Shown: positions 1-64,000, counted from the stretch's first letter. The stretch: DNA of 64,000 bases from Welwitschia mirabilis (GCA_051453625.1 JBOZIK010000001.1:32001112-32065111); one strand, 5' to 3'. Notes: a model not told the origin generated them from the sequence alone. Program-made: numbers and translations.

Positions 1-1921
1 CACAAAAGTCTAATTTACCAAGATGTTGATCACAGAGAAGATCTTTTTGACTTAGGATGTGCATACCTTTTTCACTCATGTGACCTAGCCGCATGTGCCA
101 CAAACGAGTAACATGAGAATCAGACATAGAGGTAGAAACTGCTATTAAACCTGTAACTGTAGAACCTTACAAGACATATAGGCTACTACATTGGGTAGCC
201 TTAAATATAACAAAAGCACCTTTGATAATTTTTAGAACTCCACCTGCAGCTACATATTTATACCCTTTAGATTTAAGAGTACCTAATGAGATTAAGTTTT
301 ATTTAAGATTAGGAACAAAGCATNNNNNNNNNNAGTTCTGACACTTCCATCATCGCTTTTGATCTGAACAGTTCCTATTCCTTTCACCTTACACTGGGTG
401 TCATTATCCATTAACACAACCCCAGAGCAAATAGATGTAAAGTTAGTAAACCAGTCTCGATGAGGACAGATGTGAAAAGTACAACCTAAATCAAGAATCC
501 AGTTGGATGAGTTTCTAACATCAATAGAAGATTCAGATAATAAGACATCACCTTCAATATCAGTGTCATTGATACTAGCCTCTGTAACTAGTTGAGGTTG
601 TTTCCTCTTTGCTTCTCTATCCTATTTATTTTTCAATTTATAACATTCAAGAAGCTCATGTCTAAGTTTTTTACAATAGCGATAGGTTTTACTATTGGAC
701 TTACGTCCTCTTGACTTTAACATGGACTTACTGTAGTTATTAGTACATATACGTACATAATCACGACTTCAACCTCTAATCATCAGATATTCACCCTTGT
801 TTTCAGAGTAAATATCTAAATTAAGCTTCTCTTTTGATAACAAATTTGCTTTAACATTTTCAAAAGATAGAGTATCTAATCCACTATATAATATAATTTC
901 TNNNNNNNNNNNNNNNNNNNNNNNNNNNNNNNNNNNNNNNNNNNNNNNNNNNNNNNNNNNNNNNNNNNNNNNNNNNNNNNNNNNNNNNNNNNNNNNNNNN
1001 NNNNNNNNNNNNNNNNNNNNNNNNNNNNNNNNNNNNNNNNNNNNNNNNNNNNNNNNNNNNNNNNNNNNNNNNNNNNNNNNNNNNNNNNNNNNNNNNNNNN
1101 NNNNNNNNNNNNNNNNNNNNNNNNNNNNNNNNNNNNNNNNNNNNNNNNNNNNNNNNNNNNNNNNNNNNNNNNNNNNNNNNNNNNNNNNNNNNNNNNNNNN
1201 NNNNNNNNNNNNNNNNNNNNNNNNNNNNNNNNNNNNNNNNNNNNNNNNNNNNNNNNNNNNNNNNNNNNNNNNNNNNNNNNNNNNNNNNNNNNNNNNNNNN
1301 NNNNNNNNNNNNNNNNNNNNNNNNNNNNNNNNNNNNNNNNNNNNNNNNNNNNNNNNNNNNNNNNNNNNNNNNNNNNNNNNNNNNNNNNNNNNNNNNNNNN
1401 NNNNNNNNNNNNNNNNNNNNNNNNNNNNNNATAATTTCTTTAAAATGCCTATAGGTAGGAGGTAAAGAGACAACTAACAAAATTGCCTTATCTTCATCTT
1501 TAATATGCACATCGAGATTTTGTAAATCCAACAGAATGAAATTAAACTTATTGAGATGTGCTTAAACGGGAGTACCTTCAGACATGCGAATGATGAATAA
1601 ACATTTTTTAAGTCGAAGCTTATTGTCAAGGATTTTATTCATGTACAACACTTTCAATTTCAGCCATAGGCTGGCAGCAGTGGTCTTATCGATGACCTCA
1701 TGGAGGACATTCTTGGATAAACAGAACTAGATTGCTGTTAAAGCCTTTTTATCCAACTCATTTCATTGCTCATCACTCGTGGCCTTAGGTTGTTTTGCTT
1801 TTCCATTTATGGCCTTCTTCAAGTCATTTTAAGTGAGAACAACCCTCATCTGAACACGCCATAAAGAAAAACTCAGTCTGCCATTGAATTTTTTGATGTC
1901 AAACTTTGTTACATTGGCCAT
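1..1921 (-). pseudogene. Copia gag-pol (UBN2-type gag, degenerate zinc knuckle, protease, GAG-pre-integrase) with in-frame stops
   Basis: Manual translation from the ATG at 1921 gives MANVTKFDIKKFNGRLSFSLWRVQMR..., DEDKAILLVVSLPPTYRHFKEIILY, YCKKLRHELLECYKL, protease WILDLGCTFHICPHRDWF, and pre-integrase [13 protein letters not shown]. Confidence 0.92.
902..1430. other. Assembly gap with overlapping flanks (true size probably about zero)
   Basis: ataatttct flanks both sides, and the gag protein reads through (RHFKEI / EIILYSG). Confidence 0.8.
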
Positions 1922-4015
1922 CTAAAAGCAAATTCTTGTACACAATCACTAGATGTTACAATAGGAAGAAATATAGAATCACTCCAAAAACAACACAAAG
2001 AGAGGGTAAGTCAATCATTTCCCTTAAGGAAGGCCTTAGAAAACTATGATAATTAAATAAACCCCATAATGTACAATATACTATAAAAGTATATTCTTAG
2101 GAAGAAGGGGCTATATAATTGAAAAATCACAGCAACACAATAATATGCTTCAAAAACAAAAAGCGTAAGTAAAAAAAAAAAAAAAAACGAGTTGTAAAAA
2201 GGAAATAACATTGACAAATCAAGAGGCAGGTCCTCTCTGTAGGAGTAAAAATATGGCCAAAACAAAGAAAAATAAATTAAAGGCGTTAAATTCCTATACA
2301 AGTCATGACTTAATGTTAGTTGAATAACTTCCAATAAACCACGCTATATCACCACCAATGCGCTTCAAATTCTGCCACCTCAGTTGCGGTCAACATGTGA
2401 AGTTAGCACTGCAATAGCACTTCAAAAATCAGGAAAAGCATAGGTTGAATCAGCGGATGATGATTGATGCTGAGGAAAGAGGAGAAGGCACAAATGAAAG
2501 ATGATAAATAGGAATCATGCAGCGCAATGTGGGTGGTGAGGCTGCATGAGAAAGACGCACAACGCTTATGGCATAGATCAGCGCAAAGGAGCCAAAAGAT
2601 GGCTATCACCTAAAAAAATAGTGTGACAAAGCCGAGAGATGGGGTAGGAGGTATCTATCAAATGCCAACAGCACACACAAGTGTAATGCGCTAGGTGTGA
2701 GGTAGGACAAGTAGCATGCAAAGATGGCTATCATGTGAAAAAACTGAGCATCGCAAAAAGAAAGTGATACATAGAAATGTAACATGAACTGTGAGATAGG
2801 CAGACACAATGCAGCGACTGGCATGACTAGCTGATAGAGGAAAGGGGTCAAATAATAATCAGGTGTATGGAAGCACACATAAAGTGTAGGCACCTGGTCT
2901 TATAAACCAAAAAAACAAATAACAAAAAAAAAAAATGCTAGAGAATGATATGCGCATAGAACAGGGTTGAAGAGAATGCACGGCACACTGCCATGGAATC
3001 ATGGCTATGGCCACTGATGAATGTGTGAAGCATGTGTAAAGACATCAATGGTGCGACTGCAGGAGTGATGGTGAGTGATGATGTAAGACACAATAGTGGA
3101 AGTGCAGCAACGAGTCACAAAGGCCACAAAAAAAAGAGGCACATAAAAATGGAGATGCACGAAAACAAGACAGGACAGCCGAACAAGAGATAACATGAAG
3201 AGAGACGGATCCCTTTTCTAAAAACAAGTGGCGCTATGATGTGTCAGCAAGAAGGCGAGTACAACTGTTAGATGCCAGTGATCAGTGACAGGATGTCACA
3301 CGACGGAGCAACAAGGTGCGCAGAGTGGATGGCGACCTAGTGAAGGTGTGTTGGATGTACACGGTTCTAGAGGAAAATGCAACAAGAGTTGGAAGTGGGT
3401 GTAGACAGATGGCATGGACAACACAGAATGAAGAGCGACATGGGAATGCATATCAACTACAGGCACTACAAAAATGATGTGTACTTGGACATGTAAAAGT
3501 GCATAGAAATGCAGAGGAAACAAGCTGGCAGGCATTGTCAGAGGACAACAAGCAAAAGAAGCCGCAACAGCAACCAAAGCGCACAAACAACATGCAAGTG
3601 GTGATGAATCACAAGGTGGAGGAATGCGAAAGGGGGCACACCAGCAACACACAAGCAGTGACAACTCGTAAAGTGGAGGGTGCTAAAAGGCATGCAATGA
3701 TTTTACACAGGCAGAGAAAGATCCGCAAAGAAAACACTGAAGAACTAGTGGTACTAAAGTGTAGGTGAAAAGAGCCGCAAGAAAAATGCTAAAGCATAGA
3801 TTAGCAATGTCGAGGTTCTTGAAACACGACATAGGAACAATGCAAGGGAATAGCAGAGGAGGAGGTCGAGGCACTTAGAATGCAGCGCAGGCATAATGGA
3901 AAGGTAGCACTAGGGTGGCAGCTACTGTCGCTGCATGGAAGGCTATTCTTTGACTGTCAGAAAGGTAAGCAACGATGGGGCAGAAGGTGGCAAAGGTGGC
4001 AATGCATACAACCAC

Positions 4016-4027
4016 GCTCTGATACCA
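4016..4027 (-). promoter_or_regulatory. Primer-binding site (tRNA-iMet), TGGTATCAGAGC
   Basis: Plus strand reads gctctgatacca, 2 nt from the LTR-terminal CA. Confidence 0.93.
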
Positions 4028-4029
4028 CT

Positions 4030-4234
4030 TGTACACCTGGCAAGCCAAATTTCTCAATCTAAAGTTTTGATTATTTATCACCCTTTAAATGCTAAGGGTG
4101 AATCCCCTTTTATAAATACAAATGACACACATTTTAAGGGAGACACTGTTTGTTTCATGATGTGTTTATGGGCTAGTTTAGGAATGTCTATGATGATTAG
4201 CTTGTGAATGTGTGCATGAGCCACTATTTTAACA
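4030..4234 (-). repeat. 5' LTR (~205 bp) of the Tnt1-like element
   Basis: It ends ...GGTGTACA just before the PBS and has a TATTTATAAAAG TATA-like motif. The outer start TGTTAAAA is inferred because no second LTR is in the window. Confidence 0.7.
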
Positions 4235-4237
4235 TAA

Positions 4238-5520
4238 ATTAATGGGCTGGGCCAGGTCAATATTTCGTATACACAGTCTCTGTGAGTACATCGGGTGGAT
4301 TATAGGTAAATATTTCGTATACACAGTCTCTGTGAGTACATCGGGTGGATTATAGGTATAATATGCTGACAAGCATTCCTACATATTGGGAGGTTATTAC
4401 AGTACGTCTAGGTGATAATGTACTGATGATTTTGTAGCTCTCTATAATGAATTTGATTAATTCTAAGTTTCATCAGAAGTTGCTCGAAAGGATTTTGGAC
4501 TCATCATAGATTGTGAAGATGATGGCCAAGATCCCTACTCTTACTATGTGAAAAGGTATTGAAACATTGTAGGCTACTAAAGCTATTGTACTTGCCATTT
4601 CTATCGACAATAGTATCGCTTGTGGTCAGCTAGTATCTTAGTAAGGGCCTTAGGGTGGGTTTGTGTTGATTGTTATTCAGAATATAGCTATAGAAAGTAG
4701 TAACATAGAAGCTGTACTAATGTTTTTAAGCTTTTTTTCACTTTTTTTTTTTGGTATGAAAATGATATTAGCTCATGTTTATGTATATATAATTGCTTCA
4801 GGGAATGTTAATATTGTGGTTTAAATATGGTTATTTTTATGAAAATTTCATTTTTTAATGCAAGATGCCAATTCTTTTTATGAATGATTAATTTGGTAGT
4901 TGTAATTATTTATGATGACTTAAAACACCATGAAAAGTATCTTATGATGTAGACTATTGCATTATGAGCATTGACAAGAATATGGTAAAAGTATGATGTA
5001 TTTTTCTTAGGCCAATGGATAAGGAGAATACTTTTTCACAGAGCTTAATAAGTTTTTAAGGTTTTAAAAAGGACATGACATCATATAAGATTCACAGCTA
5101 ACCTTCAAGTAGGAATATGAAGTATAACAATTTAAGAAGATGATTGATAAGACAGAACCCTTTGGAAAAAAAAAAATTATGAAACTATTTTTCTAGATGC
5201 TATGTAAATAGTCTAGATGAAAAAAATTTTCTTATATATTCAAATAATAGTAAGGCCTATTATAAATGAAGCATTAGATATAAAAAACTAGTGTCTAGCA
5301 AGAATGTTGTTTCTCATTAATGTAGTTTTGCTAATACCAAAATTAATGAAGACAATAAAAACATAGATTATGGCTTTCCAACTAAAATGTAAAGTTGCAT
5401 AGCTTTCTCATGAAAAAAAATCTAAAGAGGCAAACATGTAATATTGAAAAATGAAGATAATATGAAATGCTTGAATATCATACAAGGTTGAATAATGTTT
5501 AAAATCTTGCATGAAGATAG
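4238..5520 (+). pseudogene. Unidentified spliced gene relic (exon-like blocks ..4355, 4477-4555, 4802-4829, 4900-4990, 5011-~5520)
   Basis: AG/GT-bounded blocks have compatible phases and join as WAGPGQYFVYTVSVSTSGGL*|KLLERILDSS*IVKMMAKIPTLTM*K|GNVNIVV*I|CCNYL**LKTP*KVSYDVDYCIMSIDKNMVK|ANG*GEYFFTELNKFLRF. The last intron is only 20 bp, and the product is not recognised. Confidence 0.4.
4259..4358. repeat. Perfect 50-bp tandem duplication
   Basis: aatatttcgtatacacagtctctgtgagtacatcgggtggattataggta occurs twice in tandem. Confidence 0.95.
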
Positions 5521-8500
5521 GTAAACCAAAATTAATAATAAAGCCTATAGCTAAAACAATAATTTTCAGTGTCATAACTAAGTTATTAATAGCAAGATTT
5601 TTATACTTTTGATGTATTATACCACTTTAAATAATTAAAACTTTTAAATAATTAACTTATTTATTATAAAGTAATGATATCTTTTTTTAATAAATTTTAA
5701 TAACTCATAATATATTAATCAAAGCTTATCTTTAGGGTTACCATTACAACTATTCATAATAACTCTAGTATTATACAATACATTCCACATCTAAATACAA
5801 AGGTTAAATTTGTAACATGTCAGTTCTTGTAAATATAATAATTCAAGGGGATGAGGAAGATGCAAATGTTTCATTAGTAATAACTAATCCATAAATGTAA
5901 AGCTCAAAAATGGATATCAATTTACATTGTTTAGATTAGGTTATTTTTGAAAAGATGAGTAAACAAAGTGGACTTAGTTAAGATAGAGGCCTCATTATTC
6001 TAAATTGTCTTTTATCTTAAAACTTTACCATCTTCATTTATTTATGTTTAGGACTATTTCTAATGAAAACCATTTTAGGATAATACAAAAATACTTCACG
6101 TAAATGTTACATCTCAAACCATTTAGAAAGGAGAAAAAATAATATAGAAATTGTATCATCTTATTGAGGTTAGAATTGTGAAGAAGACATATCCTTTATT
6201 ATTATCTTTTCTTCATTGTTCTTTTTATGTTTAATTTGCTTATTATTTCATCCAAGTTAGTAAACTTGCTATTTTATAAACCTCAACTTACTTCACTAAG
6301 TATCATGACAAGGAAGGAAAGGAACATTACTTAACTAATACAACAATTATTACATTATATGAGTCATACATATAATTAATAAAATAATTGTCATTTTAAA
6401 TTACATTATTATGGTATCATACATAGGTTAAATTAGAGACCCATATTAGAACTATAATCTTACAAATCAAAATAATCTCTTTAGAAAGAATAATAATAAC
6501 ATCATTAATGTCAATCATTATTGAGATCAATACATCTTTCATTTCTTAGTATTCCATGAATATTTGGTACTATTCTATTATACACTAGTTTCTTTTTTCC
6601 TAATCTTTCTCATTAATGAGATATGAATATTATAAGTGCTAAAATATTTTTATTTAGAAAAATCTCATGGTTTTTAAGATTGCAAAATTATTATGACACT
6701 CTCTTTTAAGGCACATCCCTTGGTACTCATCTTGCTTATTTTGAATTCTTAAGTGCTTAATGTTTGCATTGTCAAGAAGACTTTAGATACATGTTACGAG
6801 ATAAATGTGGCTATTGATTAAGATTATCCTAAGAAGGTTTTTTAAATATGTAGTAATATACCCTTCTGATATAATGCCTTAGTAGTATTCATAATAACTA
6901 CATTCTTTAGAATGCTATGTTGGGATTATTTTTGTTATAGATTCAAAAACTCTAAAAATGCTTTGTTTTCTTTGTGAGTTGAAAAGCTATTTCTTTTGTT
7001 CTAAAATTTTTTATCCTCTTCTTAAAATATTTTTCATCTCTATTTTCTTAGCCTTATTGAGAATTGTATTAGCTTAATTTTGATAGTTAGTAAGATCTAT
7101 CTTAATTTAAACAAAAAGAAAAAATATTTCATAAGTAACTAAACATAATTAATAAACCCTACTAAAAATTATCAATAAATAAAAAAGAATTTAATTTTAA
7201 ATTCATGATTAAATTGCTTTATAAGAAATTTTTAGTTTTCAATAACTTCAAAGATCATATATTGTTAAATAATACTTTTAAAGCATATTTTGATATAGAA
7301 TTAGAAAAACATTTATTAATGAAATATTTAACCTAAATCAACAGGAGAAATGGAAGTAGGATTTTCTTTTTTTATCCTTTTTCTTTTGGTTGTAATTTTA
7401 AAATCCAATGGTAAATTATTGTGACATTAATGACTTGGATATTAATTCTAGTTTTAATGTTTAAAAAAATGATGGAATCACATCTAGATTTAAAGAGGCA
7501 TGTAAGAAAGATATGATCACTCCTAGAAAAGATGGATGGAAAACATCCTTTTACGTATGATCATATGATTACATCCTTATAATCTTATTCAGCACATAGA
7601 GTTCCATAATGAAGGTTCTTAGTGTGCATTAAGCTAGTGAATAATAAGGGTATCTTCATGTATTAAAAATACTAGCCATGTCATTATGAGATCTATTAAG
7701 GAATAAGCATAATTAAAAGGTTAAAAAAGAAGAAACTATACAAATATGCTAACTAGACACTAATAATAAGTGAAGAGTAATTCCATGTCATTATAAGAAA
7801 ATATTTTTTGTAAATAGACTGGAAAGCCACATGAGTAGTAAACTAGAAATATAACATAGAATATCAAATTTTAATGATTTTAGCTATACAATATCAAATT
7901 TTAATGATATTAGTAAAGGAATTTGATCAAAATAATCTCCAGTTTCTTAGTTTAGAGAGTTTATTATAAATATATTGAATAATAATGAACTGTAATTCTA
8001 AAATCATGGTAATAGAGATACATAATAAGACTTTTACTACATTTACTATGTATATGATAGGATAGATTTCATGTACTAATGTATATTGAATTACATAGAG
8101 GAGATTATAATAAGAAGAATTACTCATAGTAATAATTTGAATATGCATATAATGACCAATAATATGATCAGGTTTTAATTCTTCTAAGTTGACTTTCAAC
8201 CTTACATTCATCTACATGATATTGTTCTTTGTCCAATTCTTCATAAAATCCTTTTTTAATAATAGATTAATACATGTAATAAAGTGTATAGTGAGCAATA
8301 ATAGGAATTTAAAATAATAAATTTCTTCTTTCTCTTTTTTTTTTTGCCCTAATGTTTAAAAATAGGTGCCATGTAACTACATAAGTAATCTTCCATAATG
8401 TATTTCATTACACAGTCTAAAGTGAAATTAATACTTTTTATAATTTCATGATATAAAATTCGTCATAATGTGTTTGGATAAAAACTTAACTTAAGGAATA

Positions 8501-8557
8501 AGTGTATTACCTAGTTCTTTATATGTTCTGATTACAACTAAGGCCCTATAGTATCTC

Positions 8558-9545
8558 GGCTAAGGATGCTACACACCATGGTTCCATGCGAATAGATACA
8601 TGAAAACCCTAGTGGTGTGCTTACCTTTATAAAGCAAGCTCTTCATGAAATAATAATAGGAAGAAAAATAAAATTTAGTTTTCGAGAAATCTTGTGTCTT
8701 GGTCTTGGTACTCTTGTTTCTCAACAAGTGGTATCAGATATATGTTTTGCTCCTTGGCTTAGCTCTAATAATTACTTTTTCACTTTAAAATGGCTATTTT
8801 TAAACTTGTTTCAAAAATGATATTATCTTTTGATAGTTTTTTTTAACTAATGGTTAATATTTCCTCCTTTTTTAAATGTTTTTAATGTTTGATTCTTTTT
8901 ATCTTGGCTGAAGAGGGATCCTGAGTCTAACTACATGCTCACTGTTACTTTGCATTTTTTGGCTTATGTGTTTTTGGACTTGTACTTCCATTACAATCTT
9001 ATGTATTTGTGCTTTTTACTCATCAACCCATCACTTGCAGTGCTCCCTACCAATCTACTCGCTACCCCTTCATTACTCTACTCTTCATCTAGTGCTGCCT
9101 GCATCGCGTTCACCCATGATGTCTCTTTTCTATACACTTTGTCTTCTACCACTGAGCTTCTTATGCTTTATGCATTGGATCCATGCTTTTTTGATCTCCT
9201 GTTGCACCTCTATTTATTATTTGCTGACCATTCCTATGCTAGATAAGTTCCTCCACCTCCTACATTGCCCATTGTCTATGCTTACTCTTTTTACTGAATA
9301 AGTTCTTACATCTTTATAGCCTCTTATCAAGCTATAGTTTTTGTGTGATCTTTGCCTAGACCTATAACTACCCCATGTGCTTATTAAACATAGTTATATT
9401 GTATTTGTAGTATAGCTCCAGTAATGTCATGTCATCCATGCCCCCCCACCTACACATAGGCGTGCTTATCTATCAACTAGCTCTATGTTGTTAGTCACTT
9501 TCCTGCACTAGCTAGCAACTATTACTCCTATGGTTAGTTATTCTT
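8558..9545 (+). mobile_element. Copia family 'B' 5' fragment: LTR 8558-8726, PBS 8729-8738, CT-rich leader, truncated
   Basis: The LTR ends ctcaaca and is followed by AG-TGGTATCAGA. It is homologous to the LTRs at 11360, 18288 and 35690. Confidence 0.8.
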
Positions 9546-10788
9546 TGTTATGATGCATATTTGTGCAAATGTTATGTCCTCAATCAAATCCTATAAATCA
9601 TATATATATATATATATATTTCATAACATAACATACTAATATAGATGAAAATAACTCAAATGTCATAATCCCATTAAAGGCACGGACAAGAATAAAAAGA
9701 ATTGATTTCAAAATGAAATACTTATGTAACCTTAAAGTAGAATAAACTAACAATGCAAAATAAAAATGTAAATAAATACACTATGTAAATGTGATGCAAT
9801 TTCTATTCTAAATGTAACTTCTATCTGATTACCAAATCCACTTATCATAGAGATTAGTCCTGTATAATTTACATCAAACAAGAAAATCCATCACTAGACC
9901 AAGACCAATCTAAGCTATCAGATACGTTGAATAGAATATGAAAATAATGTAAAGTTAATCTAAGAAATTAAATGCAATGCACTTAAACTAACAATATCAA
10001 CCTTAATAAAGGTTTTCCTTGTGATTTATATTACTAATGAAGCTTTCATGAAATCAAAAACAATAAAAGATATAAAAAGGAAAACAAAGTTTTGATTAAA
10101 GAAAACTAAAAATCTATGTTATAAAGAAGCAACACTTCAATGAAGGATACACAGCACAATACCAAGGAAGATATCTCTCTGTAACAATAATGGATGATCC
10201 TCTTAATCTTCAATCTCCTATCATGAGAATTTCTAGTGTCAAAGAGGATGAAAATAGAGTCAATGATAAAGGAAGTATCTATTACAAGATAGACTCTAAA
10301 ATTATAAAATACTAACAAATGCGCTAATAACCCTAATAATCACATAATCAGATGCAAGTCATAGAGCTAGATTTTGGTGAAGTTTGATCAACCTTATTTT
10401 TAGGTATTGTCCTACTAGTCATTTGGGCATCATAAGAGATGATGTTATATTATATAAGTTACACATCAGGTGCTAGATTATTCTAGTAAGAATCCTTCTC
10501 AATGTAAGTAATTCTATCAACCATATAATTGTCCAAATAATTAGGCAAATGATGGACTTTTATAAAGTATTTTATGTGTTACATTAGCATCTTTAATTGT
10601 AGAATTGTTGCTTTCAATAGGAATTATTATAAATTACTTCAAATGCTATCAAATGTAATAACAATGACATGTTTTTTTTGATATTTGCCTTAGCTCTCCA
10701 TTGTTGTTAAAACTCAGCATAAAATTATCTAATGTCCTCCAATACTACTTAAATATCCTATTAAATACATATAATTTGATTCGTAATA
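9545..10788 (-). repeat. Athila-type gypsy LTR (probable 3' LTR; PPT-like tract ~10790-10820)
   Basis: Its ends resemble the LTRs at 15266-16345 and 57027-58171 (shared gcatatttgt; terminal aatttg..cgtaata versus aatttggcttgcaaca). A purine-rich tract lies upstream on the minus strand. Confidence 0.55.
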
Positions 10789-11359
10789 TAGCACTCCACT
10801 TATCCTTTTTAATCCCTGATAAAACTAGGTGAACAACCATAATTGTAAGCTAAATTGTCTAATAATAAAATAACTAAGAAGTATGAAATAAACTCAAAAA
10901 TAATTTCATAAATCTCAGAAATGCAAAATAGAACTATTAAAAATAGATAAATGAATATTTTACCTANNNNNNNNNNNNNNNNNNNNNNNNNNNNNNNNNN
11001 NNNNNNNNNNNNNNNNNNNNNNNNNNNNNNNNNNNNNNNNNNNNNNNNNNNNNNNNNNNNNNNNNNATTGAATAGTTTATTTAAGCAATAATATAAATTT
11101 AAAATAATACCTTTCTTATTTTTCTTTATTCTTTTTTTTTTGTTCTTACCATAGTGTTTAAAAATAGGAACAATGCAACTACATAAGTAGTCTTGCATAA
11201 TGTATTTCATTATAGAGTTTAAAATGAAATTACTACTTTTTATAATTTCATGATATAAAATTCATTATGATGTGTTTAACTAAAAACTTAACTTGAGGGA
11301 CAAGTGTAATGTCTAGTTCCTTATATGGTCTAATTACAACTAAGGCCCTATAGTACCTC

Positions 11360-14300
11360 TATTAAGGCTTGTACACACTGTGGTTCCACACCTATAAATG
11401 CATGAAAACCATAGTGGTTTACTTACCTTTATAAAGAAATTTCTTCATGAAATAATAAGAGGAAAAAAATAAAATTTAGTTTTTAAGAAATCTACTGTCT
11501 TGATCTTAGAACTCTTTTTCTTAATAAGTGGTATCAAAGACATGTTTTACTCTAAGACTTGCTCTAACGACTACTTTTTCACCTTCAAATGGCTATTTTT
11601 TAAAATTTTTTTTAAAAAAATATTATTTTTATAATTGTTTTTTATTTTAACCAACAAGTATATTTTCAACCAATGTCTTCTCCTTTTTTAAATGTTTTTA
11701 ATGTTTGATTTTTTTATTTTGGCTGAAGAGGGGCCTCATGTTTGCCTATATGATTGCTGCTACTTTCCATTTTTTAGCTTGTGCATTTTTGAACCTACAC
11801 TTCTGTCACATACTTGTGTATTAGTGCTTTCCACTCATCAACCCCAACACTTATAGGGCTTCTTACCAATCTACTCACTACCCTATAGTCACTCTATTTT
11901 GCATTTGGTACTACCTGCATCACGTTCATCCATGATGTCTTCTTTTTATGTACTCTATCTCCTTCTACTGAGCTCTCTATGCTTAATGCATTAGATCCAT
12001 GATTTACTAACCTCCTATTACACTTGTATTACTTAGTTTCTTGCCAGTTCTATGTTAGAGGATTTCCTCTATCGTCTGCATCATCCATCATCTATTCTTA
12101 CTCTTTTTACCAAATGAGTTATTACACTTTCGTAGCCTTTCATTCAGCTACAGTTTTTGTGTGATCTTTGCCTGCTCTTGTCCACACACCTACTTAAAGG
12201 AGTCTCCATTAATGCCTTCTCACATTTCTACCTACAAGCATTTCCCTCTTACATCACATTATGCTGCCTTTGTCTAACACCTTCACCATCTCTTATATCT
12301 CTTTGCATTTGCCTTCTGTTAGTACCTATCATCTATCATGTGTCTATAGTACATCCATTAAAGTTATTTTAATTTTTTTCATGAAGTGTATTATCATCAA
12401 CATAACATTGACATAATGGTTTTCATGAAGAAAGAGGTTTGAACTTTGATTTATAGTGGAGAAAAAATGAATTTTTTAAGAAATTTATGCTCTTTAAAAT
12501 TTTCTATTATGTGTACATGTGATTTTGTGCGAGCTTTTTCTAATTTCTGCACACACAGAAAATTGCTAGCTAATTGCTAGGTTTTAGATTAATTGTCCAC
12601 ACATCTGTTTAGCTGAGTTATTACTTAGCCATTAGCTTAGTCTCGCACACATAAGTGTTTTTTTATTTTTAACTAAGCTATTTTTGGACTTTTTTTTGTT
12701 TTCTTGAATTTTTAAGCATTTTTCACATTTGTAATCCATGAACTCAGTTCTTAAGCATTTTTTGGTGCTTGTAAAGTTTTTTGGACATTTTCATAATCAT
12801 TATCAGGCCTTAACCTCATTTTCTTCTCAATAAGTTAAGCTGGAAATATGGAGCATGACCCACTTGACTTGATTTTTTCTTTGACCTAAACCTAAGTTTC
12901 GTAATTTGGGTAGATTAAGCTAAGTTTAGGATGTTAAAAAAGATCCACTTAGTTTAATTATACTAAGTGATGTTTTCCTTTACTTTTTCTCACATTTAAA
13001 ATTTAAATTTTATGATTAAGATTTAAAATTAAAAATTAATTTCATTCTTAAATACATCACATTTTTCCACTAGCAATAAGTCTTAGTTAGTAACAGGTAT
13101 GGGGAGCCATATGTAGACATGGATTCATGTTAGGATAGCTATCTTCTGAGCTTATTATATAGTATTTATCTACCTTAATTATGAATTTTGAGCCATACAA
13201 AGAGCCATGTATATCTTAAGTGGAAATGTCCTAGGTGTCCCAAGGTCTAGATTTATGCATATGTCTTAGTAATCAAAGGTATATTAGGTGAAGACCAGAG
13301 TCATAGTGGTAGGATCTACATGAATTTTATTATCAAGTCAATAAGAAGTTATAAGTATAATCCATTATAAAATTTATTAAGCCTAAGGGATAAGTGAATG
13401 TTGACATTACATGGTACTCTCTCTTAAGGGGATATATAGCTGAATTAATTGAAATTGACTGATAGCTTGGATGACCCACTAAGATGCTACACATTTTATC
13501 CTTTTACTCCCTTGGAAGACAAGGGTACCATCCTTGGAAAGGATATGATTACTATTTATATTCAAGAGCAAACTTTAAAATTAATAAATCTATGTTTTCA
13601 TCACTCAATAATCAAATTAGATCCCTTGAATTAAAATTCACCTTGCTTACATGAAGAACTTTTTAGTAAAATACATTTGATTATTCTTGTGCATGTAGAT
13701 TTTTCATAGTTTAAGGGGTTTATCTTGATTATCATACATTATAATTTAGATAGATCACTCATATTTTTAGGATTAGTTCCTTTTTACTATGACTATAACT
13801 CTCTGTTGTGACTTCTTTTTCTTTGCATTGTAAGTTGAATAGATTACTTGAACTTATGGATGAGAGAGAAACCCATTTTTCCTATGACTATACCATTGTT
13901 TTCAATTATTTAAAGGTTTTCTTTTGTTATCTTTCAATTTTTTTTTTTTTTTTGGTATTGAATAGATTACTTTTTAGTAGTGAATGTGAGCAAGATCCCT
14001 CTGGAATTTAACTTTACCTCATAACTTATTAAACCTTTTCTNNNNNNNNNNNNNNNNNNNNNNNNNNNNNNNNNNNNNNNNNNNNNNNNNNNNNNNNNNN
14101 NNNNNNNNNNNNNNNNNNNNNNNNNNNNNNNNNNNNNNNNNCTCTGGAATTTAACTTTACCTCATAACTTATTAAACATTTTCTTTATCTTCTTAACATT
14201 TATCATGGCTACATTATCAAAAGGTAGACTTTAGGTTTTCTCAAATAGCGTCAGGATCTATTAACTACCAAAATAATAGCAAATATTAGGATGACCTTAT

Positions 14301-14489
14301 ATGATAATTAGGTTGGAAGAATTAGAATGAAGACTTAATACCTATAATGTACATTTATGAATTTAGTAGAGATTTTTTCAAAGAAGTGCATGTTCATCTT
14401 CAAAATCTAGATGAAGAAGATGCATGACAAGCCATTAATTGCAAGCTCACATAGATAATGTAAAAATCAGTGGCCACTTTGCACAAAAA
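11360..14489 (+). mobile_element. Copia family 'B' 5' fragment: LTR 11360-11526, PBS 11529-11540, long leader, start of gag, ending at an N gap
   Basis: PBS is TGGTATCAAAGA. 12340-14489 is colinear with 19600-21606, for example aaaatcagtggccactttgcacaaaaa occurs in both. Confidence 0.85.
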
Positions 14490-14590
14490 NNNNNNNNNNN
14501 NNNNNNNNNNNNNNNNNNNNNNNNNNNNNNNNNNNNNNNNNNNNNNNNNNNNNNNNNNNNNNNNNNNNNNNNNNNNNNNNNNNNNNNNNA

Positions 14591-16345
14591 TACTTAACAT
14601 TGTAAACTAGTTTTCTCCTTCTATCGGGTTTTCTTTAAGGAAATTTGATTCAAAAAAAATAAATTCAAAAGGAGAATTTTGTGCACTTAAAGATTTCTTT
14701 TCCAATTCGTTCTCGATGTCTACTAGTCCTTTTCTAATGTTCTTTTCTATCAACAACCTTTTTTTTTATATTTCTTCTCTAGATTAACCATATCACAACA
14801 TCTTGCAAATAGAAAATAGCAGAAAATAGATTAAGAATAATGCTGTCATTCTATTTGTCAGGGAACGATAGAAGAAATAACTAATAGAGAAAGCAAAAAA
14901 ATAAAAATAGAGTAGAAAGCCGAATGCTCAAAGGAAATGCTATCTGTCATCTACCTTATCATCCAAATGGTAAAGGATATGATAGTGAGTAATTTATTTA
15001 TTAAAATACAAACACAAAAAACCAAAAACAAAAACTAAAATTATAGATTTTCATCCTAGTCATCATGGAAAATGATAGAGAGAATAATCACTATTTTATT
15101 ATCAAAAACAAAGACTGAACAAATACAAATAGAAAAAATATAGTTTCTAAATAAAATATAATGGTACTATGAATAAATAATCAAATAAAAATCTAATATA
15201 CTCACCTAAATAATGACAAATCTCATACTCCTCAGTAGCATTCCCTAGTAATGTCACTAATTTTTTGTGGTGCATATTTGTACAAGTTCTTTATACTCAA
15301 AAAGATTCTATCATTCATAAAAAAAAATAGCTTTCTCACATAATACAACAAACTAGTATGAGTGGGCATCAATTCGAATGTTGTATTCTCATTGAAGACT
15401 ATGAGACAAGACTTGGATTGCTTTCAAAAAATAAATAGAACCAAAAATAAAGAATAATGCAGAAAATAAAATGTGCAATACAAATGCAAAATGCAACCTA
15501 ATTCTAAATGCAACACAAAATGAAACTATACTATTTGCTTTTAGCCTTAACAAAGGCTGCCCTTGATGATATATATCACCCAAGAAATTATCACTAGATT
15601 AAGAATAATATAAACCATAAGGGTCATCTGATAAAATAATATATAATAAAGAAAATAGTATCTATATTAAAAAGATAATAGCATCTAGGTTACAAAATAG
15701 TCAAGCTTTAATAGAAGATGCACAGCTCTCCACTAAAGAAATGTCTTTCTACAACACTCAAGGTGGATCTATCATGCTTCAATCTCTTATTACAAGAATT
15801 TCTAGTGTAACGAAAATAGAGATGAGAGTTAAAGGGGTACTTATTTGTAATAAAACATAGCAGAAAATGACAAAATAAGGTACTCTAAAAATGCACTCTT
15901 TTACAAATAAGAAATGGATGAAATGAGCAAAGATCGACTGTTAAAGTTAGTTACATATTAGTATCATCCTGAGTGTCATCCGAATAACATGGGGGATGAC
16001 ATCTCATTAAAAAAGATAACTCAGAATAATAACTCTATAGTGATTCAATAGTCCACATCAGTAATTAATAGTTTTATTCTCCTATATGTCATGAGGACAA
16101 CAGAGGAGATGATAATATTCTTTGATCATTTTACAAAGGAAAAACTACCTTTCTATCAATAATCTTCCTTCAAGGCTCCATGTATCAAAATATGCCTTAA
16201 ATGCATTAAATCTAGGTGATAATACACATTTCTAAGATCTTATATTAATTCTCCAAAATCCTTAGAATTGCACCTAAACCTATATAAAAGTCCTACAAAA
16301 TAACTCATAAAGCCCATTAAATAACCGCAAATTGGCAGTGCAACA
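14591..16345 (-). mobile_element. Athila-type gypsy 5' end: LTR 15266-16345, degenerate PBS 15242-15259, leader
   Basis: The LTR begins TGTTGCAC and ends CCACA. It is followed by TAGTGACATTACTAGGGA, consistent with a deaminated TGGCGCCGTTGCCGGGGA-type PBS. Confidence 0.65.
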
Positions 16346-17300
16346 AGGTTTATCAAGAAATATGCTCCTTCTTATTCACAACAAGAATTAAGTTGAGCTA
16401 AGTTTTAATCTAGAACCTAGATTTTAGGCTAAAAATATGCTTAATCTAATGAAGCAAAAATGAAGATGAGAAGGTGTAGTAGGGTCTTGAAGAGGTTTGC
16501 TAAGAAAAATACTCCTCCTCTTTTATAATAAGAATTAGATTAAGCTAAGGTTTAATCCAAAACGTAGATTCTATATTAATAACATGCTTAACCTAATGAA
16601 GAGAATGTAAAGATACTAAGGCACAAAACAGATGCTAAGACATTTGTTAAGGAAGACACTCCTCCTTTTCATAGTAAGAATAAGGTTGATTTGAGTTGTA
16701 ATTTAAAACCTAGGTTCTAGATTAATAACATGCTTAACCTAATAAAGTAAATAAAAAGATAAAAAGACATAGTAGGGACTTAGGAAAGTTTGTATAGAAA
16801 GATACTTCTTCTCTTTCATAATAAGAATTAGGTTGATCTAAGGTTTAATCTAGAATTTAAACTCTAGATTAAGAATGTGCAAAACCTAATGAAGTGAATG
16901 CAAAGATGAAAATACATAGCAAAAAATCAAAGAACTTCATCAAGAAAGACACTCCTCCTCTTTCATGATAAGAATTAGGTTGAGCTGAGATCAACCTAAA
17001 ATATAAGTTCTAGGTTAATAACATGCTGTACCTTATGAATTGAATGCAAAGATGAGAAAGCATTGTAGGGATTCAAGGACATTTTTAGATTAAGTTAAGA
17101 TTTATTCTAGGACTAATATTTTGAATTAATAAAGTACTTAATCTATTGAATTCTTTAAATTAGTTTAAGCTAAGGTTTAATTCAAAACCTGGCTTCTAAA
17201 GTAATAAAGTGCTTAATATAATGATTGATAAACATGAGATTGATTAAATATTTAATGTAAAACTATGATTATAAATTAATAAGTATCTTAATCTAATTAA
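16346..17300 (+). repeat. Diverged 147-bp tandem array (~5 units) followed by ~3 shorter half-units
   Basis: The aagaat anchor recurs at 16383, 16530, 16676, 16823 and 16970. Units share ctcctcct and cttaa(t/c)ctaatgaa. Confidence 0.9.
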
Positions 17301-20300
17301 TGCAAAATATTTGATGATATCACATACTACTGAATTTCAAGAAACTAATCAGGTATGTATTTCAGTTATTTTATTAATATGATACCATTTTTTCTATTAA
17401 TATGAAGGAAGATGATGACTCTGAAGAGTAAAAAGATCTTGAGATAATTTAATATTTTTTTAGATTAATTTTTAATTAGTTTAATATCTCTTTAATTAAC
17501 TTCAAATAGTTTAATGAATATTTAAAAAGCAAAGGTCCTTAAATAGGTATTCTTCATACTTTATTTAATATCTTCATTAAGTAGGTAATACATGTAATCA
17601 TAAAACACTTATTAAACGATAATAAAACTATAAATTATGAAACTTACCTCATCTATATCATTGAATCATCATCTATAATCTATCTTACATGGTTTTCTAA
17701 AATCATAGTGATCTCCTACTTTACCAACTTCCACACTTTCCATTCTTCTCTCGAAGCTTTGTCTAATACCATAAAGGTTAAAAGATGCTTATTTTAACTT
17801 CATACTTATCTAAATAAATATGTGCATCTAGAGTGTTGAATCTTCTCACAAGTAACTATTATGATAATAATGTTATATATCCATCCTATTCTTCTTACAG
17901 AACTATCCATGAGGTGCTTCATGCCTTAGATTCATTTATACTAGAAGATGAAGGTAGAGATAGGTTTCTTAATAGGGTCATATCTTCATGATTTAGTTTG
18001 ATTATTTATCATCTTGCTAGTAAATACCTAAGGCTAAGAGTAGAAGAATTTCATCTACAAATTGATTATGAAGAGTCAAGATACGATGTTGCATTAGGAA
18101 AGTTAGCTAGATAATTGTAGGAGTTAGAAAGAATAGTCAATTAATTATAAGGCATAAATATAAAACTTAGCTGATAACATTTAGCTTTAATAAAGATAAT
18201 ATTAAGAGATTAATTTGGAATATAAGAAGAAACTAGAAGGGGATTATTGAAAATTTTAATGAAGGGAATCATTACAAAAGGGATTACTACTAAGATTAGT
18301 ATACACCACAATTCCATATCTAGAAATACGTAAAAATCCTAGTGGTGTGCTTTCCTATTTAAGAAATTTATCTATTGAATAAAGGAAGTAAGAAATAAAA
18401 TTTATGATTTGGAAATCTTGTGCTCTTATTTTTTTAACCCTCTTATTTTCTAAAAATTAGTATCAGAGATTTTAAGCTAGGGTTCCTAGAGCTTGTTGGT
18501 CATTGTTAAGTTTTATAGAACTTCTTCTAACCTTTATTTTCTTTTTCCATTTTTTTCTTAGGGAGCTTGCATGTCCCATTACATGCTTTGTACATTCTTT
18601 AGAGTGTGTTAGATCTATTTTATAAGTTTTAGTTATTTGAAAGTAGCATTGGAGACTAATTTTCTTGAAGTTTCCTATGATATCCCTCTTTCCCTATAGT
18701 CATTAAATTCTAAGGCCTTTTTATGCCTCCTGTTGGCTCACTTTTGAGCTTGTTTTGACTTTTTTTTGTCTTATTTTTAAAGTTTGTTCAAGTTTCTAAA
18801 TATTTCTTTGAATATTTTTAATACTATAGAGCTCAGCTATCTTTAACTCATGTAGTTTTCTTCATTGCCTATCTACCACATCCATTGCTACTGTTGCATA
18901 CACCTTATGCATGTTAGCCTTTATGCCACTAAACTGTGCCTTGCTCTAATGCCTCAATCTATTATGTGCTTCTTTCTATTGTGATAATCACTTTGGTTAC
19001 CCCTGTACATAGCTTGATCTGCTTGTGACCACATCATATGCCTAGGCATAACTACCAAATCATTTTCTTGCCTTTCCACTAATTTTCTTATTCTTAACCT
19101 TGTCCATCCAGTACCTTGTGCCTTTATTTGTGCTCAACTATATTGCCTTCCTATGCTTGTATATTGATACCTCCCTATACTACTCCAAATTTTTCCCTAT
19201 TGGCTGGTGTTATTTTCATCTATGATACTCTATCTTTCCACATGCTATGGCTTATCATTGCTTATCATGGTTCTTTAATCACTAGCTCTTTATCTATCTA
19301 TGTTCTATCAGCTCTTTGTTAATGCATCAACTCTATTTGTCACTATAATTCTGATCCATCTTGTATTTTATTTTTCTTATCTACCGATCGTGGTTCTCCC
19401 ATATGTAATTGGGCTTGACCCTTATCCACTTCACTTCTATATGGTCTATGTGCTACTCTCTATAATCTGTACTACCTAATTGCATTCTTTAGTAGTATAG
19501 ATTTAGCACCACTGCATTGGTGCTTACCCCTAGTACATCATCATTCTACTTATGCATTTCTTAGTATTATTCTTCCTATTGGCTAACAAGCCTATCCATT
19601 ACTGTTTACTATTAATTTTAGTATTTTTTTCCTATTTGTTGAAGCTTATCATCCAACTTTGAATTGAAATCCATTTTTATTTTTCTAATCTAATTTTTGT
19701 TCATCAATAAATTATTAGTATGATGGTTAAAGCATTAGTTTATCATAGCAATTCTTAGTAGTTTATAAAACCAAATTTTTTTCAAAATTTATGCTGGCTA
19801 TTTCTAATTAGTGCATACGTGTGAAATTTCTTAGCCATTATTATTTTTAGTGCACATGTAGTTTAGTTAGCTATTGCTTAGCCATTGTTCCTATTTATGC
19901 ATACTAGCCGTTTTAAGCATTTTTGTTATTTTAGGTCATTTTCTTAATTTTCTTGAGTTTTGTGGGCAATTTCTAAACTTATAAGTCCCTTACCTTAGTT
20001 TTTAAGCATAGTTTTTATGCACTTAAAGGATTTTTGGGATTGTTTTACTAATTGAAATCCCTTAACCTTTTTTCTTTTTTCATTAAGTCAAGTTTGAGAT
20101 GTGGAGCAAATTCCAATTGACTTAATTTTTTTTTCATTTAGACTATTTTTGTGATTTGTATGTTATGAGGTAAGTGTAGGATGTTGAATAAAATCCACTT
20201 AGCTTAGCTATAGTAGATCAGACCCTATCCTCATGTTTGTTTTTGGTGTTTTTCCCCTTTCTCTTTCTCATACTAGCATTTAATTTTTTTGTAATTAAGG

Positions 20301-21301
20301 TTAAAATTGAAAATTACTTTCACCTCTAAACACATCAAATTCTACATTAATAATAATTTTTAGTTAGTGGCCAGTAGGAAATCCTTATTTGGATAGAGAT
20401 TTAGATTATGCTACACTACCCTTTGAGCTTATTACACAGTTTTAACTAACTTAACTTCTCTTAAGTGAAAATGTTCCAGATGCCCTAAGGTCTAGTTTCC
20501 TACATATGTCTTAGTACTTAAGGCTATATTAGGTGAAATCTAAAGGCATGGTAGTATGGTCTACATGGATTTCATCACTAAGTTAATAGGAAGTTATAAG
20601 TGTAATCAATCTTAAAATTTACTAAGGTATAAGTAGATCACAAAAATTACATGATACTACCCCTTAAGGAGGTATATAGTTAAGGTAATTAAAACTGATC
20701 CATGACTTAGATGTCTCACTGAGATGATTCACATTTTTGTCCTTTTACTCCCTTAGAAGACAAGGATACCATCCTAGAGAAGATGTGATCACTACCTGGA
20801 TTTAGAAGTAGACCTTAAAACTGATAAATCTACCTTTTCATAAGCTAATAATCAAATGATGCCCCTTCATGTTAAAATTTACCTTTCTTTTATTAAAATA
20901 TCTTAATAAATAACCTTGTTTGTTCTTGTACATCTATATTTTTCATGGTTTATGGGGTATTTATCTTGATTGTTATACATTTTCATTTGGATAGATCACT
21001 TGGATTTTTAAGATTAATTCCTTTTTGTTGTAACTATACCTCTCTGTCATGATCTCCTTTTTATTTTATTTATTTTTCATTATCACTTAGATAGATTACT
21101 TTAAACTTGTGGATGTGAATAAGATCCCTTTTTCAAGTTACTATACCATTTTCTCCTTTCTTTGGATTTTTGAATGAGTTTTTAATGTGTTAGAGAGATT
21201 TTTTTCCCCTCTTTTAGTAGTAGAAGTGTGCAAGATCCTTCTAGAATTTAACTTTACCTCACAACTTGTTAATTTTTATTCTCTTTTTTTGAATATTCAT
21301 C

Positions 21302-24300
21302 ATGACCTTAACATTGTAAGGTAGATTACAAATCTTACCAAAGAGCTTCACACCCATTTTAACTAACACCTATTTAACTACCAGAATCATGTCCAATCTT
21401 AGGATGATCTTATATGATGATCAAAATTGGGAGGATTGAAATGAGAATTTTATTTCAAAAATGCACATATATGGTTTTGATATAGATTTTTGTTTAAAAG
21501 AAGAGCATGTCCATCTTCAAGATTCAAATGAAGAAAAGGTATGGACAGCTATTAATCGCAAGCTCATGGAGATAATACAAAAATCAGTGGCCACTTTGCA
21601 CAAAAATTTGGTTGATAGAAGTAAGTTTAATTATACCAACTATTGTACTTTATGTGATAAAATTCATGCAAAGAATGATCTAGAACTGATTAATCTCATC
21701 ACGAGCATGAACAACCTTTATTATAAAAGGGGGAAATGCATAAGCTTGTAGCTTAAATGATAGATATTAAGGCAAGGGTTAATAAGATAGATCGAGTAAA
21801 TAAAGTATGAATTCATTACATCAACTTGGTTCATTACTATTTAGAGGATTTATATTTTGTATCTATATTCTATCTCTTTATGGAAGTAAGTGGCTAACTA
21901 ATATGAATTTGACATGCTTAGTAATGATCTTATTGTCATAGAAGCACAATTTAACTTCCTAGATTCCTTAGTCTCTGATGCGGTATTTGAAGTTTATCAT
22001 TCTTGAGGACTTCTTTATCAACATAAATAGTCTTCTAGCAACTCTCATTCACTTAAGGTATTGCATCATGAAAAGTATAAGAATCCATAGAAAGAGCCAA
22101 CTATGAAGCCTAATTAGACTCAGCCAAATAAGAAGTAATTAAATTTAGCATGTTGCTACTTTGAAAAAACAAATATTAGTGATAATGATGTAGAAGACAA
22201 GGTCATACTCTGGACTTTATGTTGGGTACCTTAGAATAAAATGGAATTTACACCTAACATCAATGTAATTACTAAAGAATATAAATCCCTTAATAATAAA
22301 AATTTTGAGTCACATGCAATTTTTGGTAACTGTAAATTTATGGATATGAGTGAGCACATACCTATTAACAAGACATGAATTCTTGACATAGATGTTACTT
22401 GTCATATAACCTATTGATGTAATTATTTTAATGACTTTGTCATAGCACCAAGTTAGGTTAATTTGGCAAATAAAACTCTAGTTCTAGTGGAAGGCTATGG
22501 TTTGATTACCCTTAACTTAACATTACTCTCTTCATAGACTCTTTATAATGTTTTGTATGTGAATTCTTTGAGGTTACATCTTCTATCTCTTTTCAATTTG
22601 GTACAAGAAGATGATGAAGCACTAAGTGGATATTTATGATTTCAATTAAGAACTGGTTATGAAAGTCTACATGAGTAGAAAGCTTATTTATCTTTAAGAT
22701 TATATCAAAATATGATAGATTGCTTACATAATTTCCTAAGATGAGATCTCTCCCTTACTACTGTGGCATGCTAGACTAGGACATCTTGTTATCGCATCAT
22801 GAATATGATGCATGAGAATGGCCACTAGCTTTTTTCATCCATTTCATAAAATTTTCCTTAGTGTGGTGTATGTCTAATTGGAAAATTAATTAGATAATGG
22901 TTTTCAACAAGTAAGTGATATGCTGATAGAAAATATTTACTTAGTCATAGTGAGCTATGTAAACTTATGCTAGTTTCCACTCCCCATAGCTTTTATTATT
23001 TTATATATTTTATTGATAACTATTCCTAGATGATTTAGATTTATTTTATCAAGTCCAAATATTAGACTTTAAACATTTTCAAAAAGTTTAAACTCAAAGT
23101 GAAAAAGCAATTTGATTGTATAATTAAGAGTTTTCACTCTGATAATGATGGTGAGTATACACCTATTGAGTTTAAGGACTTTCTTACTTCTACACAAATT
23201 TATCATTTAAAGATCTATCTTGGAACACCTTAATAAAATGGCATTTTTTAATAATTTAATTGCATAATTATGGATATGACACATTTCATAATGTAATTTA
23301 GTGGTTATAAGACCTATTTTTGGGGTGAATCAATGAATACAAATATGCATCTTCATAACTACATTGGTTGATACACTAAAAAAGGAGTATCTCTAGCTGA
23401 GAAATTATATGAGTTCAAGCTAAAACTGCACCACTTTTAGTATTTGATTGCAAGTGATATGTCCATATTGCACACAAAAATTATGAAAAATTTGGAGTAC
23501 ATGCTCATATTAGCATATTTTATGGGATATTCAATCAACCAGAAGGGTTATCGAGTTTATCTCCTAAAGCATTATAAGAGCATTATTTCTTGTAGCATCA
23601 TCTTTTCAAAGACTTCAATCAATGATTCTTAGCTTAATCTTTCAAAGCTCTATTTTTGCTCTAACATAGTAACTATTTTAGATGCTTAATATCCTATAGT
23701 TAAGGAGGGAGATGTAGCCACTAGTTCTACTCTAGTTTCTTCCATTAATATGACTTTTTTGTAACCTATAGGAATTGCGTAATTTGATGCGCTATGCACT
23801 CTTAATCATGGTTCCAATAGCAGTTTAGTAGGTTCTCTGACTGAAGAAGTTGAGGTTACCTATAAGCAATATCTAATTACTTGGTTATAATATACTCTTT
23901 AAGGTGTTCATAATAATGAAAAGGGTAAAACTAGAACTAGACATGGCTCACATACCTCTCATAATAATAATGATGATAAGCCCCATTTGAATGTTGAAGG
24001 TTAAGCAATCTCATGTAAAAATGCTATTCAACATCATCATTAGATAAAAGTCATCTAAGAAGAATATGATAATATTATTGAAAATGATACTTGGAAGTTA
24101 ATAAACCTTTATTAGGATGCACAAAATTACCAAACAAATGGATTTTCCATAATAAATATAATGTGGATAATACTCTTAAGCAACATAAAGCTTGGCTTAT
24201 TGCTATAGGCCTATGACAAGAGACAGAACTTGACTATAATAAGTTTTTACTTTAATAGAAAAATGGACTACCATTAGAATAGTAATTACCTTGGTAGCAA

Positions 24301-24668
24301 AAAAAGGATGGAAGATTTATCAATTGGATATAAAGATTGTCTTTCTTCATGGGGACTTAAAAGAAGAAATTTACATGACGCAACCAAAGGATTTTAAAGA
24401 AAGGCAAAGAATACAAAGTATATAAATTAATCAAGTAGAGCATGGTATAATAAGCTTGAAAATTATTTAAATTCCTTTGAATTCAGATTATGTAATTGTT
24501 AAGATGTGGATGTCACATTATTTAATAAATCTGATAAACACATAGTGGTATAGTAGATGATATGCTGATAACTAGAAGTGATGAAAAAGATGTGAAATAA
24601 AGAAAAATCACATTGAGTAGGTATTTAAGATTTCTAATATTTAATTGGCTAGAATCTCCCTAGGTGTA
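21302..24668 (+). pseudogene. Copia gag-PR-INT-RT (N-terminal part), many stops and frameshifts
   Basis: Motifs include *ILDIDVTCHIT (PR), LWHARLGHL (pre-INT), HSDNDGEY (INT), IVFLHGDLKEEIYMTQPKGF and VDDML (RT). It ends at LGV. Confidence 0.9.
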
Positions 24669-24684
24669 CTACTATAAATACAGG

Positions 24685-24970
24685 TTTTTAAGGAGTTTAT
24701 TTTGAAAAATGCCTTAAGTATAGAACTTTTTAAGACATTTATTTTAATAAATTCCTTAAATGAGGCTTACGAAAAAATTTTTAAGGTATTTTTTAAACAA
24801 ATGCCTTACAAAGCCATTTTGATTTATTTTTATGGCATTTTTTAAAGGAATACCTTAACAATAAAGCAACTTTTTAAGGCATTTACTGGAATGAACTCCT
24901 TAAATAACTTAAGTTTTTTAGGTGTTTAGAAGAAAAATGCCTTAATATTTTTAGGAATACCTACCCTTAA
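24685..24970. repeat. Left subterminal repeat array of the CACTA-like element
   Basis: About five inverted pairs of ttaaggcattt ... aaatgccttaa variants. Confidence 0.88.
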
Positions 24971-27880
24971 TAAAACATTATTCACACGCTATGCATTAAA
25001 CCTTAGTTTTACTCATACTATGCACTAAATGTTAGTTTTACTTGAAATTGTGCTTTCTTAATTATGAACAGAGTGGAAAAAGAATAAGAATATTTGATTA
25101 TTGTGCTATGCATCTTTCAAGTGGAGAAATAGCTTCTTGAAGTCTGTATTAAGATCTTTGATTTATAGAACTAAGATTATTCTAAAATTTACATAATTAG
25201 TACTTTCTACTAGTGTGTTTAAACATTGTAGAGTTATATAATTTAGATAAAATTTTCTATAAAATCATATGCTCTTGGTAAATGCTAAATGTTGCAAAAC
25301 ATTTTTTGTAAAATTTTCACATGAAAATTTCTATGAAACCCTAATGCTATGGACATAAGGTTTTAGTTTTATTTGAATCTAAACACTGAGATAAAATTTT
25401 CTTCTATTGTGATATGAAGCATGAAGACAAGTTGCAGAAGGTAGCATTAAATCATCTAAAAAAAATTTGTGGTTGGTAGAAAACATGAACTCTATTTGGA
25501 TTTGGTTATAGTAACTAAAGGCAAAAGAGGGGTATTTTGGAAGAAAAGATAAGGGATACTCATTTTGTTTTCACCATATCATCTCTATCTCTTATGGATA
25601 TGTAAAGAACACAAAGGAACATTCTTGCAATAAAGTTAAAACAAAAAGGAAAAGGAAAGGAAAAAGAATGATAAATGATTATAATAATTTAAAAACTGCA
25701 ATAAATCATATAACAACTTTTTCTACGTCTAAAAGGTTTTTATGAATTTTTTAGAAACTCTAAGGGGAATCCTTTATCTTAAAAAGAATTAAGGAATTCT
25801 ATAGATTTATATAATTGTATTATCTAGAAAGGAAAATAGATGCTATTATGTTTTTTTAGTCTTTTGAAGCTGCAATATTTCTTTAAAGAAAAGCAAAAAA
25901 GTTTAAATAAGTGCTTGTGATCTTGACTCAAGAGGTTTTTAAATTATCATTTATAAGCAAACTAGATAATGAATGAGAAACTGCCCAGTGAGATTTAGCT
26001 ATTATAAAACATGAGAGATAAATATACTAAAGAGATGATTTAGTAACCATTAAATTATACTTGTTTTGTACTTATGTCTTACTTGCGTCTTGTTTTGGAG
26101 ACAAGTCCATGTCTATGGCCATTCATGAATAACAACAATTACAAACAATAGTCTATCATTTGTATAAGATAACAAAGTAAAAGACATTAAAATGAAATAA
26201 CTTTAATTATTTTATAGAGAATTTGCAAGTGTTTTTTGTATTTTTTGAAAGCATGGAGAGGCATTTAGATTATCTGGTGAGAGTCTTTTAAGATTTACTA
26301 CATCTAAAATGTTATTAATAAACATGAAACAAGCCTTATTCTAGAAAGTTTCACATGGAGACACTTGGCCTTGTGTATGCGACACTGGTTCTTTGTGTTT
26401 CATCATGTAGCATGAAAGAGGAAGGTCATAAGAAAGGTAGTGACTAGGTAGGGAAAAGATAGAGAAACAGAGGGTGTTNNNNNNNNNNTTAACACCTTAG
26501 AGAGCCAGGGGTAAAACATAGCAAACCAATGGACAAGATAAAACTGATGGTCAAATAGAGGACCCCAAGAAAGGAGATGTACTAGAGTATGACACAGTAG
26601 GTAGAAAATAAGAGGAACACATAGTAAGACAAAGAACAAAGAAAGCACAGTAAGTAGGGTAGAAAATAGAACAAAAGAAAAGCTTATTTACAAAATAGAT
26701 GATGATGAAAATGCCTAAACTAGAGTGGTAATAACAGCTATGACTATAGTTTTTTCATGATTAGATGCTCTATTTCATCTCTATAGGAGTCATGAGGCCT
26801 AAGGCATAAAGTAGACTCCATAGAATTTCTACTTGTAGATGCGTTTGGGATATTTCAAGTATAGAACCAAAGATACTATTGAACGTAAAATGGGCTCCCT
26901 CTAATTGGGCCTGAAAACATTAAAGGGATTTTAGTAGTTAACTAGTCATTAATTGCAAGACTTTCTAGCATCTTTCTCAAACCTAATGTAGTTTTCATTC
27001 TTACTTTTATAAAGTGCTATTTCCAATGTGGGCACCATCCCCCTATTAGTTTCAATTACTCTTGCAAAAATTACAAAATAAATAGACTTGTAATGCCAAT
27101 TTTATCCTTTAACACTGTAGAGTCTATAAATAGAACTAATTCTCTTCCCTAATCTCTTTTATTTCAAAAAATTGTCTTACCAATTAAGAGTGTCAAAGAA
27201 ACATAACTGATGAATGAACGAGAAGATCTCAGATATACCACAAAGAATATTGTATTCTATTAAAGGAAAAGAGATGAAACTTTAAAAGCGATAATCTCTG
27301 TGCTTGCTTCAGTAAGCTCTATTAATGTTTAATTCATTAGTTTGGATTGTGTGGTTACCTCTAGATTAGGTATATTATTTTCTACTTCTTTCATCCTTTA
27401 GAGTGAGTTTTCATAATGTATTTATTGATATGTCTATTGGACTCTATTGGATTGTTATTTACATGATTGTTGAAGTGAATAGATAAGGGCCTATAAGAGG
27501 ACACTCTTTATAACGTTTAGAGTTTATTTCTTACTTAACAAATGTATTATGTTTTAGCTTATTTGAAAAATAGAGGAAACATTTAGTATAATGATATGTT
27601 AAACATAAGTTCACTCTGCTTTAATGGAAGCACCCTTTCTTATTTTATGAATAAAGGATTTAGATCTAGAGTGAACAACTAGATTGTTCACTTCAAGACA
27701 AGCCTCATTTTCTACTATAGTGTTAAACTTGAGATTATTTTATTACAAAGAGCTTACAATTATCTCAATGATTTCAATGATAGGGAGGTGCATGATGTAA
27801 TTATGTTCAGACATGTTCATATTGAATAAAGACTTGCTTGAAGTTTTCTAAATTTATGTCAAAATAAAAAGCTTTATCAG

Positions 27881-28286
27881 GTAATTTTAGCAATAATCAA
27901 GCAAGAAATCCTTGTAAGATGCATTATTTCAAAAATAAATCTTATAACCCTGATTGATATTATCTTTGCATGAAGAGATCCTATATTGCTATTACTAATA
28001 ATTATATGAAGTACATTACTGCAAAACTCTAAAATATTACCTACCATATCAGTGCCCACCATTCTAAAGGAAATAAAGGAAATCATGAGTAAGGGATTTA
28101 AATTAAGTAGCTCTAGTTATTTTTGTGCATCTATCCATATCCAAAACCACATGAAAAAGGTAAAATAAAGCTCACTATGTAACACAAGACTAAAGAAGTT
28201 AATATTGAGGGTGAAAGAGATAAAAGATGTTGAAAAAGAAGAGCATAACATAGAAGATCCTAAATTTCTACAAGAATGGACAAAAG
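27881..28286 (+). pseudogene. Unidentified captured exon (135 codons), probably with upstream exons at ~27200-27312 and ~27665-27787
   Basis: It is bounded by cag| and |gtaag. One frame has 3 stops: VILAIIKQEILVRCIISK...LPTISVPTILKEIKEIMSKGFK...EDPKFLQEWTK. Confidence 0.45.
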
Positions 28287-29195
28287 GTAAGGAGTTAAGG
28301 GTTTAGCGAGACTTATTAGTAAGTCCATTTCTTTCTTTCATGAAAACATAGAAAAATCATAAAAACATCTAATACTAAGTTTTCCTTCTTAATTTTAATC
28401 TTTAATAGTATGCCTTCACTTATTTTTCATGAGAACATATAATGTATAGTTAATCTAAATATTTTCTAGCTCGATTAAATTTGAGTTTATCTAAAAGAAT
28501 ATGCTTTTTAATGTCATGGCTTTTATTGAAATAACAAATAAATGTGCATTTGTATGAATAGTTACCATGATGAGCCCTCAGTATTTAATGTCTACTAAAG
28601 GAAATGATTCTTGAAATCTATATGCTTTGGCCTTAATTATTTTTATTAGAAGAGGTAACTTCAAATTCTGGATGCTAATTCAAAAGGCTAGTTTTGTAGT
28701 GCCTTGATAAGGAGGTATTTTTACACTACCATTTGGTAATAATAAATGCAGCATGCTATTATCAAGCATGTTCATACATCCAACTTTCAATTCCCTCTAT
28801 TTTCTTAAATACAGACATTCTAAACATTGAAACACTACAACTATGTATTCCCCTACTGCATTAGACTTATAGATTATTTCTCTTAAGGAAAGGCAATAAT
28901 GTAGGAAGAAATAATACTTTCTTATCATTTCCAATCTTACCAGGTAGGATTCTCTACATCTCTCCATCTCTTAAGGATTTTGTTTTACTTGTTGATTTAG
29001 AATATATCATAACATTTGATGCTTGAGTTCTACTTTAGAGTAATTCTAAAGTCATTGGATTACTTCTACATGATTTCTTTTTGATGGTCTTAGAGATCAA
29101 GATTTGGAACTATAAATTAATGGGATGTGGGTGACTATGAATTTAATTTTTTTTTTAATTATAATCTTTAGAGAGAATCTTTTTCTATTAAAGAT

Positions 29196-29598
29196 ATGGT
29201 GCTTGCAAGCAAGGACGAGAGAAAAGCATTCTTTGATATTGCAGCATGGATGTTCAATGTTAGTATATCTATTGGAATTATAATGGTTAAAAAAGCCCTA
29301 ATGTCTAGATATATCATTATATTTGCAAGAACCTTAACTAGTTTAAAGTTTTGAAAGGATCACTATTTATTCATTATCTTGCTTGATTGCTGTTGGAATA
29401 AATCTCAGCCAATTTATCTACATTGGGAATTTCATAGCACTCTCTTTTCAAGTTCTTAGTCATATGAAAATCACTTTTTTTCTCATACTAGAATTCATGT
29501 TTCTTAAGCATGAGGGATTAAATTTATAGGTTATTATTGTTATGACATTGGTTATAATTAGAATGGTTTAGTATTGAAATTCATCTTCTAAACTTGGC
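29196..29598 (+). pseudogene. URGT: Captured fragment of a URGT-type (UDP-rhamnose/UDP-galactose) nucleotide-sugar transporter; N-terminus fused to C-terminal helices
   Basis: MVLASKDERKAFFDIAAWMFNVSISIGIIMVKKALM..FARTLTSL matches the family motif [68 protein letters not shown] matches [23 protein letters not shown]..EGLNL. Confidence 0.88.
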
Positions 29599-29859
29599 CA
29601 TCTATAGAAAATACAACATTATGAATGGAAAAATCATGGTTCATTCTATCATGTTGGTATACAAAAAGCTCTAAATGGGCATGTATTGATTTTGATACTT
29701 CAAGGAATATGGATAATAATTATGAAGAGAACAATTTAATACCACTCAAGAAGTATATAGGAGAATTTATTACTTTAAAGTAGAGATTCACTCTTCCATT
29801 GTGGCATTGTCTTGAAACAAGAAAAGGGACTCAAAAATTACCGAGAAAAAGATGATAAT

Positions 29860-30240
29860 TTGGTTTATCATTTTAACCATATGAACTCTTCTTCATCCAA
29901 TGTATCAAGGAACTATTTTTATTTTTGAACTTTTAGTATTTTGATTACATACTTTGTTACTCATTCCCTTTATATGTTGGTTGGTGAGACATAAATGAAA
30001 ATTAGATTTGTAATTAGAATTATGTTTTAATTTTTAAATTTTTACTACCATATTTGGTTGAGAAATCTTGAAAGTATTAGAGGCAAAGGAGGATATCAAA
30101 TTCCATTAGGATTCCTATTTAATATTATCACATGTGTTAATTATACGATAGAGATTTATCAGTGATTAGGTTTTAATATTTTTACATAGATAGTCACTAG
30201 TGATGCTTTTCTAGTGGAAGTAACAATTATAATGACAATG
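29860..30240 (+). pseudogene. CER10: Captured fragment of very-long-chain enoyl-CoA reductase (ECR/CER10, steroid 5-alpha-reductase family), C-terminal half
   Basis: A single 127-codon frame with stops: [63 protein letters not shown]. This matches ECR [31 protein letters not shown]. Confidence 0.92.
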
Positions 30241-31567
30241 AATCCCTTACAAAAGCAAAGGGTCTATCTACACTCTAGTGGTCTTCCAAGTAGAATAGTT
30301 TAACATAGGATTCTTTCATTGGATTTTTCCTTCATGATGCCCTAAAATTCTACTAGTTTAGAGGGTTTACATTTCATTAAATTGGACAAACCTCAAAGTT
30401 TTAAAGGCAATGAGATATTTCATATTCAAAGAATGTGCTTTTTACATCATAAAGTAGTAATCTCTGATATAGCTTCGAGGATATCGTGTCATTTCTATTT
30501 TTTTCTAGCAAGAGTAAGAGTTTATTCTCAGAGAACATAGATGGGATGAATTCATCTAAAAAGAAGCATTTAATATGTTGGTTACCATTCTCAATCAAAT
30601 GCATTACACATATGTTGAGACATAAAAATCATTAATAGACAGAAGCATCAATTTTGATATTTAACCTACACTATAATTACTTTAGTGTAAGTAGGCCTCT
30701 TATTTTTCCATTGTAAATAGTTTTTAGCAAATTGGTACATAGTTTATCTATGATACAAGTACTCATAATTTTGATTCCATGGTAACAAAGATGGTATTAA
30801 ATAATGAATTAAGTACAACCCAATAGGTGTACTAGGATGCTATTAAAAAAAGACAATGAAATTGCAAGAACAGATGCTAAAATAACAACCAGTTAAGGCC
30901 ATTTCATGGTATTAGTCTTCTTATTTTAGATACACACAGTCTTTCATGCTAATTTATAGAGATGAGTCTTATGAACAAGCACCAAGTATTGTGCATATTG
31001 GGCTAAGACATGTTTATCTAAGAGCTTATCCTTTGTCCTTAGCCCAAAGAAGAGGTAGCACTTCTTCATCTTTATAGCTTTCTATGATACATAGATTTCC
31101 AAGTTTTCTAAGTTAATTTATAAGATCCAAGATACAATGTTTGTATTTCTAAAATCATAGAAAAACAAAATCTTCACTTTTTAGGATAAAAAGTATTTAA
31201 TGATATTACTTATGATCCTAAGATTGCAAGTGTAACATGGCCAAATTATAGCTAGAATCCTTTTACAACCTCTATTTTTTTAAGATCCTCTTTAACTTAA
31301 ACCAAAATTATTTATTTGTAGTATAGGTGATATAATCTAATTGAATTTATTTAATGTAAAAATTAAAGACATGGCCTTGTTGGATAGTCATAATATGTTT
31401 TAGCTATGAAAAAATGCACTTAACTAGGTAATATATCTACATGAAAGCAATTTAATTAACTATCCTTTTATTAATTGAATTAAGTAATTGAATCCACTAT
31501 CCTTTTATTAATTGGATTTTTCTATCAGAAGATATATCATTTCACTAGTATGAAATGCTCTCTAGGG

Positions 31568-33412
31568 ATGGTTGAGACAAGTGTAGGTGGTAGTAGTGGC
31601 AATAAGTATTAGGATTATATTTGGCAACTTGTAGAGTTTGAGAAGATCTTGGTCATTGGAAAGCTATTATTTTAAATAGTTTTATGTCAATGAGAATTTG
31701 ATTTTTATTTCTTCTTTTTCATGAACACATAATTTTCTTTCACAAATATTGTATCACTCACACTAAGTAAATTTTTGTAGTTATGCATGGTTATGACTGA
31801 CTTGTTTCTATAGGGACATTTATGGGTTTGCTATTTGTCCTCAACATATACAGTGGTATCATGAGCATGCTAAAATCTATATGATAGATTCTTTTATAAA
31901 AAGTCATATTAACAATTATTTTCATCTTTTCTATTTTAATGAAATCTTCTCTTTTTGCTTAGAAATAAGAGGAGGAAGAATTAGAAAGATGGGAGAATTT
32001 TCTTAAGAATTATGTTTAGTTATGTTCCTTATCTATAAGAGATAAATCTAGTACTAATGACACTATCACTAAAAATGAATTCTTAAAATGGTGAAAAAGA
32101 GTTTGTTACCTTTGTTGAGTTTTTAACTTAAGATATACAATAGGAAAGGGAGAATAATGACCAAAATGAGTTAGATATAAGACCATATTTAGATTCAATA
32201 GAACAATTACTTAGTGCACACATTAATAAACAAAGGATATCCCTAGCCTCTAAAGATGCTAGCAATACAAAGAAAGCTTTTTCAATGGATGAAACAAAGC
32301 ATTCTAAATTGGGCAATCTTATCTCTAAAGAAGACTTTGAAGAAGAATTTTATGATGTGGAGCTATCTCATTCAACTCATAATTCTTCAAACCATAAGAG
32401 CATTTTTAATGATTTTGTTGGAAGTAACCTTAGATCATAAGCTTATTTAGTAGAAGCATCTAACTAAATTTAGGAATTGGAAAGTCTTATTCATGGAGGG
32501 GTTTTTATGTCTCTTAGAAAGGAGGTGTACTATCATTAACATATTAATTAGATGAGGTTATATATGTTTTTTAAGCCTTTCTTTAGTATGAATCCTAGGC
32601 TTATGCAAATGCAGCTATGACAAGAATTTCTTAGAAAAGATAAATAATTACTATAATGACTTGCTTATAAGGAATAAAAATTAAGGATTGGGAGATAGTA
32701 AAGATTATTCCCTTACAGACAAAGAATAAACTAATAGTGTTTCTAATTTAAAGATTTTTAAGAAATGGAAAAGCTATATTGAAAAGGTGAAGTGTAAATT
32801 TGTAGTGCATGTTTCTCACCTTTTTTTACAATTTTTTATGTACATTGATCAAATGTTTTGCATTTGATTTTTAGGCAGGATCTCCCTTAGACATTTCCTA
32901 GTCATCCAACACTAGATAAAAATGGGTAAAATGCCCTGATGTATTTGTTAACTACATATTCATGCCATGATCTAGCTGTTGGACATTGTTAAGTATCATC
33001 AATACTCTTGAATTACATCTAATATTTTCCAAGGTGTCACACAATACATGCTCATAATCCTTGTAACTTTTATGCTTTAATTTTTACTTTTCTTTCTCCA
33101 GTAATGGGAGTCCTATGTTTATAGCTAAAGAAAACAGTGGATGTTGGCCTTACATTACTTTTTCTTGTTATACAAAAGAATAAGACATATTTTAAGTGAT
33201 TGTTTGAATGAACATCATAACAATCTTTTATGCATGTAAAATCTTAGAACAAGAGACATTCATAGAATCATTTTCTAAGTAGTTTAACTTTTAGAAAAGG
33301 AGGATTTTATGATAAATTTTAAAATTTTTATTTTTCTTTCGTCATGCATGCAGGCAATGAGATTTTTCACTAGATTGATTTTGGTATTGATGACAGAGGA
33401 AAATGCATTTTG
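31568..33412 (+). pseudogene. Captured 5' part of a TBC-domain Rab GTPase-activating protein gene with introns (exons ~31568-31651?, 31814-~31882, 31963-32524, 32615-32786, 32879-32992, 33354-33412)
   Basis: Exons translate as DIYGFAICPQHIQWYHEHAKIY; EEEELERWENFL; DIRPYLDSIEQLLS; ELESLIHGGVFMSLRKE; KWKSYIEK; DLP*TFPSHPTLDKNG*NALMYLLTTYSCHDLAVGHC*; AMRFFTRLILVLMTEENAFW. This matches TBC DLPRTFPGHP...VGYCQ-AMNFF...EENAFW. Most boundaries are GT-AG. Confidence 0.93.
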
Positions 33413-33994
33413 GTATGTCATTTGTTTTTTAATTCTTTTTTGTAGAACATTTATAAATAGTATGAGATGTTGCTTTTGAGCTCATACAAGACTATCAAAT
33501 AATTATGCCTCTAATGGGGCTATGGATTTTTCTTCCTTAATTACTTTTAGTTTTTGAAGATCAAAAAATGCAAATAGCAATAAAATATGAGGTAATGATT
33601 TTAAGAAATAAGGGACCATCTCAAAAGAGGTATCTTATTCACAGCCATTTGGTTATGAGTATTTTGTATTCTTATTAATCAAAACCCACTTTAATTAACA
33701 AAGAGATAGTTAAAAGAGAGATTTATGATATGGAAAGTTCTATGTATCTCATTAGATCAACTTTGGAAGAAGAAAGTATGGAAGGATCTCTATTAATTTA
33801 GCTCCAATAATAGATTATATATTTATCTTTCAAAATACTTTCATGTGAGAAGCAAGAACTTAAATACTTGAAAAACATGCATGATATGCATCAGTTACTA
33901 GTAATAATAAAAACCTCAACACTTAAATGTATAAATAATAGTATTATCAAATGAAAAAAGAGTGGCAAATCATGATTATGTATTCTTTATTTTT

Positions 33995-34485
33995 TTCTCC
34001 TTAAGATATACCTTTTAAGGTGTTTATTTGGTAAAATGCCTTAAAAGCTTTTTGAGGCATTTATTTCATAAAACATCTTAAAAGCTCTTAAAAAACCTTT
34101 AAGGAATTTATTACATTAAATGAATAAAAATGTATTTTAGGGTATTTATCTCATAAAANNNNNNNNNNNNNNNNNNNNNNNNNNNNNNNNNNNNNNNNNN
34201 NNNNNNNNNNNNNNNNNNNNNNNNNNNNNNNNNNNNNNNNNNNNNNNNNNNNNNNNNNATTTATTACATTAAATGAATAAAAATGTATTTTAGGGTATTT
34301 ATCTCATAAAATGCCTTAAAATCCATTTTGAGTGGTAAATGCCTTAAAAAGATTTTAATTTACTTGTTGGAAAAATGCCCTAAAAGAATTTTTAAGGAAT
34401 TTTTATTAAAACACCTTAAAAATACCTTATTGGCTTTAAGGTAAGGCTTTTTAAGAAATTTTGTGAATAAATGTCTTAAAGCCTA
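33995..34485. repeat. Right subterminal repeat array of the CACTA-like element (contains an N gap)
   Basis: The same ttaaggcattt/aaatgccttaa motif occurs in both orientations. Confidence 0.88.
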
Positions 34486-34502
34486 TATTACTTATAATGG
34501 TG

Positions 34503-35325
34503 TAGAAATTATTCAATAAAAGGATGGAATATTCTTATTGCAAAAGAAGTACATTAGAGGCTTAATCCAAAAATTTAGACTAGAAGATACAAAATAAGCT
34601 ATAATTTCTTTAGAGAAAATTTCAAGATATCTATTGAAAAAGACTCAGAACCTACAAATGAAATAGAATATACAAGTATAGTAGGAAGTCTAACTTATAT
34701 AACTAACACTAGACTAGACATATCATATGTTATTGATGTGTTGTTAAGATACCTTTATGTGCTTAAGGTTACTTATCTGAATGTTGTAAAAAGAGTATTG
34801 ATATACTAAAGAAGGAAAAAGAGTTAGGTCTCACCTATTTAATAAAAAAAAACTAAAAAAAAAAAAAAAAAACTCTTGATTCATTCTCAAGACATAGTCT
34901 AACTTAGATTTAGCTAGAGAAACTAACACTTCATTATTAAAATTAGGGTAGATCATATTCTTGAAAACATTACCTCTATCTTAGTTATTAAAAGGTCGGA
35001 GAACTATAGTATGATCATTTGCTAAAGTCAAATATATAGCTACTTTTAAAGCATGTAAATAAAATGAATGGTTGAGGAAATTGTTAAAAGTAGTGAATCT
35101 TAAATAGACTAAAAGTAGTGAATCTTAAATAGACTAACTCTTCTGAAAAATCTAGTTCACTATACTAGAATAAAACACTTTCACATTAGGATTCATAAAA
35201 TTAGGGAACTCATACAAAATGAAATTATTATACCATTATACTTTTTGACTATAGAATAAACTGTCAACATCCTTATCAAATTACTTGGTTGAGAGAAGTT
35301 CTACTATTTCTAATCTAAGACTATA
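34503..35325 (+). pseudogene. Copia RT (C-terminal part) and RNase H
   Basis: Motifs include EIIQ*KDGIFLLQKKYI, YTSIVGSLTYITNTRLDISY, TRIKHFHIRIHKIRE and TVNILIKLL (the last corresponds to ADILTKPL). Confidence 0.9.
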
Positions 35326-35689
35326 TTGTTAATGAGTTTAATAAAACTCATTTCTTTTTTGTACTTTATAGGCTTTATTTGACTTGTGAGTCTTTGATTA
35401 AAGATACACCTGATCCTACTACTATAGGATGTGTAATATAAATATGGCTTAGTATTATGAGATGTGTAGTACATATTTTACCCTAGCATTATGAAATGTT
35501 TAATGCACATAATAAGCCCATCTGCTATGATATGTCTAGTAGTAAATTAACTACTTCTTTAATAAAGTAGTTACCTAAGATGGTAACTCCTTTTTAGAGG
35601 TTTTATCATAGGTCACATTCCCAGGATTTTCTCCTAGGAATTTTGGTTTTTCCTTAGAAGAGAATCTATTTACACATTAAGGGAGCAAT

Positions 35690-35857
35690 TGCTAAGGCTT
35701 ATGCACATCGTGGTTCCATGCCTAGGAATGCATAAAAACCCTAGTGGTATGCTTAACTTTATAAAGCAAGCTCTTCTTGCAATAATTAAAGGAGGAAAAT
35801 AAAATTTAGTTTTTGAAAAATCTTGTGTTATAATCTTGGCACTCTTGTTTCTCAATA
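35690..35857 (+). repeat. 3' LTR of copia family 'B'
   Basis: It starts TG right after the PPT and is homologous to the other three LTR copies. Confidence 0.88.
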
Positions 35858-38800
35858 ATATCCAATATAAAATCAAAGTTTTAAACCCATTACTTTGTTA
35901 ATGAAAGATAATACTAGTTAAATTAGCATCCTTTTAATAGAAACATGTTATTAGTCAAATAATGGGTAAAGAACTTTCTTAGAATGTGGAGAAGTATTTA
36001 AGAAACTAGAGAATATAGGATTTACAAGATTTAAAATTTTTGAAGAGCAAGAATTCAAAATGTTAACATAATTATCCACCATGCTGAACCCAATAATATA
36101 GTGCAAGATGTAAAAATATTACTAGAAATTAATCTACTACTAAATTTTAGTTTTAATAAGTATGTTTTGATGAATTTGTACAATATTTCAACATTAAAAG
36201 AAAACATTAAAAAGCTAAAACTCTAGGTATACATTATTTCTAATCAAACATTAATGCCCAAACTAGTGAAAATAATTTTTTTTTCATTAAGCATATACAT
36301 AGATGAACTCATCATTGTATAAAAGAATCCTAGTTTTATAGACACAAAAGATCCCAAGAGTTATTTCATCTTGATTTTAGTACCTTTTTTGAAATTCCAA
36401 CTTATGTAAAATTTAATGAAGTGAAAATGAAGTTAAGATCTTTGAAAAATGGATATTCTATAAGTTCAAATGAAATATTTTTCTTATAAAAATATCTTTA
36501 TTATATAGAGTATTATCAAAGCTATTTTTGACATAAATCATATCCTATGTAAAGATCACTACATATTTGTGGTAGAAACTTTACCTCCTGCATCATACCC
36601 CTACAAAGTAGAAGATTAATTCACTTACTTTTTTGGGATAAAGAGAATGAGATCCCTATCTTTAAAACCTAAGATATTAGACATACCATAGTAACATACA
36701 CTATTCTATCATAACATCATGTTAGATTATTTAGAAATTTTGTTGAAGAAAGATTCATTCCAAGAAAGATGCAAAGTTTTCATATCAATTACAAATTATG
36801 CTTCTAGTTTTACTTATGTAGGAAAATATAGTTTTGAGTGCTAAACTACTAAAGAATATCTTAAAAAACATATTTATTTCATTAAAGAGATTATTTAGAT
36901 CCTTATTCAAGTAATATACTATATCAAAGAAGATGATGAATGCAAAAAGGAAGAATAAATAAGAGTAGACATCTAGTCATACCTTAGTTTTAAATATAAG
37001 TGTATAATTTCACTAAGTGATCTATTAATACTACTTGTTCAAGTGCCTGAATCATCTTCTTACCCTAAGCTTACTTCATAAAGATAATTTACTAGAATAA
37101 ACATTATCCTTGCTAAATTAAAAAAAAAGGTAGCTCAATAAAGGGGAATTAGAATCCTTATGAAAATGATAGAAAACTTAAGATAAAAGTTTTCTTACAA
37201 TTGAGACTGATCCTTTTTATTATACATAAGAAAAATAAGTGGAAATTATGCATAAAATTGAATTTGTACAGTTTGACAACTCATATGAATAAGAAAGAGA
37301 ATTTAAGTCATCAAATATACCCTAGTGAGTTTTATATAAAAATAATTTTCCTTGAAAAGTTTATTACTTAAAATCATATCATATGGATGTAATTATAAAA
37401 TTAAACATCTCACTTCATTTTATATAAGATGTAAAACAAGTTAGAATCAAATCATGGCACTTGGAAAACTAGATTCTTTAAATTCACATAGCAAACTATT
37501 TGTCTTAGAGAAGATTTTTAGTAAATTTCAATATGTTTGACTTGAAAGATATCTATTTACTTATTATGAAAGGATTATAAAAGCCTTAAAATATTTAAAT
37601 TATATTTTAAATTAAAAATTAATTTATAAAAACTAGCATCTAAATTTTTATTAAATTAAAGCAACACTGAGTGAATGTTAAGCTATTTTGACTGATAAAA
37701 AGAGATAAAAGGAAGAAGAGAGAGAAAAATAGAGAAAATTTAGAATAATAGAATTATAAATTTTTAAAACCTTTAAAATACTTAAAATTTGTACTAGAAC
37801 AAGTTTCTATAACTAAATATTCAAGATTAAGTAGAATCAATTAAAACAGATAGAAATACTTTGTTTGGAAAAAACTATAGAACTTATAGTCAACCCTATT
37901 TTAATCAAGAATATTAAGAAAAATAAAAAACTTGAAAACACATGGATTGCAAATTAGGAAGGATGAAAAAAATACTACAAGATAAGATCTTGAATTTTAA
38001 AAAAAACACTAATAATAATAGAGAAAATTACTATGCAAAATCACAAGAATTAAGATTTCAGAGTTTAGAAATGTTTCTAAGTAAAACTGCAACTTTGACT
38101 ATAAATGACCAAAAAGGATGTTTTAGAGGCCAAATTTGGGTTTTTGCTAATTGAAAATGAAAATTTTTAAATCATGATAGAAATTTACTAACAAAATATC
38201 AGAACCATTAGAGTTTCCAAGAAAGAGTAATGGTCAATACAAAAACTAAAATTTACTAGTCTACTTCAATTTTGAGAAAAGGAGAAAGAAGAGAAAATAA
38301 TTCATGTAAAAATAAATATTTTATAGATAAATGTAAATAATAGATTTACAACTGATGCTATAATATCAAAACCATCACATTTCCACGTGTAATTCATGCT
38401 TGACATTTGAGAACTATCAAATGGTGCTACAGTGCCAATATAGTCATGGAAATGGCACTACAACATTATAGATAGTTTGAAATATTACTACCTAAACTTT
38501 CAAGGATTAAATTAACTCAATTTTATATTTTATAACTTATTTACCTGAATATATCAAATTTGACTTAAAAATGATTAGAAATGTATATTATAGATTTAAA
38601 AATAAAAATTTCAAGGTAATGATATCCTAAAAGTTTCTAATATCATATAGTGTCATGAATCCCATGTCAAAATGAGTTAAAATCATTGCATTATTAATTG
38701 GATGAGTTATGATGATGGAAAAGAAACTATGAATCATTTTTAAAGCTAATAGATTTAATTGATCCTTTATGCTCTACATTTTCATCCTTGATCTTAACCT

Positions 38801-41689
38801 CCTAATCCTAGTCATCATGAACAGCCTAAATCTAGATCATAATGCATTATTTTGAGTTCATTAAGTTTCTAGCATCCCTATCACCTAAAAACCACAAAAA
38901 TACTTTCAAGACTAATATAATAGTTTGAAAAGTAATGTAAAATTATCACTACTATACCTTATTTTATAAAAAATTTATGCTTCATCACAAAGATAAGAAA
39001 TGATATTGAATCATTTTAGTGGCATCTTAATAAATCATAGTTGTACATGATTTAACTTGAAGGGTAGAAGAATAAGATATCTTAATAAAGAAACATAACA
39101 TTTAGAGAATACAACAAAGCATTTAAAGAATGTAATAAAGCATCTAAAGTACTCAATGAGGCATGAAAAACCATTGAGGAGCTTTTTACCCAACTTAAGA
39201 AGCTTTGTTAAAAATAAGCATAGATTCAAGTTAAGTAAATCCTAGAATAAGCTAAGCCATTTGGGCTTGGACAATGTATATAGTGTGAATAAGTTATAAG
39301 GTAATCTATCAAAACAACCATTGTCAATGTACCAATAATGTCAATATAAAAGAAGAAATAAGAATTATGCTTAGATACTATATTTAAGAAACTTTTATGT
39401 CAATCAAAATAATTTTGTCATTCTTTGTTCATCACCTTTGTAACTTTCATTATTTTCATTGAACTAAATGAAAGAATACATTTGTGTGAGGTATTTGTAT
39501 TTGTATTATTTTCTAAAATAGTGAAACTTAAATTTGGCATGATTTTTCCTTAGTAAAACATGGGATTTCTTACATGTTTAAATGTATCTTGAGTTTCTAA
39601 TCCCCAAAAAAATTTTTAATGAGGGAATTATCCTTTAAAATCTTTAATAAAAATATCTTTTTTATTTTACTTTTTTTTTGAGCTTACATAGGAAAATCAT
39701 TCTACTTTATTATTAAATTACTTTAAAAAATAACTAGAGATTGAATTAAATACTGAGTGGTTATTTTATATCTTTTAAATGAATTATCATATTCAGCATA
39801 AATTTTTTTCCTTAAATCATGTAACATTTTTAGATGAAGCATTCTAAACCTCTAACTAATAGATTATCAAATTTATATTTAAGGATTCTCTAACACTATA
39901 ATGAATACTTTTTTATTCAAAGATACTGAAAATTTTCTTTGTTCTAATTCTTCTACCTTTTATAATGGTTCTTGATTATTTCTCTTTAATTCTTTAATTT
40001 TTTCCTATTATTTATATACTATTCTTAATAAATTTATCATTATTTTTTTCTTCATTAAAATATCTTTTCTCTATATTCTCATTGTACTAAATTTGATTTT
40101 TGAGATTGTTACCAAAATAAGAATGTAGATAATGAATTAGTATTTTTTACTATATATTTATCTTATTATTTATCCTTTTCACTTCTTCAAAAACTACTAT
40201 GATTAGATTTGGCTAGAGCTTACTAGTTTTAACATGTTGAAATCTTTTAATTTAGGCCAATTATTGTAGTTTATTTTCCTAATTTGTAATTTATCATTTA
40301 AAATTTATTTTTTTATAATAATTTTAATTTTCATTTAGTATTTGTTCAATATTCCTAATCCTAAATTAGGTCTATTATAATATTTTATATTGTAGTTGAA
40401 TAATCTAATTTTTTAGAGATTCATTTTCTCTTCTTAACTTTCTTAGTCTTTAAGATTATTCAAAGATCTAATATTAGAAGAAATATTTATTAACTATAAA
40501 TTATTTATTTTAGAGAATAAAATATTTATAATTTCTAAAAACATAACTTTGAATTCATATATTAAAATTTTTGAAACTTTTCTATTAGTTGGAATTATCA
40601 TATGGAATAAAGATATATTTTGTAAGTTGAATTTTCCAAATTAATCTAATCAAAATTTATGTTTATTGGAGGTTATATGGAAGTGAAGATACTGGGACAT
40701 TTTGCAGAAGTATAAAATGGCATATCTCTAAAAATTATAAAAGGTTATTATTATTGAAATTCTAATATAGTTCCCACTTATTTCCTTTTGTAAAAAAAAA
40801 AAAAACACTCTCATTTCATATTGTTTTGCAAGGATTTGATCAAAGTATCTTTTACTAGAATAAGTAGTTTTTATTTTAAGATCTACTCTTAATGTAAGAT
40901 CTTTCATAAGTACTAAAAAATTTTACAAAAATTATCCTATTAAGACTAAGTAACATAAAAATATATGTTGAGCTTCTATTATTATTCTTTTTACCTTAGA
41001 CATTTGATTTCTAAAAGCTATTACTTTATTAATGATCGCTTATGCTAAACCAATATTTTAAGAATTACTTTTATCAAATTAAATTTATTAAAATTTTAAT
41101 CTTTAATAATTTAGATTTATTTTTTAATGCTGGTGGTAGAAACATTTGTACATATAACTATAGAAACTGAAAAATCAATAGGATTATTATCCTTATCATA
41201 GTTTGCTCTGTTTTTCCTCTTAACTTAAAATTTTTAAGACTTTTATTTTAAGAGGTTCTAATTTATTTCTATCTTTGAATTTAAGACTTAAAATATTACT
41301 ACTTATAGATAAATCCAATAATTTATTTTTACTAATTATTTATCAAATCTAAATTCAATTCGTATAATTAAACTTTTTAAAACTATCTTTTAATTTTATT
41401 CATAATTTGTTTTAAGAAAGTCTAAAACTATTTCATATGGAAGATACAGTATTTTCCCTTTAGAGTTAACAGTTGATCCTACTTTAATTATATCATTTAG
41501 TTCCTCTTCTATACAAGATGGGGATTTTTCATTAAAGATAAATGATTTACCTTTGATATAATTACAATTTCTAAGAAAAACATAATAGTTAGTTTTAGCA
41601 AGTTAAGTCCTACTTTATTGACTTTAAGCTTTTAAAATAATGAAAAATACAATAAATTAATTAAAAAATTCATACTCATAATTTTAAGT

Positions 41690-44200
41690 ATGAAGGGTTT
41701 GAAAACCTCATGCATAGATCATGTCCTATGCTAAGAGAAATTCCCAAGGAGCATGAATAATACTTCATTGAGATGGCTTAAATGTTTTATTATATTAAAT
41801 AAATAAATACAATAGAGTTCTCTAAATTATATGATCTTGTTCCTATGAATCTATAATGAGATCCATTATTTACTCAATTAACTATGACTTGTAATCTTAC
41901 TGATGTGCATCGGGCATTTTCATTTGCACATTTTATTTTAATATACATGTCTTAAGAAATTCTAACTCAATAAAACCCCTTTAATGTGAAGTATAAAAGA
42001 TGATGACTTGGATATTACACAATTTTTATGGCATTCCTTTAGCATAGCATTAGAGCACAAAAATAAAGTAATAAGATAAAAAAAGTACAAATCTTTGAAG
42101 TAATAATAGAAGCACTAAGCTACCAAAATTTTCAACCTTAAGGAAGGTTTCCTTTGAGTGATCTTTTCAAATGAATCTACGTACACCCTTTATCTTATGC
42201 AACTTTAAAGAAAATATCCTTCAAATAGTCTTCTCAAGTAGCCTATGTACCTTTTTTGAAAGCATGGAATACACCCAACACTTTAAATGAAACAAGCCCA
42301 AGAAATTACCATATAGAAAAATATATTATGAAAATTGTTCTATATCATTGTTCATAACATTATTCCTATATGATACTACATATGTAATGGGTTATAAAAG
42401 CCCACATGAGGGGAGTTAACAAATTTAGTCCTTCATGAAATAGAAATCTTAAATACATAAAATATTATTGTGAAAAGAAGAAATTCGTTACACATGATAA
42501 AATCAAATAATGACAACAATATTGATGATCCTCCTTTGAAATAATAACCTTTTATAGGGCATTTAAAAATACAACCATTAATATACAATCATAATCATAA
42601 AAAATTATCATTTTATGATTATGATATTTCAATAGATACAAATTATATTATTAAATTTTCCATGTTTAAAACAAATGGAGTTGTGAAGGGTAACTAGTCC
42701 AGCACTCTTTCTTAAGTCTATTTTGTTCACCTATGCATTTGACAATCTTTAAAGCCATAATTGTCAAAAATGGAAGTTGTGTTCTTGTTCATTAAATTAG
42801 ACTAAAGCCTAAGAAAGTCTCCTATTTTCAAAATACTTCTAATCCAATTGAATTATAACTCTTAATAACTCAATTATAAGACTCTTTTTGGATTCCTCTT
42901 GTGCTTATTCTAGTGACTTAACACATGTCATGCAAAAGGTACTCCATGGAAATGCCTACAACAGAGCCCATAAAAAAATTACTCCTTTGATAATACCATT
43001 TCTTGAATTTCTTTAACTCTTTAATGTGATATTAGAATTTTTGGAGTAAAATAGGAGTCTATGGAATGGAAGATGATTCTATAAAATTCTACAATTACTA
43101 TTATACATAGAATTAACATTGGTTTTAGTAGAATCACTAATTAACATAATGTATGAAATGATGGTATGGAAATTGAAGCAGAAGAGAAGAGGAGATGAAT
43201 CAGTGGATAAAGAAGTCAGTAAGAGAATGGAATATTTAAGCATCTAATCTACTACAAGCTTTTTTAATGGACAATAAAGTACTTGATCAAGTGAGTAAAA
43301 TATCTCTTTAGTTCAAATTAAAACTATAAAAGCCTCTTTTCTTTCAAACCAACATAAGGAACTCAATCAAGCTTTTAAAGTGTTATTTGATTTTAGATGA
43401 ATAAAATAATCCCATGTCAACCTTCCAAATAATGGTTCAAACTTAGAAAATTAAAAAATGAATAAAAGATAAGATAAAACATCTATTCTAAACCAATTCT
43501 GATAACAAAAATAATTATAAACTTCAAAAGATATTAAACCAAACCATGAAAGGAGCGAAACTATAGAATGGAATACAAATTCTCAAAAGATTCTGATTCA
43601 ACTAAATATATTTGAGAATCAATTAACACCATAAAACATCATTCTATGGCAACATTAAAATTTCTTTAATCCTTTTCATATAATAAGGGAATCACTTACT
43701 ATGGTAGAAGAATTCATCATTTTCTTTTATGACATAAGAACTGGAGATCTCATAAGAAAAAAATAGAATAGATCTCTTTAAATATTCATTTGTAGGTTTT
43801 TTCAAGTTATAAGGATTTCAAATGGTCCTTATTTATTTACAAAAAGGATCAATATTTTAAGAATCTCTTCTTTAAATTTTTCTCTTGCAAGTTTTAAAAT
43901 TTTTTGTCTAGTACTAATTAAAGGGTTTGAAACTCTTCTATGTAAAATAGACCCTCTACTGGGAGAACTTCCTAGGTGTTATGAATGATACTTCATTCAA
44001 ATAACTTGAAAGTTTAAGTCTCTTAAATTAATAAATGCAAAAGACCTTTCTAATTAAAATGATCTTGTTCCTATAAAGTTGCAATAAGATCCACTATTTA
44101 CTCAACCACCTATGACTCATGCTTCAACTAATGTGCATTAGGCATTTCCATTTGCACATTTCACTTAAATAAACATGCCTTAAGAAACTATAACCTAATA
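41690..44200 (-). mobile_element. Highly decayed LINE-like relic, with a ~280-bp segment present twice (41692-41975 and 43920-44203)
   Basis: The duplicated block is seen directly. The minus-strand peptide I*RIFSLKLHKIKGVRRFI*K (~42160-42230) resembles the L1 zf-RVT region, but this is weak. Confidence 0.3.
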
Positions 44201-47200
44201 AAATGTATTAGAAAAGTCCATTAAATAAATTTTTAAATTTATAAAAACACCAATTTGTGAATTGTAGAAGTGATATTTTGATAATTTTAGAATGTTAATA
44301 AAATTAAAATATTACAAGTGTAGAATCCATTTATACAAGTCTATTTTAACCTAACTAACATATCTTTTAATTGGTTATTTCTTATTTTGAATTTAAGATC
44401 TTAGAAATTAAGTATAGAATTAAACTTACATTAATAAAAAGTTATTACTAACTCAAAGATAATCTCTCATTTGGAAGAGTCATTATTAATAAATGATAAG
44501 ACATTGTTATCACTTAATGATGAGTTATATTCAGTAATGATGATCTTAATGAGAAGTCATTATTAGGTTATATCGCATTTATTATTATTATACATATAAG
44601 TTTTTATAAATTACTAAAATCTAAAATAGCAAAAAAAATCATAATAATAAATCATCATCATGTAATGACGATCTCTTACTTAGAATAAGGAGTTATTATT
44701 AACTACAATATGTTTTTAATGATTAGTTATATCCACCAATGATGAGATCTCATTTGGGAATAATGAGTTATTAGTAATAAATTAATCATTATTAGTTAGC
44801 ATCTATAAGTTAAAACCTAGAAATAATTAACAAATGATCACTTAACTATTATTAATCATGTTGATTCATGTTTAGTTAACCTCTCTCATGATTTCACATG
44901 TAACAATGGCTTACCCTCATTGTTAAGCCTCCCATAACTATTAATATTAGTTAATCATTATTTCATACAAATATTGTTTCTTATGTTAAGTGATGATCAC
45001 CTTCTAAGAATTGAATCATCATTTAACAATAGATAATTCCCTTAAACAAAGAATCTCTCACTAATGAGAGATAATAAATGAATAAAATCAACTTTGTTCT
45101 TAATAAAATTTGTAATTGATAAGTTATTGTTAGATCAGTACTTCATTAGTAAGGTTCATCTTATGTTTCTTATTTTGATTTGATTGTAAAAGAATCGAAG
45201 ACAAAAAACTATTATAATCTTGTATTTTTTTAATTATAATATTATTTTTTTCATATTTTTATTATTCAACATTTAGTATAATATTAATACATGGTGCTAG
45301 TCTATTATTAAAAATTACTTAACTTTTATTTTTGTAATAGTAATTAGTAATGTATGCATTTTGCGTTACTACTATCAGAATAAAGTTTAATTGATTATGT
45401 CTATTTTAGTTTATGTAATATATGGCTAAAAATTACTACACTCTTACCCTTATAAAATGTAATCATTTATGCACATAAAGAATATTAGAAATACCTTAAT
45501 ACCAATAAATTTACTTTACTACCAATTTTTAGAGAATTAAGTAGTAATATTCTCATGATACATTAATGTCATAATATTAAAGTAAAAGTGAAATAACATA
45601 ATACTAGTTTTTATAACTATAAATTAATGCATGTAAACCCTTAAATAGAATTTCTAATAGTATTCAAAGGAATAAAATGTCACATTCATAATTGTTTCTC
45701 TTGTAGTTTCTCTATTAAATCCTCCTTATATACTATCATAAGTTTCTTCATAGAACCAATGTTCCTTATAACATTGTAAACAATTTTCCTTTCTTTATAA
45801 TTTCAAATTATTTAGTTGAGATATCAATTATTAACTGTTATCAATTTTTATATAAAGTATTTAATTTAGAAAGAGTAGTTACATGCAATTTTTCATGAAT
45901 TTTAAGAATCCCTTTTGTTGCTAAGTAATAGGCATGTGTAACTTTTTTATTCAATTATTAACATAGTGTTTCTAAAAATCTATATTTTTTCTTATAAATA
46001 AGATCCTATTAACTTATCTTTTTACTTTATATTTTTCACTTCATCTCATTTTATTAATCCTTTAATTCTTCCCATCATAAGTTTCAATTCCATATGTTCT
46101 ATATCTTCATCTTTTAAATTTAAATTATTTCTTAAAAAACTAGATCTTGAATCTAAAAATGGAAGGATTAAGATTCATGTTAGTAATCTAGATGAAACTA
46201 TGCTTCCTATGATAGAATTATCTTCTTTTAATAATAATGATTAAGATTAATGCATGTATAATCTAGCAGAGGAAGTTACTCAATAAGTTATAAAATTAAA
46301 GTATTCTTGAAAATCATGGAAAATGTTAAAAGAAGGCTCATACTATAGTTCATAAGTATTTATTTCTAAAAATTAAATACTTAAGAGGTAAACTTATTTG
46401 AATGAGTCTCTTGAAAAAATAGATTTTAAGAATTAACATTTACTTCTTATCCTCTTGATAAAGATAAATGTTATCTAAGATTTTTCTTAACTACTTTTAT
46501 ATTTGCTTATTTCTTAGTTAATTTTTATATGTTTTACTATTTAAATAGTTCTAATATTAATATTAATAATGTTGTTTATGTTAGTAAAATTAATTATTAC
46601 TAGTTAGTCATTTTATTATATTTGAGATTAAAACAACTTATTACAAGTACAAACATAGCAACTATCATGTGGCATCAAGACAAGAAGATGATTGAGATAG
46701 TTGTGATAAGAACTACCTAACTACTAGATCCTAAAACTTATAAAGAAGTAACATAAATATAAGAGATAGAATAGGAACTAAATTTCTGGGGTAAAATCCA
46801 TATAATCTTAAGACTAAAGATTAGTCTAAAACCTTCATTGAAACTTCTACTTTAGTGCTAATCATAAAGAAAATACTATTTGTAATCAGTAGGTTGTCAT
46901 CATATAAGAATTATATTTCTGATGAATTATGATTTTATTACTATATTTTATTTGAAATTATTTAATTAAAAATTTCTATCCCTTAGGATGTTTACTTATC
47001 AACAATCACATAAAGAGGTACAATTTTCTTTAATCCTGTCCTTATGTATGCTAGTAAACATACCCTAGATATTTTCAGTGCTTAGAAATAGATACTATTT
47101 TGGTAGAATTATTTTAAAAATCTATATTTCATCTTAAATTGTGTAGATTATTTACATAAGTAATGATTTATCATTCTTTAACTCAAGTTACTTTTATTGT

Positions 47201-47849
47201 CCTTATCAAGATCTTATCTTGGTAATACATTTTGAGTTGAATTAGTTGAACTACTTATTTGAACTAGTTATTTAATAAGCCTTCATACTAATATAGTAAT
47301 AATTAAATCAAATATTTAAATTACTAGTACCATTTCTTAGTATCTTTATTACATATTTTAGTGTTATTTATACATTTCCCCCCCTTAATAGCAAGCTTTA
47401 TCATTTTGATGCTAGAAGGAGAGCCTTCTAAAACCAACTTATAAGGATGAAAAGAACTATTGTTAAGAGAGATATAAAGGAAAGTGAAGAGATAAGAAAG
47501 GTAGGTATGTTAGGATATCTAAAAGATATGATTTAGAAAGAAAAACTACTAATCACGCCAAGGTAGAGATATAGGAACAGGACTTTGAATTTGAAGAAAT
47601 AAACTTAAAATAATTTTTCAAGATGTCTTATGTCAACTTATGAATGAGATGGAATAAAGTTATGTTATCCTTCTTATAAATGGAATACCTCTAATATAGG
47701 GAAAATGATTGAGGAAAAACAAAAATAATAATAAATAAGAAATCTATAACACAAAAAAGTTCATAGCAAAGTATTATTGGGAAGATGAAGGGGATCCCAT
47801 ACCTTTGAATTATAACTCTCATAAGTTAGGTGAGTTAATTTATATTGAT

Positions 47850-50800
47850 CCTAATATCTTACATGTTTTAAAAAACACATTTCCCTTATTTTGTTGGACT
47901 ATTTCTATAAAGCTAATCATTTAGAGCTATAATCAAATTTCTTAAGATATTTTCTTTTTTCTCTCAAAGTAAAAGCATGGTTGTGGTATCATAGGACATC
48001 CAACCATGCCTTTAATGCATGAAGCATCCTTAAAAATTCTTTCTTAGAGAAATCCTAACCTATGAGCATAGTAGAATATTTAAAGATAAAATTATCAATA
48101 TTAAGAAAAAGGAAAATTATTGATTTAATGAACTCATGGATAGGTATAATATATTATTAGTAAAATTTCCTAACCATAAAGGATTATTTGTTAGACATTG
48201 AAAGAGATAAGTCTTTAATGTAGGAAAAAAATATTAGGACTAAGAATGTACAAAAATAGATGATATAATTACTCAACTATATAAGATTAACTAAGGATGA
48301 GGGTATGGAAGTGGAAAAAACAAAAGGTACATGAAGTATTAATAGCAGAAATAAGAGTAAGTATGTATAGATCCAGATATATCAATCTTATGGAGGAATT
48401 AGCTAAAAACTAGTTGATAATATGATAGAAAAGTATGATAAGTTATTTGTTAAATGCTTGAATAAAGACATAATACCCACATGTGAGAATTATAAAGAGG
48501 ATGAGAAATAGAATGCCATAGATGTAAGAGTTCATAGAGTGATTAGATATTAACAGATTAGATATAAGATTAACTGATCCATCTTAAGAAAAGGAAAAAC
48601 CTTACTATTATGAAAATAGAAAATGAAAAGGAAAAAAAGAATAACATATTAAAAATTATGTAACTTTTAAAAGATAATAATAATATGAACATTACAAAAA
48701 TTAGTGAGATAAATATCAAGGTAATAACTCCACTAAATAGAAAACAAAAAATAAGGAAGGAAATATTCTTACTCAACCTTAACCTACCCCTAGAGAAGCT
48801 ATTTATAAGGCTATATTTGTAAGATTATAAAAGCCCATGAAAATTGATTATGCTTCTTAAAAATTAAAAAGAAACAGCCAACTAACAATAAAGTGAAGAA
48901 AAAAATGAAGAGGAAGAGGTAATATGGAAGGAATAACTAGAACCTTTATTTCTTTTAATGAGAATTAAACAAATAGAGCATTCTAAGATGGAAAAGAATC
49001 TTGAATATCTAGCTAAATGTTTACAAGACATAATATATTACTATCTCTAATAAAATTATTAAAAATATATACTTATATATTAGAGATAAATGAATAGTAC
49101 ATGTCCCAATAAAAAGAACCAAAATAACTCTAAAGAACTAAAAGAAACTTAAATTGAGATGGTAAAAAGACACTGAATTTTTGGGAATCTATAAAAATCA
49201 TTTAAAATAAACAATAGTAATCCTAAAAATCCTATGATTAATATCAAGGTAGATAATGAATTGAACATGAAGCCTTTAATTAACTTTAAAGCTAGTACAA
49301 ATGTCACTGTATATGAAATCATTAAGAAATTAGGAAAAATAAAATTTACATCATACTAAGGAAATGAAATGTTTATATTATTAATGATTTAGTAGTAACA
49401 CCTAAGGGAGTTTTGAANNNNNNNNNNNNNNNTATCATTAACTACTTAGTAATGAAAACTTAAGGGAATACTCATGCTATTATTATAGGAAGGCTATAAA
49501 TGGCCAATGATGATGGAATAATATATTCAAGAAAGGGACTAATGTAGGTAATTTTAGAATAATTAAAGTAATAAATAAAATTGTCTAATGTAATTATCAT
49601 GGAAGCAATAGAAACTAAGACTAAATTAATAATAAATGCTATCTCAACTAAACAAATACTTAAAGTTTTAAAAGAGAGAAATGAAGAAAAACACAAGGAA
49701 TAAAACTTGATAATTTAGAAAATAGAGAAACCACCTCTACAAGAAAAAATTAATTATGTAGAGATATCAAGGAATATATTCTTCATCATAAATAGCAACA
49801 TTATGTTCACAAAAGAGTAAATTACCCAAAAAAAAAAAAAAATTCATGAAAAGAAAATAAGCATGTGCATGAGATTAAAATAATATTAAAGGAATTGATT
49901 CTAAAATATGTTAATGTAAAATTTTCTTAGATTCTTTAATTATACCTAAAAGGAAACTTGAAAGAAGACACAATCTAATTATGCAAGAAATTCATAAATA
50001 AGAAATTACTAAACTCTTAGATAAATGATTTATTTATCCTATATCATACTCAAAATTGATTACTCCTTTTATAGTAGTATTTAAAAGGAAAAATGAATAG
50101 AAATTACATGTTGAATTTAACATGTTACAATGTAATAAGGATCATTTTTCCTTACATTTTATTGATAAGATCTTAGAAAGAATAATAGGGTATTAACACT
50201 ATAGATTTATTGAATAGCATAGTGCTTACAATCAAATCATAATTACTTTTATAAGATTATGCTAAAACTTCTTTTACTTATCACTAGGGTACATATGCCC
50301 TTAAGGTTATACATTTTGGACTATATAATAATTTAGAAATATTTAAAAGAATTGAGAATTTTTTGAGATATGATTAAAAGGCTAGTAAAATTTTAATACA
50401 TGATTTTTCAACCTTTGGAAATGATCTTTATGAATCACTTAAAAGATTATAGAAAGTGTTATAAAGATGTAAATAAAAGAGGTTAAAACTTAATTGATCT
50501 AAAGTCAACCCATGATGATATGATGATAGATTAGAAAATACAATTTCTCAAAACAAAATTGAGATACATGAGTAAAAGATCTATCAAATAAAGGACATAC
50601 CTACTTCAACTAAACTTAAGGAACTTAGATTATTCCTAGGTCATATAAGATATTAAAAGAGATTCATAAGTAACTTTAAAAAAATTTCAAATTCCTAAGT
50701 ACTCTTTTTCAAAAATATGTTGAGTATAATTATACCTCTAAATGTTAATAATATTTTCAAAATTATAACTTAATTAAGGTAGATCTAATATAAGAATTCA

Positions 50801-52440
50801 ATTTCTTAAAGCTATTTCATATTATGGATGATGCATTTAATCATACTATGAAAGATTTTTTAGGATAAAAAGATGATGAAAATAAATCATATCCTATTGC
50901 TTATATAAGAAAAAAATTAAATTTATTTCAATATTATTGTATAATAACTAAAAAGGAGATATAGTAGTAATAATGATACTATAAAAATTTGGGCATTACA
51001 TTTTACGACATGAAGTTAAAGGGCATGATGATCATAGTTCTATTATATTCTTAATAAATACAAAGGAAGAAAATTCAAGGATCATGAGACATATATAAGA
51101 GATCAAAGAATTTGATTTAAAAATTATCACCAAAAAAGGAACTAAAAATGTAGTTTCATACCATCTATTAATATTACATTTTTCACATGAAGATAAACAA
51201 ATAAATGCAAGGAATGAATTCTTTTATAAGAACCTCCTAAAATTTTAGATAAATCATCAGTATAAAGATATAGCTAGTTTCATAGTTGATAAGAAATTAC
51301 CATCATATTTGAATCATTTTGAAAGAAAATGATTATTAAGAGAATTCAAAGATTGCATATGGCACAATGAAACTCTATTAAACCGTGTAAGGATCATATA
51401 ATTAAAAGATGGATGGAGAAGAATTTACAAAAAAAAAAAATTATTAAAAAAGCACATGATGAAAAAGGTAAAAAAACATTATAATGTAAAAATAATAGGA
51501 ATAAAAGTTCCTAACATGGCATATTATTGCCATACAATATTTAAAGATTCTCTCAAATATTAGAAATTCCATAATAATATATTCAAGCATTAGAGCCATT
51601 TGATATAGAGGATATATATTTCATTAGCTTCATTAATCCTTCATCACATGGAAATAGGTACACATTGGTTTATGTTAATTAACTAACTAAATGAGCTAAG
51701 ATTGAGGCTAAGTCACATTATTCTTTCCAAGCAATTATTAATTTATTTTTCAAAAATATTATTTATAGTTTTAGAACACCTAGGAAGTTTATTTCCAATA
51801 GGAAACCCAATTTACTAATGGATGTTTTGGCAAACTTCTCTCTAAATTTGAAATTCATCATACATTATCCATGGATTATAACCCTCAATTAAATGATTAA
51901 TCTAAGGTAATAAATAAAGAACTTAATGTAATTTAATAAAAACCATAAATATAAAGAATATTAATTTGAAACGAAAACCAAATGAAAGATTATGGACTAA
52001 TAGGATAACTTGAAAGAATAGTATAAGATTCACATCCTATGAGTTAGTAGATGATAAAATGAAACTAAGTAATTGAACTTAAGATAAAAAATTTTAAATT
52101 AGTGAGATGATTAAAAAGAAAATTTGATGAAGACTAGATGAAACGGATTAATAACATAAATATCTTAGATGAAAAAATAATAAAGCCCCTATTAAGAAAA
52201 GAAATATGAGAAAAGATAGAAACTTTACATGATTAAAAGATTGGCGAAATAGAATTTAAAATAAAAGACTCAGTGATGGTATATAATCCTAATAAATTAC
52301 ATTACAAGTAAAAGTATGAATAGAATTTTCTTAGATCATATAAAATAATTATATTATACATAATAAAGTAGTTGAGATTTATGATTTAGATGAAGAAGTT
52401 ACTTATCAGGTTAATGGATAAAGAATCAAAATTTTGTAAA
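47850..52440 (+). pseudogene. Athila-like gypsy gag-pol relic
   Basis: Motifs: gag IFSFSLKVKAWLWY; PR NPKNPMINIK..LINFKASTNV; RT EITKLLDK*FIYPISYS and KDHFSLHFIDKILER; RH FHIMDDAFNH; INT C-terminus VNG*RIK. Confidence 0.88.
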
Positions 52441-53704
52441 GATCAAAAATTTTTACTAGAGTGTTTAGGAAACCCTTTTAGAATGAAGAGGATACTCCCA
52501 TTCTTTCTTTTATAATAAATTACTTTATATAATTAAATAAATCATGTTAATTCTTTAGGATATTTTATCTGTTAACATATTAAAAATGAATTTGAATGAC
52601 TTAGAAGAAAAAAGGCTAGCCTATTATAAATTTGATAGAAAGTCATGCACTATATCATAAGTTAAGGCTCTATGAAGTATTTATTTTATACACACATGCA
52701 TACACATAAATTAAAAAATTAAAAACATTAAAAAACACACACATACATATACACACACACATAATAAAAAGTAAATCATCACAATGTCCTATTGCAAGTG
52801 TACATGAGTAAATACTCTTGAAAAGGGCTCTTGGAAGTGTAATATGATAGCTATGAAAACTTCAATGAGGGGTTAAATAACCATGATCTAGATTACATCT
52901 TGTGGGCACTTACTCCTTAGATACTAGTTTTATTTTTTTAGTGATGAATAAGAATTGATTTTTATGATTTTGAAATTGTTAAGAAACAATGACGTTCTAA
53001 GAGTCATCTAAGGTTTAGGTTGTTACTAAAGATATGTTTAGTCATAAAGGAACAATATTGGTAGAAGGTCAACTATATCTTAGAGACCATCTAAGGTATA
53101 GCTAGATTATACTAATATATTACACCTTAATATTTTAGCGAAGGATTACTTAAAATATAGGTAAATTAATAAAAAATGAAATAGTGGTAATACAATAAGT
53201 ATATGTACATAATAATTAAATTTCTATTAAAGAAGAAGAAAATTATCTTATTTTTAAGATAAATTAAATAATCTCATAACAATTTATTAAGTTAAAATTA
53301 TAGAATCTCTTTAAATAAAATTGAGATGGATCTTATATATTATTTATGTGGAAAAAAGAGAGAAAGAGAAAAATAGAGTCACTTAAACACTTGAGAAAAA
53401 TAGAGTCCCTTAAACACTTCATTCATTAATACAAACTTATTATAAAATTTTAAACTAATGATGAACACTCAATTAAGATGAAATTAAACTAACTTACATT
53501 AGCTTAGTAAAATTTACTTTAAAGAATGATCTTTACATAGGTTAATTTGGTTTTTACTCACATCCTAAATGAAGTAGAAAACTTATTCTTTCTCTTTGAT
53601 ATCCTAATCTTTGAAGATCTAGATAAGGATGGAAATAGATGCATCTCACTATGTTAATATAATCCTTTGAATTCCATACATTCTTATAAATGTTTTATTT
53701 ATTA

Positions 53705-56700
53705 AAATTTAAACAAGTTTTACAACTTCTTGTCATCCATGTTGATCCTCGTACATTACAAAATCACACTTAACTTGTTTTTGACATAACATATGAAGAA
53801 TATAAAAGAGAAATTAATAGAAATAAAATTATCTTTTATTAATAACCATGCTCCTTACATCAACTATAGAATAGTTACTTCTTAATGAATGATACATAGC
53901 CTAATACTAGGGTAGGCTCCTCTCTTAAGCTAGATGAATATCTTGTCTAAAATACTTTAATGTACTAAGTAATTTTGATGCATAAGAGATAGGACATGGA
54001 AAACCTAAAAGGGGGTATTTATAGGTTTGAATTGACTATTTAGGTTACCAAGTGTAGTAACAAATTAAGAGTAATCATATTATTGATTTTGTAATGTATT
54101 CTTAATGTAACATCTTCTTATTATAATGTCTTATTGATGTAATGTCTTCTTAGCATAACATCTTGATGATGTAATGTATTTTTGGTGTAATATCTTCTTG
54201 GTTAGGTGAAAGTTTGATGATGTAATGTCTTCTTGGTGTAATATCTTCTTGGTTAGGTAAAAGTTATTATAATGAGTTTAACGCTTAATCTTTGGATCGT
54301 GATGCCTTTACTAATTAATGCTATCACCATGTGTCTTCAATGTCATCACCATGTCACTGCCACATGTCATTGTTACATGTCATTACCATGTGTTACTAGT
54401 ACAAATCTTTCTCAAATGCTCCATAAGTATTTCATTTTGATTCAATTTATTATCAATTCTTTATCTTTAGCCTTTGACATTAAAATGAATTACTTTGGGT
54501 ATTAAACCTACAAAAAGGACCTACAAAATACTTTAAACATAATATTAAATATGGCTAATTTGGCTCGCAATATATCCCTCTATCGAGAATTTGTCAATTC
54601 CTCACAAAGAAAGAAAAAAAGAATAGAAGTAATCCAAACTAAAAAAGAGATGAAAAGTAATACTTAAACATAAAGGATCTGACATTATTACACATAAAGT
54701 GCATCTCATTTTAGCATATCAAAAAAAAAATTCTAATTAAACATCATAAGAAGAATATGCATTAAATTCAAAACAATGGTTTCAATTCTATAATAAACAA
54801 ATTCATTCTGAATATAATATTTTAAATATTCCAAATATTTCAACCCCATGAATTAGATAAATTCATCCTAAATTTTAAGCAAGTTCACATGTGAAATAAA
54901 TTAAACATTTCAAGGGATGTAAACTAAAAAGTCAAAGTCTAGAAGGAAAAATACAAACATAAAATAAAAGNNNNNNNNNNNNNNNNNNNNNNNNNNNNNN
55001 NNNNNNACAAACATTGAACTACTTAGATCATAAATCCTAACCTCTTAAAACTTAAAATTTTATTTGAAATAAAAATAAGTACAAATCATTTTCAAAATAT
55101 AAAATTTATTTTTCTAATGCTTTGGTCTTATGCTAAATAGAAAAGTTACAGTTAATACCTTTAAAATTATCTACCTTAATGAAAAGAAATAAATACATTG
55201 CATTATAACATATTCTACTTGAATTTGATCAATTAACAATAGTCTCTCATTCCTAATTTAAAGATACATGATTCTTGATCAGTAAAANNNNNNNNNNATT
55301 ACAGTTTTGTCTGAGTAACATGGATGCAAATGTTAATGTACTAATTAAAATTGACATATCATAGCTATAATCCCAAACATTAATGGCTAGAAACTAATAA
55401 TAGTTGATAATGGGATAATTACAAAATACTTTGAGATGTACCTTCTTTTACCTTAAATTCCTTCCATTATGGAGTGCTCATCTCTAAACCACTAACCTTG
55501 TTTTTATCACAAGTAGTAGGATCCAATAGATAAGACATAGGATGTTAAGAAACTTTACCTAATCACCAAGATAGATTAGGAGTTATTATCAAAAGTGATT
55601 TATGATATAAATTGATATCTCATCTTTTTCTTTTTCATTTTTCCCCTTTACCTCACAAATATGAAAAGACACCTATGCATTACCAAAGTACTAATAACTT
55701 GTAGCATTAATGTAAATGGTGTTGATGAAGATAAAAAGAATACAATATGAATAACTTGTAGCCATGTTTAACCAATTTCCATTAATACTTCTAAGAGTTT
55801 TTAAGCATCATATAAAATCAAACTGAGTAAATTTCCACCCCATACAAAATTCATAGTTGCTTAGTTTAGCTGTTTATTTCACTATAAAGTGGTTAACAAG
55901 TTCTCCTCTTGAGAATTCATCTACAAAGTTGGACAACGAATTAAAAATCTCTCATAGGTTATAAGAAAAGACTCATAATGTGTTGTGCAAATTTGGTTAC
56001 ATATTTTAATTTTTTCTAATGGTTGTTTCACTCATGAACCTTTTTATGAAGGCATCTTCAGCTTGGTCCAAAGTCTTAAGGCCTTTAGGGGGGATAGTTT
56101 TCAATAATTTTTTGCCTTTCATCTAATGGTAATGAGAAACTAATCATGTAAGTCCTATTAACTACCTTTTTTCTCTCATTTTGTAAGCTAAGAATGAGTT
56201 ATTTTATTTTAGCTAGGAGTTTCAAAGGATTTTATTCTTCATCTTCTAAAAAGGAGGATAGGATTAAAGGTTTTTAAGCTTTACATCATCTCTAGTATAT
56301 AGGTTAAAATGGGTTTTTAATCTTATTTTTTTATTATATTCTATGATTAAGAGTTAATGAGATAGAAGTTGAATAGAGGATCATATGTTTAAAGGTTTAG
56401 AAGGGAAAAAGATTTGAGAGATAGGTTCTTTAGAGGGGTTTAAAGAGGAAAACAATTTATAAAATAAATTGCTTTTAAAAATAGGTAAATGAATTTTAGA
56501 ATTATGAAAAGTAGAATAACCATCTTATTCTATTTTAAACTGAAATAAAGCTTTCTCCCCTCTAGTTCTTGAATTAAAATCCATGAATCCTTTTTAAATC
56601 ATTTTACTAACAAATTACTTCTCTCGCTGGTTCTTTTTATGCATTACCATTCCCTTGCATTTTCGTAAAATGTTAAATAAACTTCTTTACATCTAAATGG

Positions 56701-58171
56701 AAAAATCCCTTTTAGATCACACAAAATATAAGAAGGAGGCTATACCAATAATGAATGTGGAATCCACTTAGATTTAGTGAAACACAAAGTGTAGACAAAT
56801 TTGTTGAAAACATTGGTAATCTTTCAACTTTAAACAAAAATTAAAACTAACAAAAAATAAAAAATCAAGCTAAAATATGAAAGTAAAAATTTAAACTAAC
56901 ATAAGAAAAATAAAAAACATATGTGCCCACTACATAAGAAAACATCTTAAAATCAATTTATTACTTAAGTAGTGAGAATCAATCTTCTAAATGCTCTTGA
57001 ACGGCTTCCTAGTAATGGAACCAATTTATTGGAGTACATGTCATGTGATTTTCTTCAATTAATCATCTTCAAATACAACTTGCAATATTAGTATCTAGTA
57101 CACACAAAAAATACTAGTATAGGAAGTCAACCCAAATATTTTGCTCTAGAGAGAAATTTGCAAGTGAATTAGGAGATTTTATAAAAAAGGATTAAAATGA
57201 TTCTATATTTTAAATTTTAGAATGATAAATGATTGAAATGTAAAAACAAGAAAAAGTACAATGAATGAATGTAAAGATGAGATGCAAGTCTAAATGGAAA
57301 TACCAACCAAGTTTACTAGCTTATTGTCACCCATGTTAGCCCTTATATACTATATCAAAATTACAATTAACTTGATTTTGACATAACATAGAGAGAAGTT
57401 ATTAAAAATAAAATGATATTTTATTAAGCACCATGCTCCTTACATCAATGGTAAAGTAGTTTTTCCTCAATATAGGATATATATCCCAACATAAAGATAA
57501 GATCCTCTCTTAAGTCATGGATGAATCACCCAAAATGCTTTAACATCACAAGTGATTTTGATGTAAGAAAGATAAGAAATGGGGAATCTGATAGGTGTAT
57601 TTATGGGTTTGGATTAAATCTTTAGGTCACTAAAGATACTAATATATTAAGAGTAATAACATCACTGATTTTATAATGTCTTCTTAATGTGATATTTTCT
57701 TGATGTAACATATTCTTAGTTTAATGTCTTCTTAGTATAGTATCTTATTCTACATGTCTTCTTGATGTAACATCTTCTTGATGTAATGCCTTCTTGGATA
57801 GGTGAAATTTATCATGATGAGTCCAACACTTAGCCTTTAAATCATGATGCCTTTACAAATCTATGCTATCATCATGTGTTATCAACATCACTACCATGTC
57901 ATTGTTACATTTCACTACCAACATGTCACTACTAGATGTCATTACCACATGTTACTATAAGATGTCATTATCACATGTTACTATCACATGTCACTACTAC
58001 ATGTCTTCCTCAAATGCTTCATGATTACTTCATCTTGATTCAAATTATTATTAATTATTTATCCTTGGTCTTTGACATCAAAAGTGGATAATTTGAGCAT
58101 TAAACCTTTAAAAAGAACCTGAAAACATACTCTAAACATGATGTTAAGTATAACCAATTTGGCTTGCAACA
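53705..58171 (-). mobile_element. Nested, internally deleted Athila-type element: 5' LTR ~57027-58171, PBS 57005-57023, gag fragment ~55700-56300, truncated 3' LTR ~53705-54572
   Basis: 53705-54572 and ~57310-58171 are direct repeats. The LTR starts TGTTGCAAGCC, the PBS is TGGTTCCATTACTAGGAAG, and the gag peptide is IPPKGLKTLDQAEDAFIKRF. No pol was seen. Confidence 0.78.
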
Positions 58172-59860
58172 CTTCTTAAAATAGTCTTTACAATTTTAAT
58201 TAAGTATTCATTGGTCTAATGATTGATTATTAGTTCAAAATAAAAAGGGATTATGACATGGTAAAACTTATCTTTATCATTCTTCATGATAAAATAGTCC
58301 AATGTATGTAGCATCTCAACTATAGACTTATAAATGAAAATGAAGGTTGAAATACATTCTTTGTTGTAAGAATAATTTGAGAAGATATGGCATTAATGCT
58401 CTAAATGCACATATCTTTTTAAGTTTAAGCGCGAAAAAAGAAATCATGCTAGAAAGGACAGCAAGAGAATACAAAAATTGGAAAGATCTACAAATTTGTG
58501 AGTCATAATTAACCCTATCCAAGTTAAGAAACACTCTAAGTAAACTTACTTAAGAAAATATTAATAAAGATATTATTTTTTGTATTANNNNNNNNNNNNN
58601 NNNNNNNNNNNNNNNNNNNNNNNNNNNNNNNNNNNNNNNNNNNNNNNNNNNNNNNNNNNNNNNNNNNNNNNNNNNNNNNNNNNNNNNTTAGTCAGTACTT
58701 TTTTTTTTAATTAATGTATTCTTTTACAAGTGTTCACTTATTTGTAGTTTATAAAATGCTAAGTATCAAGTTTACAAGATTACATAAAATAGAAAACAAA
58801 TCAAAATATAACCCTATCTCTTAAAGTAAGCTACATACTTTAATTGCATTTATTTCTCTCCAACTTTGCAGATTCATTATTAACTACCTATTTCAACTAA
58901 ATTATTTATTAATAAAGTTGATTTTTCCACCTAAAGCAAAAACTTTAGGATGAACTTTAGATTAGTCTAATTTATAAGATTTGGTTCTTTAGTTAATTCT
59001 TAGAAATAATGGTAGATATCAAATAAAGTAATACATCTCATAAGGCCTAAATAATTAAATTTTTATTTTCAATTCATGTGTATCTACTGAAGGGAAAATT
59101 GACTCTTTAAATACCCCCTTTATTTTTTTTTTCTTTAACTTTGCGTCATCATTTTTGTTCCTAATTATTTATACTAAATCTAAATTCCATGGTATTTAAG
59201 CTTGAAGATCCTTTTTAAGAATCCTTGAAGGCCCTATTTGAACTCTAATATCTTATGATACAATAATCAAATATAACACTTAAGCTTGAAGATCCTCTTA
59301 GAAAAACCCATAATTATTAAAGACACCTTAGAGATTTAGGAGGTTGTGCTATCTTAAACACTTAATTACAATCATTAAATTACTCTCTCTCTTATTGTCC
59401 TATAACTCAAAGGCCCCCTTTAACTATGAGATACATCCTTCAACTTACATCTAACATAACTTTTTAACATCATTAATATTATTTTCACATTATCACAAAA
59501 TCATTTCTATCTCCAATTCAAAAGCTTCTTTGACTATGAGTTACCATCTTTTGTTTACCACATCACTTCTCATCTAGTTAATGTCCATATTATTGGTACT
59601 GAATTTCACTTTAATGCTAAAATATTTACTAATTTTTTCTCTCACTAGTGATAATGCTTATTAATAGCCTTTATTATTTATAAATAAGTATAATATTAAT
59701 TTTTTATTCATTTCTTACCATTAGATTTTCTTTTTTGAAATGAATTTCTTCAGCTTTTCTCTCATAATAACACATGTAGCAGTTATTCTATTAGATAAGA
59801 ACTTTTATTTACTACATTCAAAAGCATTCATGAGTTTATTAGGGATGAGGAGTTAATTTG

Positions 59861-60030
59861 AAACTTCTATGATTTATTTAAAATAAAAACTTGCATGATT
59901 CATCTAAACTTAAAACTTTCACAATTCATCTAGACTTAAAACTTATAGGGTTTATTTAAGTGTGAAACTTACGTGGTTTATTTAAATGTAAAACCTACAT
60001 GATTTATTTAAACATGAAGCTTGAAAATTT
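59861..60030. repeat. 26-bp tandem minisatellite (~6.5 copies)
   Basis: Consecutive units resemble aaacttgcatgattcatctaaactta. Confidence 0.85.
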
Positions 60031-61149
60031 TATTTAATATTAAAATCTACTTATTTTATTACAAATTTAAAATTCAAACTTACTTAGGTAAGATATTTAT
60101 TAGGCCTACAAGTAGATTTCCAAATCAATTGAGATTAGAACTAGTCTTATTTGCATTTAGATTCAAACAAAAGTTTATCTAACTACATGAATCATTTATT
60201 ATATAAAATGGAAAATTTATCTCCTCAATAAATTTTAAAATTTACTTTAAGATCCATACTTAAAAAAGGTTAAGAAGAGAAATATTGAGTTTCACTGATA
60301 GCATTAGTTATTAATAAACAAAAAATATAGTGTAGAAATAGTATTTAATTTTTACAATAATTTAAAAGATATTAAAGATAGTCAAATTCTTATCAGAAAT
60401 GTGAATACACTATAATTTATTTCTCTCAAGAAGATATTAGAAAAATACCTCAACTTTCAAAGGGAAAAAATCCATTAAAAGTTTAAATAAAAATAAAAAG
60501 GTCAAGTTGTGCATGATCTTATTTGAAAAAGTTTTAAATAAGAAAGGAAGAATTGACTAAAATAAAAATTCACAATTCAAATTATTCATAATAATTCAAA
60601 ATTTTAATAATAATTTAGTTTTTGTACTTATGAAATAAAAGGAAATGAGTTTTCTTTGGATGTTTCTAGCTAAAGATATCAAGAATCCTACAAAATAGAA
60701 AATTGTTATTATAGTAGGATGCATGTTTTAGAATTTAATTAGACATATAATAAAAAGGAGGAAAGTGAAAACATCTAGAATCATTATGTTAGGTTTATCA
60801 TTCTTAATAATAAGAATGTTTAAAAGAAAAAGAGTAAACCCTTAAATAAATAAACCTTATGTTGAATTAACTATATAATCCCTACTCGATGTCAAGGAAT
60901 TAAGTATTATAAAAGTAAAAGAAGAATAAAGTTAAGATTAGAAACCATTAATACCTAAAACTAGTTAAATATTTTTTTATTAAATAATTAATTTTTAATC
61001 TTAACCTTTTAAATTAAAGGATATTTTTACTTTCTCCACTCATCTCTAGAAAATATGATAAGGGGTCCCTTTACCCGCTTCCCCTCCACCCCTAGAATAG
61101 TTTTCACCTCCTCCAATTCTTTGGCTATGATCTTTTCCCAAATCTCTAG

Positions 61150-62750
61150 AAAGATAAATTAAATAGTAAATATAATTTCTTAGATACCTTTAAAGAGAAA
61201 GTTAAGTCAATCATCCAAACAAAAGATGAAATTTCTAGTTAATAAAATGAAACTTCATGTTTAAAAATAGAAAATGAATTTTTAAGATAATAGTTTAACT
61301 AAGAAAAAGATAACTATATTAATTGTAGTATGAATTATAAAAATCTAAAAAAGCCAAAAAAATTCTAGATTTTAGATTTTCATATGAAAACCAATGTAAA
61401 ATTTAGATTAGCTTATGAATTAATAACAAAATTAAAAACTTCTTTGAAAGAAAAGAATGCCTCTGAGGCTTATCTAGTAAATAAAGAAAATATATTGATC
61501 TCCATGTAAAACATGACAATTCGTTTAAAAAAATGATTTGAATTATATAGAGTATTAATAAAAATTTATTACATTCATGCATAATGAGGGTCCATCACCA
61601 TTAAATAAATAATATTCAAAAAATATATATGTAGGTTTACAACGAATATATAAAAAAATATGAAGATTTAAATGGAGGATATCAATTAGAAATAGACATG
61701 GATGAAGGCATTAAATTAAATTAGTTTTTACTAGACAACTTTAAAGGCTAATCAAAAACTATTATTTAATCGTTAGATGGAAATAAGGCTTTAGAGGACA
61801 AACTAAAGGCTAAAGCTCTATATAATTATTTTTCTAGAATCCCAAAGAGTCACCAATTTCATGAAAATGTTTTATGTATTTTTAGGGCCTTCTTAGAAAA
61901 TTTTAATTCCAAAATGAAAAATTATCTGTCAAAAATAGAAATGGAAATAAAAGGATCTATGAAGAAATATTTTGCTTATCTTAAAAATAATATCATAATA
62001 GTATGTCTAGAGTTGACTCAAGTATTAGATCAGAAGCTAGAAAAAGAAAATCCAGAATTCATGATTAGAAAAGAAAATAAAACATGAACATGAAGAGTTA
62101 GTAATATCCACGAGCCTAGGTACTTATCCTAAAAACCTATATGATTTCATAAATTATAATTCAAAAGAAATTAGAAAATGTCATTCAGATTCATAAACAA
62201 TTATGAGATATCATTTAAAAAACCTTTAGTGCATGAACTAATATTTGCAAAATTTTTGAAATAAATATTATAGAGTGGAATAAAATAAAAGTAAAGTTTT
62301 ATTTTAAAAAAAAAGAAGTATTATCCACAAAGGGCACTAGCACTCTATTGAAGGAAATAATAGCTAAACTTTATAAAATAATGGAAGATTGTAAAATAGA
62401 CATGAAAAGTTCTATAGTAATTTCATAAGATATTAAAAAGTTATACCTCTTTAAAGATAGAATGATAAATTATATGAAGATGTTAAAAGGAATAATTTCA
62501 AGTATGTTTTTCAAGATGACTAAAGATAATACTTTAGGCATATACACAATTTCTATTAATGAATCTTCTAGCAAATGAGGTACAATGATTAAAATAACAT
62601 AAGAACTATTCATTACTAAAAATTCCCCTGTAGCATCTAAGAAATAAATCCTAAGAAATATCTATAAGTAAGCCAAGACTCCCATAAGATATATGGATAG
62701 ATAAAGGATCATTCAAATTAAAATTAAAGTTTAAAGAAATATAAATAATT
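61150..62750 (+). pseudogene. Decayed extra ORF between pol and the 3' LTR (env-like position)
   Basis: Long purine-rich frames such as DLNGGYQLEIDMDEGIKLN*FLLDNFKG...ALYNYFSRIPKSHQFHENVLCIFRAFLENF. The position is typical of Athila additional ORFs, but no motif was recognised. Confidence 0.35.
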
Positions 62751-64000
62751 GATCTACAATACCTTACCATTTAGAATAATAAAGAAAGCTTTTAGTCTAA
62801 ATAGAATAATCTTTTAGTACAAATAGAACAAGAAAGAAAGGTAGGTTAATTAGTATAATATATTAGAGAACTTGATTTCTAATAAGACTAACCTTTATGG
62901 TTAAGAAAAGAAGATGACTAATAAAATGTTAACTTTGGCAGAAACTAATGAAGCTAAAATGTTAACTGATATTTTGCATAATTAGTCTTATATTTTATGA
63001 TTTCTTAGTTAATATTTATATATTCTACTACCTAGATAGTTTTAAAATTAATATCAATAATGTTAATCATGTTAGTAATACTAGTAGTTAGTGGTTATTC
63101 ATTTTATTATATTTCACATTCAAATAGTGTATTATAGGTAAAAATCTACTAATATTATCATGTAACATCAAAATAAATAAATGACTGGAACAAATATAGT
63201 AAGATATTCCTAACTATAGTATCCTTAAACTTAGAAAGAGGTAATGGAAATATAGAAGAAAGAAGAGGAACTAAATTTTTAGTGAAAACATATATAGTCC
63301 TAAGGATAAAAAAGGATGGGGAATAATTTAAGAAGGAAAAAACAAGATAAAACTAATAATGGTTTTTAATGAAAGGCTAATTTAAGGCTTTCACTACAAT
63401 TTCTACTTTAATTCTATTTACAAAGGAAATACTATTTGTAATTAGCTATTTTTGATAATATAAGAATTACATTTCTAAAAGAATTATGACTACATTATGA
63501 TTTTATTATATCATGTATTTGAAATTATTTAACTAAAAAGTTTTATTCCTTATGTTGTTAACTTACTAATAATCACTTAAAAAGGCACTATTTTCTTTAA
63601 TCCTTTTTTGATGTTTGTTATTGAACATATACTAGGATATTTATAGTACTTATAAATAGGTGTTATTTTAGTATAAGCACTTCACAAAGCTATATTTCAT
63701 TTAACATCATGTATAATATGTAAATAAGTAATAATTGATCATCCTCCAACTTAAGTTACTCTTGTTGTTCCTTATAAAGATCTCATCTTAGTAATACAAT
63801 TTGAGTTAAATTGGTTAAAATGTTAATTATCTTAATTAGTTATTTTTAGTAATTTTTCATGCTTTTAAAAGCACAATTTAATGTAAAATTTAAGTTAGTA
63901 GTGTAATTTCTTAGTATATTTATTGTAAAAGTTTATGTTATTTTTGTATATTTGCTTTCTAATAACAAGATTAATCATCTCTCTACCTTGAAAACTGTTA

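Follow-up and report, generated by a model that had tools for sequence, protein, structure and literature searches.

A probable Pack-CACTA-like transposon with pieces of at least four host genes inside a decayed copia reverse transcriptase of Welwitschia mirabilis

Introduction

A decayed copia reverse transcriptase in the genome of Welwitschia mirabilis is interrupted by an insert of about 9.8 kb, and the locus raises the question of what this insert is, how it came to lie there and where its contents came from. The window, by which we mean the whole 64-kb stretch of DNA that was analysed, had been interpreted before from its sequence alone. That sequence-only reading saw a transposase-less Pack-CACTA element built from fragments of many unrelated host genes and suggested an undescribed gene-shuffling family. 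That CACTA elements capture genes is already established, so the locus does not open a new question; capture by transposons in general has been counted across genomes, gymnosperms included (PMC13477047). Here we present an anatomy of the insert, its flanks, its ends and its cargo. The account that we think likely is that of a dead, non-autonomous transposon of the CACTA (En/Spm) type, Pack-CACTA-like and about 9.7-9.8 kb long, with fragments from four or more unrelated host genes, every one of them on the plus strand.

Results

The insert entered the copia reverse transcriptase as one unit and duplicated 3 (at most 6) bases of its target. Both flanks match the reverse transcriptase family RVT_2 (PF07727), the left one over profile positions 55-108 (24243-24665; E=4.3e-10, 40 bits) and the right one weakly, over positions 206-242 beginning at the first residue of the flank (34502-34660; E=0.056). 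The two junctions have the six nucleotides GGTGTA in common (24663-24668 and 34499-34504), an overlap whose length is reached in 791 of 200,000 random position pairs. With six shared bases, the target-site duplication is 3-6 nt long, a short duplication of the kind that marks the CACTA superfamily. When one copy is taken out, the frame of the reverse transcriptase runs on directly from L-G in the left flank to V-E-I in the right. The sequence-only reading was therefore right that the element moved into the copia gene as a unit, and its right end needs a small correction: placed at 34502, it takes in the duplicated GTG, whereas a 3-nt GTG duplication gives an element that spans 24667-34499 (Table 1).

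Table 1. Features of the insert and its flanks, in window positions.
Feature	Position	Strand	Basis and remarks
Left flank, decayed copia reverse transcriptase	24243-24666	+	RVT_2 PF07727; ends in the left GTG (24664-24666) of the duplicated target site
Left tip (TACTACTATAAATAC)	24667-24681	+	Starts TACTA, one C>T transition off CACTA
Left subterminal repeat region	24682-24946	.	9 AAATGCCTTAAA-type 12-mers, strands alternating
Interior without protein-family match	24947-27607	.	Pfam on read-through pieces of both strands and ORF scan; includes the 10-N gap
Pectin acetylesterase (PAE), N-terminal fragment	27608-27912	+	PAE PF03283; collinear exon-like blocks 27608-27697 and 27775-27912
TPT-family nucleotide-sugar transporter fragment	29196-29616	+	phmmer relatives and tblastn mapping
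Very-long-chain enoyl-CoA reductase (ECR/CER10-type), C-terminal half	29857-30270	+	Single frame, without intron, 5 in-frame stops
TBC-domain Rab-GAP fragment	31806-33440	+	6 exon blocks, introns kept, 10 in-frame stops
Right subterminal repeat region	34013-34480	.	13 AAATGCCTTAAA-type 12-mers, strands alternating; contains the 100-N gap 34159-34258
Right tip	34481-34499	-	Reverse complement starts CATTA, one C>T transition off CACTA
Right flank	34500-34806	+	GTG copy 34500-34502, then copia reverse transcriptase resumes; RVT_2 profile match

Neither tip reads CACTA. Without gaps, the first 15 nt of the left and right tips match at 8 positions; when the first 40 nt are aligned with gaps, the score is 22 (null 10 +/- 4.6), which random pairs attain in 30 cases out of 2000. 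With tips of TACTA and CATTA, each a single transition away from CACTA, the element has a weak terminal inverted repeat. The better match of the sequence-only reading (10 of 15) requires the right GTG to lie inside the element, which leaves no duplication. The derived tip pattern occurs 4 times in the window with at most one mismatch, 2 of these being the tips themselves, against 2.2 expected, and is thus uninformative. The CpG observed/expected ratio is 0.09.

Multiple short direct and inverted subterminal repeats, characteristic of CACTA elements, are present at both ends, as had been described from the sequence alone. A repeat search found a family of 41-nt repeats (D1) with eight copies, three at 24686-24819 and five at 34013-34392, and many inverted pairs (I1, I5-I8, I11, I14) join the left end to the right; further repeats lie in the left region (D2, D4, I2, I3) and in the right (D3, D4, D6, I12, I15). 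All 5 exact copies of AATGCCTTAA in the 64-kb window fall in the two ends, as does the one copy of its reverse complement. Allowing up to 2 mismatches, the 12-mer AAATGCCTTAAA has 61 matches in the window, of which 22 are held by the 844 nt of the element ends (9 in the left 334 nt and 13 in the right 510 nt, in arrays that alternate in strand), 3 by the 9-kb interior and 36 by the other 54 kb. Hairpins of the left repeats gave only two miRNA-precursor-like Rfam matches, both below cut-off (28.1 and 26.8 bits against 79 and 70), and there was no Rfam match at gathering score across the whole window. A GC-richer stretch at 26316-26700 was considered as organelle or rDNA sequence, and this origin was rejected, there being no Rfam match.

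Two gaps lie inside the element, one of 10 N at 26479-26488 and one of 100 N in the right repeat region, across which the assembly is presumed to be continuous. A contig from organism B, almost identical to the window, crosses the 10-N gap. The 100-N gap is bordered by an exact 53-nt duplicate (D3), and with such a duplicate beside it the real length is probably some 150 nt less than the assembled one.

No transposase family was found by Pfam scans of six whole frames, of ORFs and of shorter read-through pieces of both strands, in agreement with the earlier statement that no Tnp2/TnpA motifs were recognised and within the limited sensitivity of such scans to decayed remnants. When the 121 ORFs of at least 30 aa in the element were compared with Pfam, the matches were one to Steroid_dh and one, weak, to a UBA domain. 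The rest of the window was searched for an autonomous partner, and its 60 ORFs of at least 62 aa gave only a retroviral SH3-like domain. Scans of long frames are insensitive, the whole-frame scan having missed the reductase piece described below, so the element may still contain a badly decayed transposase remnant. The lack of an internal transposase that defines Pack-TYPE elements thus holds within the sensitivity of the Pfam scans.

Four gene pieces were recognised between the ends. The reductase matches Steroid_dh (PF02544) over profile positions 7-132 of 150 (29899-30270; 43.2 bits, cut-off 22.6, E=5.2e-11) and residues 147-272 of the 309 of art-1 in the PDB (22of_A; 29857-30213; E=9.2e-8), and with these two matches the CER10/ECR fragment of the sequence-only reading is upheld. 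So is its TBC Rab-GAP fragment. Here the ORF at 32144-32437 matches protein P0001 (PF00566 and PF23436) with 67% identity (E=3.9e-29), tblastn places six collinear blocks (31806-31907, 31996-32085, 32087-32530, 32631-32816, 32870-32989 and 33351-33416/33440), and the RabGAP-TBC profile matches directly at 32870-32989 (E=0.0076). The fragment covers residues from about 16 to 370 of proteins of 820-890 aa, that is, their first 40% or so.

The transporter piece joins an N-terminal exon, beginning at the start Met (29196-29351), to a C-terminal part (29374-29616), and the middle of the protein is gone. With phmmer, the ORF at 29347-29526 has 69 protein matches at E ≤ 1e-3, the best of which reaches 1.6e-11. 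When 10 long relatives among these were scanned, 6 matched TPT (PF03151) at E ≤ 0.001, and for 4 of the 6 the score exceeded the 30-bit cut-off. The family call is made because these relatives match PF03151; Pfam gave no match on the window's own transporter ORFs, and a word-index search with the N-terminal ORF (29172-29351) against longer proteins returned 5 candidates, none at E ≤ 1e-3. What had been called a "URGT" fragment is thus confirmed at the level of the family, as a TPT-family nucleotide-sugar transporter.

The pectin acetylesterase piece is cargo absent from the earlier reading. Its two blocks match profile positions 21-50 (16.7 bits, E=0.0042) and 48-93 (25.8 bits, E=7.3e-6) of PF03283, both under the 26.6-bit cut-off, and a phmmer comparison with the PDB (E ≤ 10) gave no match. 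It is wholly decayed, with 6 stops in 76 codons. This corresponds to 7.9 stops per 100 codons, against 2.9-4.0 in the other three pieces and 8.1 over the six frames of the element. A phmmer search of the PDB with plus-strand frames 2 and 3 returned nothing at E ≤ 1.

The four pieces, with the PAE piece below threshold, give the element an interior derived from host genes, as in Pack-TYPE elements. Their spans amount to 2733 of its 9833 nt, and about 72% of the element is without identified origin, so the statement that it was built from fragments of many unrelated genes is true of only a part: at least four pieces and about 28% of the length bear it out. Exon clusters had been proposed on both strands, a claim that was not confirmed; the minus strand was empty in Pfam scans and ORFs, and the one additional piece, the pectin acetylesterase, is on the plus strand. 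Neither the TBC gene nor the transporter gene has another copy in the window.

Relatives of the element were sought in public sequencing runs, whose data are contigs rather than whole copies. The borders of a terminal unit of about 34 nt (24760, 34012/13 and 34046/47) turn up as loose contig ends, with 116-233 contigs at each place in run X1, 178-213 in X2, 82-110 in X5 and 116-224 in X9; 24760 is listed in neither X2 nor X5, and in X9 the nearby place 24714 is listed with 11 contigs. Agreement with the consensus at these loose ends is only 0.43-0.49, from which it follows that the unit sits in many different contexts and that the termini do recur. Apparent joints such as 24761>34013 were rejected as deletion derivatives, their sides being only 25-35 nt long within repeat units. 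Summed contig depth reached about 2000-2900 at the ends, against 14-370 in the interior, a measure that cannot be used as a copy number. In X5 the bin 26906-27339 was without cover.

Contigs that cover the interior tell of copies of the cargo itself. Those of X1 carry a letter unlike that of the window at 27846 (9 contigs), 29230 (6), 30258 (5), 32671 (22) and 33847 (22). Among the 32 pieces listed of 86,363, two diverged ones (29115-29760 and 29248-29821; 82-93%) span the rearranged transporter junction and others lie at 24779-25332, 27738-28441 and 31333-31943; none of those 32 bridges two different gene pieces or a junction of the element. The interior without protein-family match is partly covered by diverged contigs of both organisms (24779-25332, 25957-26582 and 26693-27332). 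Pack-TYPE elements are expected in more than one copy (packFinder; PMC8903248), which is seen here in contigs rather than in whole copies. Diverged copies of the interior (82-93%) in two organisms make the element one member of an amplified family. A rearranged junction is not expected of the donor gene, so its presence in sibling contigs means that the rearrangement is older than this copy. Taken with the diverged copies in two organisms, it indicates that an ancestor probably took up the cargo and was amplified afterwards, so that the cargo was not put together at this locus.

Discussion

Several other histories have to be weighed against that of a CACTA-type element which may have captured its cargo serially. 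An element of this same kind might have acquired its cargo without drawing serially on unlinked genes, either because a single capture took in one host segment that was already chimeric or rearranged, or because the element grew after insertion by internal rearrangement, deletion and filler DNA. The position of the four pieces on one strand within a compact 6-kb span would suit this idea, as would the internal deletion or fusion in the transporter piece (29351 to 29374), and introns that are absent from the reductase and transporter pieces but kept in the TBC piece speak for different histories or later rearrangement. We consider it unlikely all the same: the pieces are different parts of different genes (an N-terminus, an N- and C-terminal fusion, a C-terminal half and the 5' 40%), as is usual for Pack-type cargo; the PAE piece is at background stop density and the other three are not, which fits different ages; and the transporter junction, being already in sibling contigs, predates this copy.

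The class of the element is a separate matter. With tips of TACTA and CATTA, a weak alignment of the inverted repeats and no transposase to classify it by, the insert could belong to another or an unclassified superfamily of non-autonomous TIR transposons with a 3-6 nt duplication, CACTA-like on the surface only. This we regard as improbable, since each tip is one C>T change off CACTA in DNA that is strongly depleted of CpG, and arrays of a motif of about 12 nt in both orientations, a hallmark of En/Spm, lie within a few hundred nucleotides of both ends. Mutator elements make target-site duplications of 9-11 nt, longer than the 6 nt at most that the junctions share, and are thereby excluded. 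So is hAT, with its 8 nt, and the duplication is neither the TA of Mariner nor the TTA or TAA of PIF, values that we take from the excerpted text of PMC8903248. A history without cut-and-paste transposition deserves hardly any credence, be it a Helitron with same-strand fragments, a segment inserted during break repair or the false joining of unrelated contigs in scaffolding. Maize Helitrons typically carry gene fragments arrayed on one strand in the account of PMC1947982, as far as its available part goes, and the two N gaps do lie within the element. Against this stand a duplicated target and matching end repeat arrays, both foreign to Helitrons and to break repair, the exact 53-nt overlap beside the 100-N gap, and the contig that crosses the 10-N gap. 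Helitrons are recognised by the lack of a target duplication, by a 5' TC and a 3' CTRR with hairpin, and by ends that are not inverted, and this insert has a duplication and inverted arrays. On duplication and ends, then, Helitron, hAT, Mutator, PIF and Mariner were all rejected.

If the insert is a Pack-CACTA-like element, its history would run as follows. Gene pieces would have been taken up by an ancestor of this copy. In the model of capture for Arabidopsis Pack-CACTA, as given in the available part of PMC6379663, closely spaced insertions are followed by incomplete excisions, and a hybrid element around host DNA results. The ancestor, with its cargo, may then have multiplied into a subfamily, mobilised in trans by a transposase which an autonomous CACTA relative supplied and which would bind the subterminal motifs. 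Later C>T decay, of the kind suggested by the low CpG ratio, presumably wore down the tips and the cargo, leaving an element no longer able to move or code.

A more far-reaching version would make the cargo a fixed array, on one strand, of pieces from four genes that all belong to the secretory and cell-surface pathway (pectin acetylesterase, Golgi nucleotide-sugar transporter, very-long-chain enoyl-CoA reductase and Rab-GAP), held by a subfamily with tens of copies in two related plant taxa. We think this very improbable; were it true, the choice of cargo would be non-random, the genes captured being those that were open together in the same cells, and the array would be a source of chimeric transcripts or of small RNAs against the donor genes.

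As a Pack-CACTA-like element, the insert adds a well-anatomised multi-gene example from a very AT-rich and heavily decayed plant genome. It indicates that such elements are amplified together with their cargo, that a single one can mix intron-keeping (TBC) with intronless (reductase and transporter) pieces, and that decay is unequal among the pieces. For annotation it carries a warning, as the four pieces are pseudogene fragments in a transposon and not genes.

Autonomous CACTA elements of the En/Spm type have arrays of motifs of about 12 nt, direct and inverted, near both ends; they duplicate a few target bases and have tips of the CACTA kind. The Welwitschia element resembles them in the arrays and the duplication, its tips are each one transition off CACTA, and it differs in that Pfam scans found no Tnp2/TnpD or TnpA-like coding in it. 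Several gene fragments in one orientation within one mobile element, an exon shuffler, are also what maize gene-carrying Helitrons offer (PMC1947982, available part), but Helitrons are without the target duplication and the inverted subterminal repeats, both of which are present here. The Pack-CACTA elements described for Arabidopsis, maize and rice are likewise non-autonomous; they too enclose host coding DNA between ends of CACTA character and are flanked by a short duplication. In the excerpts of Catoni et al. (PMC6379663), those of Arabidopsis have a clean CACTACAA start, 3-bp duplications and CACTA1 as their autonomous partner, whereas the Welwitschia element has degenerate tips and a duplication of 3-6 nt. 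For rice and maize CACTA elements the duplication is given as 5 nt, and maize Pack-CACTA elements surpass all other Pack-TYPE elements in the number of distinct loci that they contain, a number that correlates with their width (Gisby and Catoni, PMC8903248, in the part available).

A further parallel, so far as the accessible text of PMC1947982 describes it, is Tgm-Express1 of soybean, a member of the CACTA superfamily (Zabala and Vodkin), 5.7 kb long with five unrelated gene fragments. Tgm-Express1 is young and genetically active, and its cargo is spliced into host transcripts, whereas the Welwitschia element, at about 9.8 kb, lies in a dead copia with eroded tips and a stop-ridden cargo, only about 28% of it being assigned to genes. 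With Tgm-Express1 and maize Pack-CACTA already in print as multi-gene CACTA carriers, the proposal of an undescribed gene-shuffling family is not supported. Like Tgm-Express1, the Welwitschia element is probably a transposase-less element of the CACTA type with inverted-repeat ends, and both enclose intron and exon pieces of unrelated host genes, five in soybean and at least four here.

Insertion site and terminal structure

The element interrupts a decayed copia reverse transcriptase on the + strand, of which 24243-24665, left of position 24667, matches RVT_2 profile 55-108 (E=4.3e-10). To the right of the insert the reverse transcriptase resumes, and 34502-34660 matches RVT_2 profile 206-242 from its first residue, a match that is weak alone (E=0.056). 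Six bases, GGTGTA, are common to both junctions (24663-24668 and 34499-34504), and sharing as large as this was found in 791 of 200000 random position pairs within the window. Removing the insert together with one repeat copy brings L-G on the left up to V-E-I on the right in the reverse transcriptase frame, as expected from the conserved motif of the enzyme. Since the junctions share these bases and the frame rejoins without the insert, the target site was duplicated over 3 to 6 nt. With a 3-nt duplication (GTG) the element spans 24667-34499, or 9833 nt including 110 N. An earlier sequence-only reading had already placed it as a unit inside the copia reverse transcriptase, which the RVT_2 matches on both flanks and the shared GGTGTA bear out; with the 3-nt duplication its start at 24667 stands, but its end at 34502 takes in the right copy of the duplication.

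In register with that duplication, the tips read TACTA... and CATTA..., and 8 of 15 terminal bases match. The degenerate CACTA terminal inverted repeats of the sequence-only reading are weak here: both tips differ from CACTA by one C>T transition, and the better agreement (10 of 15) is obtained only with the end at 34502, where the duplication is lost. When the first 40 nt of each end are aligned with gaps, the score is 22; random segments of the window give 10 +/- 4.6, and 30 of 2000 random pairs score at least as high. Because CpG observed/expected is 0.09 in the element and each tip lies one C>T change from CACTA, it is plausible that clean CACTA tips were eroded by C>T transition.

The strong signature of the element is its subterminal repeats. 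A repeat search gave a 41-nt family with three copies at 24686-24819 and five at 34013-34392, together with many inverted repeat pairs linking the left and right ends. All five exact window copies of AATGCCTTAA, along with its single reverse-complement copy, fall in the two ends. The 12-mer AAATGCCTTAAA, allowing at most 2 mismatches, matches 61 times in the window. The left 334 nt account for 9 of these matches, the right 510 nt for 13, the 9-kb interior for 3 and the other 54 kb for 36. Within the ends its copies alternate between strands at a spacing of about 20 nt, and the dense inverted subterminal repeats described earlier are confirmed by these counts, the inverted pairs and the 41-nt family. 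In En/Spm-type elements a motif of roughly 12 nt recurs in arrays, direct and inverted, close to each end, and insertion makes a short duplication; the element resembles them in both respects.

The inverted subterminal pairs at 24796-24887 also match plant miRNA precursor models in Rfam below threshold (MIR9746, 28.1 bits with a cut-off of 79; MIR5200, 26.8 bits with a cut-off of 70). We take these matches to reflect only the hairpin shape of the pairs, not to indicate a miRNA gene.

Host gene pieces in the cargo

The cargo identified consists of four pieces. All of them lie on the + strand, and their spans sum to 2733 of the 9833 nt.

Host gene pieces within the element, with window coordinates
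Piece	Position	Strand	Evidence
Pectin acetylesterase (PAE), probable, block 1	27608-27697	+	PAE profile 21-50, 16.7 bits
Pectin acetylesterase (PAE), probable, block 2	27775-27912	+	PAE profile 48-93, 25.8 bits, E=7.3e-6
TPT-family nucleotide-sugar transporter	29196-29351 and 29374-29616	+	protein search, TPT PF03151, tblastn
Enoyl-CoA reductase (ECR)	29857-30270	+	Steroid_dh and PDB art-1
TBC Rab-GAP	31806-33440	+	protein search and tblastn

The PAE piece had not been named in the sequence-only reading. Its two blocks are collinear and 77 nt apart; because each lies under the Pfam cut-off of 26.6 bits and the piece has no PDB match, we regard it, from its profile matches, as probable and not certain. 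For the transporter, the ORF at 29347-29526 matched 69 proteins at E<=1e-3 (best 1.6e-11) among 1.84 billion representatives, and TPT PF03151 was present in 6 of the 10 long matches scanned at E<=0.001, four of them over the 30-bit cut-off. With tblastn, residues 1-52 of the relative P0017, from the start Met, are placed at 29196-29351 and residues 164-238 at 29374-29598; the N-terminal exon thus adjoins a C-terminal part, and the protein lacks its middle. The ECR piece matches in a single frame with no intron, both to Steroid_dh (43.2 bits with a cut-off of 22.6; profile 7-132, 29899-30270) and to residues 147-272 of 309 of the solved art-1 very-long-chain enoyl-CoA reductase (29857-30213, E=9.2e-8). 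The TBC piece contains an ORF (32144-32437) with 67% identity to the relative P0001 (PF00566 and PF23436; E=3.9e-29), and six collinear tblastn blocks run from 31806 to 33416 over residues 16-348. Because full-length relatives of 820-890 aa align over residues ~16-370 only, ending near 33440, the piece is the 5' two-fifths of a gene, introns included.

These matches agree with the URGT (at the level of the TPT family, through PF03151 in its relatives), CER10/ECR and TBC Rab-GAP fragments proposed previously. Exon clusters had been proposed on both strands as well; cargo was found on the + strand only, with no exon-like match on the minus strand of the element.

All four are pseudogene pieces. 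PAE has 7.9 stops per 100 codons, the transporter 3.0, ECR 4.0 and TBC 2.9, as against 8.1 across all six frames of the element; PAE is thus at background and the other three below it, which fits captures of different age and proves nothing. No intron interrupts the ECR piece, which is over 120 codons long, or the 81-codon C-terminal piece of the transporter, and TBC keeps five; the intron-less pieces came either from donors with long terminal exons or from processed transcripts.

Transposase search and genomic setting

No transposase family was found in Pfam scans of the six frames with stops read through as X, among all 121 stop-free ORFs of at least 30 aa in the element (one is Steroid_dh and one a UBA domain at E=0.035), in shorter read-through pieces of the + strand, or in the whole minus strand taken in nine pieces. 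This agrees with the earlier failure to recognize Tnp2 or TnpA motifs, in scans that detect decayed remnants poorly: since the ECR piece, detected with shorter queries, escaped the long-frame scans, the element may contain a badly eroded transposase remnant.

The window is old, heavily methylated DNA made up of repeats only, very AT-rich (GC mostly 0.20-0.33 in 1-kb bins) and with eleven N runs. Outside the element no intact genes were found in the 64 kb, nor was an autonomous partner nearby, the 60 ORFs of at least 62 aa elsewhere in the window giving a single family match, a retroviral SH3-like domain (Pfam). A GC-richer island at 2001-4300 (GC 0.38-0.47 vs ~0.25 around it) shows a strong + strand purine skew, with GC skew up to 0.27 and AT skew up to 0.38. 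The ORFs on both of its strands are unusually long, reaching 128 aa. Pfam gave no match on five of these ORFs and Rfam no family, and the sole repeat noted in the region is a 50-nt tandem repeat at 4254-4364; the island may be an insert that is younger than its surroundings and less decayed.

Two gaps lie within the element. The 100-N gap at 34159-34258, in the right repeat region, lies between two identical 53-nt stretches (34106-34158 and 34259-34311), resembles two overlapping contig ends left unmerged, and is probably spurious; if the contig ends overlap, the true element is about 150 nt shorter. The 10-N gap at 26479-26488 is spanned by one contig from organism B, one of the two sources of the public sequencing runs, over 26316-26684, differing at 2 positions and with 12 gap letters. 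The surrounding 26316-26700 is purine-rich (GC ~0.42), gave no Pfam protein or Rfam RNA family, and is matched almost exactly by that contig, which is 362 nt long, whereas most other interior pieces in organism B are only 82-93% alike. Either the stretch is a nested repeat, conserved or of recent spread, or the match is a sign that organism B has this very copy.

Related copies

In a search of public runs, the share of sampled words present was 0.61 and 0.56 in two runs from organism A and about 0.1 in those from organism B. Contigs of four runs (X1, X2, X5 and X9) were compared with 23000-36000 at 80% likeness, using only contig coverage, as contig depth gives no copy number. At the borders of the ~34-nt terminal unit (24760, 34012/13 and 34046/47), 116-233 contigs of X1 run into unlike sequence, as do 178-213 of X2 and 82-110 of X5, with 24760 listed in neither of the latter, and 116-224 of X9, with 24714 (11 contigs) listed in place of 24760. 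Consensus agreement is only 0.43-0.49, and the unit therefore occurs in hundreds of different contexts.

At interior places, several contigs per run differ from the window base; in X1 these number 9 at 27846 (PAE), 6 at 29230 (transporter), 5 at 30258 (ECR) and 22 at 32671 (TBC), and, in non-coding sequence, 17 at 33684 and 22 at 33847. Of 86,363 pieces 32 are listed; some of these, from both organisms, are 82-93% like the window, including 24779-25332, which runs from the end repeats into the interior, 27738-28441 and 31333-31943. Two more, 29115-29760 and 29248-29821, cross the transporter N/C junction, a join that a donor gene would not contain. The simplest reading of these contigs is a subfamily of sibling elements whose members already bore this cargo, inside a much larger family with the terminal motifs in common. 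None of the contigs listed bridges two different gene pieces, and a cargo order common to siblings stays conjectural.

Discussion

The element combines insertion as a unit with a short duplication, repeat-laden inverted ends, no transposase found, pieces of host genes and relatives elsewhere. Pack-CACTA is the best reading of it, one that we hold to be likely, and the earlier observation was largely right. Other classes of DNA transposon fare worse at the insertion site: hAT and Mutator are ruled out because the junctions share at most 6 nt, and the duplicated sequence is not the TA of Mariner or the TTA/TAA of PIF (duplication values for hAT, Mariner and PIF follow PMC8903248).

Under the Pack-CACTA reading, the cargo would have been gained in an ancestor of the element, which a CACTA transposase acting in trans and binding the subterminal motifs would have mobilised; silencing, followed by decay through methylation-driven C>T change, would have come later. 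The capture route might have been that of Arabidopsis Pack-CACTA, for which PMC6379663 describes closely spaced insertions followed by incomplete excisions, leaving a hybrid element that encloses host DNA.

The same paper reports 3-bp duplications for the Arabidopsis elements. In maize, according to PMC8903248, Pack-CACTA draw their coding DNA from the most distinct loci, with more in the wider elements. The named proteins closest to the TBC match come from gymnosperms, a hint at the lineage that falls short of identifying it; a genome-wide count of transposon capture of gene fragments in gymnosperms (PMC13477047) is therefore also relevant. On the reading that we favor, the element belongs to an already known kind, Pack-CACTA.
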